From positions 1 to 64,000 of IMG/VR virus record IMGVR_UViG_3300033273_000392: DNA of 64,000 bases. The stretch is one strand, 5' to 3'. This DNA comes from a virus. Both the position numbers and the translations under genes were made by a program. Within the stretch, counting starts at the first letter, position 1. Each line of letters starts with the position of its first letter. Under the pieces are notes generated by a model. That model was not told the origin of the DNA and ran no database searches. It worked only from the letters and a program-made list of their open reading frames with translations. Positions 1 through 64,000 of the stretch are shown piece by piece.

Positions 1-975
1 GATATCATAAGTATCTCCTACAAGATCCATTGTCTCTAAAGCATCTTCGTTAATTGCGCAGAAAAGACCAGTTCTTCTTGTTTCTATGTTTACCAAAGAC
101 TCGATATACATCTGTCTTCCTTCAAGGTCAATAAAGTCAGGGATCAAAGAACCAGTATAAGTTGCAAGAACTGTAACTTCTCTTCTAGCCGCAAAATCGT
201 TAATTTTGTCTTTCTTAAGACCGTCTTCATCGAAGAACTCACCGTAAATAGGATCGTTACTTAATGTCTCGGCCTCAAACTTTCCCTTAAACACAATGAC
301 ATCAACCATGTACTCAGAAATAAAGTCCATTGGGTTTATACCCTCAGGAACATTATCTGCACCGTACCATTCTCTAGCAACAACATCAAATCCTCTTACA
401 TCTCTAGCCTGTCTTACTATAACAGTAATAGGGTCTTGCTTGATATTAACAAAGTTTAGTACTCTGTTAGCCATTTCGGTCTCTACTTCAGAAGTACTGA
501 AACCTAATCCTTCGTAATTATCGCTAACAACCTTTAGTAATTTAGCGTCGGTTGGCTTCCAGAATCTTTCGGTATCAAAAAAGTCTGAAAAATCACTGAA
601 ACCGGCAACTGAATTTATACCTTCGACAGATCCATTAGTTACTAATGATACGAATGGAGCATCGTCTGGGTGAATAGCTACTTCTTCTTTTTTATACAGG
701 TTTACCGCTAAAATAGGGCCTCTTGAAAGCGCTTCTAGTGCAGATCTGTGGAAATAGATGCCTCTTCTTTCAAGGCTTCTATCTATGTTTCCAAAAGCAT
801 CGATAAACTGCTCTGTATTCTCAATAAAAACTGGCGTGTTGTATGGTCCTTTTGTTGAGTGGCCAACAACAAGTCTTATGGTCTCCTGAGGAACATTTAC
901 TGTCTGTGATTTGTCAAACTCTAGTCTGTAAACACCAGAGCTCTTAAACTGTTGTAGTTCGGGACTTATTGCCAT
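1..975 (-). CDS. Tail sheath protein (T4 gp18-like), 3' end outside the window
   Basis: Not in the ORF track. ATG at 975 reads MAISPELQQFKSSGVYRLEFDKSQT..IRLVVGHSTKGPYNTPVFIENTEQFIDAFG, a typical sheath N-terminus (GVY-x-E, G-x-x-x-KGP, F-x-x-x-FG). It follows the terminase as in T4 and has a late motif upstream. Confidence 0.85.
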   Translation of the reverse strand, partial: MAISPELQQFKSSGVYRLEFDKSQTVNVPQETIRLVVGHSTKGPYNTPVFIENTEQFIDAFGNIDRSLERRGIYFHRSALEALSRGPILAVNLYKKEEVAIHPDDAPFVSLVTNGSVEGINSVAGFSDFSDFFDTERFWKPTDAKLLKVVSDNYEGLGFSTSEVETEMANRVLNFVNIKQDPITVIVRQARDVRGFDVVAREWYGADNVPEGINPMDFISEYMVDVIVFKGKFEAETLSNDPIYGEFFDEDGLKKDKINDFAARREVTVLATYTGSLIPDFIDLEGRQMYIESLVNIETRRTGLFCAINEDALETMDLVGDTYDI

Positions 976-1003
976 ATCTTCAAATTTATTTTTTTCTCTT
1001 TTT

Positions 1004-1012
1004 CTATATATC
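1004..1012 (-). promoter_or_regulatory. Late promoter motif GATATATAR (representative copy)
   Basis: Other copies at 3518, 5921, 11034, 11752, 15290, 17620, 20433, 21294, 30549, 31055, 46599, 50996 and 52140, each just upstream of a start codon. Confidence 0.8.
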
Positions 1013-1030
1013 TATTCCACTAAGATTTTT

Positions 1031-2860
1031 TTACTTTAGCAGGTCGTAAATATCATATTGAAGGTCTCCTTGATCAGTTGTGTCCTTATAAAGAACAGAT
1101 TCCATCTTGCTATGTATCTGTGGATCTATGAAATCTAGTAGTTCTTCTATAAAATCAGCGTAATCTGTTGTATTAAAAAATTCAGTTGCAGTTATAACTG
1201 TCATTATAATATCATCATTGCCCATTTGTGCGCCGTAGCTCCCATTATTAAGGGTTCCAAATAGACTTGCCTCTCTTACAGTTTCTTCATCTGTTATGTT
1301 TACCTTATTATTTTTGTATAGTTTAGCAAAGTTCTGACAGAAAATAGCCTTATTATCAGCCTTTAGCTTGATACCTGGCTTTAGGGATCTAGCATCATGT
1401 CTGTGCTTGAATCTTACAACCATTTCGTCATCAAAATCATTTCTTTGAGGGAAAATAGTTCTAAGATAGTTTAGCAGAACTGTACCATATGTATTATACT
1501 CTATAACCATCTTTACATTTTCTGCATAAAATACATCAACTGCTAACACATATAATATTTTTGCAAAATCTTCTATAACATGTTCGTTAGATCTAAATCT
1601 AGCAATTTGTTCAAGTTTAAAAAAGTCGTACATCGCACCTGGATTGGCCACTAGTTCAATTTCTTTTTCGTCCATAGGGTCTACCGAAAAAACATTGATA
1701 ACTGAATAGTCACCTCCATTACCTTCTGCAATATCTACTGAAAACAGCCAGAACTTTTCATCATTTCTAGTTGTATCTAAATCGAAGCCAGGGTGCCATT
1801 CCAGGAATCCCTTGGTCTCCATCTTAACATAGTCAAATTCATCTAGGTCATGCCAGACGTATTTAGTCATCCTCTTTCTCATAACCTTCATATCAGCAGG
1901 ATCTAGAAGTAGATTAGAAGAACTTACAAACTCATTACCATATTGTCTATTAAAAGCCTCTATAGAACCAAGATTACTTAATTCCTGCTGGTACCAAGCT
2001 TCATCTCTATCTGGATGCTGCCACCAGTCAATTCGCTGCGCATTATATTCATTGTCGCCTCTTTCTGCTGCTGAGTATATCTGATAGAACTTATTAAATC
2101 CATTAGGAGTAGAAGTAATATTAATCCTTGAAACTTTAGAAGCCGAAAGCGTTGGATAAACGTTTTCGTAGAATGAATCAACGATAGTAGGATGAATGTG
2201 TGCAAACTCGTCTAGATATAGGTTATGAATTGTAAAACCAATACCTGATTTTGCAGTAGTTGACTGTCCAACTAGTCGGCAGCCATTATCTGCCTTAACA
2301 TTCATGACATCATATTTAATAATGCCGGGTTTCATAAAGAAAGGTAAGTTCTCAATAACGACCTTTGCCTTATCAATGATTTCCTTTGTTGATTCTGATT
2401 TGTTTGCAAGCAATAACGTTGTCTTATCGTAGTTAAACGTTAAATACCATGCGTTAAAGATAGATGCTGTAACCGTCTTACCCATCTGTCTTGAAGCTAA
2501 GACTATATTAAACCTCTCTTCCTGGAAGTTTTTAAGCATTTCCTTCTGGTATTCACGAAGTTTTACTTTTCTAATACCTTCATCGGTCATAACTACCGCA
2601 TACTTTTCTGCAAAATAGTTTATGTCCTTAGCACATCTGGCCAATTCCATAATCTCTTCATCCGTATATTCGAATACTATATTGCCCTTACGGAGAAATT
2701 GCTTTCCCTCGTAAAAAGGCAATTTAATTTTAGGTCTATATCCCTGATCTAGCGCAAGAATAAGGTCATTGACGTTTTTTGTCGACCATATAATTCTTTC
2801 CGCTTCAGTATCTGACTCGCCTTTCGGAATCCATTTATTATCACCAATGTATTCGCTCAT
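1031..2860 (-). CDS. Terminase large subunit (gp17-like)
   Basis: Adenine-binding LREYQ, Walker A SRQMGKT, Walker B LYLDE, TSTPNG coupling motif, RNase H-fold nuclease motifs VDIAEG..DYS and DD. Confidence 0.97.
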   Translation of the reverse strand: MSEYIGDNKWIPKGESDTEAERIIWSTKNVNDLILALDQGYRPKIKLPFYEGKQFLRKGNIVFEYTDEEIMELARCAKDINYFAEKYAVVMTDEGIRKVKLREYQKEMLKNFQEERFNIVLASRQMGKTVTASIFNAWYLTFNYDKTTLLLANKSESTKEIIDKAKVVIENLPFFMKPGIIKYDVMNVKADNGCRLVGQSTTAKSGIGFTIHNLYLDEFAHIHPTIVDSFYENVYPTLSASKVSRINITSTPNGFNKFYQIYSAAERGDNEYNAQRIDWWQHPDRDEAWYQQELSNLGSIEAFNRQYGNEFVSSSNLLLDPADMKVMRKRMTKYVWHDLDEFDYVKMETKGFLEWHPGFDLDTTRNDEKFWLFSVDIAEGNGGDYSVINVFSVDPMDEKEIELVANPGAMYDFFKLEQIARFRSNEHVIEDFAKILYVLAVDVFYAENVKMVIEYNTYGTVLLNYLRTIFPQRNDFDDEMVVRFKHRHDARSLKPGIKLKADNKAIFCQNFAKLYKNNKVNITDEETVREASLFGTLNNGSYGAQMGNDDIIMTVITATEFFNTTDYADFIEELLDFIDPQIHSKMESVLYKDTTDQGDLQYDIYDLLK

Positions 2861-3498
2861 TCGTCAACTTCTATGTCTTCTATCTCGTCTGATATATTTA
2901 TGCCCTGTTGTATCTTAGCCATAAGGTCTTTTGTACCTCTAACTACATTTCCTTCTGCTGAATTACCTCCAGCCTCCTCAATCTCTTTCGTATCCCTTCT
3001 CTTATTGTATATTTCTTGGTCTCTAGCTATTCTCTTGTTTGACTCTTCGGCAGCCATAAGATACATGGTCTGTGATTTGATGATGTCAAGCATTGATTTT
3101 TGTAAAGTTGCCAAGACTTCAAACATTCTAGGAGCCAATTCACCACCATCTATTGTTTCTAATAGTGTAGTTAATGCGCGTTCGCCAGCCTTAAGCTGAT
3201 AGATTAGTGACGCCATAGTCATTTCATCCATCTTCTTTTTAGCCTGAATGTACTCGTCATTCTCTATGATATCTGCATCCAAATAGAACTTCATAAGTGA
3301 AGATATAGTCTTCTTCGCCTGCTTCATAGACTTATCTTTTAACTCAGTATAAGACACGCTAGGTTGTGTGCTCTGCCTGAGAACAGGTAAATCCGGATCA
3401 GTGTCAACTTGAATCTGATCTTCATCTCCAATAAGTTTATCAAGCTCCCGTCTTATGTCATTCGTTTGTTCAGAAATACTTTTCTTTTCCTCGCTCAT
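2857..3498 (-). CDS. Terminase small subunit (gp16-like)
   Basis: APRMFEVLATL resembles the gp16 PR-x-x-EV motif; overlaps the start of the large terminase. Confidence 0.7.
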   Translation of the reverse strand: MSEEKKSISEQTNDIRRELDKLIGDEDQIQVDTDPDLPVLRQSTQPSVSYTELKDKSMKQAKKTISSLMKFYLDADIIENDEYIQAKKKMDEMTMASLIYQLKAGERALTTLLETIDGGELAPRMFEVLATLQKSMLDIIKSQTMYLMAAEESNKRIARDQEIYNKRRDTKEIEEAGGNSAEGNVVRGTKDLMAKIQQGINISDEIEDIEVDE

Positions 3499-3527
3499 GA
3501 TATAGTTGTTTTACAATCTATATATCG

Positions 3528-5513
3528 TCATCTCGAAGTACCGTACTTTCTCAACATTAGGCTTGGAATAGCGTTATCAATCAAAATGCTAAGATCCGAG
3601 TCCCTTACAACATACTGCTGAAGCACATTTGCATGTTGCTCTTCTTCAATAGTTTTAGTAAAGACTCTTATGTTGGTCATGTGCATGTATCCAGATCTTA
3701 ATGAGTATTGCGTATTAGTATTCCACTCGGTTTCAGCTGCTATAGTATCTACACTAGAAAAAACTTTGTCCAGTCTATTCGATGCGGCCTGCGGTAATCC
3801 TGTGTTAGAACTTCCATCTAGCTTATAGATGTAGACTCCAATTTCACTGAATGTGTTACTAACGTTAATAACATATGCGAACCAATCTTCGTCAGTAGCC
3901 TCAAAGAATGGATTGTCTGTATTATCAATAGCTAAAAGATCTAGGTTAAAGACTTGTGAATTAATAGTCAAGACCATCTCAGTTCTAGAGGTAGAAAGAG
4001 ATATGCCAGATCCATTATTATAGCCATGGAACAAATCTTGTTGTGTGGAAGCAAAAGTTGTATTTAAAGTAGGTCTAAACCATCCGACGTAAGATGCGTT
4101 AGCATCTGCATTTAGGCTAGACTTAAGATTGTAAATTACAGCATCTTCTCCTGGGTTAGAAATACTTGTAAAGTCATAATAGTTTCTAGATATAACCGTC
4201 CATCTATTTCTTAGGTCAACATCTTTTATAGTAAGTTCTTGGTGAATAGCCTCTCTGATCCCGTCTTGTACTATATGAAATACTGTCTGATACTGATCTG
4301 GCTTTGTAACCTTATCGTATTCTTGCTGAATCTCCTCTCCGAAGATTTCATCAACTCCAGTTACGAGATCGTCAACTGACTGTTCGATAGCAGTATCAGT
4401 ATGCACGCTAGATGTTCTATCTTCATATTTACGAAGCTTAACTCTCCAGTAAGTCATAGTTAAATTAAACTCGTCAGCAAAAGATACAGAGCTTACCTCA
4501 TACATCTTATTGTTAAGCGGGAAATACAGATAGTCCCTCATGCTAGGTTGAGTGCCTATACCAAATGTATTATTGAACTCCGTTCCGGTAATATGAACTT
4601 CAAACTCTTCAAAACCCATTCCAAATATGTCAAAGTTAAACTCTTGGGTCGGGAATTGATTATCTGGAACCATAATCTTTAGAGTACCTTCCTCTACTAC
4701 ATTGTAGAGCGAGTATTCCATAAGGATTACATCTTTAGATCTTTCATCAGGCTCAACTCTAAAATACTGAACTTCATGGCCCCAGATAGAAGTAGATACG
4801 TCTGTTATCTGTTTGTATAGATTTATAGGTCTCTTTAAAGCATAAGGATCAAATGTATTATCCTCTTCACATGTAACTAATACGTTTTCACATCCTACAA
4901 ATGCCCATGGGTCATCACATTCTCCACAGAACTGAGGGCATGCCTCAATAACTCCAGATTCTGTTTCGATTTCATAGGTAATACTGATTATACTTAAAGA
5001 GTTACCAATTCCTAAAAGATCTACTGTTGCCCTAACATCAACCCAAAGCTTTAGACTTGGATTAAATGTAAGCGCAAGCAGATCACCAGGGTCTGAGTTT
5101 AGGGTTAAAGGCTTAAACTCGGACATTTCACCTGAAGTAGCTCCGTTACCCTGAGACCATCTATACTCGTAAACAAACGCGTTATTTTGATTTACTGGCT
5201 TATAAAAAGATAGGCCATCAAGGGTAAACGTAGCAGGAGAAGTAATAGTAAACGTATTTCCGTCTACGATTTGGTCAACCGTATATGTAAGGTTACCTAC
5301 GATAAAGGTATCGCCAGGCTGTAGATCCAAGTTTGTACCAGTTCCTACAACTGTGGTAGAATCCTGGGTAAACGCTAGAGTTCCTATAGTATTAGGAGTA
5401 CTAAGCCCTGCTAGTATTTCCCAGTTTGTAATCCTAAGTGCTTCTAAATAGGGATCCTTAAGCTTCGCCAGCAAGACATCGCCAATCTCATTAGCTGTAA
5501 AGGCAGTTACCAT
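3528..5513 (-). CDS. Neck protein (gp14-like core) with extra N- and C-terminal domains
   Basis: Central GHEVQYFR..FGMGFEEFEVHI..P..RDYLYFPLNNKMYEV segment resembles gp14; lies upstream of the terminase genes. Confidence 0.65.
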   Translation of the reverse strand: MVTAFTANEIGDVLLAKLKDPYLEALRITNWEILAGLSTPNTIGTLAFTQDSTTVVGTGTNLDLQPGDTFIVGNLTYTVDQIVDGNTFTITSPATFTLDGLSFYKPVNQNNAFVYEYRWSQGNGATSGEMSEFKPLTLNSDPGDLLALTFNPSLKLWVDVRATVDLLGIGNSLSIISITYEIETESGVIEACPQFCGECDDPWAFVGCENVLVTCEEDNTFDPYALKRPINLYKQITDVSTSIWGHEVQYFRVEPDERSKDVILMEYSLYNVVEEGTLKIMVPDNQFPTQEFNFDIFGMGFEEFEVHITGTEFNNTFGIGTQPSMRDYLYFPLNNKMYEVSSVSFADEFNLTMTYWRVKLRKYEDRTSSVHTDTAIEQSVDDLVTGVDEIFGEEIQQEYDKVTKPDQYQTVFHIVQDGIREAIHQELTIKDVDLRNRWTVISRNYYDFTSISNPGEDAVIYNLKSSLNADANASYVGWFRPTLNTTFASTQQDLFHGYNNGSGISLSTSRTEMVLTINSQVFNLDLLAIDNTDNPFFEATDEDWFAYVINVSNTFSEIGVYIYKLDGSSNTGLPQAASNRLDKVFSSVDTIAAETEWNTNTQYSLRSGYMHMTNIRVFTKTIEEEQHANVLQQYVVRDSDLSILIDNAIPSLMLRKYGTSR

Positions 5514-5905
5514 TATCGTTTAGTGATATTTTTCTTAACATCGTCCTCAGGCTTATAGTACTCGCCTAAAATCCACCCAGTAACAAAACCTGTAAGTGAA
5601 ACGAAGTAGACCGTAAGGTCGGTAAGTTCTATCTCATACCATATTCCAAATGCACCTGAGATTGCCCATAGGCAAGTGACTATATAAATCATAGCCTCTC
5701 TTCTAGAGGTAGGACCACTTCTAAAAATGCCTGTCTTTATAGATGGCTTCTTAGTCTCAGACCATACATAGGTTCCTACGTATGTAATTAGAGATCCGAA
5801 GTAGGCGGCCATTGCCTTAAGGTCTATACCCTTTGACGCACCGAAAGCTCCCATTATCACCCAAAAGGCAACAACAAGGTAGACTAGTCCCTCTCTTTTT
5901 CCCAT
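5513..5905 (-). CDS. Four-TM membrane protein with internal duplication (holin candidate)
   Basis: Four hydrophobic segments in two similar halves, charged C-terminal tail, late motif upstream. Confidence 0.5.
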   Translation of the reverse strand: MGKREGLVYLVVAFWVIMGAFGASKGIDLKAMAAYFGSLITYVGTYVWSETKKPSIKTGIFRSGPTSRREAMIYIVTCLWAISGAFGIWYEIELTDLTVYFVSLTGFVTGWILGEYYKPEDDVKKNITKR

Positions 5906-5932
5906 AAGCTTAGTTTTTCTTTATATATCCGA

Positions 5933-6565
5933 CTAATAGTCAGTGACTAATAGTATCTCCGGATTATCGCTCTCATACTCACCAATATGCTGGAGCATGG
6001 CACCTACAATAGAATTAACCTCCATTGCATTGTTCTCTGTAAGAACCCTTTCTAGCTTAAATACAAGCTCAGACGTCTTTATTACTACGAAGTGTCTATC
6101 AGGTGGCATAATCTTTGCATCTTCTAGAACCGCATTTACTGCGTATAAATGAGGAAACTCAAATATCTCAAACAACCTAAGCGTACCTCTAATTGTTTTA
6201 ATACTATACTTGATCGTCTTGATATCATCGACCTCAATAACTCTATTGTACGCTATATTCTTGTTTAGTGTAAACTTAACCCATCTAAGGTTAAGCATCT
6301 CCTCAAGCATATTCCATAGAAAGTAAATAGATGTTGCCTCTTTATGGACAACAGAGCTTCCCATAGATTCTACTCTATTAAGATCCTTTTTAAAGTTATT
6401 GATTAACTGCTGCCTTAAATTAGCAGTACTAATCAAGACTGAATCGTCAGAAAGCTTTTTATGAGAGCTATCTCGCTTTATAATCCCCCAGATTTTATTG
6501 TCTATAGAATTGTATCTATAGAGCGTTATATCAACCACCTCAGAAAATGTGTCCTTATCAGTCAT
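5933..6565 (-). CDS. Hypothetical protein
   Basis: 210 aa ORF overlapping its upstream neighbour; no motif recognised. Confidence 0.7.
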   Translation of the reverse strand: MTDKDTFSEVVDITLYRYNSIDNKIWGIIKRDSSHKKLSDDSVLISTANLRQQLINNFKKDLNRVESMGSSVVHKEATSIYFLWNMLEEMLNLRWVKFTLNKNIAYNRVIEVDDIKTIKYSIKTIRGTLRLFEIFEFPHLYAVNAVLEDAKIMPPDRHFVVIKTSELVFKLERVLTENNAMEVNSIVGAMLQHIGEYESDNPEILLVTDY

Positions 6566-6983
6566 AGACGTTAATTTGCTTCTCTATTTTTTGTAGGTCG
6601 CTGTATAGATCCTTTTTATAGAACTCTTTCAGCTCGTTAAACTCCCGCATTCCTATCTCGTTCTTTTCTAGAAATAGATCAATTGCCGCTTGGCTTGGAT
6701 TATATTTATCCTTCGGAGCAGACTTAGCCTTCTTGGTCTTTGTGTAAATCCATCCTGGAACCGATTTAAACCTATCAGCAACGAGAGACCAGCAGTCAAC
6801 CACAGAAGCGCCGTCTATTCCATTAACGTTGAACATATGCGCATTTGCTGGATATTTAATAGAAAAGAATCTATTAACCATAAAGTGATGTCGCTTCTTA
6901 CTATGTTGCTTTATGTTTGAATAGAGGTCTTTCTTCGTAAACATAATTTTTACGAAGTCAAAAAGCTTAGTTTCGTCTAGCAT
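6558..6983 (-). CDS. Probable clamp loader small subunit (gp62-like)
   Basis: LFDF..FMVNRFFS..W-x-x-x-K pattern recalls gp62 of marine T4-likes; same transcription unit as gp44. Confidence 0.45.
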   Translation of the reverse strand: MLDETKLFDFVKIMFTKKDLYSNIKQHSKKRHHFMVNRFFSIKYPANAHMFNVNGIDGASVVDCWSLVADRFKSVPGWIYTKTKKAKSAPKDKYNPSQAAIDLFLEKNEIGMREFNELKEFYKKDLYSDLQKIEKQINVYD

Positions 6984-8261
6984 TTAGAATAGGTTATTAA
7001 TCTTCTTAGTCTTAGGTTGCTCAGGAGTATCAGTCTTTTTAGAAGAACCTCGCTTATCTACCAGTTTCATTTTACCTGGCTTTTCTTTAGGTACATCCAT
7101 TCCTTCAAAAGGATCAAACCCTGTTGGTGCTTCTGACTTCAACCACTTAGTTCCCTTAAGGATTATATCCTTATCCAAGATAGAGTTTATATCATCGATA
7201 GCACCTTCCCAATCAACATCGATCTTTTCATAGATTGCTTTCTGAATAGAATCAGGGATAATCTTAGTATGTAGGAGCATGAGAGAGATATTGCTCGACA
7301 AATTAACCTTGATAAGATTAGGTGTACTGTGGCCGACAACTCTGTAAATAATGTCTGCAATAGTGTCCTTAGATGCTGAACTAAAGAGATAATCAATCCT
7401 AAAGGTGTCATTCTCTCTAAGAAACTGATCCATAATCTTATCCGCCTGCTTATCAGTAATAGAATAGTTGCGAATCTTTCCGTTACGCATCTCCTTCTGC
7501 CAAGTAACAACAGACGGAATGTTATCTGAGCGATCGCCGGTAAGAATCTTCTTAAGGATAAACTGATCGCAATCAACCTCACTTACTTGAATATTATTGT
7601 GATTGATCCAAGCCTTGATCTCATCTTGATACTGATCGCGCATAGATGATTTGCTGCTCATATTAAACAAAATATCATCATTACTCATATCAGCAGTGTG
7701 AGACTGTTCTAGATCCTTAAGGAAACCTTCATACGCGTAAAGACTTTTCTTAGTATTGTAGTACCAGAGTGTATGTGCGTCGTTAGCGTCTGAGTAGTTT
7801 ACTAGCTGAATAAGGTCACGATCGCCTGTCCAGACGATGCACGACTTGCCGCGGCCATTAAGCATTGTCGACCACGCGAAAAGGACATCGTCAGCCTCAG
7901 CTCCCTGGATTTGATGAACAGTTACACCTTTTGTGGCTAGAATGTCCTGAAACTCGCCATATAAAGAATAGAGGGCATCCCAGTCTACAGACTCGTCGTG
8001 CTTTCTAGTTCCCTTATAGTCAGCCTCTGGGTAGAGGTCCTTTCTCCATGACTTGGAGTCTACTGCAACTACAACATCATCAATAACACCCTTAAGCTTA
8101 CGCATCTCAGATGCAAAGTCAATAGCCAATTTACGCATAAACTGACCACGAGACTTGTCATCACCTAAGAGCTTACCGCTTTTAGGCTTAGGCATAACAA
8201 ATAGGCGACTGAAAACGAAATAGTTCCCGTCAATAAGTAGTGTATGTTTTCCCAATCTCAT
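6984..8261 (-). CDS. rnh: RNase H / 5'-3' flap exonuclease
   Basis: LIDGN, SWRK..YKGTR, EADD, TGDRD, GDRSDNIP motifs. Confidence 0.92.
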   Translation of the reverse strand: MRLGKHTLLIDGNYFVFSRLFVMPKPKSGKLLGDDKSRGQFMRKLAIDFASEMRKLKGVIDDVVVAVDSKSWRKDLYPEADYKGTRKHDESVDWDALYSLYGEFQDILATKGVTVHQIQGAEADDVLFAWSTMLNGRGKSCIVWTGDRDLIQLVNYSDANDAHTLWYYNTKKSLYAYEGFLKDLEQSHTADMSNDDILFNMSSKSSMRDQYQDEIKAWINHNNIQVSEVDCDQFILKKILTGDRSDNIPSVVTWQKEMRNGKIRNYSITDKQADKIMDQFLRENDTFRIDYLFSSASKDTIADIIYRVVGHSTPNLIKVNLSSNISLMLLHTKIIPDSIQKAIYEKIDVDWEGAIDDINSILDKDIILKGTKWLKSEAPTGFDPFEGMDVPKEKPGKMKLVDKRGSSKKTDTPEQPKTKKINNLF

Positions 8262-8270
8262 AATCTTTGT

Positions 8271-9227
8271 TTATGACCTAACGATTGTTTGAATCTCATA
8301 GACACAGCTAAGCATAGTGATAACTGGATCTATAACGTGAACTCGTTGTGCCTGGTGTTTAGCTACTGAAATAATAATCTGTGGTATATGTTTTACGCTC
8401 GAAGTCTGCTCTTGTTTTATGTATTCTACAAATTCTTCACCTAGCGATTGCAGGATATCGTCGACTCTGTTAGAATAGTTGCTTACGAGCATTTGATAGT
8501 TCTTAGCTGGATCTGTCTCTGTAAATATAAGCAAAAAAACGTCTTTAAATACAGAATTAAATCTTTTAACATCTCCAACTGTGATATTTGTCGTTCCCTG
8601 AGTCTTAAAGCCTTGAAGTTTGTTAAGAGTACTCCTAAGATCTGGAAAGTTTCTACGTACAAACTCAACAAGTGCATCCTTTTCAATGGTAAGGTCTTCT
8701 GCCTTACAGATTTCATACACTCGCTTAATATACTTTTTAGTCAACTCAGACTCTTCTTCCTTATCAAAGTCAAAGTTGATAACTTCAAAACGACTCAAGA
8801 CCGGATCTGGAATCTTATTGATATAGTTACATGTTGCAATAAAGCGACTGTTAGATGCAAACTGTTCCATAGTAGCACGAAGTGCCTTAAAGAACTGATC
8901 AGAAACACCATCAACCTCATCGAGAATAACAACCTTAAATGCACCTGGAGCATCCATAATAGAAACAGTAGAACAGAAGTCAATGATTCTAGTTCTAATA
9001 ACATCAACTGACGTATCTGTAGACGCGTTAATGTACAGATAAGGAAGATTAAACTGATTTACGACTGCCTTTGCAGTTGAGGTTTTACCCGTACCAGGTG
9101 AACCTGCAAACAACATATTTTGCACAAGTCCGTCACTAAACTTAGACATAACCCTATCCGGAAGGATAAGCTCGTCTAGATTCTTTGGTCTGTACTTTTC
9201 GGTAAATAGTTGATTAACGGACTTCAT
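8271..9227 (-). CDS. Clamp loader large subunit (gp44/RFC-like AAA+)
   Basis: EKYRP, GSPGTGKT, ILDEVD, SRF, FPDLR. Start moved to ATG 9227 (MKSVNQLF), downstream of a promoter motif. Confidence 0.95.
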   Translation of the reverse strand: MKSVNQLFTEKYRPKNLDELILPDRVMSKFSDGLVQNMLFAGSPGTGKTSTAKAVVNQFNLPYLYINASTDTSVDVIRTRIIDFCSTVSIMDAPGAFKVVILDEVDGVSDQFFKALRATMEQFASNSRFIATCNYINKIPDPVLSRFEVINFDFDKEEESELTKKYIKRVYEICKAEDLTIEKDALVEFVRRNFPDLRSTLNKLQGFKTQGTTNITVGDVKRFNSVFKDVFLLIFTETDPAKNYQMLVSNYSNRVDDILQSLGEEFVEYIKQEQTSSVKHIPQIIISVAKHQAQRVHVIDPVITMLSCVYEIQTIVRS

Positions 9228-9285
9228 ATTGATGGCTTTGTACTTTATACTAAGATGTTGTGTTTTGTTTAACGATAAATAATTT

Positions 9286-9804
9286 ATGGCCAAGATAATT
9301 ATAGAACGGACAGGTGGACCATACCCGGCTAACAGATACGGAATAATACTAAGAAATCTTAAACGAAGAGACAGGCAGTTTTTAGTAGAACACCGGCATA
9401 TGAAAAAGTGGGCTAATAGCGATCAGTTTGTTGGCTGCGTCTTAAGAATGAAAGAGAATGGAAGGCAAATAGCTGCACGAAAACTCTACTGGGACTTTGA
9501 AAGCTCTTCTGCTGTAAATGGAGATGAACTTGTAAAGCGATATAATACTATAGACTGGGTTTGTGCTATTTCCCTAAAGCCAATCAAGGCCAAGTTTATG
9601 AACTTTGACCTTGATAACTTCGTGCATCCAGAATACAGAGACGTATTAAATGCTCCTATGGTTGACTCTAGAATACTAAAGTCATCAATAGAATTTAGAA
9701 AGGCATGTGAAAAGCTTCTTATAAAGCAACGCGACAAGTTCCTTAAACTAGCTAAAAAAGGATCTAGAAATACGGATAACCTAGATAAGCTTAAAGAAGA
9801 TTAA
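9286..9804 (+). CDS. Hypothetical basic protein (only plus-strand gene)
   Basis: 172 aa ATG ORF filling the gap between two minus-strand genes; its stop overlaps the convergent gene's stop. Confidence 0.7.
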   Translation: MAKIIIERTGGPYPANRYGIILRNLKRRDRQFLVEHRHMKKWANSDQFVGCVLRMKENGRQIAARKLYWDFESSSAVNGDELVKRYNTIDWVCAISLKPIKAKFMNFDLDNFVHPEYRDVLNAPMVDSRILKSSIEFRKACEKLLIKQRDKFLKLAKKGSRNTDNLDKLKED

Positions 9805-11015
9805 GCTTCCATAGACTGAAGCTTCTTTTTAGCGTCAGCTTCTTTTTTCTTTAGTTCCGCAATATCCTCCTTTCTATCTTCTATGTCCTTTTCAATCTTT
9901 TGAATAACATCATCAGATCCTTTTCCTGTACCTTTATCTCTTTTAGCTTGTTCTAAATCAGACTCTAACTTCTTAAGCTCCTTTCTTTCAGTTTCAATAT
10001 TATCGTTATATGCCTTAATATCAGACTCTAACTCAGCTACAGGATCAGACTCTTCCTTAGGTTCTTCCTTAGGTTCTTCCTTAGGCTCGTCTTTTGGTGC
10101 ATCTTCTCCTTTTAGATTAGATATCTTAGAGTCTAATCCGTCTATTTGTTTTTGTATAACTTCTTTTTCTTCATCGTCAGCGTCTTTTAGATCTTTCTCT
10201 AACTTAGACTTACTTTCTTCTGCGTTCTTTATCTGCTCTTCCTTTGGTGTATTTTTAAGAGCTTCAGCAGCTTCGGCCTCTTTTTCTTTAGCCTCTTGCT
10301 CTTCTTTAGAAAGCATCTCCTGATATTTTTTTACGCTATTTTCTAACTCTTCAGCCTCTTTTTCAGATAGCTTTCCTTCTAGCTTTATTTTAGCAACCTT
10401 AACTCTGGTTTCTGCTTTTAAAATAGACAATATCTTTTGTTGTCCTTCATCTGTAAACGCTTCGTCAAGGGTAGATTCTACTTCTTCAGCGTCTTTTATA
10501 AGTTGTTCTTTCTTTTTCTCATATGCTGCTATCTTTGACTTCATAGCATCTCTCTTCTCCTTTTCAACGTCGTATAGAGATATCTCAGAAAGAGCTTTAT
10601 CTATTTTAGCAGCCGTTATTCTGCTTTTTTCAGCAGGGGCATACATCTTCTTTAGCTTTTTCTTCTTTAAAAACTTTTTAAGTAGATAAACCATTCCTCC
10701 GGCTGCTGCAATAGTTCCACCAAGTGCTAACATAGGAAGAGCTGAAAGATCAGCTGCCAAAACCGTAGCTACTACAGACTCGTTAAGGTCTTCAGATTCG
10801 TTAGTAGAATCATCTGACTCTAGATTATCAACAAGGTCATTTAAGTTTGCTATTATAGCATCAATATCAGTTGAAATATCTTTAGATATAGATGCTACGT
10901 CACCAGTAGACGCTGGAGTAGCCTCCGGAGCTTGTGCTTGTGCACTCTCAGTAGAAGCGGCTCTTGAATCATTAAAAGATTCAAACATCATTAGTTTCTT
11001 ATTTAATCTAATCAT
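9801..11015 (-). CDS. Putative internal head protein with a hydrophobic segment and long coiled coil
   Basis: N-terminal LMMFESFN motif, hydrophobic stretch after LNE, K/E-rich coiled coil, late motif upstream. Confidence 0.55.
   Translation of the reverse strand: MIRLNKKLMMFESFNDSRAASTESAQAQAPEATPASTGDVASISKDISTDIDAIIANLNDLVDNLESDDSTNESEDLNESVVATVLAADLSALPMLALGGTIAAAGGMVYLLKKFLKKKKLKKMYAPAEKSRITAAKIDKALSEISLYDVEKEKRDAMKSKIAAYEKKKEQLIKDAEEVESTLDEAFTDEGQQKILSILKAETRVKVAKIKLEGKLSEKEAEELENSVKKYQEMLSKEEQEAKEKEAEAAEALKNTPKEEQIKNAEESKSKLEKDLKDADDEEKEVIQKQIDGLDSKISNLKGEDAPKDEPKEEPKEEPKEESDPVAELESDIKAYNDNIETERKELKKLESDLEQAKRDKGTGKGSDDVIQKIEKDIEDRKEDIAELKKKEADAKKKLQSMEA
10051..10097 (-). repeat. 12-bp tandem repeat encoding (P)KEE/EPKE
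   Basis: tcttccttaggt repeated about 3 times plus a degenerate copy; protein reads PKDEPKEEPKEEPKEE. Confidence 0.8.
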
Positions 11016-11033
11016 AACTATGTCTATGTTTCT

Positions 11034-11747
11034 TTATATATCTGTGGGTTTAAAATAAGATTGATTTTCTGGCATGTGACATATTACGTAACCTCCCATT
11101 TTACAGAACATGTTACTTTCCCTTCTTATTCTTGTTAGATAGCTTTTATATGCCTCTGCATGAGAATTCCATGGTTTAGATTTATTTGGAATTAATGCCA
11201 TTGCTGATTTTACAAAACGAGTATCTTCTCCTCTCTCTAAACTATCCTCCCATTTGACTTTTCCACAGATAGATTTTTTATGACTTATTTGCCATGTTGC
11301 CACCCCACCGTCTTGTATTTCATTTAAAATACCATCCTCGTATCTAATCATTCTTAAATAATCTATAATAACATCGCTATTTTTTATAAACTTATTGATT
11401 AAAGAAAGTCTATAATCAAGCAGATAGTCATCACTATCTAGATATGTTATAGTATCATGTAATGATGCATCTATCCCCATTTGTCTAGCCTCGCCAGGAT
11501 ATCCATTAGACCTTGATTCTTTCTCTATAAGTCTTATATTATCTACGTCCTTAAAATGCTCATTATAAGCTTCAATAGTAAGCTGACATGCATCCGAAAT
11601 TATAATAAGCTCGCAAAGTTCTTTAGGATAATCTTGATCTATAAATGATTTAACAGCCCTTATAAACTTAGGTACTGGATTAGATCTAGACATTTCATAA
11701 TTGCCTAGATAGCTTGGCATGATAACTGATATTCCTTCTTGCACCAT
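11034..11747 (-). CDS. GT2-family (GT-A) glycosyltransferase
   Basis: ISVIMPSY, ELIIISD, ARQMG, YLDSDD (DxD), GED. Start moved to ATG 11747 (MVQEG), downstream of the late motif. Confidence 0.88.
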   Translation of the reverse strand: MVQEGISVIMPSYLGNYEMSRSNPVPKFIRAVKSFIDQDYPKELCELIIISDACQLTIEAYNEHFKDVDNIRLIEKESRSNGYPGEARQMGIDASLHDTITYLDSDDYLLDYRLSLINKFIKNSDVIIDYLRMIRYEDGILNEIQDGGVATWQISHKKSICGKVKWEDSLERGEDTRFVKSAMALIPNKSKPWNSHAEAYKSYLTRIRRESNMFCKMGGYVICHMPENQSYFKPTDI

Positions 11748-11760
11748 ATCTCTATATATC

Positions 11761-11789
11761 AAAAAAGGGACCCCTGAAGGGTCCCTTTC
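11761..11789 (-). terminator. Intrinsic terminator after the major capsid gene
   Basis: AAAGGGACCC-TTCAG-GGGTCCCTTT hairpin followed by a T-run on the minus strand. Confidence 0.9.
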
Positions 11790-11813
11790 TATAATGTTTC
11801 TAATCTAATTAGA

Positions 11814-13286
11814 TTATAGCTCTAGTCCGTAAACATTGAACTTCTCGTACTGAGTCTGTGGGTGGAAACCAGCCTCAACTAGTGCGTAGCGAGACTTAAC
11901 AGCTACCTTAGGAGCCATTGTTCCCTCAGCAATAGTCTGTACAGATTCAGCCATTAGGTATGGCATGAATACTAGACCTGGACCGTTACCGTCACCCTTA
12001 CGACCAACTAGAACCTCGTGAGTTTCAATAGCAGCTGTAGCAGTTGAAGAGTCGTGGTCAGTTAGAGTACCGTTGAATGGCATTAGAGGATCAGTGTAAA
12101 CATTGATACCAGCAACAGATCCAACTGGGTAGATTGCACCTGCAACCTGGTTGAATGTGTTAGCCATTGGGTTTGGTACGAAACCAGCAACACCCTGTAG
12201 AGCTGAAGCAACCTTAGCGTCAACGACTGCGAAGTTACCAGCACCTCTTCTACCTCTGTTAGCGATTAGGTTAGCAGCGGCTAAGATGTTAGTCAAGATT
12301 CTTCTGTGCTCGTCACCTCTAGTGTTACCACCAGAACCTCCGTCTAGAGTGATAGCAGCAATACCGCTTCCTGCTAGGCTTCTCATAGAAGAAAGGATAT
12401 GAGCGTTGATAGACTGAGTCAACTCGTTAGTTAATACAGCTTCAACCTGAGCAACAGCGTCAACGCCGAATTGCTTTAGGTCCTGAACCTGCTCACGAGT
12501 AACAGCAGCTGCAACCTGGAAAGTTTCAGCAGCAACAGACTTGCTGAATAGGCTCATGCCCATTACTTTGTCTGCAGTTCTTTCACCAGCTTCTCTGCTG
12601 AATGGAGTACCATTAGCATTACCAGAGAAACCTGGGATATGGTCCTCAAGAGCCTTAACTAGCTCAACTGAACCAGCATCAGCACCTGCATCCTCTAAGT
12701 CAGCAGCAACAGTAGCGTTAGAATCGTCAATAGTACCAACCTTGTAGATCTGCTTACCGTCGATTCTAGAATTACCAACGTAAGTGTAGTCGCCGTGAGT
12801 ACCATTATTTGCAGAGATATTACCTGCAGTAGCGCCTGAAGCCTTAACGTAAGTTGGGGTTTCAGAACGAGTGTCAGGTGATAGAGCACCTACAGTACCA
12901 CCTTCGTAAGTGAAGTCTAGGTAAGAAAGTAGACCCATTGGACCAGCCATAGGAACTACAGGAACTAGGTCTAGACCGATAGTTTGAGCTGCAACCTGCA
13001 TAGCCAATGGCAATAGGGTTGGAGCCTTGTCACCAGAACCTAGTGCACCACTACCGTCGCCAGTTGCAAGTGCAGACTGAGCTGGGAAAGATACAGCACC
13101 CATACCGGTTAGGTTCATAGGACCTGGGTTGTCAGACAAGGACATGATATTCGCGTCCTCGTAAAGCTTGTGATTGTGGCAGTATTCGCTCATCCAAGCC
13201 AATTTGTTAGAATCAGTGATACCAGTAGCCTCCTCAATGATTGGGCTCCAAGTGTTTCTGATTTCCGCTTCGTTAATTCTGTTCAT
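11814..13286 (-). CDS. Major capsid protein (gp23-like)
   Basis: W-x-PI, DLVPVVPMAGPMG, QDLK, GRRGAGNF, FMPY, SRYA motifs; strongly biased codon usage. Likely start is ATG 13286 (MNRINEAE). Confidence 0.95.
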   Translation of the reverse strand: MNRINEAEIRNTWSPIIEEATGITDSNKLAWMSEYCHNHKLYEDANIMSLSDNPGPMNLTGMGAVSFPAQSALATGDGSGALGSGDKAPTLLPLAMQVAAQTIGLDLVPVVPMAGPMGLLSYLDFTYEGGTVGALSPDTRSETPTYVKASGATAGNISANNGTHGDYTYVGNSRIDGKQIYKVGTIDDSNATVAADLEDAGADAGSVELVKALEDHIPGFSGNANGTPFSREAGERTADKVMGMSLFSKSVAAETFQVAAAVTREQVQDLKQFGVDAVAQVEAVLTNELTQSINAHILSSMRSLAGSGIAAITLDGGSGGNTRGDEHRRILTNILAAANLIANRGRRGAGNFAVVDAKVASALQGVAGFVPNPMANTFNQVAGAIYPVGSVAGINVYTDPLMPFNGTLTDHDSSTATAAIETHEVLVGRKGDGNGPGLVFMPYLMAESVQTIAEGTMAPKVAVKSRYALVEAGFHPQTQYEKFNVYGLEL

Positions 13287-13370
13287 TTTGAATTTTTTAT
13301 TTTTTTTAGCGGGGTTTAATTTCGACATTGTCTGGGCTTTCTGCTTCTTTCGCCCTATCGTCGATGTATA

Positions 13371-15269
13371 TTACTTTTTAAATCTCTTTTTAAACTGTTC
13401 AGCGTAGCTAGAGACATCGTACATTGGCTTCTCTTCCTGAGTCTTAGACTCATTAACCATTGCAAGTTTCTCCATGTTCTTAGACTCCTCTCTCATGTCT
13501 CTAGTCTGCCAGAAGTTTCTCACCTGATATTCAGTGTTTAACTTATGGTACTTAGACTGAGCTAAGATCTGGTTTTGCTTAGCTTCAGAAAGTGCTTCCC
13601 ACTTCTCCTTGTACTCTTCTGGCATTGCCTCTAGTACGAATGGTTGTGCATTTCTGTTTTCAACGATTAGCTGAGAAGACTCGATTAGAGAAACGATCTG
13701 TGCCTCTGTCATGAATCCTCTAGCAGAAACGTGCTTTCTAACTTCAGTCTTAGCGTCCTCGTTAAGCTCGTTGTACTTAGACTGAGTGTCTTTAGAAACA
13801 ACTCTGAAGAAAGATGGGCTCTCGTTTTCTCTTGCCTGAGCCTTTTCGGTTAGCGCACCAAGCTTAGCGCTAATATCGTTCTTGTAAGACTCTAGTGGAT
13901 CGTGAGCAGCATCTTTACCGTCAGTAGTTGGTGCAGTTGCAGTTCCAGACTTAGTCTCGTCCTCAACTTCAGCATCGTCCTTCTTCAATTCAGAATCTAG
14001 GTCTTCAGCCTCTTCACCTGCATCTTCACCTTCAACGCTTCCCTCTTTAGAGTTGTCACCAACTGCTTCTGGGTTTGCGTCTTCTTTTTCCTGTGATGCG
14101 CCTTCATCTTCAACCTCTTCAACTACCAAGCTTTCGTTGATAGATTCAGCGATGTATTCAGCATATTCTGCAACAGACTCTAGGCTTTCCTTTAGATATG
14201 CAGTATACTCTACTATATTGCTAACTTCTTCTAGACCTTCGTTCTGCGACTCAGCAAGGTAGTTTGAGTACTCCTTAACCTTGTTAACAGACTCTGCCAA
14301 GTGCTCAGCATATTGAATAGACTGGTCTAGCTTCTCAGCCAAGTGCTCAGAGTACTGGATAGACTGATCTGTTTTTTCTGCGATATGCTCTGCATATTGA
14401 ATCGCGTTATCTGTACCCTCAGCAACATACTCAGTGTACTGGATGTTTTGGTCTAACTTCTCTGCTAAATAGCTTGAGTAGCTTGCCAGATTATTTACGT
14501 TCTCTACGATGTGGTCGTTATGAGCAACTACGTTGCTTACCATTTCTTCTAGAGACGCAAGTTTTTCTGAAGCCTCAGAATCAGACTTCATCCCTTCAAC
14601 GCTGTCTTTAATAGACTTGATTTGCTCAGCTAGATACTGAGTGTACTTGTTGAAGTCATTTGTATTAACAAATTCTTCCATATTTTCGCTTGGTTTTATT
14701 TCGTTTGATTTTGTTTCATTACTATTTATCTCATAGATAAAAAGGTTATCATCGTTAGAGAATCCGTAAGACTCATTAACTCTTGATAGTTCCGCATTTT
14801 CAAATCCAGGATCTGCGACTAGATCGTATGTAAACAGTTGCTTAATCTTAACTTTACCGTTAGACTCAACTGTACCAGCAGCTCTTGAAGAGATCTGCAA
14901 TGGAACTCCAGCGTCAACTAGGGCCTTAGCCTGTCTTCCAGCATCTGTATCTAATAATCTGATTCTTCCTCTAACCTGCTTACTGTCCTTATCGTAGTAT
15001 AATTCTTCTACGATATGAGAAACATTTTTTAAAGAAACATCAAACTGCTGAGGGTGATCTAGCTCACCAAGAAGCTTAGAAGACTTAATCTTCTTTTGGA
15101 GCGACTCGATCTGAGGAAGATACTCTGCCTCAGTGTAGATACGATTATTTTTATTCTTGGAATCAATCTCTCCAAAAATACCCTCTAAAACGTAGTCTTT
15201 AGTCTCACCAGAAATGGCAAGGCTACCAGACGAACGTTCTACGATTAGTAAATCCTTTTGATTTATCAT
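13371..15269 (-). CDS. Prohead protease (gp21-like) fused to scaffold/core protein
   Basis: LEGIF, NKNNRIY, GELDHP, SH, ISSRAAG, DLVADP, followed by an acidic helical domain with 14-aa repeats. Confidence 0.92.
   Translation of the reverse strand: MINQKDLLIVERSSGSLAISGETKDYVLEGIFGEIDSKNKNNRIYTEAEYLPQIESLQKKIKSSKLLGELDHPQQFDVSLKNVSHIVEELYYDKDSKQVRGRIRLLDTDAGRQAKALVDAGVPLQISSRAAGTVESNGKVKIKQLFTYDLVADPGFENAELSRVNESYGFSNDDNLFIYEINSNETKSNEIKPSENMEEFVNTNDFNKYTQYLAEQIKSIKDSVEGMKSDSEASEKLASLEEMVSNVVAHNDHIVENVNNLASYSSYLAEKLDQNIQYTEYVAEGTDNAIQYAEHIAEKTDQSIQYSEHLAEKLDQSIQYAEHLAESVNKVKEYSNYLAESQNEGLEEVSNIVEYTAYLKESLESVAEYAEYIAESINESLVVEEVEDEGASQEKEDANPEAVGDNSKEGSVEGEDAGEEAEDLDSELKKDDAEVEDETKSGTATAPTTDGKDAAHDPLESYKNDISAKLGALTEKAQARENESPSFFRVVSKDTQSKYNELNEDAKTEVRKHVSARGFMTEAQIVSLIESSQLIVENRNAQPFVLEAMPEEYKEKWEALSEAKQNQILAQSKYHKLNTEYQVRNFWQTRDMREESKNMEKLAMVNESKTQEEKPMYDVSSYAEQFKKRFKK
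14135..14490 (-). repeat. About 8 copies of a 14-aa repeat in the scaffold domain
   Basis: YLAEKLDQNIQYTE / YVAEGTDNAIQYAE / HIAEKTDQSIQYSE / HLAEKLDQSIQYAE / HLAESVNKVKEYSN ... Confidence 0.9.
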
Positions 15270-15335
15270 TATTTGGGTCTATATTTTTACTATATATCTT
15301 GCTTAAACTATCAAATGTTCTAGAAATTAGACATC

Positions 15336-15671
15336 TTAAATGCCTAGGCCTCCGGCGTCATCACCACCCTCTTCTTCCTTCTCTACTTCTTTCTCCTTCT
15401 CGGCCGCTTCTGCTCTATAATCATTATATGCTTTCTTGATAGCTGACATTGATTCTATAGAGAAAGAACCCTCTCCATACTTGTCATAGAAGTACTGTTC
15501 AATTTCTTTTTCAGTTTCAGAAGAAATAATAGCTCCAAGTATTTCTTGAGCCGATATCTTTTTGCCCTTAACAGTAATTACCGAATCTACTTCAACTTTA
15601 GACTCCTCTCCTGCAAGAACTGAATCCCTTGCTTCACTTAGAAACTGTTCAAATAACCTTAAGTACTTCAT
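15336..15671 (-). CDS. Small putative internal head/prohead core protein
   Basis: Start MKYLRLFEQFLSE at 15671 with an ATGA overlap; lies between portal and protease like T4 gp67/68. Confidence 0.65.
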   Translation of the reverse strand: MKYLRLFEQFLSEARDSVLAGEESKVEVDSVITVKGKKISAQEILGAIISSETEKEIEQYFYDKYGEGSFSIESMSAIKKAYNDYRAEAAEKEKEVEKEEEGGDDAGGLGI

Positions 15672-15928
15672 TTTACTCTGTATTCTTTTTTCAACCAATT
15701 GGTCCACTCTCTAGTGTCCCAATCTGTTTGATCCATTGGATGCACCTCCCAATAGCCATTATAGATTTCTTTCATAACTTCTGGATCTAATTCCATTTCA
15801 TCGGCTAGATCCATAAAGCTATCCTCGTCATAATACTCCATGCTATTAACTAGGATATCGATAAGGCGAATTACAGTTGGAGACGCCTTTTCATTTAAAA
15901 AGTTTTCGAATTGCTTAATGTGTTTCAT
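15668..15928 (-). CDS. Small putative internal head protein
   Basis: N-terminus MKHIKQFENFLNE is like the T4 capsid-targeting sequence. Confidence 0.65.
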   Translation of the reverse strand: MKHIKQFENFLNEKASPTVIRLIDILVNSMEYYDEDSFMDLADEMELDPEVMKEIYNGYWEVHPMDQTDWDTREWTNWLKKEYRVK

Positions 15929-15943
15929 ATCTTAATTTATAAT

Positions 15944-16003
15944 TTAGACTGAGTGCCATGGTTTAATCCAATACTCCCATATTATTTGTTTTACCTTTTT
16001 CAT
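15944..16003 (-). CDS. 19-aa micropeptide MKKVKQIIWEYWIKPWHSV
   Basis: ATG 1 nt after the portal stop; open to TAA at 15944; fills the intergenic gap. Confidence 0.4.
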   Translation of the reverse strand: MKKVKQIIWEYWIKPWHSV

Positions 16004-16004
16004 T

Positions 16005-17597
16005 TTACATTGCCATAGGATCTTCTGGCTCCGGAGCTTCAGCATCATCCTTATTAGACTTAGCCTTAGCAGCGTCGTTAGCCGCAATATCATCTGGTGT
16101 AAGATTTAGATATCTCTTCACCAAGAAGTCCATATCGAAGTAGTATTCTTCTTCCATTGTCTCCTGGTTTGTTGTCATCAAGCTGTCTCTCATAGATCCG
16201 ATAAACTCAAGTCTACGCTCCATAATCTCCATGTTCTTCAATTCAGCAAACGCATTCTCCTCATTGAATCGAAGAGCAACCTGTGTTTTAAACTGCGGAT
16301 CATCTGCAAACTCAGGGTACTTCAAGCACATCTGAATGTATAATGGCTTAACAAGAATCTCCTGGAAGACACTTCTAATTCTATTGATAAACTTACTGAA
16401 CTTGATTTCATCACGAATCATACCATCAGCAGCCAAGTTAAAGTCGCCACCACCATCTTCATACAAGAATCTATTGTAAGGAATCTTTGAAACGTGCTTT
16501 AACTTATCAGAGAAATACTTTAGTGCTTCAACGTCAGATAGATCTGGTCCGTCACCTCCTAGAGTTTCAATTTCTGGAGTTTCACCGTCCTTAGATGGCA
16601 ACCAGTACTCCTTGTTAAACTGAAGCATAGGACGTCCATCTGTTGATAGGTTTCCAGATTCCCAATCGAAATCAACAGTCTCTTTATATGAGTTCATAAG
16701 TTGAGCCAATGACTGCTTAGCACGAGTCTTTGACTTACCACCAACTGGAATAATAAACTTCATTCTGAATGAGGAGTTAGTCACAGCCCAGATAACTCTA
16801 GTGTGCTCCATAATTCTTAGAAGGTTAAACGCTCTTATAAGTCTTTCAACATAAGATACTCTAGAAGCAGTAGTAACCGAAGAATACGATAGGTAGATTA
16901 TTTGTGAGTCATATAGTTTTCTCTCCTTTACAGGATCGTCCTTAAATTGAACCCATACCTTTTTACCATCATCGTGGTTATATCCTGGAATAAGTGTAAC
17001 TGGATCTAGCTCCTTAAAACCTATAATCTCCTTTTGGTCTGGGCTATAGATAATCTCAAACGCTAGATATCCATCAATCAAAAACTTTCTATAAAAGAAC
17101 CAAGCTGATTGATCTGAATTAAATCCAAAATAGTGATAGATTTGGTTAAAATATCTTACAAGGTCCTTCTCGACCTTTTCAGAAACATCCATACCTAAAA
17201 TTTCAGGTCTACAAAAGAAGTTCTTTTCATCATATGAAATACTTTCATCACATAGAATATCTAGAATGTCTTCAATCTCATCATGTAGTGAAAATGATCT
17301 TAGATCTTCTCTCTTTGCCTGATAATCCATATCGAAGAACGGGATGTTCTTCCTCATTTGAGTGTCTGTCATAGACAAAGCGGCAAACGCCGAATAGATG
17401 TCATCGTTATCGACACCAAACGGATTCATCTGACCATATCCAATATGATCCTCCATCGGACCGATGGCCTGAGACTGCCTTAGTATTAAGTCGTCATATC
17501 TCATACCAAAAGAAGACAACGTCTTTAAAGCATCACTTAGCCTAAATGGTCGTCTTCCGGTACTTAGTGGACCGTTTCTTTCTGTAAATCCTGCCAT
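16005..17597 (-). CDS. Portal protein (gp20-like)
   Basis: F-x-IDG, SYVERLIRAFNLLRIME, YWLP..G..EIETLGG, IRDEIKFSKFINR. Confidence 0.96.
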   Translation of the reverse strand: MAGFTERNGPLSTGRRPFRLSDALKTLSSFGMRYDDLILRQSQAIGPMEDHIGYGQMNPFGVDNDDIYSAFAALSMTDTQMRKNIPFFDMDYQAKREDLRSFSLHDEIEDILDILCDESISYDEKNFFCRPEILGMDVSEKVEKDLVRYFNQIYHYFGFNSDQSAWFFYRKFLIDGYLAFEIIYSPDQKEIIGFKELDPVTLIPGYNHDDGKKVWVQFKDDPVKERKLYDSQIIYLSYSSVTTASRVSYVERLIRAFNLLRIMEHTRVIWAVTNSSFRMKFIIPVGGKSKTRAKQSLAQLMNSYKETVDFDWESGNLSTDGRPMLQFNKEYWLPSKDGETPEIETLGGDGPDLSDVEALKYFSDKLKHVSKIPYNRFLYEDGGGDFNLAADGMIRDEIKFSKFINRIRSVFQEILVKPLYIQMCLKYPEFADDPQFKTQVALRFNEENAFAELKNMEIMERRLEFIGSMRDSLMTTNQETMEEEYYFDMDFLVKRYLNLTPDDIAANDAAKAKSNKDDAEAPEPEDPMAM

Positions 17598-17628
17598 TTT
17601 TGTTTTATACTATTCAGGTTTATATATC

Positions 17629-18234
17629 TTACTTACGTAGATGGTTTCTAAACTGCGCTCTAATAGCTCCAACTGATGTTCCATTCAGATCTATAAAGTC
17701 ACATAATGCGATTCTTGGCCAGTTCTCATATGAAACCACGGCTTGATCTTTTTTCCTAGTAGGAATATATTGTCTTAACGCAAAATCAAATCCAAATCTT
17801 TCTAAAAATGATTTAGCTCCTTCGTATGTTAAAGAAATATGTCCCTGTATCTTTGCATTATCTGACTTATTGCCAGATGTTTGATTTTTAATTCTTCCCT
17901 CTAATCGGTCATAAACAAAATCAAGTAACTCTTCTTTAACGTTTGTTGGTAAAAGATTTAGATTTATGCCAAAGTCATTACTATCTACTGGATCTAATGC
18001 TAATACAACTGGATTTTGATCCCACCATGGAAGAGTCTTAATTCCAACTGGGGTTTCGTATCTAAAAACATAAATCTTACCTGGTAAAAATCTAGAACTT
18101 GTCTTAGCAACTGCACTCTCCCGTAGATTTCTTTTAGAGATTACAAACCAATCCTCTGCCTCCTTTCTGGCAAGCTTTTTTCCCCTTGCTGACTTACTTA
18201 GCTCTGATATTTGCTTTTTAACATAACCCATCAC
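17629..18234 (-). CDS. DNA end protector (gp2-like)
   Basis: PGKIYVFRY, LPWWDQNPVVL, GINLNLLP, RQY motifs. Confidence 0.8.
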   Translation of the reverse strand: MMGYVKKQISELSKSARGKKLARKEAEDWFVISKRNLRESAVAKTSSRFLPGKIYVFRYETPVGIKTLPWWDQNPVVLALDPVDSNDFGINLNLLPTNVKEELLDFVYDRLEGRIKNQTSGNKSDNAKIQGHISLTYEGAKSFLERFGFDFALRQYIPTRKKDQAVVSYENWPRIALCDFIDLNGTSVGAIRAQFRNHLRK

Positions 18235-18704
18235 TTAAGACTATTTTCAGTAAGTACGATGAATCTCCATCCTCTCTCCTCGGCCCACTGTTTGGCATAA
18301 GCGTACTTGTTTCTGTTCTTTATGTATTGCTCTGCAAGAAACTTATATGACTTAAGAGCCTTCTTAGAATTCTTTTTTGGAGGTTCTGGCTTTCTAATCT
18401 GAGCCTCTGGCTTTATCTCTACAAGATATTCTTCAAAGACTTCACCCTTTTTAACCTTCATATAAAAGTCTGGATAATACTTATGCTCCTTATTGTCAAG
18501 AGAGGACCAGTACTTTATCTCAACTGGTTCGCTTGACCATATTACAACCTCTTCCTTTGTATCGCACATTATCATAAACTTCCTCTCCCATGATGATCTA
18601 TAGATTATAGGAGTCTTGCCCTTGTACTTATCTGGGTTCTTAGGATTAAAGTAACCCTGTACAAAGCCTGAGTTTTTAGTTGGCTTTACATTCTTTATAG
18701 ACAT
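18231..18704 (-). CDS. Head completion nuclease (gp4-like, TnsA-type PD-(D/E)xK)
   Basis: PKNPDKYKG, IYRSSWE, WSSE, YYPDF, EIKP, F-x-VLTE. Confidence 0.93.
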   Translation of the reverse strand: MSIKNVKPTKNSGFVQGYFNPKNPDKYKGKTPIIYRSSWERKFMIMCDTKEEVVIWSSEPVEIKYWSSLDNKEHKYYPDFYMKVKKGEVFEEYLVEIKPEAQIRKPEPPKKNSKKALKSYKFLAEQYIKNRNKYAYAKQWAEERGWRFIVLTENSLK

Positions 18705-19075
18705 TATATGTTAAAGATGCCACCTTCGCCGTGTGCTGAAGAAGACCTATCGATAGAGAGGGTGTCCTTATATTTTTGAGGATGAAGTTTGTTCCAGCCT
18801 TTGGCATACCCACGCTTAGCGATTTCTGTAAAATATGCAAATGCATTAGTGTACTGTGGGTTAAAGTTCTTCCAGTACTTCAGTAAATCTAAAATAGCGA
18901 ATTGAAGACAATCCAATCTGTCGTCTTCATTTACATAGCTAAGCTTTCTAATAGCTCTCTCAGCTAGCATTACAAGCATCTTCTCTGCTTTAGGAGTTAG
19001 CTTATCTTGTTCTTTAGACGCTACTATCTCTGCATATAGATCCTTATTGTTTAGGTAGTTCTTCTTTCTTGCCAC
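18704..19075 (-). CDS. Late sigma factor (gp55-like)
   Basis: NYLNNKDL, KYWKNFNP, NAFAYFT motifs; GTG start. Confidence 0.88.
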   Translation of the reverse strand: MARKKNYLNNKDLYAEIVASKEQDKLTPKAEKMLVMLAERAIRKLSYVNEDDRLDCLQFAILDLLKYWKNFNPQYTNAFAYFTEIAKRGYAKGWNKLHPQKYKDTLSIDRSSSAHGEGGIFNI

Positions 19076-19099
19076 AATTATGTTCTTTTAATTTATACG

Positions 19100-19130
19100 A
19101 AAAAAAGGCCGATTGTTTATCGACCTTTTT
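19100..19130 (-). terminator. Intrinsic terminator overlapping a middle-type promoter
   Basis: AAAAAGGTCGAT-AAACA-ATCGGCCTTTTTTT on the minus strand (one G-U pair). Confidence 0.75.
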
Positions 19131-19150
19131 AACAAAGACTTTTTAAGTTC

Positions 19151-20407
19151 TTAAACGGTTTCAGAACTAGATAGATCTATAAACCTTTTTTCTACTTTAA
19201 AGATATCCTCTCCTATAAAAACAGATATCATATCATCAGATCCAGCATTAGTGTAATCTATTGCGTCTACCATAATCTCTGTTCCCTTAGCAAGTCCATC
19301 AAGTTCTCTATTAATATTACCAGGAACATAACCGCTATCTCTATCTACTTCTCCAGCTTCTAGAACTCTGATCTCCTCTTCTAGCTTAGCGATTTCACCA
19401 TTGATTAGGGCATCAGCTTCCTTGATTTCAGGAATGTTCTTGTTAGCATCAGCAAGCATATTTCTCTGATCCTTTAGGAACGCAATCATCTCATGCAACT
19501 GCTCGATCTTCTTATCAGCTGCCTCCTTAGCAACTCTAGCGTCTTCTAAAATGTCTTCGAACATGAAAGAAACATCGTTGCCAGTATTTTCGTTCATATA
19601 CTCAATTGCATCAACTGCGTTTACTTTACTCATTGTAGTAAGATTAGACTCATTCATGTTTCTGAACAAGAATGCAGACTTACCAGATCTTAGTACTGCG
19701 TAGTATGCGTTATCGTCCTTGCTTTCAGAAACAAAGTCGAGGTGCTTATAGTTTGCATAGTTATTAGCAACCTTTTCGAAAAGCTTAACCTTTGGCATGT
19801 TATCATAAGTAACCATACCTAGGGCAAATACGTGATTTGAAAAGCTCTCGTCAAGAATCTCAGTAGAGTTGATGTAGAACTTATTGCTTTCTGCAACATA
19901 TCTGAATACAGCAATCATTGGATGTCTTCTGCTTTCATTAAGCTTATTCTCAACGTCTGAAATCTTAGCTGTTAAGCTTAACATCTTATCGTCATATGCC
20001 TTTCTAGATTCATCAAGCTGCTTGCTCTGCTCGCTAAGCTGGTCAAATTCAACGCGAGTATCTTTAACCTTAGAAACCTTTCGGTTAAACTTCAGCTTAG
20101 TCTGCTCCTCTATAAGTTCTTCTCTCTGTTCTTTTAGGCTTAGGTATTGATCGTAGTTAGATAGGTTTTCGTTTGTTGCACCACTAACTTGTGTGTTATT
20201 TACAACGTCATAGTACATTCTGGCTCCTAGCTCGTCTATATAAAAAGTTTTTAGGCCCGAGACTAAAGCAGAAAAATCTGCAGGAACTGCGTTCTCAACA
20301 ACGAAAGTATCTCCTGTTTTTCTTAGGTTAGTTCTGCCTAAATGGAAGAACATTCCGCCTTCTGTTTCAAAAACTGGAGAGAATACGCTCTTATTAAAGT
20401 TACTCAT
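19151..20407 (-). CDS. Hypothetical late protein with coiled coils
   Basis: 418 aa, late motif upstream, terminator downstream. Confidence 0.75.
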   Translation of the reverse strand: MSNFNKSVFSPVFETEGGMFFHLGRTNLRKTGDTFVVENAVPADFSALVSGLKTFYIDELGARMYYDVVNNTQVSGATNENLSNYDQYLSLKEQREELIEEQTKLKFNRKVSKVKDTRVEFDQLSEQSKQLDESRKAYDDKMLSLTAKISDVENKLNESRRHPMIAVFRYVAESNKFYINSTEILDESFSNHVFALGMVTYDNMPKVKLFEKVANNYANYKHLDFVSESKDDNAYYAVLRSGKSAFLFRNMNESNLTTMSKVNAVDAIEYMNENTGNDVSFMFEDILEDARVAKEAADKKIEQLHEMIAFLKDQRNMLADANKNIPEIKEADALINGEIAKLEEEIRVLEAGEVDRDSGYVPGNINRELDGLAKGTEIMVDAIDYTNAGSDDMISVFIGEDIFKVEKRFIDLSSSETV

Positions 20408-20441
20408 CTTGAATTGTTATTTTGTTCAATTTCTATATATA

Positions 20442-21290
20442 TCACCCAAATAGGTTCTTATTATCAAATGGAAGCCTAGGCGACTTGACCCTGTATTTAT
20501 CGCCTAAGAATCCTGGTGTGCTTAAGTTATCGTCCTCATGCATTCTCACTCTGTTATTGACACCTAGATCTGTATCTGATCCGATTTCAAACATTCTATT
20601 TCCAGCATGCATCTCAGTACTATAGTCAAACGATGGTATAAATGAATGTATTTCTAAAGAGAACGTTACCTTGTGATTTCCCTTATCATCAAAACCATAT
20701 TCAACTGGCCTTTCCATAGTATAATCATCTGGCATTGCATAATATGCTGCTAGTCTATATAGTCCTTCTTCTAGATGTCCAACCTCTACGTTATAGTAGT
20801 TAGACTTATACATCTTCTTAATGATAGACTCTGTAACCTTAAACAGATCTAGTTGGCTTGATAGTAACATCTCAACGTCAAATCCAACAGTAATAGGAAT
20901 CATATCAAACTCTGCCATATAGCCTGCCATATTTCCATCAGGACCTAGCTTAGCATAATGACCCATATTTCTCTTGTTAACAAGCTTAGATGGATCTACT
21001 GCAAGAGACGTTAAGTTTACAATACCCCTTGGAACTTGATCGTAATTACCATCAGCTCTTCCGTCTGGCTCGCAATCCTCTCCGTTAATAGTCGAGAACA
21101 AGAAATTATCTCTTAGGAAATTCTCATCTCCAGAGATAGCGTAAAAGAAAGGTACGTCAACGATAACTCTGTCATCATTGTTTACTTGTCTATAGAAGCT
21201 CATCTTATCATTAAGATCAGCCAGAAGACCAATAATTAAGTGTCTAACAACCGAGTCGTCCTTATTGAATTTAAGGTTATAACTTGCCAT
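20442..21290 (-). CDS. Tail terminator / sheath stabiliser (gp15-like)
   Basis: VDVPFFY, QVPRGIV, IPITVGFDV pattern resembles gp15. Confidence 0.6.
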   Translation of the reverse strand: MASYNLKFNKDDSVVRHLIIGLLADLNDKMSFYRQVNNDDRVIVDVPFFYAISGDENFLRDNFLFSTINGEDCEPDGRADGNYDQVPRGIVNLTSLAVDPSKLVNKRNMGHYAKLGPDGNMAGYMAEFDMIPITVGFDVEMLLSSQLDLFKVTESIIKKMYKSNYYNVEVGHLEEGLYRLAAYYAMPDDYTMERPVEYGFDDKGNHKVTFSLEIHSFIPSFDYSTEMHAGNRMFEIGSDTDLGVNNRVRMHEDDNLSTPGFLGDKYRVKSPRLPFDNKNLFG

Positions 21291-21300
21291 TGATTATATA

Positions 21301-22176
21301 TCAAAGACAGGTCATGTATCTGTCTCCACGGTCACATAGTATCGTTGCAACCACTTGCTTACTATTTGCTTTAGCCCATCTTACAGATGCTAGAACGTTT
21401 GCTCCTGCTGAAATTCCCACAAAATAACCCATCTTAGCCAATTTAAGAGCCATATCCTTAGCATCGTCTGTTGAAATAACTTCTATATGGTCAACTTCCT
21501 TTAAGTCAACCAAGAACTTAGAACCATCACCAATACCTTGAATGCCATGGAGTCCGGGTTCGCCGCCTGACATAACAGCAGACTCTGCAGGCTCAACAGC
21601 AATAACCTTCATGTCATAATACTGATCTCGTAGATATGTACCTGCTCCCATAATAGTTCCGCCAGTTCCAGTACCTGCAACAAATGCATCTGGTGTAACT
21701 TCTAGATCTTTAAATGATTCATGAAATTCTGGCCCAGTGGTTTCATAATGTACATCGATGTTCCATTGCGTATGGAACTGATTACAATTAAACCATCCTT
21801 CGTTCTTGCGGGCTAGCTTGTCTCTAAGGGCAATAGCTCCATCAAAATCACCAGCAGGAACTTCGATAAGCTCAGCCCCATAATAGCTAAACATCTTCTT
21901 TCTTTCTTCGCTCATATTTGATGGCATAACAATTACCATTCTATAGCCGAGTAGAGCTGCGAACATGGCAAGTGCAATTCCAGTGTTTCCGCTAGTTGCT
22001 TCGACTAGAGTATCGCCTTTAGAAATAAGTCCTCGTGATTCAGCTTCAGTTATAACCCTAGAAGCTAATCTATCCTTAACAGATCCACTGGGGTTTAAGA
22101 ACTCTGCTTTACCTAGAACAGTAACTCCGTCTATTTCAAGTTCAATAAGTGGGGTCTTTCCTACGTATTCAATCAT
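21301..22176 (-). CDS. cysK: Cysteine synthase (O-acetylserine sulfhydrylase, CysK/CysM family)
   Basis: VGKTPL, KAEFLNPSGSVKDR (PLP lysine), EATSGNTG, GTGTGGT, HGIQGIG, GISAGA, DRGDRY. Confidence 0.93.
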   Translation of the reverse strand: MIEYVGKTPLIELEIDGVTVLGKAEFLNPSGSVKDRLASRVITEAESRGLISKGDTLVEATSGNTGIALAMFAALLGYRMVIVMPSNMSEERKKMFSYYGAELIEVPAGDFDGAIALRDKLARKNEGWFNCNQFHTQWNIDVHYETTGPEFHESFKDLEVTPDAFVAGTGTGGTIMGAGTYLRDQYYDMKVIAVEPAESAVMSGGEPGLHGIQGIGDGSKFLVDLKEVDHIEVISTDDAKDMALKLAKMGYFVGISAGANVLASVRWAKANSKQVVATILCDRGDRYMTCL

Positions 22177-23846
22177 CAGTCAATTGATTCTATTGCAAAT
22201 TTAGAGAAACCATTCTCTCTGTAGATCTGAAGCTTCTTATCGAAGATTTCATGAGGTAATACAGTATGATTAATTACAAACGTATTTATATTGTGCTCCT
22301 TGATAACCTGCTTTAGAATCTTAAGAATATTATAAACTCCATCATGGTCAACTGAGCTCAATAGCTCATCTAAGAACAGAAGATTGAGCTGTGGAAAGCG
22401 AAGCTTTAGAATCTTAATGATTGCAATAATAATGATAAAGTCTGCCTTCTTTCTTTCACCTGTAGAAAGAGTCATTGGGTTAATTTCTTCGCCTAGGTGA
22501 TTAATAACACAGTTAAACTTCTCATCAAATCTAATCTGAAATGGCAAGTGCATGGTCTGTGCCATTGCAGCAATGTTCGTATTTAGACCAGGTAAAATAG
22601 TCTTAACCGCAAGGTTCTTTACGCCATCATCGCCTAAGATCTGCTCTACAATTTCCATAAAGTTATAGTCTGCTGAAAGGCTATCACGTTCTTGTGACTT
22701 AGTCTTTTCCTTTTCTTCGAACTCTTGGATAAGATTCTTAAGATGCTGGAACTCTCCTTCGTCAGCTGTATCTTTTAGCTTTAGCAATTCTTTTTTAAGG
22801 TCACCCATCTGATATTTGATATCAGATACCTTTGATCCAATAGTTTGCTTTTCTTGCTTTAAGTTATCTATAGATTCTTTTATAGAATCCATATCTACCT
22901 TAATAGACTTAATCTTATTTGTATTGTCTGTAATACAATCACTAAACTCCGCCTTTTGTTGATTATGCCAGTCGCTCGTAAGCTTAGTCTCACATGTTGG
23001 ACAATGCCCGCTTTCGTATAGTGCTAGCTTTCTTTTAAGAGCATCTATTTCATGCTTTAGTTTTCCAGCAGAAGCACGTTGTACGTCATATTCATCCGTC
23101 TTTTCCTTAATACCTGAATCAACACCTAATCCCTGCTTAGATAGTTCTTTAGCCTCTTCATTTAAGGTAATAAGAGACTCTTTAAGCTCTTCAATTCTTT
23201 CCTTATTTTTCTGTGATGACTCTTCTAGCAGCGTGTTTAAATTGTAACGAACCGAAGCTATAGAATCTATAATTTGAGATAGCTCAGATTCATAACTATC
23301 TATGTCGACCTTTATAGACTTTCTACTATCTTTAACGGCACGTTGCATATCATTAAGAATAGAAAAGCCAAACATTCGATCAATAATCTGCTTCTTATCA
23401 GAAGGACTCATAGTCAAAAAAGACTTAAAGTCATTAATAGAAAGTATAATGATATTCTTAAATACGTGATATGGAATACCGTAAACCTCTTCTTCTAAAT
23501 AGTCTTGTACTGACTTCTTGCCTGCCTTATCAAATTCAACACCGTTAATTAGAACCTCAAACTTTGTAGGTGCCAGACCACGCTCAATCTCTACATTAAT
23601 ATCTCCACATTGTAAGTTAATCTTAACCCAAAGCTCTTTATTAATACGGTTAGGTAGGTCTGCAAGCTTTACACCTTCAACCTTACCATACAGCGCAAAA
23701 ATAATAGCATTAGCCACAGTAGTTTTACCATGGCCATTTTTACCCAATGTCAAGAAAAGCTCAGACTTATCCTTATCAAACTTTAGGACTTGCTTCTGAT
23801 TTCCGTACGACGCAAAATTCTTAAACTCAATAGAAGATATCCTCAT
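22176..23846 (-). CDS. Recombination nuclease ATPase subunit (gp46 / Rad50 / SbcC)
   Basis: GKNGHGKTT, CPTC zinc hook, LSTGE signature, FLDE. Confidence 0.95.
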   Translation of the reverse strand: MRISSIEFKNFASYGNQKQVLKFDKDKSELFLTLGKNGHGKTTVANAIIFALYGKVEGVKLADLPNRINKELWVKINLQCGDINVEIERGLAPTKFEVLINGVEFDKAGKKSVQDYLEEEVYGIPYHVFKNIIILSINDFKSFLTMSPSDKKQIIDRMFGFSILNDMQRAVKDSRKSIKVDIDSYESELSQIIDSIASVRYNLNTLLEESSQKNKERIEELKESLITLNEEAKELSKQGLGVDSGIKEKTDEYDVQRASAGKLKHEIDALKRKLALYESGHCPTCETKLTSDWHNQQKAEFSDCITDNTNKIKSIKVDMDSIKESIDNLKQEKQTIGSKVSDIKYQMGDLKKELLKLKDTADEGEFQHLKNLIQEFEEKEKTKSQERDSLSADYNFMEIVEQILGDDGVKNLAVKTILPGLNTNIAAMAQTMHLPFQIRFDEKFNCVINHLGEEINPMTLSTGERKKADFIIIIAIIKILKLRFPQLNLLFLDELLSSVDHDGVYNILKILKQVIKEHNINTFVINHTVLPHEIFDKKLQIYRENGFSKFAIESID

Positions 23847-24958
23847 GTAGTTACATCATAGTTATACGCGCATTGCGTATATAGATCTTTTAACCTAGCC
23901 TTTAGTCTTTGTTTCATTTCATCATCGTAACCCATTCCTTCAACATACGAATTACAAAGGGTCATGATGTTATAATTTTTATACATTTCTTCTATCTCAT
24001 CTATATCGTACATATCTTTATCGATATAGTTATCTTCATTATAAATCGTAGGCTCAAGCTTACGTCCTATATTTTGAATCTTATTTACTAAATGAGAAAG
24101 TGAATTAGTTGTAGCAATTTTAGATGGTACATATAGATCTACAAAGTTATTCTCAATATGCTTCTTAAAATGACCTAAAGGCATATCATAGATCTGTGTG
24201 ATATTGTACTTAAGAAACTTAGGAGAAACATGATTCTCAAAAAACGTTTCTTCCATAGTTGATAGATCTGAAAGATAAAATCCTTTGACGTTACCACTAT
24301 CAGAACGAGTAAGCTCATAAGGCGTTCCTACAAGTAGAAGTTTGCCCTGCTCTTGGCGATAGTGAATATGCCCAGAATACACTCGGTCATAACGATCATA
24401 TGAGTTAGGGGGAGTACCATGTTCATTCTTAACCTTAGAGTTAAGCTTGACTCCAGAAACTTCAGAGTGGCAAAATACAATGTTTGCATCTAGATATTCT
24501 GCAAGAGTCTCTGCTTCGTGATCCGGATCCTTTCTCCAAGGCATTAAGAGCACCTTTCTTCCGCTCCAATTAAATGTTTTACAATCTGTGTAGACTTGAA
24601 CGTTAGGAATCCATTTAAGAGTGTCAATTGAGGTAATCTCATTTGACTTCTTTGCCCAGATATCATGGTTTCCACAAATAACATAAGTGGGTAAGATTTC
24701 ACCCAAGCGCTCAAATAGGTTTACTGCATAGTTAAGAACTTTAATATTAATAGACTGTCGATTATCAAATGTGTCTCCAACCTGTACTAAAACATCTCCG
24801 GGCTGAACATGCTTCTTTAGGGTTGGCAAAAATAGGTTCTCGAAGAAATCCTTTTGAATATTCAGCCATTCTACTGAATTAGCACGAACTCCAAAGTGAA
24901 CATCACCGAGAACCCATACTCTTTTTACCTCGCTATCTAAAATTTCTGGGGTTATCAT
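23843..24958 (-). CDS. Recombination nuclease subunit (gp47 / Mre11 / SbcD)
   Basis: GDVHFG, GDTFD, GNHD, GHIH phosphoesterase motifs. Confidence 0.95.
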   Translation of the reverse strand: MITPEILDSEVKRVWVLGDVHFGVRANSVEWLNIQKDFFENLFLPTLKKHVQPGDVLVQVGDTFDNRQSINIKVLNYAVNLFERLGEILPTYVICGNHDIWAKKSNEITSIDTLKWIPNVQVYTDCKTFNWSGRKVLLMPWRKDPDHEAETLAEYLDANIVFCHSEVSGVKLNSKVKNEHGTPPNSYDRYDRVYSGHIHYRQEQGKLLLVGTPYELTRSDSGNVKGFYLSDLSTMEETFFENHVSPKFLKYNITQIYDMPLGHFKKHIENNFVDLYVPSKIATTNSLSHLVNKIQNIGRKLEPTIYNEDNYIDKDMYDIDEIEEMYKNYNIMTLCNSYVEGMGYDDEMKQRLKARLKDLYTQCAYNYDVTT

Positions 24959-25395
24959 TAAAATAGCTTTTTAATGTTTTTCTTTCCTAAAATTCCAGTC
25001 TTATTGTCTAATTCCTCGATAAGCTCTTCTTTATATACATTTGAAAGTGACCCATAAAATTTAGTTGGATTGATATCAAAATAAACGCACAGCTCGCTAA
25101 AAATATCAATACGGGTATACTCTCTAAGTAGCTCATCAACAATAAACCCATAGACTTCATTGATGTCTACCTTTTTAAGCTTATTGTATTTACCAAGCTC
25201 ATCAATTTCATTAAACTGCTTGAACCTAGACTTAGTTATAAGTTCATGTATATCTCGGTTCAGCATTTCCTGCTGGATCTTTTCTTCCTCATGTCTGTGG
25301 TCTCTAAAGACCGGATCTAAATCAAACTTAAAGTTTGAGATAGACTCAAATTCAGTAGAAGTAAAATTATTATCAAATATTTTATCCTTTCTCAT
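24958..25395 (-). CDS. Hypothetical protein
   Basis: Likely start MRKDK at 25395, just after the helicase stop. Confidence 0.7.
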   Translation of the reverse strand: MRKDKIFDNNFTSTEFESISNFKFDLDPVFRDHRHEEEKIQQEMLNRDIHELITKSRFKQFNEIDELGKYNKLKKVDINEVYGFIVDELLREYTRIDIFSELCVYFDINPTKFYGSLSNVYKEELIEELDNKTGILGKKNIKKLF

Positions 25396-25396
25396 A

Positions 25397-26713
25397 TCAA
25401 ATGCTGTGTATATTACTGTTCGACATTTCGTCGGTTTCAATTAGTCTCATGTAGTTATAGTTCACGTTTAGTTTGCACTTAACGCCTTTACCCTCACCGT
25501 CTCTCATCTTAAGAATCTTAAGCCAGTATTCCTCGCTTGCTCTCATGAGATCGTCTTGAATAATACCTAACATAACATCAGCAGTATGAGAAAGACCTGC
25601 AGATTCAGCAATGTCGCTCATAGTGATATCCGATGCATTATAGCCAGATCTTGTAATCTGTGTTGCTGTAACGATCAGCCAATTATTTCTGATACCCATA
25701 GCTCTTAGATCCTCAGCAATCTGCTTAATCTTCATATAGGTATTCTCAGTGTTTTGGTTTCTGTAGTTAGCTAGGATGTTTATATAGTCAATAACAACCG
25801 CGCCTAATTTAATCTGCTTCTCTTCCTCAACTTGAGTTAGATATGCTTCAATATCTAGGACCGTTGCCTGTGATGTTGGGAACTGTTTAATGAAAAGTTG
25901 ACCTGGAGGTGTAAATCCATCGCCAACTGTTTCTAGGCGTCTTTTTATGTATTCTGAATTCTGTGCCTTGTCTCCATATTCATTAATAGGAATACTCAAC
26001 AAGTTTGCACCAATACGCTTTACAAACTTATGTGCTGCCATCTCTGCTGTGATAACTGCAGTATTAGTTCCCATCTTAACGAAGTTAGCAGCGTCATTAG
26101 CAAGGTAGATTGACTTACCAATGTTTTGTTCGCCTGCATAAACTACAAGGTTACCGCCCTTATCATAACCACCTCCGAGAACTCTATCTAAGAAGTTATA
26201 GCCTGTTGAAACCTTATCGGCTTCTTTCTGATTGTGTGAATCAACGTCAAAGAAGTCTAGACCAAGATCTGAATTAAAGTTAAGGTTATTACGGTCATTA
26301 ATAAGACCCTTAACCTTTGTGATAATAGACTCTGCATTCTCAGGAGTTACCTTAGTAGTCTTGATAAACTCAATAGTATCAATAAGAGAAGTATCGAAGT
26401 TTCTCCACTTAATCCATGACTCAGCAGTAGACGTTAACCATTCTTCGTCATACTGATCTAGATCTACATCAAATATAATGCTAAGTACATCATCCGAAAC
26501 CTTTTCTTTAGCTCTCTTTGAATTCTCAATAAGTAGCTTTAGCTGGTCCCTAGTAGGCGTCTCATTAAACTTGCCATAAAACTTATTGGCCAAAATACTG
26601 AGGATGTCTATTTCTTCAGACGTATAGAAATTAGTCTTAATAGACTGCAAGTATTTAGGCTTCTCTAACGAGAGTCTAAAAAATACCTTCTCAAAATCTT
26701 GACCGAACTGCAT
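25397..26713 (-). CDS. Replicative DnaB-like helicase (gp41-like)
   Basis: GEQNIGKS, TAEM, IKQFPT, IDY, TATQ, AESAGLSHTAD, KMRDG. Confidence 0.95.
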   Translation of the reverse strand: MQFGQDFEKVFFRLSLEKPKYLQSIKTNFYTSEEIDILSILANKFYGKFNETPTRDQLKLLIENSKRAKEKVSDDVLSIIFDVDLDQYDEEWLTSTAESWIKWRNFDTSLIDTIEFIKTTKVTPENAESIITKVKGLINDRNNLNFNSDLGLDFFDVDSHNQKEADKVSTGYNFLDRVLGGGYDKGGNLVVYAGEQNIGKSIYLANDAANFVKMGTNTAVITAEMAAHKFVKRIGANLLSIPINEYGDKAQNSEYIKRRLETVGDGFTPPGQLFIKQFPTSQATVLDIEAYLTQVEEEKQIKLGAVVIDYINILANYRNQNTENTYMKIKQIAEDLRAMGIRNNWLIVTATQITRSGYNASDITMSDIAESAGLSHTADVMLGIIQDDLMRASEEYWLKILKMRDGEGKGVKCKLNVNYNYMRLIETDEMSNSNIHSI

Positions 26714-27015
26714 TATTCAAATGGATTTACTAAAATTCTATAAGCCTCCTTTCCCTTTTCGGAATTTGTTTGTTCTACTAGACCTTCGACAACTAATTCA
26801 TCGACAGATCTTTTAAGATGCTGTCTTGTTGTATCTGGGAAATGATATTTGTTTAGGGCATGAAGCGTGAAAGTCCCCTTGTTTCTATCAGGAGACTTTA
26901 CGCAAAGTGATACCTCATGGTGAAGAACATCTAGGGATGTTGGATAACCCTCAAGGCTAGCCTCAATCCCTAGAATGTACTTTATAGGTAACTTGTCTTC
27001 ATTAATCCTCATCAC
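26713..27015 (-). CDS. Hypothetical protein, possibly winged helix
   Basis: C-terminal VDELVVEGLVEQ..G..AYRI resembles a wing motif. Confidence 0.55.
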   Translation of the reverse strand: MMRINEDKLPIKYILGIEASLEGYPTSLDVLHHEVSLCVKSPDRNKGTFTLHALNKYHFPDTTRQHLKRSVDELVVEGLVEQTNSEKGKEAYRILVNPFE

Positions 27016-28111
27016 CCTCCATTATTATATCTACGTCAAATTCAACGTTTGTATTGTAGTTAAATAGATCGTAGATCTTCTTGTCAATTTTCTCTAGAAC
27101 CTCTTTTGTAAACACTTTCTCGGTAAAGAATTCTCTATTAGGAACGGTAGTATCAAGGTGCTTACATATCCAGTTTCTAGCTGTCTTCTTAGGGATCTTC
27201 TCTCCTTTTTCAATAACACCTCGAGTAATGCCAATATCTTCCCAGTCAATATACTGCTCAAGTCCAACGTAACGGTTCATGCCCTCTGTGTAATGGAGGT
27301 GGAACTTAATGTTCTGTGGTTTTGCAAAGCGGTTTTTATTAGGCTTAGCCGTTACAACAATGCCTGCCTTTTGGTCTCCCTCTTTAAGCTGAGCCTTGTT
27401 TAAAAACAAGACAATAGATGCTGCGTATTCTGGTCCAGTTCCACCACCTGCAACCTGACGGCTAATAAAGTCCTGCGTCTGGTATGTGTGGTTCGTGAAC
27501 AAGAAAGGAATCTTAAGGTCTGCAAGTGGAGTCATAATGATTCTAAAGATAGACTTAAGAATCTTAGATCTAGTCATATCTGACTTCTCGTTACCTGAGA
27601 CTGCATCATCAATCTCTTTCTGTGTAGCCAAATTACCTGCTGAGTCTAGGATAATCATCATCTTAGGAAGCTCTGATCCTGCTCGTTTCGCCTCCTGCAT
27701 CTTCTTTGTAATGGTTGTAACCGACTGTCTAAACTCCTGAACCGTATTTACAGGCTGATAGTTAACCTTAGCAGTATCAATACCAAACTTTTCCATAGTA
27801 GTCTTATCTACTGCCGCTTCTGAATCATAGAAGATAACATGGTAACCCATATCGATTGCTCCTTTTACAGAGTTAAGGATAAGGTAGGTCTTTCCTGTAC
27901 CAGAAGGTCCTGCGATAGAGCAAGATCTGTTATTTGGCCAGCCCCCAAATAGAGAACCGGAAATACATGCGTTTAGGTGATAGTTACCTGAGTCAACCCA
28001 CTCTGTAACTTCACTAAAGTTTGACTGATCCATAACTGAACCGAGTGGGTTCAGATTGGCTAGCTCTGCATTGATATCATCAAAGCTAAATTCCTTTGTC
28101 TTTTTAGCCAT
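27002..28111 (-). CDS. uvsX: RecA-like recombinase
   Basis: GPSGTGKT, YDSE, ILDSAGNL, NHTY, GGG-x-G..YAAS. Confidence 0.93.
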   Translation of the reverse strand: MAKKTKEFSFDDINAELANLNPLGSVMDQSNFSEVTEWVDSGNYHLNACISGSLFGGWPNNRSCSIAGPSGTGKTYLILNSVKGAIDMGYHVIFYDSEAAVDKTTMEKFGIDTAKVNYQPVNTVQEFRQSVTTITKKMQEAKRAGSELPKMMIILDSAGNLATQKEIDDAVSGNEKSDMTRSKILKSIFRIIMTPLADLKIPFLFTNHTYQTQDFISRQVAGGGTGPEYAASIVLFLNKAQLKEGDQKAGIVVTAKPNKNRFAKPQNIKFHLHYTEGMNRYVGLEQYIDWEDIGITRGVIEKGEKIPKKTARNWICKHLDTTVPNREFFTEKVFTKEVLEKIDKKIYDLFNYNTNVEFDVDIIMEGDED

Positions 28112-28298
28112 TGCTATTGTTGTTAAGTATTTGTTTTTCTTTTATTCTCAACTCCTCTAATTGATTCATTAAATCATGAGCTTTATTTCTCAGATTTACC
28201 ATATCACGTTCAATTTCGTTAAGTTCGTTATGGATAGTTTTATACTTCTCCAAAATATTGATTTCTTCAGGACTCATATTAGAATAGTGCTGTAGCAT
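28104..28298 (-). CDS. Small coiled-coil hypothetical protein
   Basis: Heptad-rich ORF between polymerase and uvsX; the true start may be MSPEE. Confidence 0.55.
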   Translation of the reverse strand: MLQHYSNMSPEEINILEKYKTIHNELNEIERDMVNLRNKAHDLMNQLEELRIKEKQILNNNSNG

Positions 28299-29484
28299 AA
28301 ATTAGATTCGTGTCAAGAGTCTGAAGACCGATAGCCTTCAAAACACGGTTAAGAGGATCAATCATACACTTTTCGAACTGTGTGTCATAGTCCACATTAG
28401 GAGCTAACTCATAAGGATGGTCTCCTGGTAGATATGCAAACATCTCACTCAAAGTAGTATCAAGGCTATGATAGATCTTTAGCTTTTCTCCGTTTCCTAT
28501 CAATCTATACTTGTTCTTATATTTCTTGTTTTGATTTAGCAAATAGTTATAGTATCCTGCTGCTTTTACGTTAGGTGGACACTTAAGACCAAACTGCAGT
28601 TCAATCTGATCGTCTACGATATACTTATCGATGTTATTCGTTCTCTTGTTAAACGAAATGTCATCAATATCACACAGCTTAAATTGCTTTTTGGTTTCCT
28701 TCATAAACTGTACAAGCTCCTGTAGATCTTCAGCAGATGGCTTACTCGTGCTCTTAAATAGAATCTTAAGAGCTTCAACAAGTTTTTCTCTAGCAAACTT
28801 AGGCGTAGAAGACTGGATCGTATCAAAACCGATGGTCTTAATCTTCTTTAGAGATGGGTGACGGTCCGTAGTCTCTAGCTTATCATCCCATGCAATATTC
28901 TGAATATACTTCTTCTTGCTCATCCATATGCCATTATATGCAATAGTCTCCAATTCGAAGACAAGGAAGTTATCAGTGTTTCTTACCTTAGCATATTTCT
29001 CCATGCACTTGACAATATAGTCTCTAAGTCTAAACGCGTAAATCTCAAGGATAAACTGGTCAATTGTAAGCTCATCACCGAGCCATTCGATAGAATTATA
29101 CATGTCCTCAAACTGAACATAGCATGAGTCTGTATCGATATAGATTACAGACGGACGTTCTAGCTTGTGCTTTACCTTGATATTGAAGTGGTCGTGTACT
29201 ACTTTATCCTTATAGAAGAACTCGTTAAAGTACTTGTTCAATATCGTTTCAGAATACATGATAGCATTCTGACCCTGTAGTGTAATAGATTCTGCAATAT
29301 CGATATTAAAGAAGTGAAACCACTTATTACCGAATGCACCGTAAATAGAGTTAAGTGTTACCTTAACCGCCTGCTCGTATGCTGTATACTTAGCCGCCTG
29401 TTGCTCATAGTGAGCTATGAGAGCCTTCCCCTCTTCAGGGGAAAGCTCATCTATTTGTTTAGTCTCTAGCTCTTCAATGTTCAT
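28279..29484 (-). CDS. Family B DNA polymerase, C-terminal subunit (fingers/palm/thumb)
   Basis: Motif B KVTLNSIYG, motif C YIDTDS, KKKY, SSTP; no exonuclease or motif A. Confidence 0.93.
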   Translation of the reverse strand: MNIEELETKQIDELSPEEGKALIAHYEQQAAKYTAYEQAVKVTLNSIYGAFGNKWFHFFNIDIAESITLQGQNAIMYSETILNKYFNEFFYKDKVVHDHFNIKVKHKLERPSVIYIDTDSCYVQFEDMYNSIEWLGDELTIDQFILEIYAFRLRDYIVKCMEKYAKVRNTDNFLVFELETIAYNGIWMSKKKYIQNIAWDDKLETTDRHPSLKKIKTIGFDTIQSSTPKFAREKLVEALKILFKSTSKPSAEDLQELVQFMKETKKQFKLCDIDDISFNKRTNNIDKYIVDDQIELQFGLKCPPNVKAAGYYNYLLNQNKKYKNKYRLIGNGEKLKIYHSLDTTLSEMFAYLPGDHPYELAPNVDYDTQFEKCMIDPLNRVLKAIGLQTLDTNLIYATALF

Positions 29485-30233
29485 TACGCTGTTTGACAGG
29501 TTGAGATAGTCAATACAGTTTCAGACTCGCTAGATGAGAAAACAACTTTAGAATCCGAAACAAATACGTTCTGCTCTTCCTTATCAAGCAACGCAAGATA
29601 CTTTTTATATACGGTAACACCACCGTCTCCTGTAGACTTCTGGTTAATAACCGCACTGAAAGTCTTACCTTTAACGTTTACTCCCTTACCATTCGCGTTG
29701 ATAGAGAATGTCTCCTCTTTATCCAATGTGAACAAGTTCTTAACCTTACCTAGGGTATGTGTGTCCATGTCAAAGTTAAACTTACTTCCTTCAGTTGAGA
29801 AGATAGCTTTGATCTGGTCTTGTGTAAGGTCCTTAAAGCCAATAGAAGGCTCTGAACATGATAGGGTAATCTCCAACTCATCATTATAGATTCGGAACGT
29901 AGATGCTACGTAATCCTCATCGTTTTCAATAAACTCAATCTCTCCCTTGATTGCATCATGTTCAAAGTGCTTGATTGCATCAATAACCTTAGATCCATCA
30001 AAGAAAGCGATCTTCAACTCCTTATCGGAATCAAATCCCCACTTACCCTTGGTATTAAACACTTTATCCGTCTCTACTGAGTGGAACTTAACAGCATCCC
30101 TCTGTGGTAAATAAACTGCTGAGGTAATCTTATCCTGATCCATCTTCATGTAGATGAATGAATCGATAAGCTTAACACGATTAATAAAAGATACCAGCTG
30201 GTGCTGGTCAATTCGATTGATTTTAAGTTTCAT
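29484..30233 (-). CDS. Probable sliding clamp (gp45-like)
   Basis: 249 aa beta-rich protein directly upstream of the polymerase C subunit, behind a middle-type promoter; no other clamp candidate in the window. Confidence 0.55.
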   Translation of the reverse strand: MKLKINRIDQHQLVSFINRVKLIDSFIYMKMDQDKITSAVYLPQRDAVKFHSVETDKVFNTKGKWGFDSDKELKIAFFDGSKVIDAIKHFEHDAIKGEIEFIENDEDYVASTFRIYNDELEITLSCSEPSIGFKDLTQDQIKAIFSTEGSKFNFDMDTHTLGKVKNLFTLDKEETFSINANGKGVNVKGKTFSAVINQKSTGDGGVTVYKKYLALLDKEEQNVFVSDSKVVFSSSESETVLTISTCQTA

Positions 30234-30283
30234 GCTTACTATTATTTATAAGTTCTATATGAAATGCCAAAAAAGTTTCAAAG

Positions 30284-30312
30284 AAAAAGGGCCCGCTATC
30301 GCGAGCCCCTTT
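30284..30312 (-). terminator. Intrinsic terminator
   Basis: AAGGGGCTCGC-GATA-GCGGGCCCTTTTT on the minus strand. Confidence 0.85.
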
Positions 30313-30330
30313 ATTCCCTGGTATTGAGGA

Positions 30331-30522
30331 TTATCCTTCAGCTTCAGTGCCTTCTGCGTTCTTCTTAGCAACGTAAGACCATACGAAACCAACGATGGAC
30401 ATTACGATACCAACACCTTCAAGCATCATGCCTTCATCAAGAACTCCCTTAGCAACTAGAGCACCTCCAGCTGTAGTTAGTACGTGGCGAATAATACCAT
30501 AAATTTGATCTTGTGTCAACAT
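30331..30522 (-). CDS. Small two-TM membrane protein (holin-like)
   Basis: GIIRHVLTTAGGALVAKG..VGIVMSIVGFVWS; own late motif and terminator. Confidence 0.6.
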   Translation of the reverse strand: MLTQDQIYGIIRHVLTTAGGALVAKGVLDEGMMLEGVGIVMSIVGFVWSYVAKKNAEGTEAEG

Positions 30523-30571
30523 AGCAATTAATTTTTTTTAGTTAGACTTTATATATATATCAGACATTGCT

Positions 30572-31012
30572 TTAGAATCTAAAGCCGAATCCAATTCCTA
30601 GGTTAGTAGTTCCGTTGTTTGTGTTATAAACAACTTTTGGGTCGACATAAAGGCCATTTACGCCAGTGCCGAGTAGCATACCTACACCAACATTCAAACC
30701 GAAGTCAGTTGTTAGGTTTTCAGTTCCCGCGTAGACGAAATAGTTATCTACGAAGTAACGAGCGTGTACGTCTAGGTTCAAATCACCTGCTACAACTTCT
30801 CCGTCCTCATTGAGAGTTGTGCCTTGGTTAACTGAAACGCCAGCCATAACATCGTCTGTGAAAGCATATCCAACGGTAGGTGTTAGTGCCCATTGGGTCC
30901 ATGCTGTGTTTGAAAGATCTCCAGTACCAATGTACCAATCTCCCTGTTGTTGTGCGTTAATTGAGAGCAGCGCACCTGCTACAAGTCCGAAAGTCAAAAA
31001 TAACTTCTTCAT
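30572..31012 (-). CDS. Outer-membrane beta-barrel protein (about 8 strands)
   Basis: Sec signal peptide (..SINA/QQ), amphipathic beta strands, C-terminal GIGFGFRF BAM signal. Confidence 0.8.
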   Translation of the reverse strand: MKKLFLTFGLVAGALLSINAQQQGDWYIGTGDLSNTAWTQWALTPTVGYAFTDDVMAGVSVNQGTTLNEDGEVVAGDLNLDVHARYFVDNYFVYAGTENLTTDFGLNVGVGMLLGTGVNGLYVDPKVVYNTNNGTTNLGIGFGFRF

Positions 31013-31061
31013 GTTTATTTAGGTTTGTGGCCCGAAGGCCGGTTAAACTCTTGTTTATATA

Positions 31062-32882
31062 TCAGCCATCGCAACTTAGGCAATCAGGATCTGTAGCTGA
31101 TGACGCGATATCGCCCCTTAATACCGATTCTGTTCGCATATAATAAAGTGTCTTGATTCCCTGGTTGTAAGCTTCTAAGTGTACCTGATTGATAAACTTA
31201 GGAGCTGCCTCTTTAGGGAAGGCAAGATTTAACGATACGGATTGATCCACATACTGTTGCCTCACTCCAGCCTGCTTCACAAGATCCAACTGATTTATCT
31301 CTTTAAAAGTCTTAAATACGTCTGCTAGTGGAATATACTTTTCTCTATCCACGTCAGACATCTTATCTAGCTTATCTTTTTTAATAGGCTTACTAAATTC
31401 ACCGTCAAATGATTCACCGATATGAACATAGTAGTCTCCTATCCAATCCAAGCCCTGTACTGAACCGCCATCTACAAGAATCTGATCCCATGTCTTCTTA
31501 GTATTCTTATTGATAAGATCTAAGACTTTCTCTAGTGATTTGTTTTTTCTAATAAACGTTCCCTTTGCAGTTTGTTCTGTAAATACGTTTGCAGCCCATG
31601 GCTCAATGCCTGGTGATACATTACCGCTAAGCTTAGAATTAGATACAGTAGGTGCAACTGCTCTTAGGTGAGTGTTGCGCATTCCAGTACCAGAGCACCA
31701 TAGAGGTTCACCGTATTCATGTGCCATATCACGGCTTGCCTTTTCACTTTCCGTCTTAATCTGACTAAAGATCTTACGAGTTTCAAACTGAGCAGTAAGC
31801 CCTTCAAAAGGAATGTTACGGTCTTGTAGGTATGTGTGCCATCCAAGAACACCAAGACCCAATGCTCTACCCTTTTCAGCAGATCTTACAGAGTTTTCAA
31901 ACCCACGCATATACTTTGCCTTAGCAATAAACTCTTCAAGAACACCGTCAAGGAACCAAGTTGCAGTATAGATGAGATCTGTGTCTTTCCACTCATCATA
32001 TCTTGCAAGGTTAACTGAACTCAAGCAGCACACAAAAGAATGGGACTCATCTGTATGGAGTGTAATCTCAGAGCAGATGTTGGTCATATAGACCTTTAGC
32101 CCATTCTTTTTATACGCGTCTGGGTTGACGTTATTAACGTTTCCTTTAAACATAATGTATGGTTCTCCAGTTGCTCTGCGCTTTCTTAGAACAGCAGCCC
32201 AGCGCTTTCTGGATTCCTTATCACCCGCCTCAACTCTTTGCATGAAGCTATCAGAGACAACAACACATTGGTGCATATTTAGACATTGGCGGTTTACATC
32301 ACCCTTAGGCTCTCTAATCTCAAGCCATTCCCAAAAGTCACCGTGCTCAATATCAATATTGACCGATGCTGCGCCACGACGAACCGCACCTTGGTTAGTA
32401 GCCAAGATAGATGAATCATAGATTTTACAGAATGGGACAATACCATCTGAGGTTCCATTCTGTGAGATATTAGATCCAGCAGGTCTGATTTGGTTCACCC
32501 CAATACCTACGCCGCCGCCATGCTTAGCAAGTAGCATCATCTCTAGGTTCTTGTTACCGATATCATGAATAGAATCAGCGACGTCGATACCAAAGCAAGA
32601 GATAGGTAGACCTCGTTCTGTACCTGTATTAGAAAGAACAGGAGAAGCTAGGTTTAACCAACCTTTCCAAATGTAGTCGAAAAACTTTGACGCAAGTTCT
32701 GGCTTTTGGAGTCTTTTAGCGATAGCAGTTGCCACGCGCCAATAAGCATCCTTTGGTGTCTCTCCTTCTAAGAGATAGCCACGGCTAATTGTCTTTACGT
32801 AGATCTCGGTGTTACCCCAAGTAGGAAAGTCTACTCCAAGCTCCCAGCCCAATTCTTCGCCATAGTTCATTTCTTCTTCCAT
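31062..32882 (-). CDS. nrdA: Ribonucleotide reductase class Ia alpha subunit
   Basis: ISCF, GGGVG, TNICSEI, CCLSS, APTVSNS, KTLYY, C-terminal CLSC; no N-terminal ATP cone. Confidence 0.96.
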   Translation of the reverse strand: MEEEMNYGEELGWELGVDFPTWGNTEIYVKTISRGYLLEGETPKDAYWRVATAIAKRLQKPELASKFFDYIWKGWLNLASPVLSNTGTERGLPISCFGIDVADSIHDIGNKNLEMMLLAKHGGGVGIGVNQIRPAGSNISQNGTSDGIVPFCKIYDSSILATNQGAVRRGAASVNIDIEHGDFWEWLEIREPKGDVNRQCLNMHQCVVVSDSFMQRVEAGDKESRKRWAAVLRKRRATGEPYIMFKGNVNNVNPDAYKKNGLKVYMTNICSEITLHTDESHSFVCCLSSVNLARYDEWKDTDLIYTATWFLDGVLEEFIAKAKYMRGFENSVRSAEKGRALGLGVLGWHTYLQDRNIPFEGLTAQFETRKIFSQIKTESEKASRDMAHEYGEPLWCSGTGMRNTHLRAVAPTVSNSKLSGNVSPGIEPWAANVFTEQTAKGTFIRKNKSLEKVLDLINKNTKKTWDQILVDGGSVQGLDWIGDYYVHIGESFDGEFSKPIKKDKLDKMSDVDREKYIPLADVFKTFKEINQLDLVKQAGVRQQYVDQSVSLNLAFPKEAAPKFINQVHLEAYNQGIKTLYYMRTESVLRGDIASSATDPDCLSCDG

Positions 32883-32921
32883 TTAATAACTGTCTTATTA
32901 TACTATGCTAAATAGTTTTGT

Positions 32922-33920
32922 TTAAAAAATATCGTCCTCGTCCCAGTTCTCGTCTTCTCCAGCCTTAGAATAGTCTGTTGGTCTTACCGCAAAGAAATCT
33001 GTATGTGTATGTCCACCAGTAAGATGGTAGAACCAATCTAGCTGAGAAGCTGATTCATCATCATACTTCATTTTTGGCTCATAGCCAAGCTCTACAAGCT
33101 TCTCATTTGCTCTCTTGATAATAAAGTTCTTTAGGTCTATTGCCTTAAGATTCTCCAGATCTCCCATCTCAAACATCTTCTCAATAAACTTATGTTCCAT
33201 CTGAACCATAAGCTCTGCTGCATGTTCAACTTCTGGTCTCACAAGCTCCTTAAGCTCTGGGTATTCCTCACACATATGACAGAATAGCTGACATCCCATC
33301 TTAGAATGTAGTGACTCGTCTCTAACTGACCACTTCATTTGCTGTCCAATTCCTTTAAGCATGTTTCTCATCTGAAATGAGTACAATACTGCAAATGAAG
33401 AGTATAGTGAAACTCCTTCGGCAAACGCTGAGAAAATAGCTAGAGACCTTGCCACATCCTTACGTGCTCTTGCATCTTTAGATAAATCGTCGTGTGTATA
33501 GTCTGCTTCGGTTGAAGTTAGCATTTCAAACTTCTCTGCAACCGCAGGCTCATGTAAGAATGCTGAGAAATCTTCAAGTCCTAGTGTTTCGTTTAAATAT
33601 GAGTATGCTGTGGCGTGAATAGTCTCTTGAGAGCCAAACATCATAGCCATCTGCTTAATTTCGTGTTTTGGGAACCAGCGAGTAACCATAGTTGTCCAAT
33701 AATCGGAAACTGCACATTCGGTCTGTGCAAAACCCAATAGGATATTACCCACGATGTTCTTTTCATGTGGTAATAACGCCTCGTTCCAATCTTTTACATC
33801 ACCCTGCATTGAGATTTCGGTATGTAACCAAAATGCTTGGGCCTGTTTTAACCATCCTTCTAAGTAATATACGGGGTACTCAAAAGGCTTATATTCAATT
33901 CTTTCTTTAAAAAGTGACAT
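32922..33920 (-). CDS. nrdB: Ribonucleotide reductase beta subunit
   Basis: FW, ETIH..AY, EGVSLY, RDESLH, DFF; likely start MSLFKER at 33920. Confidence 0.96.
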   Translation of the reverse strand: MSLFKERIEYKPFEYPVYYLEGWLKQAQAFWLHTEISMQGDVKDWNEALLPHEKNIVGNILLGFAQTECAVSDYWTTMVTRWFPKHEIKQMAMMFGSQETIHATAYSYLNETLGLEDFSAFLHEPAVAEKFEMLTSTEADYTHDDLSKDARARKDVARSLAIFSAFAEGVSLYSSFAVLYSFQMRNMLKGIGQQMKWSVRDESLHSKMGCQLFCHMCEEYPELKELVRPEVEHAAELMVQMEHKFIEKMFEMGDLENLKAIDLKNFIIKRANEKLVELGYEPKMKYDDESASQLDWFYHLTGGHTHTDFFAVRPTDYSKAGEDENWDEDDIF

Positions 33921-34048
33921 TTTGCTATTATTTTTTACATAAGTCGAAAAACGGCCTATCTCTAGGCCGACATCCAACTCATAATCTAAAAATACTAGCA
34001 GCGCTGCAAGTGATTTATATATTTGAAATGCTGCTTGTAATTTCCAAA

Positions 34049-35452
34049 TTAAGAGTTAAACTTTTTCTTCAATTCCCTAGCTTTTTCGTAAAAATCATAC
34101 GAAGTTTTCTTGTATTGTTTACGCTGGGCATATAGATCTGTTAGAATCTTTCTAAGGATAGAATCCTCTTTTTGATAAACGACACCGTTTTCGCATACTA
34201 TGACATCTTCATCTTTACGACGCGTATTTATCTGGTCCTGAGTTACCATTTCGACGTATGAGTCAGGTGAGATATTAAACTGACGCATGATAGAAGGGTA
34301 TAGGGATGCAAAGTCAAATGCGCTAACTCCGCTATAATATCCTGAGATGGGTTCCTTGACAAATGCACCGGCGTACTTGCCGTCTTTCTTACCATCTTCT
34401 TTATCATACTCAATGCCAACTCGCTTATTCTGTTCAACAAGCTTACGTGCAATGAGTGCTTCAGTAACCGCCACTGGAGATGCTGCCTTATACAATGGCA
34501 TCTTCGTAATAGTGGCTAGCGTAAGAAGAACCTCCATGCTTCTAAGCTTCTCGTCAATATAGTATACAAGAATAGAGTCAACTACGTTATAGAATACGTA
34601 TTTCTTAAAGTCATTCTCATAAAGATCTTGAAGCGATCCTTGATACTTAATCTTCTTTACATTAAGAACCTGACCAGAAACATAGTCGAGTGTATTAGAT
34701 TCCTTTACCTTAACAGAACGATCATACTTATCGTAAAGCTGCATGTAGTCCAAGATTCCCATATGCAATGGACGGCTATCATTACGGTCTAATTCACCGG
34801 TAATTGCCACTTCGCTAAGGTCGATCTGAAGTCTCTTACATCGGTTTACAATATATTGCCAGTCATAGTTAATAAAGTTCCATCCTGTCATCATAGGAAA
34901 CTTAGGAAGGAACTTATGCAAGAAAGTGTACAGCATATTGTACTCGTCCTTAAACTTGTAATAGCTAAACTCCCAGTCTTGATCGTATCCCTCGAAATGT
35001 GCGTTGGTATCTTCCTCGATCTTTTTGATTTGATCAGAAGAAAGATCGTCTAGACCAAGAACAATTGCCTTACGTTCTGGTGTAATAATAGAGAACGTAA
35101 GAATACGGGACTTAGCTTCCTCTGGTTTAGGAAAGCCATCTACGATCTCGGTCTCGATATCGACAAAATATGTTCTAGGGATATTGAACTCAAAGATCTC
35201 GTTACGGTCCTTTTCAGGAAGGCTGTCCATAAAATAGATCAATGAGAACTTATTAAATGCTCTTGATCGATTCTTCTTTACACAACGTCCATCCCAATTT
35301 AGAATTCCCTCTTGGCGATCTCGGTCTTCGTTATTAGTGACAACCCAGTTCTCAAATTGTGAGACTGGATATCTTTTAAAGCTTACCTTACCCTCCCTGT
35401 TATAGTAACTTACAATTACCTCGGAATCTCTCTGCTCAATATCAAGTAGCAT
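34049..35452 (-). CDS. Family B DNA polymerase, N-terminal subunit (3'-5' exonuclease plus motif A)
   Basis: DIET (Exo I), GWN..YD (Exo II), YNVVD (Exo III), YAGAFV, FDFASLYPSIM..NISPD; ends in the fingers helix. Confidence 0.95.
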   Translation of the reverse strand: MLLDIEQRDSEVIVSYYNREGKVSFKRYPVSQFENWVVTNNEDRDRQEGILNWDGRCVKKNRSRAFNKFSLIYFMDSLPEKDRNEIFEFNIPRTYFVDIETEIVDGFPKPEEAKSRILTFSIITPERKAIVLGLDDLSSDQIKKIEEDTNAHFEGYDQDWEFSYYKFKDEYNMLYTFLHKFLPKFPMMTGWNFINYDWQYIVNRCKRLQIDLSEVAITGELDRNDSRPLHMGILDYMQLYDKYDRSVKVKESNTLDYVSGQVLNVKKIKYQGSLQDLYENDFKKYVFYNVVDSILVYYIDEKLRSMEVLLTLATITKMPLYKAASPVAVTEALIARKLVEQNKRVGIEYDKEDGKKDGKYAGAFVKEPISGYYSGVSAFDFASLYPSIMRQFNISPDSYVEMVTQDQINTRRKDEDVIVCENGVVYQKEDSILRKILTDLYAQRKQYKKTSYDFYEKARELKKKFNS

Positions 35453-35916
35453 TAGTATCCGCGGTTTTGGCGATCGTGATTCTCTTCGTTTTTAGCCATA
35501 TATAGATTGACTACATCTTTTGCAGTCATTCCAATTGAAATGGCAAAGTTCATATAGAAATGAAGACCATCAATCCACTCGTAGTAAAGCTCGAGGCGAT
35601 CATCATCGGAAAGGTCTTCGATACGCATATCTTTTGCCTTAACGTTATCCTTTTTCCAGTATTTCCAAGCCGCTGATGCAATACCATCATTAACTCCTCC
35701 AAGTGCATCAAACATTTCATTAAGCTCATCACTCATTGCATGTTTGTTAACACACCAAAAGTCTGCGATTTCTTTAAGAGTCCATCCATCAAAGTTAAAT
35801 CCTAGGCGCTCTTGCAATTCTTTTTGCTTGTTGTAAACCATGCCTAGAGTATCATTTGACTCAGTATAGTAGTCCTTAACTTCTAGATCTGCACATTTAT
35901 TGTCTGCGTTAGCCAT
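35452..35916 (-). CDS. All-alpha dNTP pyrophosphatase (dUTPase/dCTPase, gp56-like)
   Basis: DELNE, WKYWK, EWIDGLHF, Y-x-AKNEEN-x-x-RQ-x-x-GY. Confidence 0.88.
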   Translation of the reverse strand: MANADNKCADLEVKDYYTESNDTLGMVYNKQKELQERLGFNFDGWTLKEIADFWCVNKHAMSDELNEMFDALGGVNDGIASAAWKYWKKDNVKAKDMRIEDLSDDDRLELYYEWIDGLHFYMNFAISIGMTAKDVVNLYMAKNEENHDRQNRGY

Positions 35917-35954
35917 GTGTTTTTGTTTTTTCTATTCGTATTTGTAATATTGTT

Positions 35955-36851
35955 TCACTTATCAGTATCTCTAATCTCTCCCCATTCTCTTTGCGAGTCT
36001 ATTGTCTTTTTAGTCTTTTCAAAATCTGGTTTAGGATCGCCGCCTACATTCCAAAACCAAGCACCTGGAGATCCATGCTTTACCATAAATTCCCATGCCT
36101 TGGCGTCATAGTTAAGCGCAGATGGGAAAGGGGGGAAGAATTCTGAACTTACATTTTGGTTAAACGCTTTTGGGTGGCTCCACATAGTAGCGCGGCCTCT
36201 TTCTCCTTTCTGTATATTACGAGCAACCGCAACCGCATTAAACTTAGTATCTGGCCATGCAATCTGCAATGAGCGTTGCAAGACGCCTGTTGAAATAGCC
36301 GACCATGCCTCTTCAGGATATCCATGATTCTCTGCTAAGTCATAAGCAACCTTTACAGCAGCCGCAGTAACCCACTCGTGCTTAAGGCCGAGGGGGATAA
36401 AAAATGCATTGTTATCTTCTGCCCAATCTTTTGCTATCTTATTTAGGTTAGGCATAGCAGCGATTCTACGGAACTTCATTTCAGCACCACGCTCTACACA
36501 GATTGCCTGGTGATCTGAAATCTCTTTCTGGCTTGGGCTAAAGAGAACAAGCCTCTTATTATACTTCTTGGCTAAATATGCAAGAGAGATACCTGCGAAT
36601 CCATACCTAGGCTGAACATATACCAATGTATCTGACTCTGCCTTTTGTACTAGGATATCTCCGAATCTACACTTTGATCCAAAGCCCATCATATCTTCGC
36701 GCACTACTTTAAATCCATCATGCTCAACGATTTCAGGAGCATCGAATGGATCTTTCCAGTCCCCTGCTAGTTCTAGCCACGCGTCTCTATTAGGGTACAT
36801 AAGGTTTAAGTCCTGATTATACTCGCTTTCTGTATGTTTGTTATGAGCCAT
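35955..36851 (-). CDS. PLP-dependent fold-type II enzyme (ACC deaminase / D-Cys desulfhydrase-like)
   Basis: VVRED..GSKCR (PLP lysine), FIPLG, ISTG, YDAKAW, FWNVG. Confidence 0.75.
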   Translation of the reverse strand: MAHNKHTESEYNQDLNLMYPNRDAWLELAGDWKDPFDAPEIVEHDGFKVVREDMMGFGSKCRFGDILVQKAESDTLVYVQPRYGFAGISLAYLAKKYNKRLVLFSPSQKEISDHQAICVERGAEMKFRRIAAMPNLNKIAKDWAEDNNAFFIPLGLKHEWVTAAAVKVAYDLAENHGYPEEAWSAISTGVLQRSLQIAWPDTKFNAVAVARNIQKGERGRATMWSHPKAFNQNVSSEFFPPFPSALNYDAKAWEFMVKHGSPGAWFWNVGGDPKPDFEKTKKTIDSQREWGEIRDTDK

Positions 36852-38055
36852 ATAGTTCTGATACTTTTTGTTTGTATGATTCTACTGTGAGACCCGCTTC
36901 AGCAATAATCTTGTCATCGCTAGGGTGATGGGTCATACCGTTAAAGGTTTCTACTAGACCGAGATCTAGCATAGCCTTCTGTCTACCAAATGGATGGTCT
37001 TTGATAGTCGATGAGTTCCATAGGCTATCCATATCAATATGCTTATAGTCAGCGCCGGGTCTCATATAGTTTTCAATCCAACGGATAAAGTCACACGCAA
37101 CATCCTCTGCGTTATATGGAAGTGAACCAGTCTCTTCATATATCTTTGTCATCACGGCATCAAGGAATGGTTCTGACTTTTTGCCCTTTCCGCTAACCGG
37201 ATCAGCAAGATATCCAATACATTCCACTGCGTTTGTCCCATAGTAGAACATAGACTCGCGGTTCACATATTCAGGGAACCAATCAGCAATATCAGCTAAG
37301 ACAGCAGCATACTGGAACTTATAAGCTCTAAGGCCATTTTCTTTATTCCAATCAAACATCCATTGTCCGATGTCTCTGAGATTCTTTTTATCTCCCTCTT
37401 CAAGGTAGTTAGCCAAGTCACGAGCTAATCTAGGTGCAAATTCACAAAGGAAATAATCACCGCCTCTCTTATAACGATACTTAGGGCCTTCAAACCCTGC
37501 CATACCAACAAATAAATCTCCCTCTTCAACCGCCGGCGGCTTAGGGAACGCAGGGAACTGATATCCAACAGAAGTATAGAAAGACTTTGTAGCGCCTTTC
37601 ACCTGTTCACACATCTGTTCAATAGTATCGGATTGCCACAAGTCAAATAGGAGTGTGTTATGATATCCGCTAGGCTTAGTAGCATAGTTGATTGCCGATC
37701 CACAAACCCTGTGCAAGATAAACACATATAGCCATTCAGGAAGGCCAAATACATCCTGCTTTCCAGTCCAGTTTGTAGCTACATCTTTTCTTTGTGGCGT
37801 GATAAGACCCTCTTGCATGCGAGACCAATACGGATGGTCTTCTGTCCATCCGTAAAAACAGTCGTTTACAATCTGGCTAAATCCAGCAAACTTACGTTCA
37901 ACCACATCGTAGAGTTCGATATGTTCCATAAGAGGATCGTTCATATCAGATTCCTGATGCGGTATATGTCCTAGATTAGACTTCTTCTGCTGATCTAGAG
38001 CTAAGTTGTAATAACGGATAAACTCGTCATAGTATTTTGTAGTAGTAATATCCAT
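36841..38055 (-). CDS. Divergent alpha-glutamyl/putrescinyl-thymine pyrophosphorylase-like DNA modification transferase
   Basis: Motif order DPL..YDVVER, LHR, F..A.VLAD, YGTNA..CI, AEDVACDFIRW parallels the aGPT-Pplase pattern (DP..F-x-NV-x-R; E-x-x-LCE-x-x-KY) as recalled; the gene neighbourhood fits. Confidence 0.6.
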   Translation of the reverse strand: MDITTTKYYDEFIRYYNLALDQQKKSNLGHIPHQESDMNDPLMEHIELYDVVERKFAGFSQIVNDCFYGWTEDHPYWSRMQEGLITPQRKDVATNWTGKQDVFGLPEWLYVFILHRVCGSAINYATKPSGYHNTLLFDLWQSDTIEQMCEQVKGATKSFYTSVGYQFPAFPKPPAVEEGDLFVGMAGFEGPKYRYKRGGDYFLCEFAPRLARDLANYLEEGDKKNLRDIGQWMFDWNKENGLRAYKFQYAAVLADIADWFPEYVNRESMFYYGTNAVECIGYLADPVSGKGKKSEPFLDAVMTKIYEETGSLPYNAEDVACDFIRWIENYMRPGADYKHIDMDSLWNSSTIKDHPFGRQKAMLDLGLVETFNGMTHHPSDDKIIAEAGLTVESYKQKVSELYGS

Positions 38056-39131
38056 TAAAAAAGAGCTGCTTGAATTTTTGTCTCGCCAAATTTTTTGTTT
38101 TCTTCGTCTTTAATTAAATCCCATCGATAGAACTCACGCGCAATATGTACCGACTTAGGCTTTTCCATAACATCAAATGTAAGTTCGCCTAGACTGTTTT
38201 TGTAACATGCTGGATGTTGCCATGTTTTCCATTCATTCCTAGCGCACATCGATACAACAAGTTCATTAAATTCTTTTACGAGATTAGTTCTTTCTTCCCA
38301 AGTTCCAAAGTAAGGCGTATCTTTATAGTAACCTGTCTTTGGTAGTTTTCTAGATACGTCTTCAATAGGCAAAGCTTGTACTACCTCAATGTCATTAATT
38401 CCTAAGTCTTGTAGCTGTAGCTCATATTCTAGCATCATGCTTTTAAGTGATGAATGTGGATCCTTCTGTCTCATTAGGTGGTGTCTTATATCTATATTAC
38501 CTAAATACACTCGAAGTGAATTAATTCCACTTGGAACATAAGTAGAAATACCACGCTTTAAGGTACCGAAGAGTGTCAATCCATCATTTCTATCACACAT
38601 AAAACCAGGAGTATACTGACTGAATGAATGAGAATCGCCAAAGCAAAGCTTATCTGTCTTTTCAATAAGGTCTACTCGCTTGATTTCTTTACAGATTTTC
38701 TTTGCTTCATCAATAGATGACTCAAGCGTCTTAAACAGATCCGAACCCGTCTTAAGCCTCTTTTCAATAAGAGTACCAACACATGGCATATCATGATGCA
38801 ATGAGTACATGCGAACCTTCTTAAAAAGCCGGTTGACCTGTCGGTACAAGTCATCATTGGCACCTCCAAAGATATTAAAGTTGCCCTTGAATTCCATACC
38901 ATGTTCTAGAAGGATAACGTCATAGTCTTCCCAATTTGTAGTATTATCATTGATAACACTCACACTAGGATAACCAGCATGCCACAATTGATTGCAAAGC
39001 ATATAAGCCCATCCCGCTTTATGCGAAGTGGGCTTAGAACTAAGCTTACCAACAATTGGGCATATACCAATCTTGATTCTAGTGTCAGGCTCGAGATCCG
39101 TAAAGTATACTTTATTGTTCGTATCCGGCAT
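38055..39131 (-). CDS. Two-domain protein with C-terminal SGNH/GDSL-like fold
   Basis: FGDSHS (block I), G (block II), LGNID (block III), SVH (block V). Confidence 0.55.
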   Translation of the reverse strand: MPDTNNKVYFTDLEPDTRIKIGICPIVGKLSSKPTSHKAGWAYMLCNQLWHAGYPSVSVINDNTTNWEDYDVILLEHGMEFKGNFNIFGGANDDLYRQVNRLFKKVRMYSLHHDMPCVGTLIEKRLKTGSDLFKTLESSIDEAKKICKEIKRVDLIEKTDKLCFGDSHSFSQYTPGFMCDRNDGLTLFGTLKRGISTYVPSGINSLRVYLGNIDIRHHLMRQKDPHSSLKSMMLEYELQLQDLGINDIEVVQALPIEDVSRKLPKTGYYKDTPYFGTWEERTNLVKEFNELVVSMCARNEWKTWQHPACYKNSLGELTFDVMEKPKSVHIAREFYRWDLIKDEENKKFGETKIQAALF

Positions 39132-39441
39132 CTGCGTCTGATAGATCTATTGGAGCTTCGTTATCCTTGTAACCGTACTTTTTGATATAGTTATCAAGGC
39201 CACCGATATATGCGACTGCGTCAAGCAAGTTATCTTGTTTGTAGTTATATGAATGTCGGCTAAGCTTAAGGGCAACAAGAGCTGCATACATGTCAGATCC
39301 TGTCCACTCTTTACCTGTCATACCTGAACAAATCATAGCTGCACGGCGCATACCTTCTTCAAAGGGGCCATACATTCTTTCTTTTTCTTCAGATCGATGA
39401 TTAATAATCTGATCAGCGTCTTTAAGAATGTTATTACTCAT
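39112..39441 (-). CDS. DUF6378-like all-alpha nucleotide-modification-associated protein
   Basis: ILKDADQII..R...YG, LKLSR, DNLLDAVAY. Confidence 0.65.
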   Translation of the reverse strand: MSNNILKDADQIINHRSEEKERMYGPFEEGMRRAAMICSGMTGKEWTGSDMYAALVALKLSRHSYNYKQDNLLDAVAYIGGLDNYIKKYGYKDNEAPIDLSDADAGYEQ

Positions 39442-39457
39442 GAGATACTTTTCTTTT

Positions 39458-39485
39458 TTATACTAAAAAGCCGCGAAATGTTTCA
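39458..39485 (-). promoter_or_regulatory. Middle-type bipartite promoter TGAAAC-N15-AGTATAA (representative copy)
   Basis: Related copies at 9245-9272, 19093-19120, 30255-30280 and 50769-50794. Confidence 0.65.
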
Positions 39486-39494
39486 CGGCTTTTC
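39465..39494. terminator. Intrinsic (possibly bidirectional) terminator overlapping a middle-type promoter
   Basis: aaaaagccgcgaaa-tg-tttcacggcttttc inverted repeat with A/T runs on both sides. Confidence 0.75.
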
Positions 39495-39496
39495 TA

Positions 39497-39736
39497 TTAA
39501 ACCAACTCTTCTTTGTATAGCTTGGCAATATATTGTTCAAGCATAGCGGCATTGAATCCATCAAGGCTCGCATAGAAGCGCGTCATCGCGCCGTATGGAC
39601 CGGCTAGTTGATATGATTCCGACCACTTTTTAGATAGATGTTCGACCATCATAGGACCCAACTCGCCGTAACAATCCTCGATGAAGTTAGGGGGATAGTT
39701 CATAGCGAACATCACGAAGTCTTTGTATTTCTTCAT
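39497..39736 (-). CDS. Hypothetical early protein
   Basis: 79 aa; ATGA overlap with the upstream small ORF. Confidence 0.7.
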   Translation of the reverse strand: MKKYKDFVMFAMNYPPNFIEDCYGELGPMMVEHLSKKWSESYQLAGPYGAMTRFYASLDGFNAAMLEQYIAKLYKEELV

Positions 39737-39870
39737 GCCTCCATTTCGATTCGTTCGAGTTCAGCTTCGATTTCAAGGGCCAAATTACGACGTTGGCTCT
39801 CTGTCATTGCCATGATTTCAACCATGGAATATCCTGCATCTTTCAGCAGTTCAATAGCGTAGTTATTCAT
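39733..39870 (-). CDS. 45-aa hypothetical early protein (below ORF-track cutoff)
   Basis: MNNYAIELLKDAGYSMVEIMAMTESQRRNLALEIEAELERIEMEA; fills the gap and is coupled to the next gene by an ATGA overlap. Confidence 0.7.
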   Translation of the reverse strand: MNNYAIELLKDAGYSMVEIMAMTESQRRNLALEIEAELERIEMEA

Positions 39871-39882
39871 TTTCTTTTTAGA

Positions 39883-40281
39883 TTAGTAGCGAAGACCTCC
39901 GATAACAGAAGCAGGGAATTTATAGACCTTTCCAGTGTTGACATTTTCAGCCAAGAGTGGGTACTTTCGAGATCGTGGCTTCAAACCAGTAATCTTGTAA
40001 GTTTCATAACGGAACTCAAAGGTATCGCCGAGCTTATAGCCGTTAATGCCAAAGCTAGACGCATAGCGGTTAAAGTCAGTTGCTTCTTTGGTCATCACAG
40101 TGCCATTCTTTGCAACCGTGGAGATGTTGATCTTAGTAGTGCAGTTTGTTGGTGAGAAACTAGAGTTTCCAACTTCAATCTTAACGCCGTAGCGCTTTGC
40201 GACTTTGGCCAACGCAATTTCGATGTCGTCGGCAATCTGGCGGACCGATGCACGGTCAAGGGAAGAAATAGCTTTACTCAT
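39883..40281 (-). CDS. Hypothetical early protein
   Basis: 132 aa, first gene after a terminator and a host-type promoter. Confidence 0.75.
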   Translation of the reverse strand: MSKAISSLDRASVRQIADDIEIALAKVAKRYGVKIEVGNSSFSPTNCTTKINISTVAKNGTVMTKEATDFNRYASSFGINGYKLGDTFEFRYETYKITGLKPRSRKYPLLAENVNTGKVYKFPASVIGGLRY

Positions 40282-40317
40282 GAGAGAATTGATTTGTTTA
40301 ACTGATTAACTTTACAT

Positions 40318-40332
40318 ATGCAATATACAACA
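40318..40332 (-). promoter_or_regulatory. Candidate host-type (Bacteroidota -7-like) early promoter
   Basis: Minus strand TTGTATATTGCA resembles the TAnnTTTG -7 element; lies upstream of three small ORFs. Confidence 0.45.
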
Positions 40333-40360
40333 AAAAACCCAGACATAAAAATGCCTGGGC
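40332..40360 (-). terminator. Intrinsic terminator
   Basis: CCCAGGCAT-TTTT-ATGTCTGGG-TTTTTT on the minus strand. Confidence 0.8.
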
Positions 40361-40387
40361 TATTAATTTTGTTAAAAATCGTTAAAA

Positions 40388-40765
40388 TTACTTTTCTAGC
40401 CTTTCATTAAGAAACGACTTAAAACTGTAAATGTATTTCATTTCAGAAGTCTCTTCTTCCTCTTCGTCTTCTTTTCTGCCAGCTGGAACATCTCCAGAAC
40501 CGACTTCGCCAGTGTCTGGATTTGGAAAGGCTACTGGACCCATGCCGCTTATCTGTGCTGGAGTTATACCTTCTCCGACCTTATCAGGGAGACCTTCGTG
40601 TTTAGTCTCGGCAAAATCTTTAAGCTGCTTTAAAGTCATATTATCTACAAGATCCTCTACATCATCCCTATAAGATGAATCGACGTCAGAAAGTTGCATA
40701 TCACCGTTTTTGACGGCGTATGCAACTCCCATTAGTCTCTGTTGTGATTTACTTGTACTAGGCAT
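40388..40765 (-). CDS. DUF3008-like protein with C-terminal capsid-targeting-like motif
   Basis: MPSTSKSQQRLMG..MTLKQLKDFAETKHEGLP; C-terminal MKYIYSFKSFLNE. Confidence 0.6.
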   Translation of the reverse strand: MPSTSKSQQRLMGVAYAVKNGDMQLSDVDSSYRDDVEDLVDNMTLKQLKDFAETKHEGLPDKVGEGITPAQISGMGPVAFPNPDTGEVGSGDVPAGRKEDEEEEETSEMKYIYSFKSFLNERLEK

Positions 40766-40768
40766 TAC

Positions 40769-42748
40769 TTATGCTGGCATGTAATTTCCTTTTACGTACT
40801 TATGAATATCATTTATTTTCTTAGCAGCGGCATCGGCCTCGTCCTTATAGTATGAGGTACCGTTAGCTGCTTTACCTCCGGTTTCAGCTTCCCACTCTGC
40901 GACTCTTCTATTGTAATCAATATATTTTCCATATAGATCCAACGCTCTTGACATAGAGTGTGATGCATCTCCAACACTGTGCTTAGTGCCAGGGATCGCA
41001 ATACTTCCCCATTGGCCAGATTCTCCTGCTGCAATACCAGCTGAAACTGCATTACTTATTAATTCAACAATTTCTTTAACTAATGCATCAATATCTGTTT
41101 CTGATGCTCTCTGCTTAAGAATAGCATAGTATCTTTGCTGATTTTCTTTTCTAAACTCTTTATCACTAGTAAATGCAAGTGCACCTTTCTTAGCATCTTG
41201 TCTTGCTGAAATCTTATCAGATGTACTATATTTGTCACGTAGAGCTTGAACGTTAAATACAAGGGCCCTATCAGCCATTTCAGCAATTCTCTTTACATTG
41301 TATAGTCCAGTAGCACCGTATCCTTTGTACTTTTTATCAATACCATAAGAACCTACACCACGGTAACCTTTACTTGATTTTGTCAGACTACTGCCGCGTT
41401 TCCAGCCGCCAATTCCCATAAAATCACCATTACCATTAGAAACAGCTAAGATAAATCCACCGCCCGGAATAGTGCCATATGCACCTCGATCGGTATACGG
41501 GTTTTCTTTTTCATTATCTGAGATATAGATGATATACGTATTGTAATTATATCCCTTTTTACCCTGTTCAAGCTTATATGCATCTTGTGGGTCCATAACA
41601 GAAATATCTTCATCCTGTACTTTGTCTAGTGCGATCTTTGTAGACTGATAAAAAGCATTAGATAGTCTAGCGTCAACCTTCTTTTCATTAGAATGTCTAC
41701 TAGTATTACTAAAGGCGTCTCTTAATAGATTAGAAGAGAACGCTTCATTTAGAATAGAATACTTATCTAATTGCTTTTCTTCTTTTAGTAGAGCAGAAAA
41801 GCTTTCAAAAGATTCAGAAACGATTTTTTCTTCAGATTCAAAGAAGCTATTAAATACGTCAACAACGCGCTGTGCTTCATTACCAAATCCAATAGACTCT
41901 AGGTAAAGAGCAGCTCCTTCAACTACACCAATACCAGCAAAACCTGCAGCAGAAGATGCTAGGCTGTAGTGCGATTCGATAAACTGCTTGACTTGTGCGT
42001 TTGTTAGAACAATCTCATGTCCACCTAGTTCAGCTAGTCTAATAGCCAATGGTCTGTATGCTCTTGGGGTTGCTTTAGGAAAAGCTTTTCCAACCGCTTC
42101 CATTTCTCTGTGGAAGTTTGCGTCTTCCATACCGTTCATTGTAACTTGCTTTAGAGCTAGAAGTAGGTTAGCCTTATCCTTTGCAAGACCCGATGCGGTA
42201 ACTTCAAAGAACTTCTTAAGAGCTGCAAATACTTTTTTAGCCTCTCTAGACTCAACTTTAATTGCTTCGTTCATTGTATTGTTTGTATTTTGTGTTTCTT
42301 CTTGTATTGATTCATCAGAATCTTCTTCCTCACTTACATCTTTAACAGTAACTGGGAAAGTTTTACCTTGGAACTCAAACTCCTTTAAGCCCTCGGCCTT
42401 TGCAGCTCTAGCCGCAGTAATAAATGCGTTTCTACCTTCATCGATCTCCTCTTCTTCGTTGACCGCTAGGGCTGAAAGTGCCCTTTGTCCAAACTTAGAA
42501 AGCTTAACACCATCTTCTGAAACGCTAAAGTACTTTGCGTTTCTTCTTAACCATCTTTTAGAATCGCCGCTAAGCTCAGAAACAAGAGCATTAAACTCTT
42601 CTTGTGTAATCTGGCCGTCTGCAATTTCAGATAGAACTTTATTTCTTATTTTAGCAGTAAAACCCGCCTCTAAAGCAGGGTGGTTTTCTGTGTATCTTCT
42701 CTTGAGAGTAATCTTCTTTCTCTCATTTAAATAATCATTAAAATTCAT
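40769..42748 (-). CDS. Large putative internal head protein
   Basis: MNFNDYLNE start; several (L/I/M)-N-E sites; shares a module with ORF 45919-46566. Confidence 0.6.
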   Translation of the reverse strand: MNFNDYLNERKKITLKRRYTENHPALEAGFTAKIRNKVLSEIADGQITQEEFNALVSELSGDSKRWLRRNAKYFSVSEDGVKLSKFGQRALSALAVNEEEEIDEGRNAFITAARAAKAEGLKEFEFQGKTFPVTVKDVSEEEDSDESIQEETQNTNNTMNEAIKVESREAKKVFAALKKFFEVTASGLAKDKANLLLALKQVTMNGMEDANFHREMEAVGKAFPKATPRAYRPLAIRLAELGGHEIVLTNAQVKQFIESHYSLASSAAGFAGIGVVEGAALYLESIGFGNEAQRVVDVFNSFFESEEKIVSESFESFSALLKEEKQLDKYSILNEAFSSNLLRDAFSNTSRHSNEKKVDARLSNAFYQSTKIALDKVQDEDISVMDPQDAYKLEQGKKGYNYNTYIIYISDNEKENPYTDRGAYGTIPGGGFILAVSNGNGDFMGIGGWKRGSSLTKSSKGYRGVGSYGIDKKYKGYGATGLYNVKRIAEMADRALVFNVQALRDKYSTSDKISARQDAKKGALAFTSDKEFRKENQQRYYAILKQRASETDIDALVKEIVELISNAVSAGIAAGESGQWGSIAIPGTKHSVGDASHSMSRALDLYGKYIDYNRRVAEWEAETGGKAANGTSYYKDEADAAAKKINDIHKYVKGNYMPA

Positions 42749-42773
42749 GATAGAATCCTTGTTTTTGTATATA

Positions 42774-44630
42774 TTAGTCTGACATCTTTATAAATTCAGA
42801 AAAGGTTAGTAGATTTGACTCATAAACCTTAGATTCTGCAGCTGCCATAGACATTTCTAAAGTATCTTTAAGCTCTTTATACATTCCATGAATCTCCTTA
42901 GGAGTAAGCTTCTTAAATAAGCGCTCGTCTCCATCTAACATCGCGTTTCTAACTTGAGTAGCTGAAATGTTTTTACCTGTTCTAGGAATCTCAAATAGAC
43001 CAAAATCATCTCTAACACCCAGATCTTCTCTGTATTCTTCTTTATCTACCTGGTAACTATAAACCTTAAGTCTATCGCTACCAGTTCCCCATAATACTGG
43101 TTCATATTTAGGTCTCATCATATTGAACATCTTATCAATAGCAGCGGATGGAACAATAAACACCTCTTGAATAGGGTATTTTCTTTTTAGCATATTAAGC
43201 ATCTTAACCTGCATCTCTTCAGAGTAAGGTCTCTTAAATGCATCCTCAGCCTTTCTCGTTTTTGACTTAACTAGAAAAATAACTACAGGATATCCATTCT
43301 CTTTATGAATTGCATTTATAACTTTAGCGTGGCCTAGTGTAAACGGCTGGAATCTACCAACAAACATGTTTACTGGCATTTTACCTTGTTCTTTATACTT
43401 TACATCAAGTGCCTCCATAACCGGTGAATCCTGAGACTGTATCTTTTCAGCTTTTAAGAAAGTGTTATATGTCATAATGCTAGACTCTTCCTGCTTCATC
43501 ATGATTCTATCTTCTATTTTTTCGACAATATCATTCATCTGACTCATAAGATCTGCATTTATAATCTTTGTTTCCTTGGTTCTCTTTTTTCTAAATGAAC
43601 CTAGCATAATCTTAAATAGCTCTGAAAGATCCTCGTTAGAAACAAGTTCTATAGTTTTTTCGTTTGTTATAAACTCCCTATTTAGTTCAAATCCGGGCTT
43701 ACTAGCAAATCCAGCCGAATCAAAGTCAGCTCCGATATACTTAACCGCATTCTTAGAAATGTAATCATTGAATATGGTAGACATAATCTCAAGATATCTA
43801 AGATCTGTATCTTCTTCTAAAAGATCTAAGGAACCTATGTTGTAGTCCGAAAGGTATTCTACTAAGTCTAGTATTGAAATCTGATACATGTCAGACGCCT
43901 CTCTTTCCTCATCGACCTTTCTATCAAATCTAGAAAGCTTAAAGTTCTTTATCTTTTTGCCATCAGCAAATGAGACTATTAATGAATCTATATCAGCATC
44001 TAATCCCTCATGTAATGCTGTCTTAGAAAGCTGCTTATTAAATATACCATAAACGCTTCTGGTAAAAGAGTCATCCTTAAATCTGTTTTCAAAGGCTTCA
44101 TCGCTTAACTCTAAAAGAGAAATAAGGTCATCCTTTTGGTGTGATGCAAGTACACCCTCGAATATAACAGGAATGCTATTTACATCAAGAGTATTAGCCC
44201 ACTTTTCTAAGATTTTAGGGTCTCTGATAACCTTTTTAATCTGTGTTGGATCTGTTGGATTTAAAACCTGAATGTGCGTTAGTATAAGGTGGTTCTTAGG
44301 AAGATTATCATACTCAATGTCGACTGTTTTTCTATTAGTCATATAGTCAAAACCAAACTTCCAGTCAGATGGCATCTCAGCCTTAATCTCGTCCGAAATA
44401 GAATGAAAATGCCCTATTGCGTTTTCGTAGTATTTAACAATTGTTCTATCGACCCTTGTCATAGGATATTTAGATCCACTCTTGTAGAACTCATATCCTT
44501 CAGATGTTCTTCTAGCATGAAACGAAGATGCTTGTACCTTTTCTGTAACTATGCACTTGTTTTTCAACATGTCCATAAATTCATTTCTATTACAAGAATT
44601 AAAATATGTTCTTAAGTTTTCAAGTGCCAT
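42774..44630 (-). CDS. Degenerate ligase-fold domain fused to an HxGH (cytidylyltransferase/NMNAT-like) nucleotidyltransferase
   Basis: N-terminal VTEKVQAS..PVIFEG (ligase motif I-like); C-terminal GRFQPFTLGH, GSDR, ISATQVR. Confidence 0.7.
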   Translation of the reverse strand: MALENLRTYFNSCNRNEFMDMLKNKCIVTEKVQASSFHARRTSEGYEFYKSGSKYPMTRVDRTIVKYYENAIGHFHSISDEIKAEMPSDWKFGFDYMTNRKTVDIEYDNLPKNHLILTHIQVLNPTDPTQIKKVIRDPKILEKWANTLDVNSIPVIFEGVLASHQKDDLISLLELSDEAFENRFKDDSFTRSVYGIFNKQLSKTALHEGLDADIDSLIVSFADGKKIKNFKLSRFDRKVDEEREASDMYQISILDLVEYLSDYNIGSLDLLEEDTDLRYLEIMSTIFNDYISKNAVKYIGADFDSAGFASKPGFELNREFITNEKTIELVSNEDLSELFKIMLGSFRKKRTKETKIINADLMSQMNDIVEKIEDRIMMKQEESSIMTYNTFLKAEKIQSQDSPVMEALDVKYKEQGKMPVNMFVGRFQPFTLGHAKVINAIHKENGYPVVIFLVKSKTRKAEDAFKRPYSEEMQVKMLNMLKRKYPIQEVFIVPSAAIDKMFNMMRPKYEPVLWGTGSDRLKVYSYQVDKEEYREDLGVRDDFGLFEIPRTGKNISATQVRNAMLDGDERLFKKLTPKEIHGMYKELKDTLEMSMAAAESKVYESNLLTFSEFIKMSD

Positions 44631-45919
44631 TATCTTCCGTATTTAATGATTCCCATTAGCTGGTTTATAGCAGCAAATGTACCTGTTAGTTTGTAAGTAT
44701 GTCCCTTATATCTAAAAACAAGACCTTCGGTAGGTACAATTGATTCTATACCTCCAATTCTATCTAGTCTCTTTAGTTCGTCCTCTACCTTTTTAATTTG
44801 CTTTTCATCGCCTCCCTTTTTAATCTTATCTGCCTCCGTTCTTATTTCGTTATGCAATCTCTGCATTTCTTTATCAGGCGATACTGCCAAAAAGTTAGAT
44901 GCATTCTTTAATATGATAGAGCCTAACTCTAAGAAAAGATCTTCAAATGGCTCTATGTTTTCTTTATACTTTTTCTTTACATCCTCTTTATCAAACTTCT
45001 TAATAGATGCAAGTTGATTCTTGTCGACTGCCTTTGCTACAGCTCTCATATCAAGTGTCTTCTTATCACCATATGCCCATCTTAAAAGAAGACCCTCTTT
45101 AACTTCCTGAGGTAGGTCTGAGAAATTAGATTCTATCTGCTCTCTCCACCACATCTCGTGATATCTTGATACTTCATCTGAATCAGATAAACTGTATCTT
45201 TTCTTTAGAGATTCAACCTTAGCTAAAAATTTAGACTTATTTTTTTCAAAGTCTACATCCTTTCTAAGTTGTATAATTCTAGGTGGTATAATTTCAAAAG
45301 TATCACCTACCCTTGCGTTTACTTTATCTAATAATGATGTTATTTCTTTTGCTCCCTTTGGATTTTGTCCTATAATATTACCTTCGCCATCTGTTTCTAC
45401 GATACCGTGAAATTGTATAGCATCGACATCATAGTGTATTACATTAGGATTCTTAGAGTAGATAAGCTCCATGTTCATAAATGACTTTCCGTCATTAAAG
45501 TACTTATCTAAAACATCTTGCTTTATCTTAGGAAGATTAGTCGATAAATCCTTAGCTGCTAGTGTAAATGTATCTCTAACTAACTCGCTAGGATGATCGG
45601 CAAACATTGCCGTTATACCATCTAGATCCAGAGGAGCCATAAGTTGTGTCTTGTTTCTAGCAAATAGAACAACACCGCCTTTGACAGTAGCAAATACATT
45701 CTGGCCGTCTGTTTTTTCTGTAGGATCCTCTTCAAAGTTTAACTCGCCGCTAAGACCTGATTCTATAAGGTTTTTAAAGTCACCAAACGTAAGTGATTTG
45801 TTATCAAACGGGTGTGACATATGGCCGGCTGCACCGCCCTCCATAATAAGAGAATGGCCCGCTACTGCGGGCTTCTCCTTCTCAAATAAGAATTGCTTAT
45901 ATGTAAAAAATCTATTCAT
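44630..45919 (-). CDS. Ligase-fold covalent nucleotidyltransferase (RNA-ligase-like)
   Basis: Motif I TEKTDGQN, ARNK, motif IV EGLVF, motif V YKLTG; N-terminal EGGAAGHMSHP. Confidence 0.65.
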   Translation of the reverse strand: MNRFFTYKQFLFEKEKPAVAGHSLIMEGGAAGHMSHPFDNKSLTFGDFKNLIESGLSGELNFEEDPTEKTDGQNVFATVKGGVVLFARNKTQLMAPLDLDGITAMFADHPSELVRDTFTLAAKDLSTNLPKIKQDVLDKYFNDGKSFMNMELIYSKNPNVIHYDVDAIQFHGIVETDGEGNIIGQNPKGAKEITSLLDKVNARVGDTFEIIPPRIIQLRKDVDFEKNKSKFLAKVESLKKRYSLSDSDEVSRYHEMWWREQIESNFSDLPQEVKEGLLLRWAYGDKKTLDMRAVAKAVDKNQLASIKKFDKEDVKKKYKENIEPFEDLFLELGSIILKNASNFLAVSPDKEMQRLHNEIRTEADKIKKGGDEKQIKKVEDELKRLDRIGGIESIVPTEGLVFRYKGHTYKLTGTFAAINQLMGIIKYGR

Positions 45920-46566
45920 TATCCTAGAGAGCTCTGTAGCATGCCTACTGCAGCGCCATAGTCTCCTTCTGCTTTTGAAAGTATTCCGTCAATTGTCTCT
46001 TGTGCCTTTGCTTCGTCAAAGTCATCACCGAATGCCTTTTGAAGAACTGCTTTAGCATACTCAGAAAACTCTTCGTCAGAATTAACTTCTGCTTCACTTA
46101 CTTCAGCTTCTTCAACCTCTTCGGTTTCAGTAACTTCTTCAGTTGCTTCTTCAGTTGCTTCTTCGTTAGCAGCGGCTTCCATTTCCTCAGCATTTTCTTT
46201 ATCGTCGGCATCGACGTCTTCTACTGGGTATGTTTCACCGTCAACTGTAAACTCTTTTTCGCCGTCTGCTATAGCCTTAGCTCTTGCAGCACCAAACGCA
46301 TTACCTTCTGAAACATAAGCCTCTTCTAATCTATCGATCATATAAGTTACGTCTTCAGAACTTGCGTTTTCTTTTAATCTATCAAAGAAAGATGCCTTGT
46401 CATCATCGTTTAACTCTGAAATTTCAGAAACGCCGTATTCAGACAACAGATCTTTAAAGCTCTGTGCACTAGACGCTCTTTTTGCTTCTCTTTCTTCTTC
46501 AAGTTTTGCAGTTTGTTGTTCCTTTCTAAACTGAGAGAAAGAGTTAAAGTCGTGTAGTTTTTCCAT
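45919..46566 (-). CDS. Acidic putative prohead core/internal protein
   Basis: Very Glu-rich; N-terminal LHDFNSFSQF; late motif upstream. Confidence 0.6.
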   Translation of the reverse strand: MEKLHDFNSFSQFRKEQQTAKLEEEREAKRASSAQSFKDLLSEYGVSEISELNDDDKASFFDRLKENASSEDVTYMIDRLEEAYVSEGNAFGAARAKAIADGEKEFTVDGETYPVEDVDADDKENAEEMEAAANEEATEEATEEVTETEEVEEAEVSEAEVNSDEEFSEYAKAVLQKAFGDDFDEAKAQETIDGILSKAEGDYGAAVGMLQSSLG

Positions 46567-46598
46567 ATCTATATTATATTTTTTGGAATATCATATTC

Positions 46599-48107
46599 TT
46601 ATATATCCCCATCAAATTTGATCTTTTTAATAACGTATTCAAACTTTTGTTCTTTGTAGATTCTGCGGCGTTCTATAGCATGTCGCATTAGATAGTTTGT
46701 CCACTCATCAGAAGATAGGTCATCTACAAAATCAATGATAGTTACGCTATCTTTTGATTCATGTTGTCTTAGACCACGGCCTATAGACTGTCTAATGATA
46801 ACCTCTGATTTAAACGACTCTGTAAAGAATATATTGTGGATCTTCTTGATCGAAATACCAGTTGAAAATGTACCGTATGATGCCACAATCACTACTTCTT
46901 CACCAGCCTCCATCTTTTTTTTATACTCCTCTCTTATGTCTTTATCGGTTCCACCATCTACATAATAGACTATCTTATCACTATCAGATCTAAGCTTATC
47001 ATATAGCTTTTTACCATGTTCTATTCTATGGAACAAGACAAGTGAGTTGCCAGGAATCTTAGCTACAACAGAGTTTATAAAGCTAAGTCTTCCAGGGGAA
47101 TTTATAACATAATTCTGTTCGAACTTAAATACATCCTTACTCTCATACCTATTTATTGCCATCTCACTAAACGCCTTCTTAGTAGAGTCTGATGCATAGT
47201 CCATCTCTATAATCTTTACTTTACATCCTGCAATATGGCCTTCTTTCTGCAAGTAGTTCGCGCTAACCTCTGTAATAACAGGGCCAGTATATGCCATCAA
47301 GGTAAGCCTATCTAGCTTTCCTTTTTTAGGTATAGTTCCTGATAGACCGTATCTGTATTTTGCATTGATACACTTCTGTAAGATCGCCTTGATAGAAGTG
47401 GACTTTGCCTTGTGCGTTTCGTCAATAATTACCGCATCAAATTGTTGGAAGTAATCCTTTGGCTTTTTAACAAGTGACTGATATGTACCTATAACCACAT
47501 TTCTGCCTTGGCGTATCTTCTGTCCTGAATAGATCTGCTGAACCTTTATACTTACCCTATTCTCATAATTGTAATCAAGGAAATCCTCGCTTGCCTGAAC
47601 TACAAGAGATACGTTAGGTACTATAAATAGAATCTTATTAGCCTTCTTTTTTTCTAGCATGTATGCAACCGTAAGAAACGATATAAGAGTCTTACCTGCC
47701 GAAGTGGCAAGTTCAGCAAGGCACCTCCTAAACTTCAATATATTATAAGCTGCCTCTATCTGATAGTCCCTAGGAGTTATCTCGCTGTCCTTAAAGAACT
47801 CTAATGCCCATGCTTCGAATTCATCTTGCTTTATAGACTTATCAAATATCTCTGTAATACCATTAAGCTTAAGGTCAAACTTATAGTCCTTACATAAATC
47901 CATGATGTCTTTCCACAGACCTGATGGAATCCATTTATTATCCTTTATGTACGAGACATAACCATCCCACACACCTCGTTTAACCAAGGGGTTGAATCTC
48001 CAAGAATCAATCCTCTTAGTTAACGAGATGTTGAGCTGCTCTATCTCCAGCTCTGTCGCAGAATCTACTCTAAGAAACTGCTTATTTTCGGTTAAGCTAA
48101 GTTCCAA
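46599..48107 (-). CDS. uvsW: SF2 DNA helicase
   Basis: PRDYQ, ATSAGKT, DETH, GLSGT, FSTGISI, QSIGRGLR. Confidence 0.95.
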   Translation of the reverse strand: MELSLTENKQFLRVDSATELEIEQLNISLTKRIDSWRFNPLVKRGVWDGYVSYIKDNKWIPSGLWKDIMDLCKDYKFDLKLNGITEIFDKSIKQDEFEAWALEFFKDSEITPRDYQIEAAYNILKFRRCLAELATSAGKTLISFLTVAYMLEKKKANKILFIVPNVSLVVQASEDFLDYNYENRVSIKVQQIYSGQKIRQGRNVVIGTYQSLVKKPKDYFQQFDAVIIDETHKAKSTSIKAILQKCINAKYRYGLSGTIPKKGKLDRLTLMAYTGPVITEVSANYLQKEGHIAGCKVKIIEMDYASDSTKKAFSEMAINRYESKDVFKFEQNYVINSPGRLSFINSVVAKIPGNSLVLFHRIEHGKKLYDKLRSDSDKIVYYVDGGTDKDIREEYKKKMEAGEEVVIVASYGTFSTGISIKKIHNIFFTESFKSEVIIRQSIGRGLRQHESKDSVTIIDFVDDLSSDEWTNYLMRHAIERRRIYKEQKFEYVIKKIKFDGDI

Positions 48108-48131
48108 TACATAGAAATCTTTTTATTCTCC

Positions 48132-48554
48132 TTACAGATCTTTTAGTGCGAGTCTGTTTCGGATGGCAAATCCCATGTTGTCTAGGGTCTTCACCGACTC
48201 CTTTAGAAAGTCAAGCTGATTCTCTAAGTGAGCCAAAATTGTATAGTCGTCGGCGAGGTCTGCTTCCATAAACCTCTCCTTTTGTTTTTCTCCTAACTTA
48301 TAGTCATACTCATAATATCGTATATACGCTTCTCTGTGACGCACTGATAGTCTAGCCTTCTGGTCACGAATCTTCGTATTCATATATGCTATCTGATCTA
48401 TAAGCGATTGTCTAGACGAAAGCACCTTTGCAATCGTCTCTTCCATTCCATTAATATACTTTAAGCTATGTGCAAGTTCTTTAATCTTTGTAGACCACTC
48501 ACTTCTTTGCTTTCCGAGCTTTTCATCTAACTCTATTATCTTCTCTTTACTCAT
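48132..48554 (-). CDS. uvsY: Probable recombination mediator
   Basis: 140 aa helical protein next to uvsW; C-terminal LD-x-MGFAIRN resembles the UvsY tail. Confidence 0.6.
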   Translation of the reverse strand: MSKEKIIELDEKLGKQRSEWSTKIKELAHSLKYINGMEETIAKVLSSRQSLIDQIAYMNTKIRDQKARLSVRHREAYIRYYEYDYKLGEKQKERFMEADLADDYTILAHLENQLDFLKESVKTLDNMGFAIRNRLALKDL

Positions 48555-48563
48555 CTAGTTTCT

Positions 48564-48785
48564 TTAAAAGAGGCTTTTGCGATCTCCTCTTGGTTTAACA
48601 AACTTACTAGCCTTTTGTTTCTTCTTAAACTTTGGTTTTATCTTTTCAGATTCAGGTTGGTCTACTTTATAATTAGATGCGTCGAAGTCAATGAACATCT
48701 TCATGCCCTTGAATCTTTCACGATCCTTGTAGAATCCATCTAAATCGTCTTCGACCATCCGTGTTATTTTATTTATACATACCAT
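48564..48785 (-). CDS. Small basic hypothetical protein
   Basis: Fills the gap between primase and uvsY. Confidence 0.6.
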   Translation of the reverse strand: MVCINKITRMVEDDLDGFYKDRERFKGMKMFIDFDASNYKVDQPESEKIKPKFKKKQKASKFVKPRGDRKSLF

Positions 48786-49834
48786 AGATCTAGCTGACTT
48801 GTAGTGAAGTAATCATCTAACCGCTTATAAGCATCGAGCTTATTGTTATAGCAGACCTTAATCAAGTCATTTAGATCCTTTATATTGTATTTATCTAGCT
48901 TCATTTCGTCTATGAATTTAGACCACATAAATACAGGTCGACCCTTCTTAAGCTTTTCTGCCATCTTCTTTTTACCTGTCTCGTCGTTATCAAACATGTA
49001 ACGCACCGTCTCCATTTCATCGAACTCATCAGTAGATCTGCCAGCCGTTGCAAGCGCTATAGAATTCTGCATGAACTTGGCATCGAGTGGCCCTTCAAAT
49101 AGGGTAACTGTTCTTTGAAAGTTAACTTGCATAATTCCAAATAGAGTAGATAGCTTGCTTATCTTTAGCTTCTCATCCGGATCGATCTCTAATTCCTTTT
49201 CTAGTTCTTCATAAAGCTTAGGCAGGTCGTATGTGAGATACCTTGATCCTTTGCCTTTCATTCTACGACTTTGTACTGCAAGGATATTACCACTAGGAGT
49301 CCTATTGAGGATCCATAACTTATTATCCCTTTCAGAATATAAGAACTCATCGTACTTAGAATGTAAAAGTCTCTCCTTAAGCTTTAGCCATATCCATTCA
49401 CCAGGCTCTATCTCTCTAGCACCAAATCCATTCTTAAACTCTTGTAATGGAATCGCGAGTTCATCTGCTCTTGTAAATATGGCAGGCCTGACCGTATCGA
49501 CTCGTTTAACCTCACGCTCTTTGCTTTTAATATAGTCGATAACATCAAATGTATCTCCTGTATTTCGCATTCTAACATCAAAGTCCTTAAGCATAAGGTG
49601 GACGTTAGTATGCTTTGAGCAGTTATAGCAATGATACTGCAAAGTGTCCCAGTACAGATTACCTCTTTTCTTAGAGTCATCTGAGTGAGAATCACCACAA
49701 TAAGGACATGCCAGAACCAAACGGCCCGACATGTCCCTTACTTCTTGCTTTCTAGGAGAGTTATGCTCTTGGGCTGTAATCTCCTCTAATGCGATCCGTA
49801 TATTGTGCTTAAGATCGTTAGATATCGAGGTCAT
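48773..49834 (-). CDS. DNA primase (gp61-like)
   Basis: CPYCGDS..CYNC zinc finger; TOPRIM EGPLD and FDND. Confidence 0.93.
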   Translation of the reverse strand: MTSISNDLKHNIRIALEEITAQEHNSPRKQEVRDMSGRLVLACPYCGDSHSDDSKKRGNLYWDTLQYHCYNCSKHTNVHLMLKDFDVRMRNTGDTFDVIDYIKSKEREVKRVDTVRPAIFTRADELAIPLQEFKNGFGAREIEPGEWIWLKLKERLLHSKYDEFLYSERDNKLWILNRTPSGNILAVQSRRMKGKGSRYLTYDLPKLYEELEKELEIDPDEKLKISKLSTLFGIMQVNFQRTVTLFEGPLDAKFMQNSIALATAGRSTDEFDEMETVRYMFDNDETGKKKMAEKLKKGRPVFMWSKFIDEMKLDKYNIKDLNDLIKVCYNNKLDAYKRLDDYFTTSQLDLWYV

Positions 49835-50717
49835 TCAAGAAAGAATCTAGGTCGTCATCAGTGCTAACTGAACTCTCAGCGGCAACTGCCTCTTTAACTT
49901 CCTCTTTCTTGGCCTCAGTCTTAGTCTTAGTAGGAGCGTCGTTGTTAACGACCTCTGCAATAGAGTCTCCTGGATTCAAGTACATGCGAAGAACTGAGTT
50001 AACGAATTCACGAGTTTCCTCGTCCCATACTTGGTAGTCGTAGTTAGAGAGGTCAGGTGCATTATTCAACTCCTCTTTAAGAGATTCCATAGTCTCCTTG
50101 CTACGCTCTGCTGGACTTCCATCCATAATGATAGCTGAGCGAGAGCTAGAGAACTTAGACTTGTCGTAGTTGTTGTAGTCACCCTGGCGGTTAATAATCA
50201 ACTCAAAGTTCTTACCTTCGAACAAGTCAAAAACCTGTGTTGGTTCACCAAAGTCTGGCTTCAACTCTGCATCGATCTTCTCCTTGATCTTGTAACCAAA
50301 CTTAAATACTTTATACTGTCCCTCAAACTCTGGGTTCTGTGGGTCCTTAATCACCTTAATCAAAGCGTAGTATTGTTGGCGACGCTTCAACTTGTCAGAT
50401 GACTTACGGTCAACTGCTGAGTCAGACTTGCGAAGCTTCCAGAATACGTCTGCGATTGGGCAATGCTCACCAATTGTTGATGGTGAATCGACGATCTTAC
50501 CGTCGCCGTTTGAGTTTACCAGCCAGTGAACGTACTTCTGAATAAGAGACTTACGTGGGTTAGCTGGATTTGGAACGAAGCGAATAAGTGCTTTATAAGT
50601 TCCGTCCTTACCGTCGTCTGCGGTAGGCTTGTAGACCTCATTAGCTGAGGTTGTTTGTTGTGGTGCGTGCGTTTCAACGTCTTCTACACCGAGATTGAAA
50701 ATATCAAAATCTGCCAT
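49818..50717 (-). CDS. Single-stranded DNA-binding protein (gp32-like)
   Basis: ALIRFVP, CPI, VIKDP-x-NPE-x-EG..FKFG-x-KI, NYDKSKF, acidic tail DDDLDSFLNDL. Confidence 0.95.
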   Translation of the reverse strand: MADFDIFNLGVEDVETHAPQQTTSANEVYKPTADDGKDGTYKALIRFVPNPANPRKSLIQKYVHWLVNSNGDGKIVDSPSTIGEHCPIADVFWKLRKSDSAVDRKSSDKLKRRQQYYALIKVIKDPQNPEFEGQYKVFKFGYKIKEKIDAELKPDFGEPTQVFDLFEGKNFELIINRQGDYNNYDKSKFSSSRSAIIMDGSPAERSKETMESLKEELNNAPDLSNYDYQVWDEETREFVNSVLRMYLNPGDSIAEVVNNDAPTKTKTEAKKEEVKEAVAAESSVSTDDDLDSFLNDLDI

Positions 50718-50719
50718 AA

Positions 50720-50768
50720 TTAAACCTTTTAATTTGTTAATCCTTAAAAATCCTTTAAGTTACCTTTA
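50720..50768 (-). promoter_or_regulatory. AU-rich repeated leader of the gp32 gene (candidate autogenous operator)
   Basis: Four TTAA(A)(A)GG units between the promoter motif and the ATG. Confidence 0.5.
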
Positions 50769-50791
50769 ATATACTATGATACGTAAAAGTT

Positions 50792-50992
50792 TCAGTTGAA
50801 TGTCAAAATAGATCCATCTTCTTCAATCCACTCGGTCTCACTAAGCTTAAGCAGCCCTGCCTTGTTGAGTATGCGTTCTCTTTCCTCTTCGGAAATGCAT
50901 TTTAACTCTACCATTTTGGTGAGTACCCTGTTTAAGTGGATAAAGTCAGCTGTGACTATTTCCATACATTTATCTGTAAAATTCACGTTCAC
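50792..50992 (-). CDS. Small hypothetical protein
   Basis: Late motif at 50996-51004; the start is probably the ATG at 50965. Confidence 0.55.
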   Translation of the reverse strand: MNVNFTDKCMEIVTADFIHLNRVLTKMVELKCISEEERERILNKAGLLKLSETEWIEEDGSILTFN

Positions 50993-51101
50993 AATTTATA
51001 TATCTACATTGCTATTTTGTTTATATGAAAAAAGTTCATCGATTCTGAAACAAAATCTTTGAACTAGCATACAACAATTGTCTTTAAGTCTGAGAGACAG
51101 A

Positions 51102-51767
51102 TTAGGTGGCCTGGTTTCTACTGGCTATAAGGCTTACGAGGAAGTAAGCGTCGATAAGGTCATCAAGGGGCTTCGGAATCTTTTTCCCCCTTGGGTCAAT
51201 CTCAGCCTCCGAGCAATGATGAAATAATTCCCCTTTAAGCAAAGGAAGATCTCCATTAACATTATTAAGGAAAGCCAAGCAGAGATCTTGTTTACTCATA
51301 TTACCTTTACCTGCATGTTTCTTAATTGTAGTAGGTGCGATAGTCTCGATATATTCTGGCTTCATAGTATTAAGCATCTTAAGTTTTAGAACTGCAGCAC
51401 CAGCCGCCATATCAATAATGTTATTTGTACCCATCTTAGATCCGTATGAGGATCCTTCAAATGCTATATGATAACCATCGTTTTCGTATGAGTGTTGGTG
51501 TATAATGTTAATTATATCACTAGCCATCTTATCATATCTTTTAATCTTGGCTAACTCTTGGCTAGAGTACTCGTTATCTTGTGTAAAATCCGGTTGATAG
51601 ACGACGGTAACGTCTTTAAGTTGTGATATCTCCTCTTGGAATCTTTGCTCAGCTTTAGTGCCAGTCTTTGGCTTAATATACGATATGAAATGATACTTTT
51701 TGCCCTTGTCATTGTAGATACAAATGCCAGGTGAGTTAAGCGAAAAGTCTATAGCTACGTAATTCAA
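51102..51767 (-). CDS. RuvC-like Holliday junction resolvase
   Basis: AIDFSL, FEG, PTTIKK..GKGN..K, DDLIDA. Confidence 0.85.
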   Translation of the reverse strand: MNYVAIDFSLNSPGICIYNDKGKKYHFISYIKPKTGTKAEQRFQEEISQLKDVTVVYQPDFTQDNEYSSQELAKIKRYDKMASDIINIIHQHSYENDGYHIAFEGSSYGSKMGTNNIIDMAAGAAVLKLKMLNTMKPEYIETIAPTTIKKHAGKGNMSKQDLCLAFLNNVNGDLPLLKGELFHHCSEAEIDPRGKKIPKPLDDLIDAYFLVSLIASRNQAT

Positions 51768-51768
51768 A

Positions 51769-52137
51769 TCAGAACTTTTTACCGATAGCAGCTCCTAGTG
51801 CAGCGCCAACGAGTCTAGAAGTTAAAAGATCGTAAAAGATACCCTTCTCAATACCTAGGACTCTTGCAATAATCTTACCGACAGACTTACCTAATGCAAA
51901 GCCAGTTAGTCCACCTAAGATACTTCCCAATAGGCCTTCATTTGTGATTTCAGAGTTAAAGCGATCCAGATCGTATGAACCATCCTCCAGCTTATACTCG
52001 CTCACGAATTCATCGATAGCCATATCTACTTTCTCTTCGAGCTCGTCAGACCACTCGGACTCTAAGCCCTCAACGATAATAGCCATATCATAATCTGATA
52101 TGTTCTGTTCTTCTAGGTATTCAAAAAAAGTTTTCAT
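51769..52137 (-). CDS. Putative internal head protein with glycine-zipper membrane domain
   Basis: MKTFFEYLEE start; GLLGSILGGLTGFALG and LVGAALGAAIG. Confidence 0.6.
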   Translation of the reverse strand: MKTFFEYLEEQNISDYDMAIIVEGLESEWSDELEEKVDMAIDEFVSEYKLEDGSYDLDRFNSEITNEGLLGSILGGLTGFALGKSVGKIIARVLGIEKGIFYDLLTSRLVGAALGAAIGKKF

Positions 52138-52147
52138 AGCATATATA

Positions 52148-52699
52148 TCAATCTATTTCTAGTTTAAGATTAAACTTGTTGTAGTAGAAGTTAACCTCAA
52201 ACGTACTGAAGTCGGCAACATTCTCAGAGAAGTTTAGGTTCAGCTCATTTATTGAGTTCATGATAGGCTTCTCAAATGCAACGGAGGCCATACCAATTCC
52301 ATCGGCATCCATAATTCTAAGTACTAGATCTTCTGTAAAAGGCTGCTTTGTGGTTCTCGCATAATAGTAAAGCAAAGTATCGAGCATTATCCAGTAGTTT
52401 ACATATCCATCTAACAACTGAAACGTTAAAGTAAACTGACGTTCAACTGTATTCTGTATAGGAATAGCTCCTCTATGGTACCTAGTTGTCCCATCATTAT
52501 CAGCTTGGGTAACTGGATCAAAAGAAAGACCAGGTAGATTAATACCCTGGATAGAATAGTTAACGTAATCTATTGGATCCTGCATAAGAGTGCCAGGAAT
52601 CCTGTTAAGATACTTAACGTATTTTTGAGATACCTCTTCCGGAATGAAGTTCCTAGGAAGCTTAAATGAAAATAAGTTATTTCTAGAGTTTAGAATCAT
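52148..52699 (-). CDS. Tail tube-fold protein (gp3/gp19-like)
   Basis: N-x-F-x-F-x-LP..QGINLPGLS..F-x-V-x-F-x-Y pattern. Confidence 0.55.
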   Translation of the reverse strand: MILNSRNNLFSFKLPRNFIPEEVSQKYVKYLNRIPGTLMQDPIDYVNYSIQGINLPGLSFDPVTQADNDGTTRYHRGAIPIQNTVERQFTLTFQLLDGYVNYWIMLDTLLYYYARTTKQPFTEDLVLRIMDADGIGMASVAFEKPIMNSINELNLNFSENVADFSTFEVNFYYNKFNLKLEID

Positions 52700-54777
52700 T
52701 ACTCAATAGTGAAATTTCCGTATGTAATTACAGTGTTATCCGATCCGCTTTTAGAAGTTATGTAGAACTGCTTATTAGCCATACCTCTAATAGCACTAGC
52801 ATTAGCTTCATCTATTCTAAATAGAACCTCACCTTTACTAGGATCTATATCCCTGTTAGCCTGGTTATTAAATATCCTCTTGTTCTGTCCGTCACCAAAT
52901 GTTAAGACTATGTTATCAGCGCCTATCAAAGACACGTCAATAAGGTCATCGTTTTCCTGCTTAGCTATCTTAAACTTATAGTAAGCTGTAAACGGTGGAA
53001 CATATATGTCAACCTCTCCGTTCTTTTTAAACTCAGGATTTTCTAAGTCAGTTATCTCACTAGGAAGTTCATCAGCGTTTGAACTAGAGCCGACATTTAC
53101 AGATATAGCACCTGTTACGATATTATTAGCTTCTACAAATGTAGGAACATATCTAGTACTTGCAGGTAAAGAATTCTCTATAAGACCTCTTACCGATCTA
53201 TTAGCTGAAAGATTAGGTAGAGTATTAAAAACTTCTGTTAGCTTATTAGTAGAAGATATGTTTAGTCTTCTCATTTCTTTAGCATACTTAGCAGGTATAT
53301 CATATGTTAAGCTAGCGGTTTTTACGATTGAAGTATTATCAGTCTCATTTACGATACGCATAGTTACGTCTATCGAGAAACTAACGGCTACATTTCCATT
53401 AATGACAACTGGTCTATAAGTTATAGGACGATTAAAATCTTGAACTTGTGTAAACGTCATATCATATGTCTTTATGAAAGATGTTCCAATCTGTTCATAC
53501 ATCTCAACATCATACATGATGACTATATCATCACTTGAAGTGTTTATTCTATTAAAGACATATTCTTCTAATGCGTCTATACTTCCACTTCTTTCTCCAT
53601 ATATCTTAAAGTAATCTCCATCCTCGGCTTCTTCTACTACAACACTAAAATCAGAAAACTCATCTTCTTTACTTATAGTAAACGTATTTTCTTCAGTTGC
53701 GTAGAAGTAATCAAAGCCCCCTATGTTTTCTAATCTGTCAATAAGCTTAAAAGAAACTTCATAGTTAGAGCTTGGATCTAGATTTGAAGTTCCAGGCTGA
53801 CCTAAGTTACCATAAAAGTTATTGTCAAACTGTGGGTTCTGTGAAACAAGGGTAGGTATCTTTACTTCGACAAATTTAGTGAATAGAGTTTCACCTATTA
53901 CAAAGGGTTTTGGATTAGACCATTCGTAATTTGATTGATTTAGATAAACTAACTGTGTAAGAAAGTTTTTAACTCCGTTGTCTCTAGATGTTTTTACTTC
54001 AAACAGAAACCCTTCGTAATTTCTATTCGCAAATGAGTAACCACTTCTAAAGTGAAGCCTAACTTCATCATATCTTATGTAGTTAATAGTGCTCGTTAAA
54101 AGAGACTGAGATGCATTTAACTGCGCCTCATTTGTTCCAGACCAACCAGGATAATTATCAATATAGTTAAAAGGTTGATCGTATATTCCGGTGGAATCAT
54201 AACCTATTAGGGCATATTTTACTGGATCGTCCTCGTGCTTTACTGCATGGAACCTTCCTAAAATTTGATTTATATCGTTACCTGCATCCTCATCTGGTTT
54301 AGAGAATATAGGATTAGTCTTATTAGCTATGACTATTTTTCCGCCGATAAGACCTTCATATGAGTAATCCACTGTACCAGTAACTGTAGGAATAAACGTA
54401 CCTATTCCACCTGTGCTTAAAGAATAAGTACCTGCGTTACCATCAATTGTAAATAAGCTAGGAATAGGTAAAGCATTAAGGTTAAACTTGTAGGTTTTAC
54501 CTGCCTCAAGAAGTAGAGTTCTTCCAGCAAAGTTTTCAACTGACAAATAAGCTCCTGAAATAGTGACATCAAAATTAACGACAGCACTTCCAAGTTCACC
54601 TATTAAGTGTATCTCTCGGTCAGTATAGGCATCCCCTGGATTTACCGTAAGAAATTTAACCTCATAACCATTATCATCAACATCAATATCATGTTGTGTT
54701 GGATTACTTTGGTCATGATAAATGAACTCTAAGAGAACATCTTCATCTATTCTAAAATACCTAGAAGACTTTGCCAT
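52699..54777 (-). CDS. Hypothetical virion structural protein
   Basis: 692 aa beta-rich protein in the tail gene cluster. Confidence 0.6.
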   Translation of the reverse strand: MAKSSRYFRIDEDVLLEFIYHDQSNPTQHDIDVDDNGYEVKFLTVNPGDAYTDREIHLIGELGSAVVNFDVTISGAYLSVENFAGRTLLLEAGKTYKFNLNALPIPSLFTIDGNAGTYSLSTGGIGTFIPTVTGTVDYSYEGLIGGKIVIANKTNPIFSKPDEDAGNDINQILGRFHAVKHEDDPVKYALIGYDSTGIYDQPFNYIDNYPGWSGTNEAQLNASQSLLTSTINYIRYDEVRLHFRSGYSFANRNYEGFLFEVKTSRDNGVKNFLTQLVYLNQSNYEWSNPKPFVIGETLFTKFVEVKIPTLVSQNPQFDNNFYGNLGQPGTSNLDPSSNYEVSFKLIDRLENIGGFDYFYATEENTFTISKEDEFSDFSVVVEEAEDGDYFKIYGERSGSIDALEEYVFNRINTSSDDIVIMYDVEMYEQIGTSFIKTYDMTFTQVQDFNRPITYRPVVINGNVAVSFSIDVTMRIVNETDNTSIVKTASLTYDIPAKYAKEMRRLNISSTNKLTEVFNTLPNLSANRSVRGLIENSLPASTRYVPTFVEANNIVTGAISVNVGSSSNADELPSEITDLENPEFKKNGEVDIYVPPFTAYYKFKIAKQENDDLIDVSLIGADNIVLTFGDGQNKRIFNNQANRDIDPSKGEVLFRIDEANASAIRGMANKQFYITSKSGSDNTVITYGNFTIE

Positions 54778-54792
54778 TTCTTAATCTTATTA

Positions 54793-55590
54793 TTAGAACC
54801 TTAGCCATTTTGGAGACCAGAATAAACCAACTCCCATAGATGGGCCGTAGCTTATAACCTGGTTGTTATTAAGATTCACCCCGTAAGTGACTCCTAATCC
54901 AATAGACCAACCTGCTCTTTTTTCAATTTTTTTGTTTAACTCTCTATTGACTAAACTTATGTTTTCAATCTTATCGATCTTAACTCCAGGATATGAAGTA
55001 GCAACCTCTAAGTATTTAACGCCATTATTTTCTTTGATAGCCGCCAATAAACTAATTCTACTTAGAGAAACAATCTCTATAGGAGAAGACTCTATCTTAC
55101 CGTCTTTAATAGAAACCGAAAGTTTACCAGATATGGACCTCATATTGCCATCACCGTAATCATTTTCTTGTTCAAAAGTTAATTCACTATCGTCAATGTT
55201 TACAGGTAAAACGCTTGTATTTGCTATGATATCGTCTCTTATTTCTATTTCAGCAGTAAGTAGATTATTAACGTTCTTTAATTTTTTGTTTTCAGACAAA
55301 ACAAAATTATACTTAGAAACTAGCTGTCGGTTATCTTTAGTTAGATTGGTTATGTCAAACTCATAACTTCTAACTTTAGAAATTAAGACACCGTTATCGT
55401 TTCTAAGAGTTTCCATAGTTTGATTTGCCGCTATATAGTTAGAAAGATTTCTATCTGACTCAGCTTGCTGTATCCTTAGTTCCTCTTTAAACTTTGAGGT
55501 ACGGTTGCATTGTTGCAAGAATAGCATAAGAGATATTATCATTCCTGCAAAGATCCAACCTGATAAAGATATGTTTTGTTTTTGAGCCAT
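54793..55590 (-). CDS. Membrane-anchored coiled-coil protein with C-terminal beta hairpin (spanin-like candidate)
   Basis: N-terminal TM/signal ending QQC, coiled coil, C-terminal WSIGLGVTYG..GVGLFW..F. Confidence 0.45.
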   Translation of the reverse strand: MAQKQNISLSGWIFAGMIISLMLFLQQCNRTSKFKEELRIQQAESDRNLSNYIAANQTMETLRNDNGVLISKVRSYEFDITNLTKDNRQLVSKYNFVLSENKKLKNVNNLLTAEIEIRDDIIANTSVLPVNIDDSELTFEQENDYGDGNMRSISGKLSVSIKDGKIESSPIEIVSLSRISLLAAIKENNGVKYLEVATSYPGVKIDKIENISLVNRELNKKIEKRAGWSIGLGVTYGVNLNNNQVISYGPSMGVGLFWSPKWLRF

Positions 55591-55618
55591 ATTTAACTAT
55601 TAGGGTTTGATCGTAATT

Positions 55619-57508
55619 TTATCCAGGACCTGAACCAGTACTACTGCCAACTGTTCCCGTGCTGTATACAGATCTATTAGTATACGCATTTGTGTCTGTA
55701 AAGTAAGTGAAATTCATTTGCATTGCCTGCGGTCTACCTGGAAGCTCACCTACAATTTCAAATAGTGGACTTTGAAGTTGTCCTATAGTCACAAACTCTT
55801 CAGGAACTCCTGAGATGCCCCCAAGTGCTTTTCTTGCAAGAAATCTTATATATGACTCTGTAGGATTCCATGATCCAGTAAATCCAACATACGATTGACC
55901 TGATAAAGGCTGGACTCCCATATCATAAATACGTATTTCAAATGAAACTACATTTTCAGTTGGAAATACATCTGTTAAACCAGGTAATTTAAATTCAAAT
56001 AAATCACTACTTGATGCAGCCCAAGTTGCATCGTTTCCTGTAACAGTACCAGTATTAAAGCCCTGAGTCCTAGTAGAAAAAATTATTGTAGCATGTGCAT
56101 GTACAATATTACCTATTTTAGTATATTGTATTCTACTATCAGTTCCTACCGTTGAAACAATATTAGTTGGATTAAGATTACTACTATCTCTTCCCCTAAA
56201 CACGCCATTAGTTATAATACAATTTTCTTTTGTATAACCATGGTTCCCGTAAAATTCAGTACTATTTCCAGTTGCATTAACTCCTGGAACATAAGAACTA
56301 GTTGCAAGATCTTGTTCAAAAAATCCAGGTGGTCTTTCAAAATAGTCACTAAGCGTTCTTCGCTGAAGTGAAGAACCTGCATTAGGTGCTGCAAGAACAA
56401 AATTACTTTCTTCATTTCCTACTGAAAATGATATTCCCTTATTTTTATTAAAGTGAACATTTTCCTGGCTAAATACATTATAGTTTGTAATAATAGGCTT
56501 TCTAAAGTCACCATTTCCTATGTCTTGTGTAGTACCGCCTAGTCTCATAGCAACATCATCTTTAGTGACTAGATCAATGGTGTCGTTATCATTAGTTAAT
56601 GAAATATCAACCCTAGTATCTTTATCAGCGTCCGTAAGCTCTCTTAAAGGTAACCATATAGAACCGGACGAAGTACCTTCAAAATATGCTTCTAACTTAT
56701 TAGTGCTCGTATTGTATCTAATAACACCGCCTTCAAGTTCGTTTGTGGCAATATCGTTTCTTTGTGAAGTAGTACCGCTTGAAACTTTAGTGAATCCATT
56801 TCCGGTTACAATAAGGTCTCCTGTAACGAATACTCTATCGTTAAACGTAGAAATTGTTCCTTGACTTACATTAAATCCAGAAACAGCGCTTAACTCAACT
56901 GTGTTACTAGAGCTTATTGAAAGTATTCCCAACAAACCATTTCCAGTAGTGTTAATAGAAACGTCATCAAACGCAATATCTAACTTTACTGGATTTGAAC
57001 CAGAAATTCCAAATCCCTTTTTAATAGAAAAGACATCTAATACTGTACCACCTGAATTAAAAAACTCACCCTTAATAGTCAAGCTATTATATAATCCCTT
57101 AAGCTCTAAATGATTATTGTAGATTTGTGGTCTATCTATAACAAGAACTGAATCTGTTGAAGTATTACCTAAACTAGACGCACTTTGTGTAGAATCCCCA
57201 AGGTATACACTATTCTGGTTATTTGTATTAAAAATCGGCTTTAAAATGTTTGCGTCTAGCGTAGTACCGGGGACACTTAACCAGTAAGTAAAACCGTCAG
57301 CCCCGTTTTCACCAGCAACACCAGTAGGGCCTATTTCACCTTTTTGCCCCTTTTCTCCTTCAGGGCCTATTGGACCAAAATCACCCTTCAATCCTTTAGG
57401 TCCAAGCTGACCACCCACACCGAGCATTTGGTCAAAGTTATAGTTAATCTTTTCTATTCTAATCTGATTAGTATCATAGATGAAAAGTTCCTTTAAGTTG
57501 ATAGGCAT
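55619..57508 (-). CDS. Collagen-repeat tail fibre protein
   Basis: KINYNF followed by about 13 G-X-Y triplets; DADKDT..DND-x-I motif; YTKIGNIVH fibre-tip motif. Confidence 0.75.
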   Translation of the reverse strand: MPINLKELFIYDTNQIRIEKINYNFDQMLGVGGQLGPKGLKGDFGPIGPEGEKGQKGEIGPTGVAGENGADGFTYWLSVPGTTLDANILKPIFNTNNQNSVYLGDSTQSASSLGNTSTDSVLVIDRPQIYNNHLELKGLYNSLTIKGEFFNSGGTVLDVFSIKKGFGISGSNPVKLDIAFDDVSINTTGNGLLGILSISSSNTVELSAVSGFNVSQGTISTFNDRVFVTGDLIVTGNGFTKVSSGTTSQRNDIATNELEGGVIRYNTSTNKLEAYFEGTSSGSIWLPLRELTDADKDTRVDISLTNDNDTIDLVTKDDVAMRLGGTTQDIGNGDFRKPIITNYNVFSQENVHFNKNKGISFSVGNEESNFVLAAPNAGSSLQRRTLSDYFERPPGFFEQDLATSSYVPGVNATGNSTEFYGNHGYTKENCIITNGVFRGRDSSNLNPTNIVSTVGTDSRIQYTKIGNIVHAHATIIFSTRTQGFNTGTVTGNDATWAASSSDLFEFKLPGLTDVFPTENVVSFEIRIYDMGVQPLSGQSYVGFTGSWNPTESYIRFLARKALGGISGVPEEFVTIGQLQSPLFEIVGELPGRPQAMQMNFTYFTDTNAYTNRSVYSTGTVGSSTGSGPG

Positions 57509-57509
57509 G

Positions 57510-60500
57510 TTACTTCTTTATTTTTATCAACGGTCTTATAATATAGGAATATCCTAGACTCTTATTATATATCAATCTAAAGTTGATTGCGCTATTTGCA
57601 TGTTTTGTAATTGAGAATTCATCATCCTTTATAAACCCTCCGTTATCTATTAAGTCAATGCTATCCACAGACTCTATAGAAGATGCTTGATTCTTTCTTT
57701 TAGAAACAAACAGTTCAATATCATCTATGCTAAATACGGAAATTAAATTATTGTTTACGTATCTTTCAACATCATCTTCAATTGTCGTCTTATCGTTTTC
57801 AGAGAACTCAGGTAAAACATACTTAGATATTTCATTAAGCACTCCTGTTTTAGAGAACTTATCTACAATAGAATCAGAAACATAAAAGTCTATCATAATT
57901 CTATCTTCAGTCTCAAGAAATACTACTGGACTTTCATTATTTCTATTCCTCAATATAGACTCAAGTTCACCCTGATCGCCTGCAGTTTGATACTCAAAGT
58001 CAAAAATAGAGTATGAGTCACTAAGCTTCATAATAGTGCTAGAAAGATAAGATCTTGTCTCTTTAGTAGATAAAGTACCTGGAACGCTAGTAGAATCACC
58101 TCCAGCTGCAGATCTAACATAGTAGTCATTTTCCCATGAAGATCTTAAAACATTAACGTCCTTCTTATCAATTGCGATTTCTCCAATCAAAGGATATACT
58201 GGTAAGAACTCACTAGACTCACTCAGTTTAGTTACACCAGTTGGGTTATCTTCATTTACCTTATGGTAAAAATGATTTTTAATTATAGCCCAGTTTAAAT
58301 CATGCTCTCCTGAGATAAAGCCTACATTAAATGCAATTCCAGCCCTATTATACTTTTTGTAATATGCGATCGCTCTATCAATTTCAGCTTGATCTGATAT
58401 AGAATGCTTATACAGTCTATTTTTTAGGTCATTTTCAAACAAAAGAGCAAGTTGATTTAGATAGTTTCTTTCAATTTTATGATGATTGTAAACATCAGTA
58501 AAAGTCAAAACTGGGTTCATAGAAACAGTATAGTTACCAGAATGCCTAATAAGGAAAGGATAGTACGGATTTCTTTCAGAAATATTATATCCAATAGTTC
58601 CATTAAATAGGCTGTACGTACTTGGCTTATTAGTATCTTGTACTGAAATTATAGAAGATTCTTTTACAATTTCTTTACCATCTTCAAACGCGATAACAAA
58701 CCCACTTTCAATCTGGTTTCCATTCTTGTCAATTGTAGTATAGTTTATAAGAGGGCTTTTATTATTTATAAGATCTGCGACTCTACCAGCGCTAAGAGCT
58801 TTTAAGAAATTAGAGTGAGCATTCTTACCACCTTGCTTATATGTGTACTTAGCAGAAAGCTGTGTTGAATATGGGATATACGTTGGATCTAATGCAACTC
58901 CATCTGCTGTTTTTGGTGCACCATCTATTACTAGAGTATCAAAAGTCTTTATGTTTTTTACAGTAACATAGTACGGTATAGGATTACCATCTTCGTCCTC
59001 AAACCCATAGTCTATTTCAATATCTCCATATAAATTATCATTTAAAACTGCTAGCTGTAAATCTAATGAAGGAACGCTTCCGTTAACATGCGTTACCGCT
59101 GGAATTTCGTAAGGACCTGGAGCATTAAAGTTAATTCCACTAAAAATAAGAGCCCCGGATATCTCAATATCATCATATCCAAATGAATCTCCATCTATGG
59201 CTAACTTATTTGTCAAAGTGTAAAGTAACCTTCTATTAATCTTACCGTCAACATATCTTTCATTCAAGTCAACTTCAATGAAAAGGATTACAAATTTAAA
59301 TACGTCATTCTTTATGACGTCATACCGAATAGTATTAGATTCTGCATTAGTATTAAACTTGACAACAGTAGAAAACCTGTACCCATTAGCAGAAGAGTCT
59401 TGTATAAACTCGGTAGGTATTTCGTTTATAGATTCTTTTCTATGTTTTAACACGACTTTAATTCCATTAAAGAACGTACTTGCAAACGCAGAGTCACTAC
59501 CTTTCTTGAAAATAGAGTATTTCTTATCTAGTTGTGTCTTGGCAAACAACTTAAAGTCATCAAAGTCCTCTTCTAACTCACCAACGGAATTTAAGTTGTA
59601 TCCTTCTCCAACTAGATATATGTTAAAATAGTCATGTTCAGTTGACATGAACAAATTCTTTTCTAGCTTAGTATCACCAATAAAGTTTACATAGCTGAAA
59701 GATTTATTTACATTAAGATATGTAAAGTAATCTGGTAAGTCGGAAATGTAGAACCATTCATGTGAAAATCCCTTTGGATCTCTTTCGCGTACTTCGAGAT
59801 CAGGTGCAAAATTAGTTCTACCAAACGCTTCGTTTACATTTAAGTAATATGGATTATTTCTAACCGTCTTCGCTCCTTCTAAAACAAACTTATTAATAGA
59901 AGGTACGACCCTAGAATTAGTAGTTAATTCATTTACAAAGTTTTCATTTAGCCTATCAAACTCTGATTTTATCATAGTAGCCTCTTGTGAATCGGGCGTT
60001 TCTTGATTTAATACAGGTAGCAGATTAGCAAATAATGCACTAGAGTCTTTGAAGTAATCTTCGTTTAACAACTCTGTTCCCAGTAAAGTTTCATCTCCAG
60101 CTGGGGCATATGCTGTGTTTTCAATAGTTTCTAAACTTAGTTCTTTTAAATCTGAATTTGATTCATCGTAAAAATCAAAGTCCATATCATAAAAGTCGTA
60201 GCATGAGAAAAGTCCCATTTCACATCTAAAGTTAGAGTACACCTTGTATACTCCTTCAGATATTTCTATGTTTCTATCGAAGATAACAATTTTATAGTCT
60301 CCGGTAAGGTCATTAATATCATCCACAATGTCTAAAACAGCAGCATATGTTTTACCTCCTTTAGCCTGTATTAAGTCACCGACGCCAATAGCACCTAAAG
60401 AGTCAATGCTAATTTTAGCAGATCTCATATTCCTATATCCACCCCTTAGCGTAAATACACCGTTTTCATATGCCTGTAAAGCTAAATCAGAAAGTTCAAG

Positions 60501-63500
60501 TTCGTTACTTGAATCTATACTAGAGTCTTCAATCGTAACAAAGCTAGCTGTATTATCTGACCTTAACAACACAGCTGAGTTCATAAGCTTATAACCAGGG
60601 AACTTTGAAATAACATATACTTCATTTCCATTCGTTATAGCTCTAAACTTATCAATGTTATTAATGCACGCAGCAATAGCTCCGGCGATTTGACCATTAG
60701 TTCCATTAGAAGAGAAATACGTACCGCTTATTCTACCAGCAGAGAGACTAGATGTTGCAACTAAAGTATCTTCTAAAATATTTACAGAACTGTAGATGTT
60801 TTCTACTTTAACAACACTAGAAGGATTGTTATTAGTAATAGTTACTAGTATATCAGATAAGCCTGCTTTCTTTTCTTTGATAACACATGTAGTAATAAAC
60901 TCTCCTTGCTCGTTTTTAATAATATCGATTTCAGCTTCTAAGAAATCACTAAATTGTTGATTTTGATTTAGACTATTAACTAGCTCTTCTAAACCAGATT
61001 CTACATCTGATGAAGAATCCCAAGATTGAGAAAATGGAGATTCAAGACCTACAAAATTTATAGTGTTTGCATTCTCGTTAGCAATATGGTTTATATAGCT
61101 TACCCTATGTGCAACTTTTTTAACTTCAGTAATTATAACCTGATCTGAGTCTCCTGGAGTTTCTTCAACTGTAAGTTTTAAGAAATCAAAGCCGTCTCCT
61201 ACATTAGTAGACAGCGCAACGCTTCTTCCTGTATCAGTAATACCCCTTAGGTCTTCAATCTGTATATGCGGATTGGCAATTTTAACATCAAATGCATTAG
61301 TATCATAGTATGCTCCGTTAGGTATGTTAATATAACCTTGTTTAGTAGTTACATATCCTAGTGCAGGTGCATTCTTAAACAACTTGTAGTCTGGTATTGC
61401 AAAGGTTTCATCGCTAGAATCCATGTATGACTCTAATTTAGAAAACTTAATTATACCTCTATTTACATTATCGACTTCACCCATACCAGAAGGTATAGCA
61501 TCTGCATAAATACCAATATAACGATTAACTGTAAACTCTTCAGCGCTAGAATCGTCAAACATAAATTCAAGATTCATTAAGTTTGCCGAAACAAGTCCGT
61601 TTCTTCTAAACCCGTCAGTAATAAAATCATTTGATTCTATTAGAGTCTTATCAGAATATACAAAGTCCTTATAGATGAACTCCCCCTTTCTAGCAAAGCC
61701 ACCTCTAGCTATATCGATACCATTGTAAAAAGTCTGTTCGTTTTTTTCAAAAGAAACAGATATACAATCGCTTGGGAAATTTGTATCGTTTACATGGCTT
61801 CTTATGTAGGAACCCAAGTTTGAGTTATCAGACAGGTCGAACGTCTTAATAAGGGTTGAATTCTTAAGAAGCAGATCTACTCTAGATAGTTTGTCTTCAT
61901 TAGAATCGGTAAGTTGAACCGAAGGTACGGGTCCATCTATTCTGTAAACCAGGAATAATTTAGGAACGTTAGTATCTAACCAAATAGGAGCAAACAACCT
62001 GAAGCTTTCATTATATCTCTTTGAAGAATTAATCTTAGCGCCATATTGATATTCATCCTCGAATTGCTTTGCATAATCACTTAACGCTGAGAAATCAGAT
62101 GAATCTCTTTTTACCGAGTAAGTCATCTCATACGGCGTCTTATTATCATTATAGAATCTAGAAATATCGTAAGAATAAGATCCGCTGGGGCTTACAGAAA
62201 AAGCTTTATATTTTGAATCTGCTAAATCTTTAGTAGCACTAATTGTTTCTAAGTAAATGTTATCACTAGAATCTACGACTAACTTTATGTTTGAAGATAG
62301 TTTAGGATTTGTTCTTAATAGGGGTTTAGATAAGTTTTCTAGTTTATAGTTCTTTTCTAAATCAAGTCTAGGCCTTAAAACATCTTCCTCTACGCCTACT
62401 TCTTCAAGAAAGTTAAATTCACGTAGTTCCTTAGGATCTGAATTAATTAACTCATAACATGGAAGAGTTCCCCATAACACAGTAGAAACACCAACTAGTC
62501 CTAAATCAGATGCTTCTGCAAATAGAATATCGTTATAATCGTATCCAACCTGAACAAGTAATTCTCTTGCAGAAGAAGGATTTGTCGCAACTAGTGTATG
62601 AATATATGTTTTTGCGCTATTAATAATCAGAGGTTCTGGTGACCACGGTTCAGAATCTACTGTATAAAAAGTAGATCCAATTCCTATTTCGGAAGTAAAT
62701 TCATATAGTTCTCCTCTGTCAGCTACTGGAGTTGAGCTAGTATGGTTTCCATAGACTATGTAAATTCTTTGACTGCCTGATATATCAGCACATGACATAA
62801 ACGCGTAAAACACTGCATTACCAGTACCATCTGCTAGAACAGGAGCATTGGACGTTGGAAGTTCGAAAACTTCATGAACAATAGGACCGGATACATTTTG
62901 ATCTGTAATATCTCCATCTGCATTTACGCCAATGTATACTGTTTCTTCTTCGCCGTAAGTTGCTATATAGTGAGTATCGTTATCTACGCCAATTGCTATA
63001 TTTTCAGTAATAGAAAATAATGCACTAGGAAGTACCGGGTGTGGATAATATATAGTAAGTCCATATTTTGCAATTTCGTCTAGTGTCCAGTTAGGTAAAC
63101 CCAAATGCTTCTGATATCTAAAAACCTGGACATCTTTATATCTAATTCGGTATTCATTAGCATCATCATATAAATCTTGTGGAAGTGTAGATACTTCAGG
63201 AGCAACTACCTTATATTGAACTTCAACAGTTCCATACCAACTTGCAGGAATAATGTAAACGTTTATCTCATAAGGATAGTTAAATTCTAAGCCTGCCTTT
63301 CTATCTCCTCTTGCTCTCCATGCTGCACCATCTTCTAAATAATCGGTATTAAACTCCCAGTATATACCTTCTCTATCAGTAAGAAATCCAGAAGCTAAAT
63401 CACTATTAATAGAGTACTCGGCGCCTACAGATGTAGTGTATATTGGTATTTGTCTTTGCGCAATTTCATAGATGGTAAGATCTTCGTCTACTTCATTTGC

Positions 63501-64000
63501 ATAAAATATAGTATAGCTAGGCGCTGGAGACCCTGGTGTAAAATAGAGCTGTATTTCAACATGATCTAGACCCCTGTAAAGGGTGTTTGACTTAATAAAC
63601 AAGCCGCTTTGTGAATCACAATTAAACGTGTTGTAAATTCCTTGTGAAAAAGAAGCCGTTTGAATATTTATAAGAAGATCTAAAATATTAGCAGTAGATC
63701 CAATAACTAAATCATAATTAGGATTTATACCTTTCCATAAAAAGCCCGGTGAATTTGTAGTAAAATCAAATATAAACTTTTGATATGGATTCGAACCATA
63801 CGCTGCATACTCAGCTCTAGTAAGCTCCCAATACTCTGGAATAACATTTGAAGGAAGGTCAATCTGACTAACAAATATTTCTTCCTGTGCAACAGCCAAT
63901 TCCTCAATAGACGTATATTCCCCAGACGATGGTATTATATAGTAAACTCTAATATTAGAATCGATATTTCCACAATACCCCTGTAATGTAGGCCCATCTT
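57510..64000 (-). CDS. Very large virion (baseplate/tail-associated) protein, 5' end outside the window
   Basis: More than 2129 aa. The frame stays open from the track's TTG at 63899 to the window end, so the true start is upstream. Confidence 0.7.
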   Translation of the reverse strand, partial: DGPTLQGYCGNIDSNIRVYYIIPSSGEYTSIEELAVAQEEIFVSQIDLPSNVIPEYWELTRAEYAAYGSNPYQKFIFDFTTNSPGFLWKGINPNYDLVIGSTANILDLLINIQTASFSQGIYNTFNCDSQSGLFIKSNTLYRGLDHVEIQLYFTPGSPAPSYTIFYANEVDEDLTIYEIAQRQIPIYTTSVGAEYSINSDLASGFLTDREGIYWEFNTDYLEDGAAWRARGDRKAGLEFNYPYEINVYIIPASWYGTVEVQYKVVAPEVSTLPQDLYDDANEYRIRYKDVQVFRYQKHLGLPNWTLDEIAKYGLTIYYPHPVLPSALFSITENIAIGVDNDTHYIATYGEEETVYIGVNADGDITDQNVSGPIVHEVFELPTSNAPVLADGTGNAVFYAFMSCADISGSQRIYIVYGNHTSSTPVADRGELYEFTSEIGIGSTFYTVDSEPWSPEPLIINSAKTYIHTLVATNPSSARELLVQVGYDYNDILFAEASDLGLVGVSTVLWGTLPCYELINSDPKELREFNFLEEVGVEEDVLRPRLDLEKNYKLENLSKPLLRTNPKLSSNIKLVVDSSDNIYLETISATKDLADSKYKAFSVSPSGSYSYDISRFYNDNKTPYEMTYSVKRDSSDFSALSDYAKQFEDEYQYGAKINSSKRYNESFRLFAPIWLDTNVPKLFLVYRIDGPVPSVQLTDSNEDKLSRVDLLLKNSTLIKTFDLSDNSNLGSYIRSHVNDTNFPSDCISVSFEKNEQTFYNGIDIARGGFARKGEFIYKDFVYSDKTLIESNDFITDGFRRNGLVSANLMNLEFMFDDSSAEEFTVNRYIGIYADAIPSGMGEVDNVNRGIIKFSKLESYMDSSDETFAIPDYKLFKNAPALGYVTTKQGYINIPNGAYYDTNAFDVKIANPHIQIEDLRGITDTGRSVALSTNVGDGFDFLKLTVEETPGDSDQVIITEVKKVAHRVSYINHIANENANTINFVGLESPFSQSWDSSSDVESGLEELVNSLNQNQQFSDFLEAEIDIIKNEQGEFITTCVIKEKKAGLSDILVTITNNNPSSVVKVENIYSSVNILEDTLVATSSLSAGRISGTYFSSNGTNGQIAGAIAACINNIDKFRAITNGNEVYVISKFPGYKLMNSAVLLRSDNTASFVTIEDSSIDSSNELELSDLALQAYENGVFTLRGGYRNMRSAKISIDSLGAIGVGDLIQAKGGKTYAAVLDIVDDINDLTGDYKIVIFDRNIEISEGVYKVYSNFRCEMGLFSCYDFYDMDFDFYDESNSDLKELSLETIENTAYAPAGDETLLGTELLNEDYFKDSSALFANLLPVLNQETPDSQEATMIKSEFDRLNENFVNELTTNSRVVPSINKFVLEGAKTVRNNPYYLNVNEAFGRTNFAPDLEVRERDPKGFSHEWFYISDLPDYFTYLNVNKSFSYVNFIGDTKLEKNLFMSTEHDYFNIYLVGEGYNLNSVGELEEDFDDFKLFAKTQLDKKYSIFKKGSDSAFASTFFNGIKVVLKHRKESINEIPTEFIQDSSANGYRFSTVVKFNTNAESNTIRYDVIKNDVFKFVILFIEVDLNERYVDGKINRRLLYTLTNKLAIDGDSFGYDDIEISGALIFSGINFNAPGPYEIPAVTHVNGSVPSLDLQLAVLNDNLYGDIEIDYGFEDEDGNPIPYYVTVKNIKTFDTLVIDGAPKTADGVALDPTYIPYSTQLSAKYTYKQGGKNAHSNFLKALSAGRVADLINNKSPLINYTTIDKNGNQIESGFVIAFEDGKEIVKESSIISVQDTNKPSTYSLFNGTIGYNISERNPYYPFLIRHSGNYTVSMNPVLTFTDVYNHHKIERNYLNQLALLFENDLKNRLYKHSISDQAEIDRAIAYYKKYNRAGIAFNVGFISGEHDLNWAIIKNHFYHKVNEDNPTGVTKLSESSEFLPVYPLIGEIAIDKKDVNVLRSSWENDYYVRSAAGGDSTSVPGTLSTKETRSYLSSTIMKLSDSYSIFDFEYQTAGDQGELESILRNRNNESPVVFLETEDRIMIDFYVSDSIVDKFSKTGVLNEISKYVLPEFSENDKTTIEDDVERYVNNNLISVFSIDDIELFVSKRKNQASSIESVDSIDLIDNGGFIKDDEFSITKHANSAINFRLIYNKSLGYSYIIRPLIKIKK

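What the first reader, a model, noticed from the sequence alone, without database searches (positions are those of the whole stretch)
35452..39485. Candidate new DNA base-hypermodification operon: aGPT-Pplase-like + fold-II PLP enzyme + SGNH protein + two all-alpha nucleotide-pool proteins
Seen: five tightly packed or overlapping genes sit behind one middle-type promoter and read straight into the polymerase N subunit. They are DUF6378-like, SGNH-fold (GDS/GNID/SVH), aGPT-Pplase-like, PLP enzyme and dUTPase/dCTPase-like. Established: in phages such as phiW-14, SP10, ViI and M6, aGPT-Pplase-family enzymes transfer amines or amino acids onto phosphorylated hmU in DNA, and PLP enzymes remodel the adduct. 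Inference: this transferase is very divergent (CDFIRW where I recall CE-x-x-KY). An SGNH-fold partner could acylate or deacylate the adduct, giving a base not yet described, probably for anti-restriction in a Bacteroidota phage. No hmU kinase or dUMP hydroxymethylase is visible in this window.
Basis: partly seen in the sequence, partly recalled or inferred. Interest (0 to 1): 0.85.

Follow-up and report, generated by a model that had tools for sequence, protein, structure and literature searches.

The report
Kinase-less hydroxymethylcytosine DNA hypermodification cassette
A large uncultured marine T4-like phage carries, just upstream of its DNA polymerase, enzymes related to those that attach amino acids to thymine in other phages. 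Here they are tied to hydroxymethylcytosine synthesis and have an esterase-fold partner instead of the usual DNA kinase, so the phage DNA probably carries an undescribed decorated cytosine.

Summary
The five minus-strand genes are real, tightly packed, and read into the N-terminal piece of a split family-B polymerase.

- **g1:** DUF6378.
- **g2:** an unresolved N-domain plus an SGNH domain with invariant GDSHS, GN and SVH blocks.
- **g3:** a confident glycosylase-type model. Its best solved match is PaMx11 gp46, a glycine:DNA transferase (Z 10.5), and it keeps an invariant E-D-x-x-C like gp46's catalytic E-T-x-x-C.
- **g4:** a fold-II PLP enzyme homologous to M6 gp52, a proven DNA-adduct decarboxylase (hhalign 97.5%).
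- **g5:** a T4 gp56-type dCTPase.

g2 and g3 are one polypeptide in seven representative clusters. The g2-g3 fusion plus g4 recurs in an unrelated PolA phage. All 80 fetched close relatives (69-88% identity) keep the cassette or its core.

The genome also has a T4 gp42-type dCMP hydroxymethylase and an ordinary ThyA. No 5-hmU DNA kinase was found, even in a complete 256-kb relative.

The SGNH role is inferred (acyl activation in the kinase's place). The "middle promoter" is not supported.

This scan has flagged the same cassette in at least 17 other genomes with the same reading. I found no paper describing it.

The parts
39112..39441 (-). g1, 109 aa, DUF6378 protein; conserved first gene of the cassette, function unknown (possibly an all-alpha nucleotide-binding protein)
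   Evidence: Pfam DUF6378 E 2.6e-9, 37.7 bits against a cutoff of 27.1. Present at 76-90% identity directly upstream of g2 in most of the 80 related loci. About 80% column identity among 5 homologues.
38055..39131 (-). g2, 358 aa: small alpha/beta N-domain (about 1-150, unresolved) plus a C-terminal SGNH/GDSL-fold domain (about 157-345) with intact catalytic blocks
   Evidence: AF2 model pLDDT 88.5. SGNH esterases and O-acetyltransferases match at Foldseek prob 1.0 and VIA Z 12.8 over residues 154-345. Invariant G165-D-S167-H-S, G211-N212, S327-x-H329, and in the N-domain S36-H37 and G83..N86..G89-G90-x-N92. Fused to g3 in P0158, P0170, P0187, P0198, P0219, P0233 and P0234.
36841..38055 (-). 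g3, 404 aa: HhH-glycosylase-superfamily, amino acid:DNA transferase (AADT)-like enzyme with invariant E317 and C321 (E-D-V-A-C)
   Evidence: AF2 pLDDT 94.6, pTM 0.92. The best solved match is PaMx11 gp46/PUGT 8z2n: Z 10.5, rmsd 3.8, 210 residues aligned. Queuine-salvage DUF2419, AGOG and OGG follow at Z 7-8.6. BFVD hits are annotated ADDT, Pplase1 or HMUDK_hel. ESM Atlas neighbours carry PF18723 or PF18724 in 11-36% of members. Invariant G119, S120, G130, N133, F247, D255, G273, E317 and C321 in 59 homologues. The motif parallels gp46 E243-T244-x-x-C247.
35955..36851 (-). g4, 298 aa: fold-type II PLP enzyme of the M6 gp52 / ViI gp226 kind (DNA-adduct decarboxylase family); predicted Schiff-base Lys60
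   Evidence: phrog_7093 E 6e-37; Pfam PALP 20.6 bits, below the cutoff. The family profile hits cysteine synthases at E 2e-5, with K60 aligned to the PLP lysine of S-V-K-C-R. hhalign against M6 gp52: 97.5%, E 8.5e-12, 225 columns, including the C-terminal PFP..YD.KAW..FWN motif. 48% identical to the PALP gene next to a g2-g3 fusion in PolA-phage contig L092.
35452..35916 (-). g5, 154 aa: T4 gp56-type dCTPase/dUTPase (all-alpha NTP pyrophosphohydrolase)
   Evidence: Pfam dUTPase_2 33.5 bits against a cutoff of 22.9; phrog_173 E 3e-21. tblastn gives 31-40% identity over 86-97% of its length to gp56 genes of T-even phages annotated dCTP pyrophosphatase, including T4.
34049..35452 (-). N-terminal piece of a split family-B DNA polymerase (exonuclease plus start of the polymerase domain), start overlapping the g5 stop by 1 nt
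   Evidence: PF03104 and PF00136 profile positions 22-137 of 453. The C-terminal piece is at 29484-28279, profile 147-237 onward.
39458..39485 (-).
   Evidence: Sequence read. It is the only match in the window and is expected by chance (52 of 100 shuffles give at least one).
40336..40361 (-). Strong terminator-like hairpin; probable upstream limit of the transcription unit
   Evidence: 11-bp stem, 5 GC pairs, T-run. The next minus-strand terminator-like site is at 33969-33952.

Best explanation
The cassette is a post-replicative DNA hypermodification pathway that most likely acts on 5-hydroxymethylcytosine (5hmC). Step 1: g5, a gp56-type dCTPase, removes dCTP. A gp42-type dCMP hydroxymethylase encoded elsewhere on the contig makes 5hm-dCMP, so the polymerase lays down 5hmC. 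This step rests on homology and diagnostic residues. Step 2: g2 acts on 5hmC in DNA in the place taken by the 5-hmU DNA kinase in known pathways. My committed guess is O-acylation of the 5-CH2OH through an acyl-Ser167 intermediate, which makes a carboxylate leaving group. This step is inferred. Step 3: g3 flips the base. Cys321 attacks C6, the leaving group departs, and an amino acid (or amine) adds to the exocyclic methylene, as proposed for PaMx11 gp46. This step is inferred from fold and motif. Step 4: g4 forms a Schiff base through Lys60 with the free alpha-amine of the adduct and decarboxylates it, as M6 gp52 and ViI gp226 do. No radical-SAM isomerase is present, so the ViI-type route is the closest model: side-chain-linked serine converted to an aminoethoxymethyl group. 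That predicts a 5-(aminoalkyl-X-methyl)cytosine. This step is inferred from homology. The likely benefit is protection of phage DNA from restriction and other nucleases.
For: g3 fold: model pLDDT 94.6. The top solved match is the glycine:DNA transferase 8z2n, Z 10.5, followed only by HhH-GPD enzymes. BFVD and Atlas neighbours are annotated ADDT or HMUDK_hel. E317 and C321 are invariant in 59 homologues. The paralogue gX in relatives has the same motif, E-D-K-T-C. It matches the Ca-binding Glu243/Thr244 and proposed C6-attacking Cys247 of gp46 (PMC11472151). g4 is homologous to the biochemically proven decarboxylase M6 gp52 (97.5%, E 8.5e-12; activity in PMC8989533), and its PLP lysine is aligned. 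The g4 family is fused or adjacent to DNA methyltransferase domains in Erythrobacter and Microcystis phages. Linkage: g2 and g3 form one polypeptide in 7 representative clusters. The g2-g3 fusion plus g4 sits in an unrelated PolA phage, with a ThyA homologue, a MazG-like gene and a dNMP-kinase-like gene 4-6 kb upstream. The gene order g1-g2-g3-(gX, LOG)-g4-(GT2+UGM)-g5-PolB holds in 80 IMG/VR loci, and a rearranged g3-gX-g4-g2 core without g1, g5 or PolB occurs in six of them. Target base: the hydroxymethylases of this contig, of L092 and of the complete relative G001 all have Cys148, Asp171 and Asp179 as in T4 gp42 (criteria from PMC13326640). The contig keeps a canonical Asn-type ThyA. g5 resembles T4 gp56. 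No kinase: there is no HMUDK_hel match and no PaMx11 gp49-like match in this contig or in the complete 256-kb relative. Aeromonas phage 31 has a gp42 orthologue (55% identity) and a 795-aa protein made of a g2-like half plus a weak HMUDK_hel-like C-terminus. That is the kinase's architecture with the kinase replaced.
Against: No chemistry was measured. g3 fails the Pfam ADDT and HMUDK_hel models, and hhalign against a gp46-family profile is not significant. A Z of 10.5 lies within the range that all-helical models can reach by chance (note). The C321/C247 equivalence rests on motif and alignment ranges, not on a residue-level superposition. The own contig is only 43% complete, so a kinase could lie in the missing part; absence is shown only in the relative G001 and only at HMMER/BLAST sensitivity. 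The acyl-activation role of g2 has no direct support: SGNH enzymes are mostly hydrolases, the acyl donor is unknown, and the N-domain is unassigned. gp56 homologues also occur in T4-like phages without hmC. Some g2-g3 contexts (L088) show no PLP gene within 7 kb.
Confidence: 0.6

Rival explanations
1. One reading: the cassette hypermodifies thymidine through 5-hmU, and the kinase and dUMP hydroxymethylase lie in the unsequenced part of the genome.
For: All characterised AADT and gp52-type enzymes act on hmU-derived bases (PMC8989533). The contig is only 43% complete.
Against: The only hydroxymethylase-type ThyA homologue here, in L092 and in the complete relative G001 has Asp at the Ec-N177 position, which marks dCMP specificity. 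A canonical ThyA is kept, which works against replacing T. G001 is complete and has no HMUDK_hel or gp49-like kinase. g5 is gp56-like.
Confidence: 0.1
2. The target base (5hmC) and the transferase and decarboxylase steps are as in the best explanation, but g2 is a late tailoring or editing enzyme that acylates or deacylates the finished adduct. Activation of 5hmC is done some other way, for example by an unrecognised kinase or by direct displacement within g3.
For: SGNH enzymes are typically esterases or acyltransferases acting on finished substrates. PaMx11 ends its pathway with an acetyltransferase (PMC11472151).
Against: g2 is the partner most tightly tied to g3: it is fused in 7 clusters and is present where g4 is absent (L088, and the Aeromonas fusions that lack g3 and g4). 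A late tailoring enzyme would be expected to be the most dispensable part. No alternative activating enzyme was found.
Confidence: 0.2
3. g4 works as a beta-replacement enzyme like its nearest solved relatives, the cysteine synthases. It would add an aminoacrylate derived from O-acetylserine or serine onto the 5-CH2OH of 5hmC. g2 would handle the O-acetyl chemistry, and g3 would serve mainly as the DNA-binding, base-flipping subunit.
For: The g4 profile hits O-acetylserine sulfhydrylases best among solved structures (E 2e-5). SGNH enzymes process O-acetyl esters. g3 is fused to g2, as a targeting domain might be.
Against: g4 is far closer to M6 gp52, a proven decarboxylase (E 8.5e-12), than to any cysteine synthase. 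The invariant E..C motif in g3 and in its paralogue argues for catalysis rather than mere binding.
Confidence: 0.05
4. The genes are not a DNA modification system. They would be nucleotide or amino-acid metabolism genes, or DNA repair genes (a glycosylase, an esterase, a cysteine-synthase-like enzyme), that happen to sit in the replication module.
For: No Pfam model above threshold covers g2, g3 or g4. The g3 fold also resembles the repair glycosylases AGOG and OGG at Z about 8.
Against: The same trio moves as a unit between unrelated phages and fuses. g4 is specifically homologous to a DNA-adduct decarboxylase. The trio co-occurs with gp42-type and gp56-type genes. Relatives insert DNA-glycosylation-type genes (GT2 plus UDP-galactopyranose mutase) inside the cassette.
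Confidence: 0.05

Closest known systems
Thymidine hypermodification pathway of Salmonella phage ViI (5-HMUDK gp67/gp243, serine:DNA transferase gp247, PLP decarboxylase gp226 -> 5-(2-aminoethoxy)methyl-dU)
   Same: A glycosylase-fold transferase plus a fold-II PLP enzyme with no radical-SAM isomerase. A ThyA-family hydroxymethylase supplies the 5-CH2OH handle, and the chemistry on DNA is post-replicative (PMC8989533).
   Different: Here the hydroxymethylase is dCMP-type (Asp179). No 5-hmU DNA kinase is found. A two-domain SGNH protein is the obligate partner. g3 falls outside the Pfam ADDT model.
Pseudomonas phage PaMx11 gp46 / PUGT (5-PmdU glycinyltransferase, PDB 8z2n) and M6 gp51-gp52
   Same: gp46 is the best solved structural match of g3 (Z 10.5). 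Both share an E-[TD]-x-x-C motif near the end of the domain. M6 gp52 is a demonstrable homologue of g4 (E 8.5e-12).
   Different: g3 is about 110 residues longer, with only about 7% identity to gp46 and no significant profile-profile match. PaMx11 and M6 use a P-loop kinase and FAD, acetyltransferase or radical-SAM partners that are absent here. Their substrate is phosphorylated hmU.
T-even phage 5hmC pathway (gp56 dCTPase, gp42 dCMP hydroxymethylase, alpha/beta-glucosyltransferases)
   Same: There is a gp56-type gene inside the cassette and a gp42-type gene on the contig with the same diagnostic residues. The replication module is T4-like.
   Different: No T4-type glucosyltransferase is detected. 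The g2-g3-g4 set takes the place of the sugar-adding enzymes. Only a weak, non-significant resemblance links the g2 N-domain to the BGT N-terminal half.
5-hydroxymethylcytosine carbamoyltransferase system (5cmdC; MetaGPA study, PMC8670742)
   Same: It is another non-sugar decoration of 5hmC, found in environmental phages and associated with ThyA-family and MazG/PRA-PH genes.
   Different: The enzyme family is entirely different (TobZ-like carbamoyltransferase). That paper does not mention PALP, Pplase or SGNH domains.

Membership tests
Amino acid:DNA transferase (AADT / Pfam ADDT PF18724, formerly aGPT-Pplase) | Sequence match to the family model (PF18724, or the related PF18723 helical domain) | tested here: not met
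   g3 has no hit at E<=0.1. The whole contig has none. Only 1 of 59 homologues hits ADDT, at E 0.001. hhalign of the g3 family against the gp46 family gives probability 1.4%.
Amino acid:DNA transferase (AADT / Pfam ADDT PF18724, formerly aGPT-Pplase) | HhH-glycosylase-derived two-helix-bundle fold like PUGT (8z2n) | tested here: met
   Model pLDDT 94.6. 8z2n is the top match: Z 10.5, rmsd 3.8, 210 residues, model 10-336 against chain 8-268. All following hits are HhH-GPD enzymes. Foldseek BFVD hits include ADDT, Pplase1 and HMUDK_hel proteins. Caveat: helical models can reach this Z by chance.
Amino acid:DNA transferase (AADT / Pfam ADDT PF18724, formerly aGPT-Pplase) | Catalytic Cys (gp46 C247) with a metal-binding Glu four residues upstream (E243-T244) | tested here: inconclusive
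   E317-D318-x-x-C321 is invariant in 59 homologues and is kept as E-D-K-T-C in paralogue gX. An alternative hhalign path aligns it to E-T-I-L-C of gp46, but without significance. No residue-level structural superposition was available.
Amino acid:DNA transferase (AADT / Pfam ADDT PF18724, formerly aGPT-Pplase) | Works downstream of a 5-hmU DNA kinase (5-HMUDK) encoded by the same phage | tested here: not met
   There is no HMUDK_hel match and no PaMx11 gp49-like kinase in the contig or in the complete relative G001.
Amino acid:DNA transferase (AADT / Pfam ADDT PF18724, formerly aGPT-Pplase) | Transfers an amino acid or amine onto an activated 5-methylene of a pyrimidine in DNA | not testable with these tools
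   This needs biochemistry.
PLP-dependent DNA-adduct decarboxylases (M6 gp52 / ViI gp226) | Homology to a biochemically validated member | tested here: met
   hhalign of the g4 family against M6 gp52: 97.5%, E 8.5e-12, 225 columns. gp52 activity is reported in PMC8989533.
PLP-dependent DNA-adduct decarboxylases (M6 gp52 / ViI gp226) | Fold-type II PLP enzyme with a Schiff-base lysine | tested here: met
   K60 (G-S-K-C-R) is invariant in 12 homologues and aligns to the PLP lysine of cysteine synthase. The window protein is below the Pfam PALP cutoff (20.6 against 35 bits). The Erythrobacter phage homologue is above it (40.6).
SGNH/GDSL hydrolase-acyltransferase superfamily | SGNH fold with block I Ser, block II/III Gly and Asn, block V His | tested here: met
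   Z 12.8 over residues 154-339 and Foldseek prob 1.0. S167, G211, N212 and H329 are invariant. Pfam Lipase_GDSL is hit only weakly, in 8 of 24 homologues.
T4 gp56 dCTPase/dUTPase (Pfam dUTPase_2) | Family model above cutoff and similarity to T-even gp56 | tested here: met
   33.5 bits against a cutoff of 22.9. 31-40% identity to gp56 genes, including T4. Substrate preference was not tested.
T4 gp42-type dCMP hydroxymethylase (gene at contig 128116-128979, outside the window) | Catalytic Cys148; Asp at Ec-N177 (dCMP specificity); Asp kept at Ec-D169 (not a 5-hydroxy-dCMP synthase) | tested here: met
   Alignments; criteria from PMC13326640. 31.7% identity to T4 gp42.
T4 beta-glucosyltransferase acceptor (N-terminal) domain, for the g2 N-domain | Detectable homology of g2 residues 1-150 to the BGT N-terminal half | tested here: inconclusive
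   hhalign aligns g2 47-92 to BGT 28-76, including the N-x-F-G-G string, but at probability 1.5%. One fusion hits PF09198 at E 0.078. The Atlas search of residues 1-155 gave nothing. The domain was not folded on its own.

The most novel reading that the evidence does not exclude
An SGNH-fold enzyme O-acylates 5-hydroxymethylcytosine in DNA, replacing the ATP-dependent 5-hm-pyrimidine DNA kinase as the activating step. A divergent Cys-dependent AADT-like transferase and a gp52-type PLP decarboxylase then build an amino-acid-derived 5-substituted cytosine. This would be a new class of cytosine hypermodification, made by a new activation chemistry, and widespread in abundant marine T4-like and other phages.
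Probability: 0.3. Interest if true: 0.9.

Novelty: new variant of a known kind. Interest (0 to 1): 0.8.

Why it matters
Amino-acid-type DNA hypermodification is so far known only for thymine, and always through a DNA kinase. This cassette would extend it to cytosine and would point to a second, kinase-free way of activating a hydroxymethyl pyrimidine in DNA. The proteins are abundant and well conserved. The searches returned 932 homologues of g3 and 629 of g2, with 69-88% identity among marine metagenome copies. An undescribed base may therefore be common in ocean viral DNA. That would affect sequencing and amplification of such DNA, restriction and CRISPR evasion, and the enzyme toolbox for DNA labelling. 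Cultured Aeromonas phages 31 and 44RR2.8t carry a gp42 orthologue and a g2-like fusion protein, so part of the idea can be tested directly at the bench.

Tried and rejected
- **Sequence searches that found nothing useful.** Pfam and NCBIfam gave nothing for g2 and g3. phmmer and profile searches of g3 against PDB sequences found nothing. tblastn of g3 and of a distant homologue against 50,697 phage records found no match, so no cultured phage in that set has g3.
- **g3 against the gp46 family.** hhalign of the g3 family against gp46 alone or against a 31-member gp46 family alignment was not significant. Its top-scoring local path aligned the gp46 catalytic motif to g3 residues 222-238 instead of C321.
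- **Other dead ends.** A Pfam scan of nine distant g3 homologues gave no ADDT coordinates. The C-terminal half of Aeromonas phage 31 ORF233c is not detectably a g3 homologue and only weakly HMUDK_hel-like. PHROGs could not tell hydroxymethylase from thymidylate synthase.
- **5-hydroxy-dCMP synthase reading:** rejected, because Asp is kept at the Ec-D169 position.
- **Promoter:** the TGAAAC...TATAA motif is at chance level, and no sigma-70-like site lies upstream of g1.
- **g2 N-domain:** the Atlas search was empty, and the link to T4 BGT is not significant.
- **Literature:** I found no paper describing this gene set.

Full report
**What is there.** The window is the first 64 kb of a 149-kb IMG/VR phage contig estimated at 43% complete. 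Nearly all genes are on the minus strand. The finding covers five ORFs:

- g1: 39441-39112, 109 aa
- g2: 39131-38055, 358 aa
- g3: 38055-36841, 404 aa
- g4: 36851-35955, 298 aa
- g5: 35916-35452, 154 aa

They overlap by 20, 1 and 11 nt or are 38 nt apart, and the g5 stop overlaps the start of a 467-aa ORF. That ORF is the exonuclease plus first polymerase segment of a family-B polymerase. The rest of the polymerase is a separate 401-aa ORF at 29484-28279, with both ribonucleotide reductase subunits among the genes in between. A strong terminator-like hairpin lies upstream at 40361-40336. No further minus-strand terminator-like site occurs before 33969, which fits read-through into the polymerase.

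The "middle-type promoter" is a single TGAAAC-N17-TATAA string at 39485-39458. It occurs once in 64 kb, and 52 of 100 shuffles give at least one match. I could not support it.

**The individual proteins.**

- **g1** is a DUF6378 protein (E 2.6e-9). I have no functional evidence for it beyond conserved position.
- **g5** passes Pfam dUTPase_2. It is 31-40% identical over most of its length to the gp56 dCTPase/dUTPase of T-even phages, including T4.
- **g4** is below the Pfam PALP cutoff. A 12-member family alignment has an invariant Lys60 in G-S-K-C-R. The family profile hits cysteine synthases, with that lysine on the PLP lysine. The family is also homologous to M6 gp52 (hhalign 97.5%, E 8.5e-12, 225 columns, including a distinctive C-terminal motif). 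M6 gp52 and ViI gp226 are the PLP enzymes shown to decarboxylate amino acids already attached to thymine in DNA (PMC8989533). In Erythrobacter phage vB_EliS_R6L the same PLP domain is fused to an N6/N4 DNA methyltransferase domain. In Microcystis phage Mae-JY30 it follows such a methyltransferase gene. Both fit DNA as the substrate of this PLP family.
- **g3** has no Pfam, NCBIfam, PHROG or PDB-sequence match. It has 932 metagenomic homologues and 143 representative clusters. An AlphaFold model from 59 diverse homologues is confident (pLDDT 94.6, pTM 0.92).
  - Foldseek against PDB gives only weak rows, but these include MutY, OGG and 8z2n.
  - VIA-align re-scoring puts PaMx11 gp46/PUGT, the 5-phosphomethyl-dU glycinyltransferase, first: Z 10.5, rmsd 3.8, 210 residues. 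A queuine-salvage HhH enzyme, AGOG and OGG follow at Z 7-8.6.
  - Viral predicted structures annotated ADDT, Pplase1 and 5-hmdU-kinase helical domain appear too.
  - ESM Atlas neighbours carry PF18723 or PF18724 in 11-36% of members.
  - The family has nine invariant residues, including E317 and C321 in E-D-V-A-C. In gp46, Glu243 and Thr244 hold the metal at O4 of the flipped base, and Cys247 is proposed to attack C6 (PMC11472151). Its sequence there is E-T-I-L-C.
  - The spacing, the position near the end of the aligned range, and a colinear alternative hhalign path agree. No sequence comparison with the gp46 family is significant.
  - My conclusion: same superfamily and probably the same catalytic device, but a separate family.
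- **g2** models well (pLDDT 88.5). Residues about 157-345 are an SGNH fold (Foldseek prob 1.0; Z up to 12.8, against esterases and the peptidoglycan O-acetyltransferases PatB and OatA). GDSHS, GN and S-x-H are invariant. The first 150 residues form a small alpha/beta domain with its own invariant S-H and F-N-x-F-G-G-x-N motifs. A resemblance to the N-terminal half of T4 beta-glucosyltransferase is only a hint.

**Linkage.**

- All seven long representative clusters among the g3 homologues are g2-g3 fusions in that order.
- In 80 IMG/VR loci with g3 at 69-88% identity the order is g1-g2-g3-g4-g5-PolB-N.
- Optional inserts occur in relatives:
  - A 325-379-aa protein, gX, lies between g3 and g4. 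It is a g3 paralogue (hhalign 93.5%, E 2.3e-7) with the same E-D-x-x-C motif. Characterised thymidine systems also often have paralogous transferase pairs.
  - A LOG/SLOG-family protein.
  - A GT2 glycosyltransferase plus a UDP-galactopyranose mutase between g4 and g5.
- Six loci have a rearranged g3-gX-g4-g2 core next to UvsX-like and DnaB-like genes, without g1, g5 or PolB.
- In an unrelated PolA-type phage contig (L092), a g2-g3 fusion is followed at once by a g4 homologue (48% identity). A MazG-like gene, a dNMP-kinase-like gene and a ThyA homologue lie 4-6 kb upstream.
- g2-g3 is therefore the tightest pair and g4 the usual third member.

- The contig has two ThyA-family genes outside the window. 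One is a canonical ThyA (312 bits) with Asn at the Ec-N177 position. The other is a divergent 287-aa protein, 32% identical to T4 gp42.
- The 287-aa protein has the catalytic Cys and Asp at the N177 position, which marks dCMP specificity. It keeps Asp at the D169 position, so it is not a 5-hydroxy-dCMP synthase by the published D169N marker.
- The ThyA homologue of L092 shows the same three residues. So does that of G001, a complete 256-kb relative with terminal repeats.
- With the gp56-type g5, this is the T4 route to 5hmC DNA.
- No HMUDK helical domain, no PaMx11 gp49-like kinase and no T4 glucosyltransferase domain is found in the contig or in G001.

**Mechanism.** The parts shown by homology are 5hmC supply (gp56-like and gp42-like genes) and a gp52-type PLP enzyme. 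The parts inferred from fold and motif are a Cys-dependent AADT-like transfer by g3 (and by gX where present).

The inferred role of g2 is that it stands where the kinase stands. It is fused to the transferase. In Aeromonas phages 31 and 44RR2.8t, a g2-like half is joined to a weakly HMUDK_hel-like C-terminus (E 0.0036). That is the architecture of the DNA kinase with the kinase domain swapped. Aeromonas phage 31 also has a gp42 orthologue (55% identity, same diagnostic residues). An SGNH acyl-enzyme could esterify the 5-CH2OH and provide a carboxylate leaving group. This is my preferred guess, but it is only a guess.

No radical-SAM isomerase is present, so the PLP step needs a free alpha-amine. 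ViI (side-chain-linked serine, then decarboxylation) is therefore the best model for the product type.

**Novelty and context.** I found no paper describing this gene set. The cytosine decorations met in the papers read or listed here use other enzymes: glucose on 5hmC, arabinose on 5-hydroxycytosine, carbamoyl on 5hmC, TET-dependent glycans, and carboxymethylcytosine derivatives.

The scan's own notebook shows the same cassette flagged in at least 17 other genomes, with follow-up reports reaching the same "kinase-less hydroxymethylcytosine" reading. My analysis was done before I read those notes and agrees with them. They are not independent evidence.

I rate this a new variant of a known kind: known transferase and decarboxylase logic, with a new base and a new partner in the kinase's place. 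Interest is high but untested by chemistry.

Noticed in passing
window 28279-29484 and 34049-35452 (minus strand): The family-B DNA polymerase is split into two ORFs about 4.6 kb apart. The genes in between include both ribonucleotide reductase subunits (32922-33977 small, 31062-32882 large).
   Followed up: partly
own contig 128116-128979, 131521-132717 and 132729-133790 (outside the window; loci L002, L003): A gp42-type dCMP hydroxymethylase, a GT2 glycosyltransferase and a canonical ThyA with a roughly 90-residue insertion lie close together. The GT2 could be a further DNA or virion glycosylation enzyme.
   Followed up: partly
L015:8212-9300, L027:8206-9333, L065:8224-9276, L032:8212-9351, L034:3861-4838: Many relatives carry an extra 325-379-aa gene (gX) between g3 and g4. 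It is a distant g3 paralogue with the same E-D-x-x-C motif. It is absent from this contig.
   Followed up: yes
L027:9345-10016 and L024:8206-8877; L065:10143-12423: Relatives insert variable genes inside the cassette: a LOG/'lysine decarboxylase'-family (SLOG) protein, and a GT2 glycosyltransferase plus a UDP-galactopyranose mutase. This suggests lineage-specific elaboration of the modification.
   Followed up: partly
L004 (Aeromonas phage 31, AY962392) 3396-7376: ORF233c (795 aa) joins a g2-like half to a weakly HMUDK_hel-like C-terminus and lies directly downstream of a phage-encoded sodium:solute symporter. The phage also has a gp42 orthologue. These cultured phages could show what the g2 module does to 5hmC.
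   Followed up: partly
L005 (Erythrobacter phage vB_EliS_R6L gp1) and L006:5105-6696 (Microcystis phage Mae-JY30): Homologues of the g4 PLP domain are fused to, or directly follow, an N6/N4 DNA methyltransferase domain and are annotated 'DNA modification methylase'. This may be a different PLP-dependent DNA modification.
   Followed up: partly
L092 (ENA metagenome contig) 1860-3576 and 8001-10933: A PolA-type phage unrelated to T4 carries MazG-like, dNMP-kinase-like and gp42-type genes, plus a g2-g3 fusion and a g4 homologue. The cassette therefore moves between phage lineages.
   Followed up: yes
window 40388-40765 (minus strand): A 125-aa DUF3008 protein lies upstream of the terminator that bounds the cassette's transcription unit. 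Two small ORFs with no family match (39883-40281, 39497-39736) lie between that terminator and g1.
   Followed up: no
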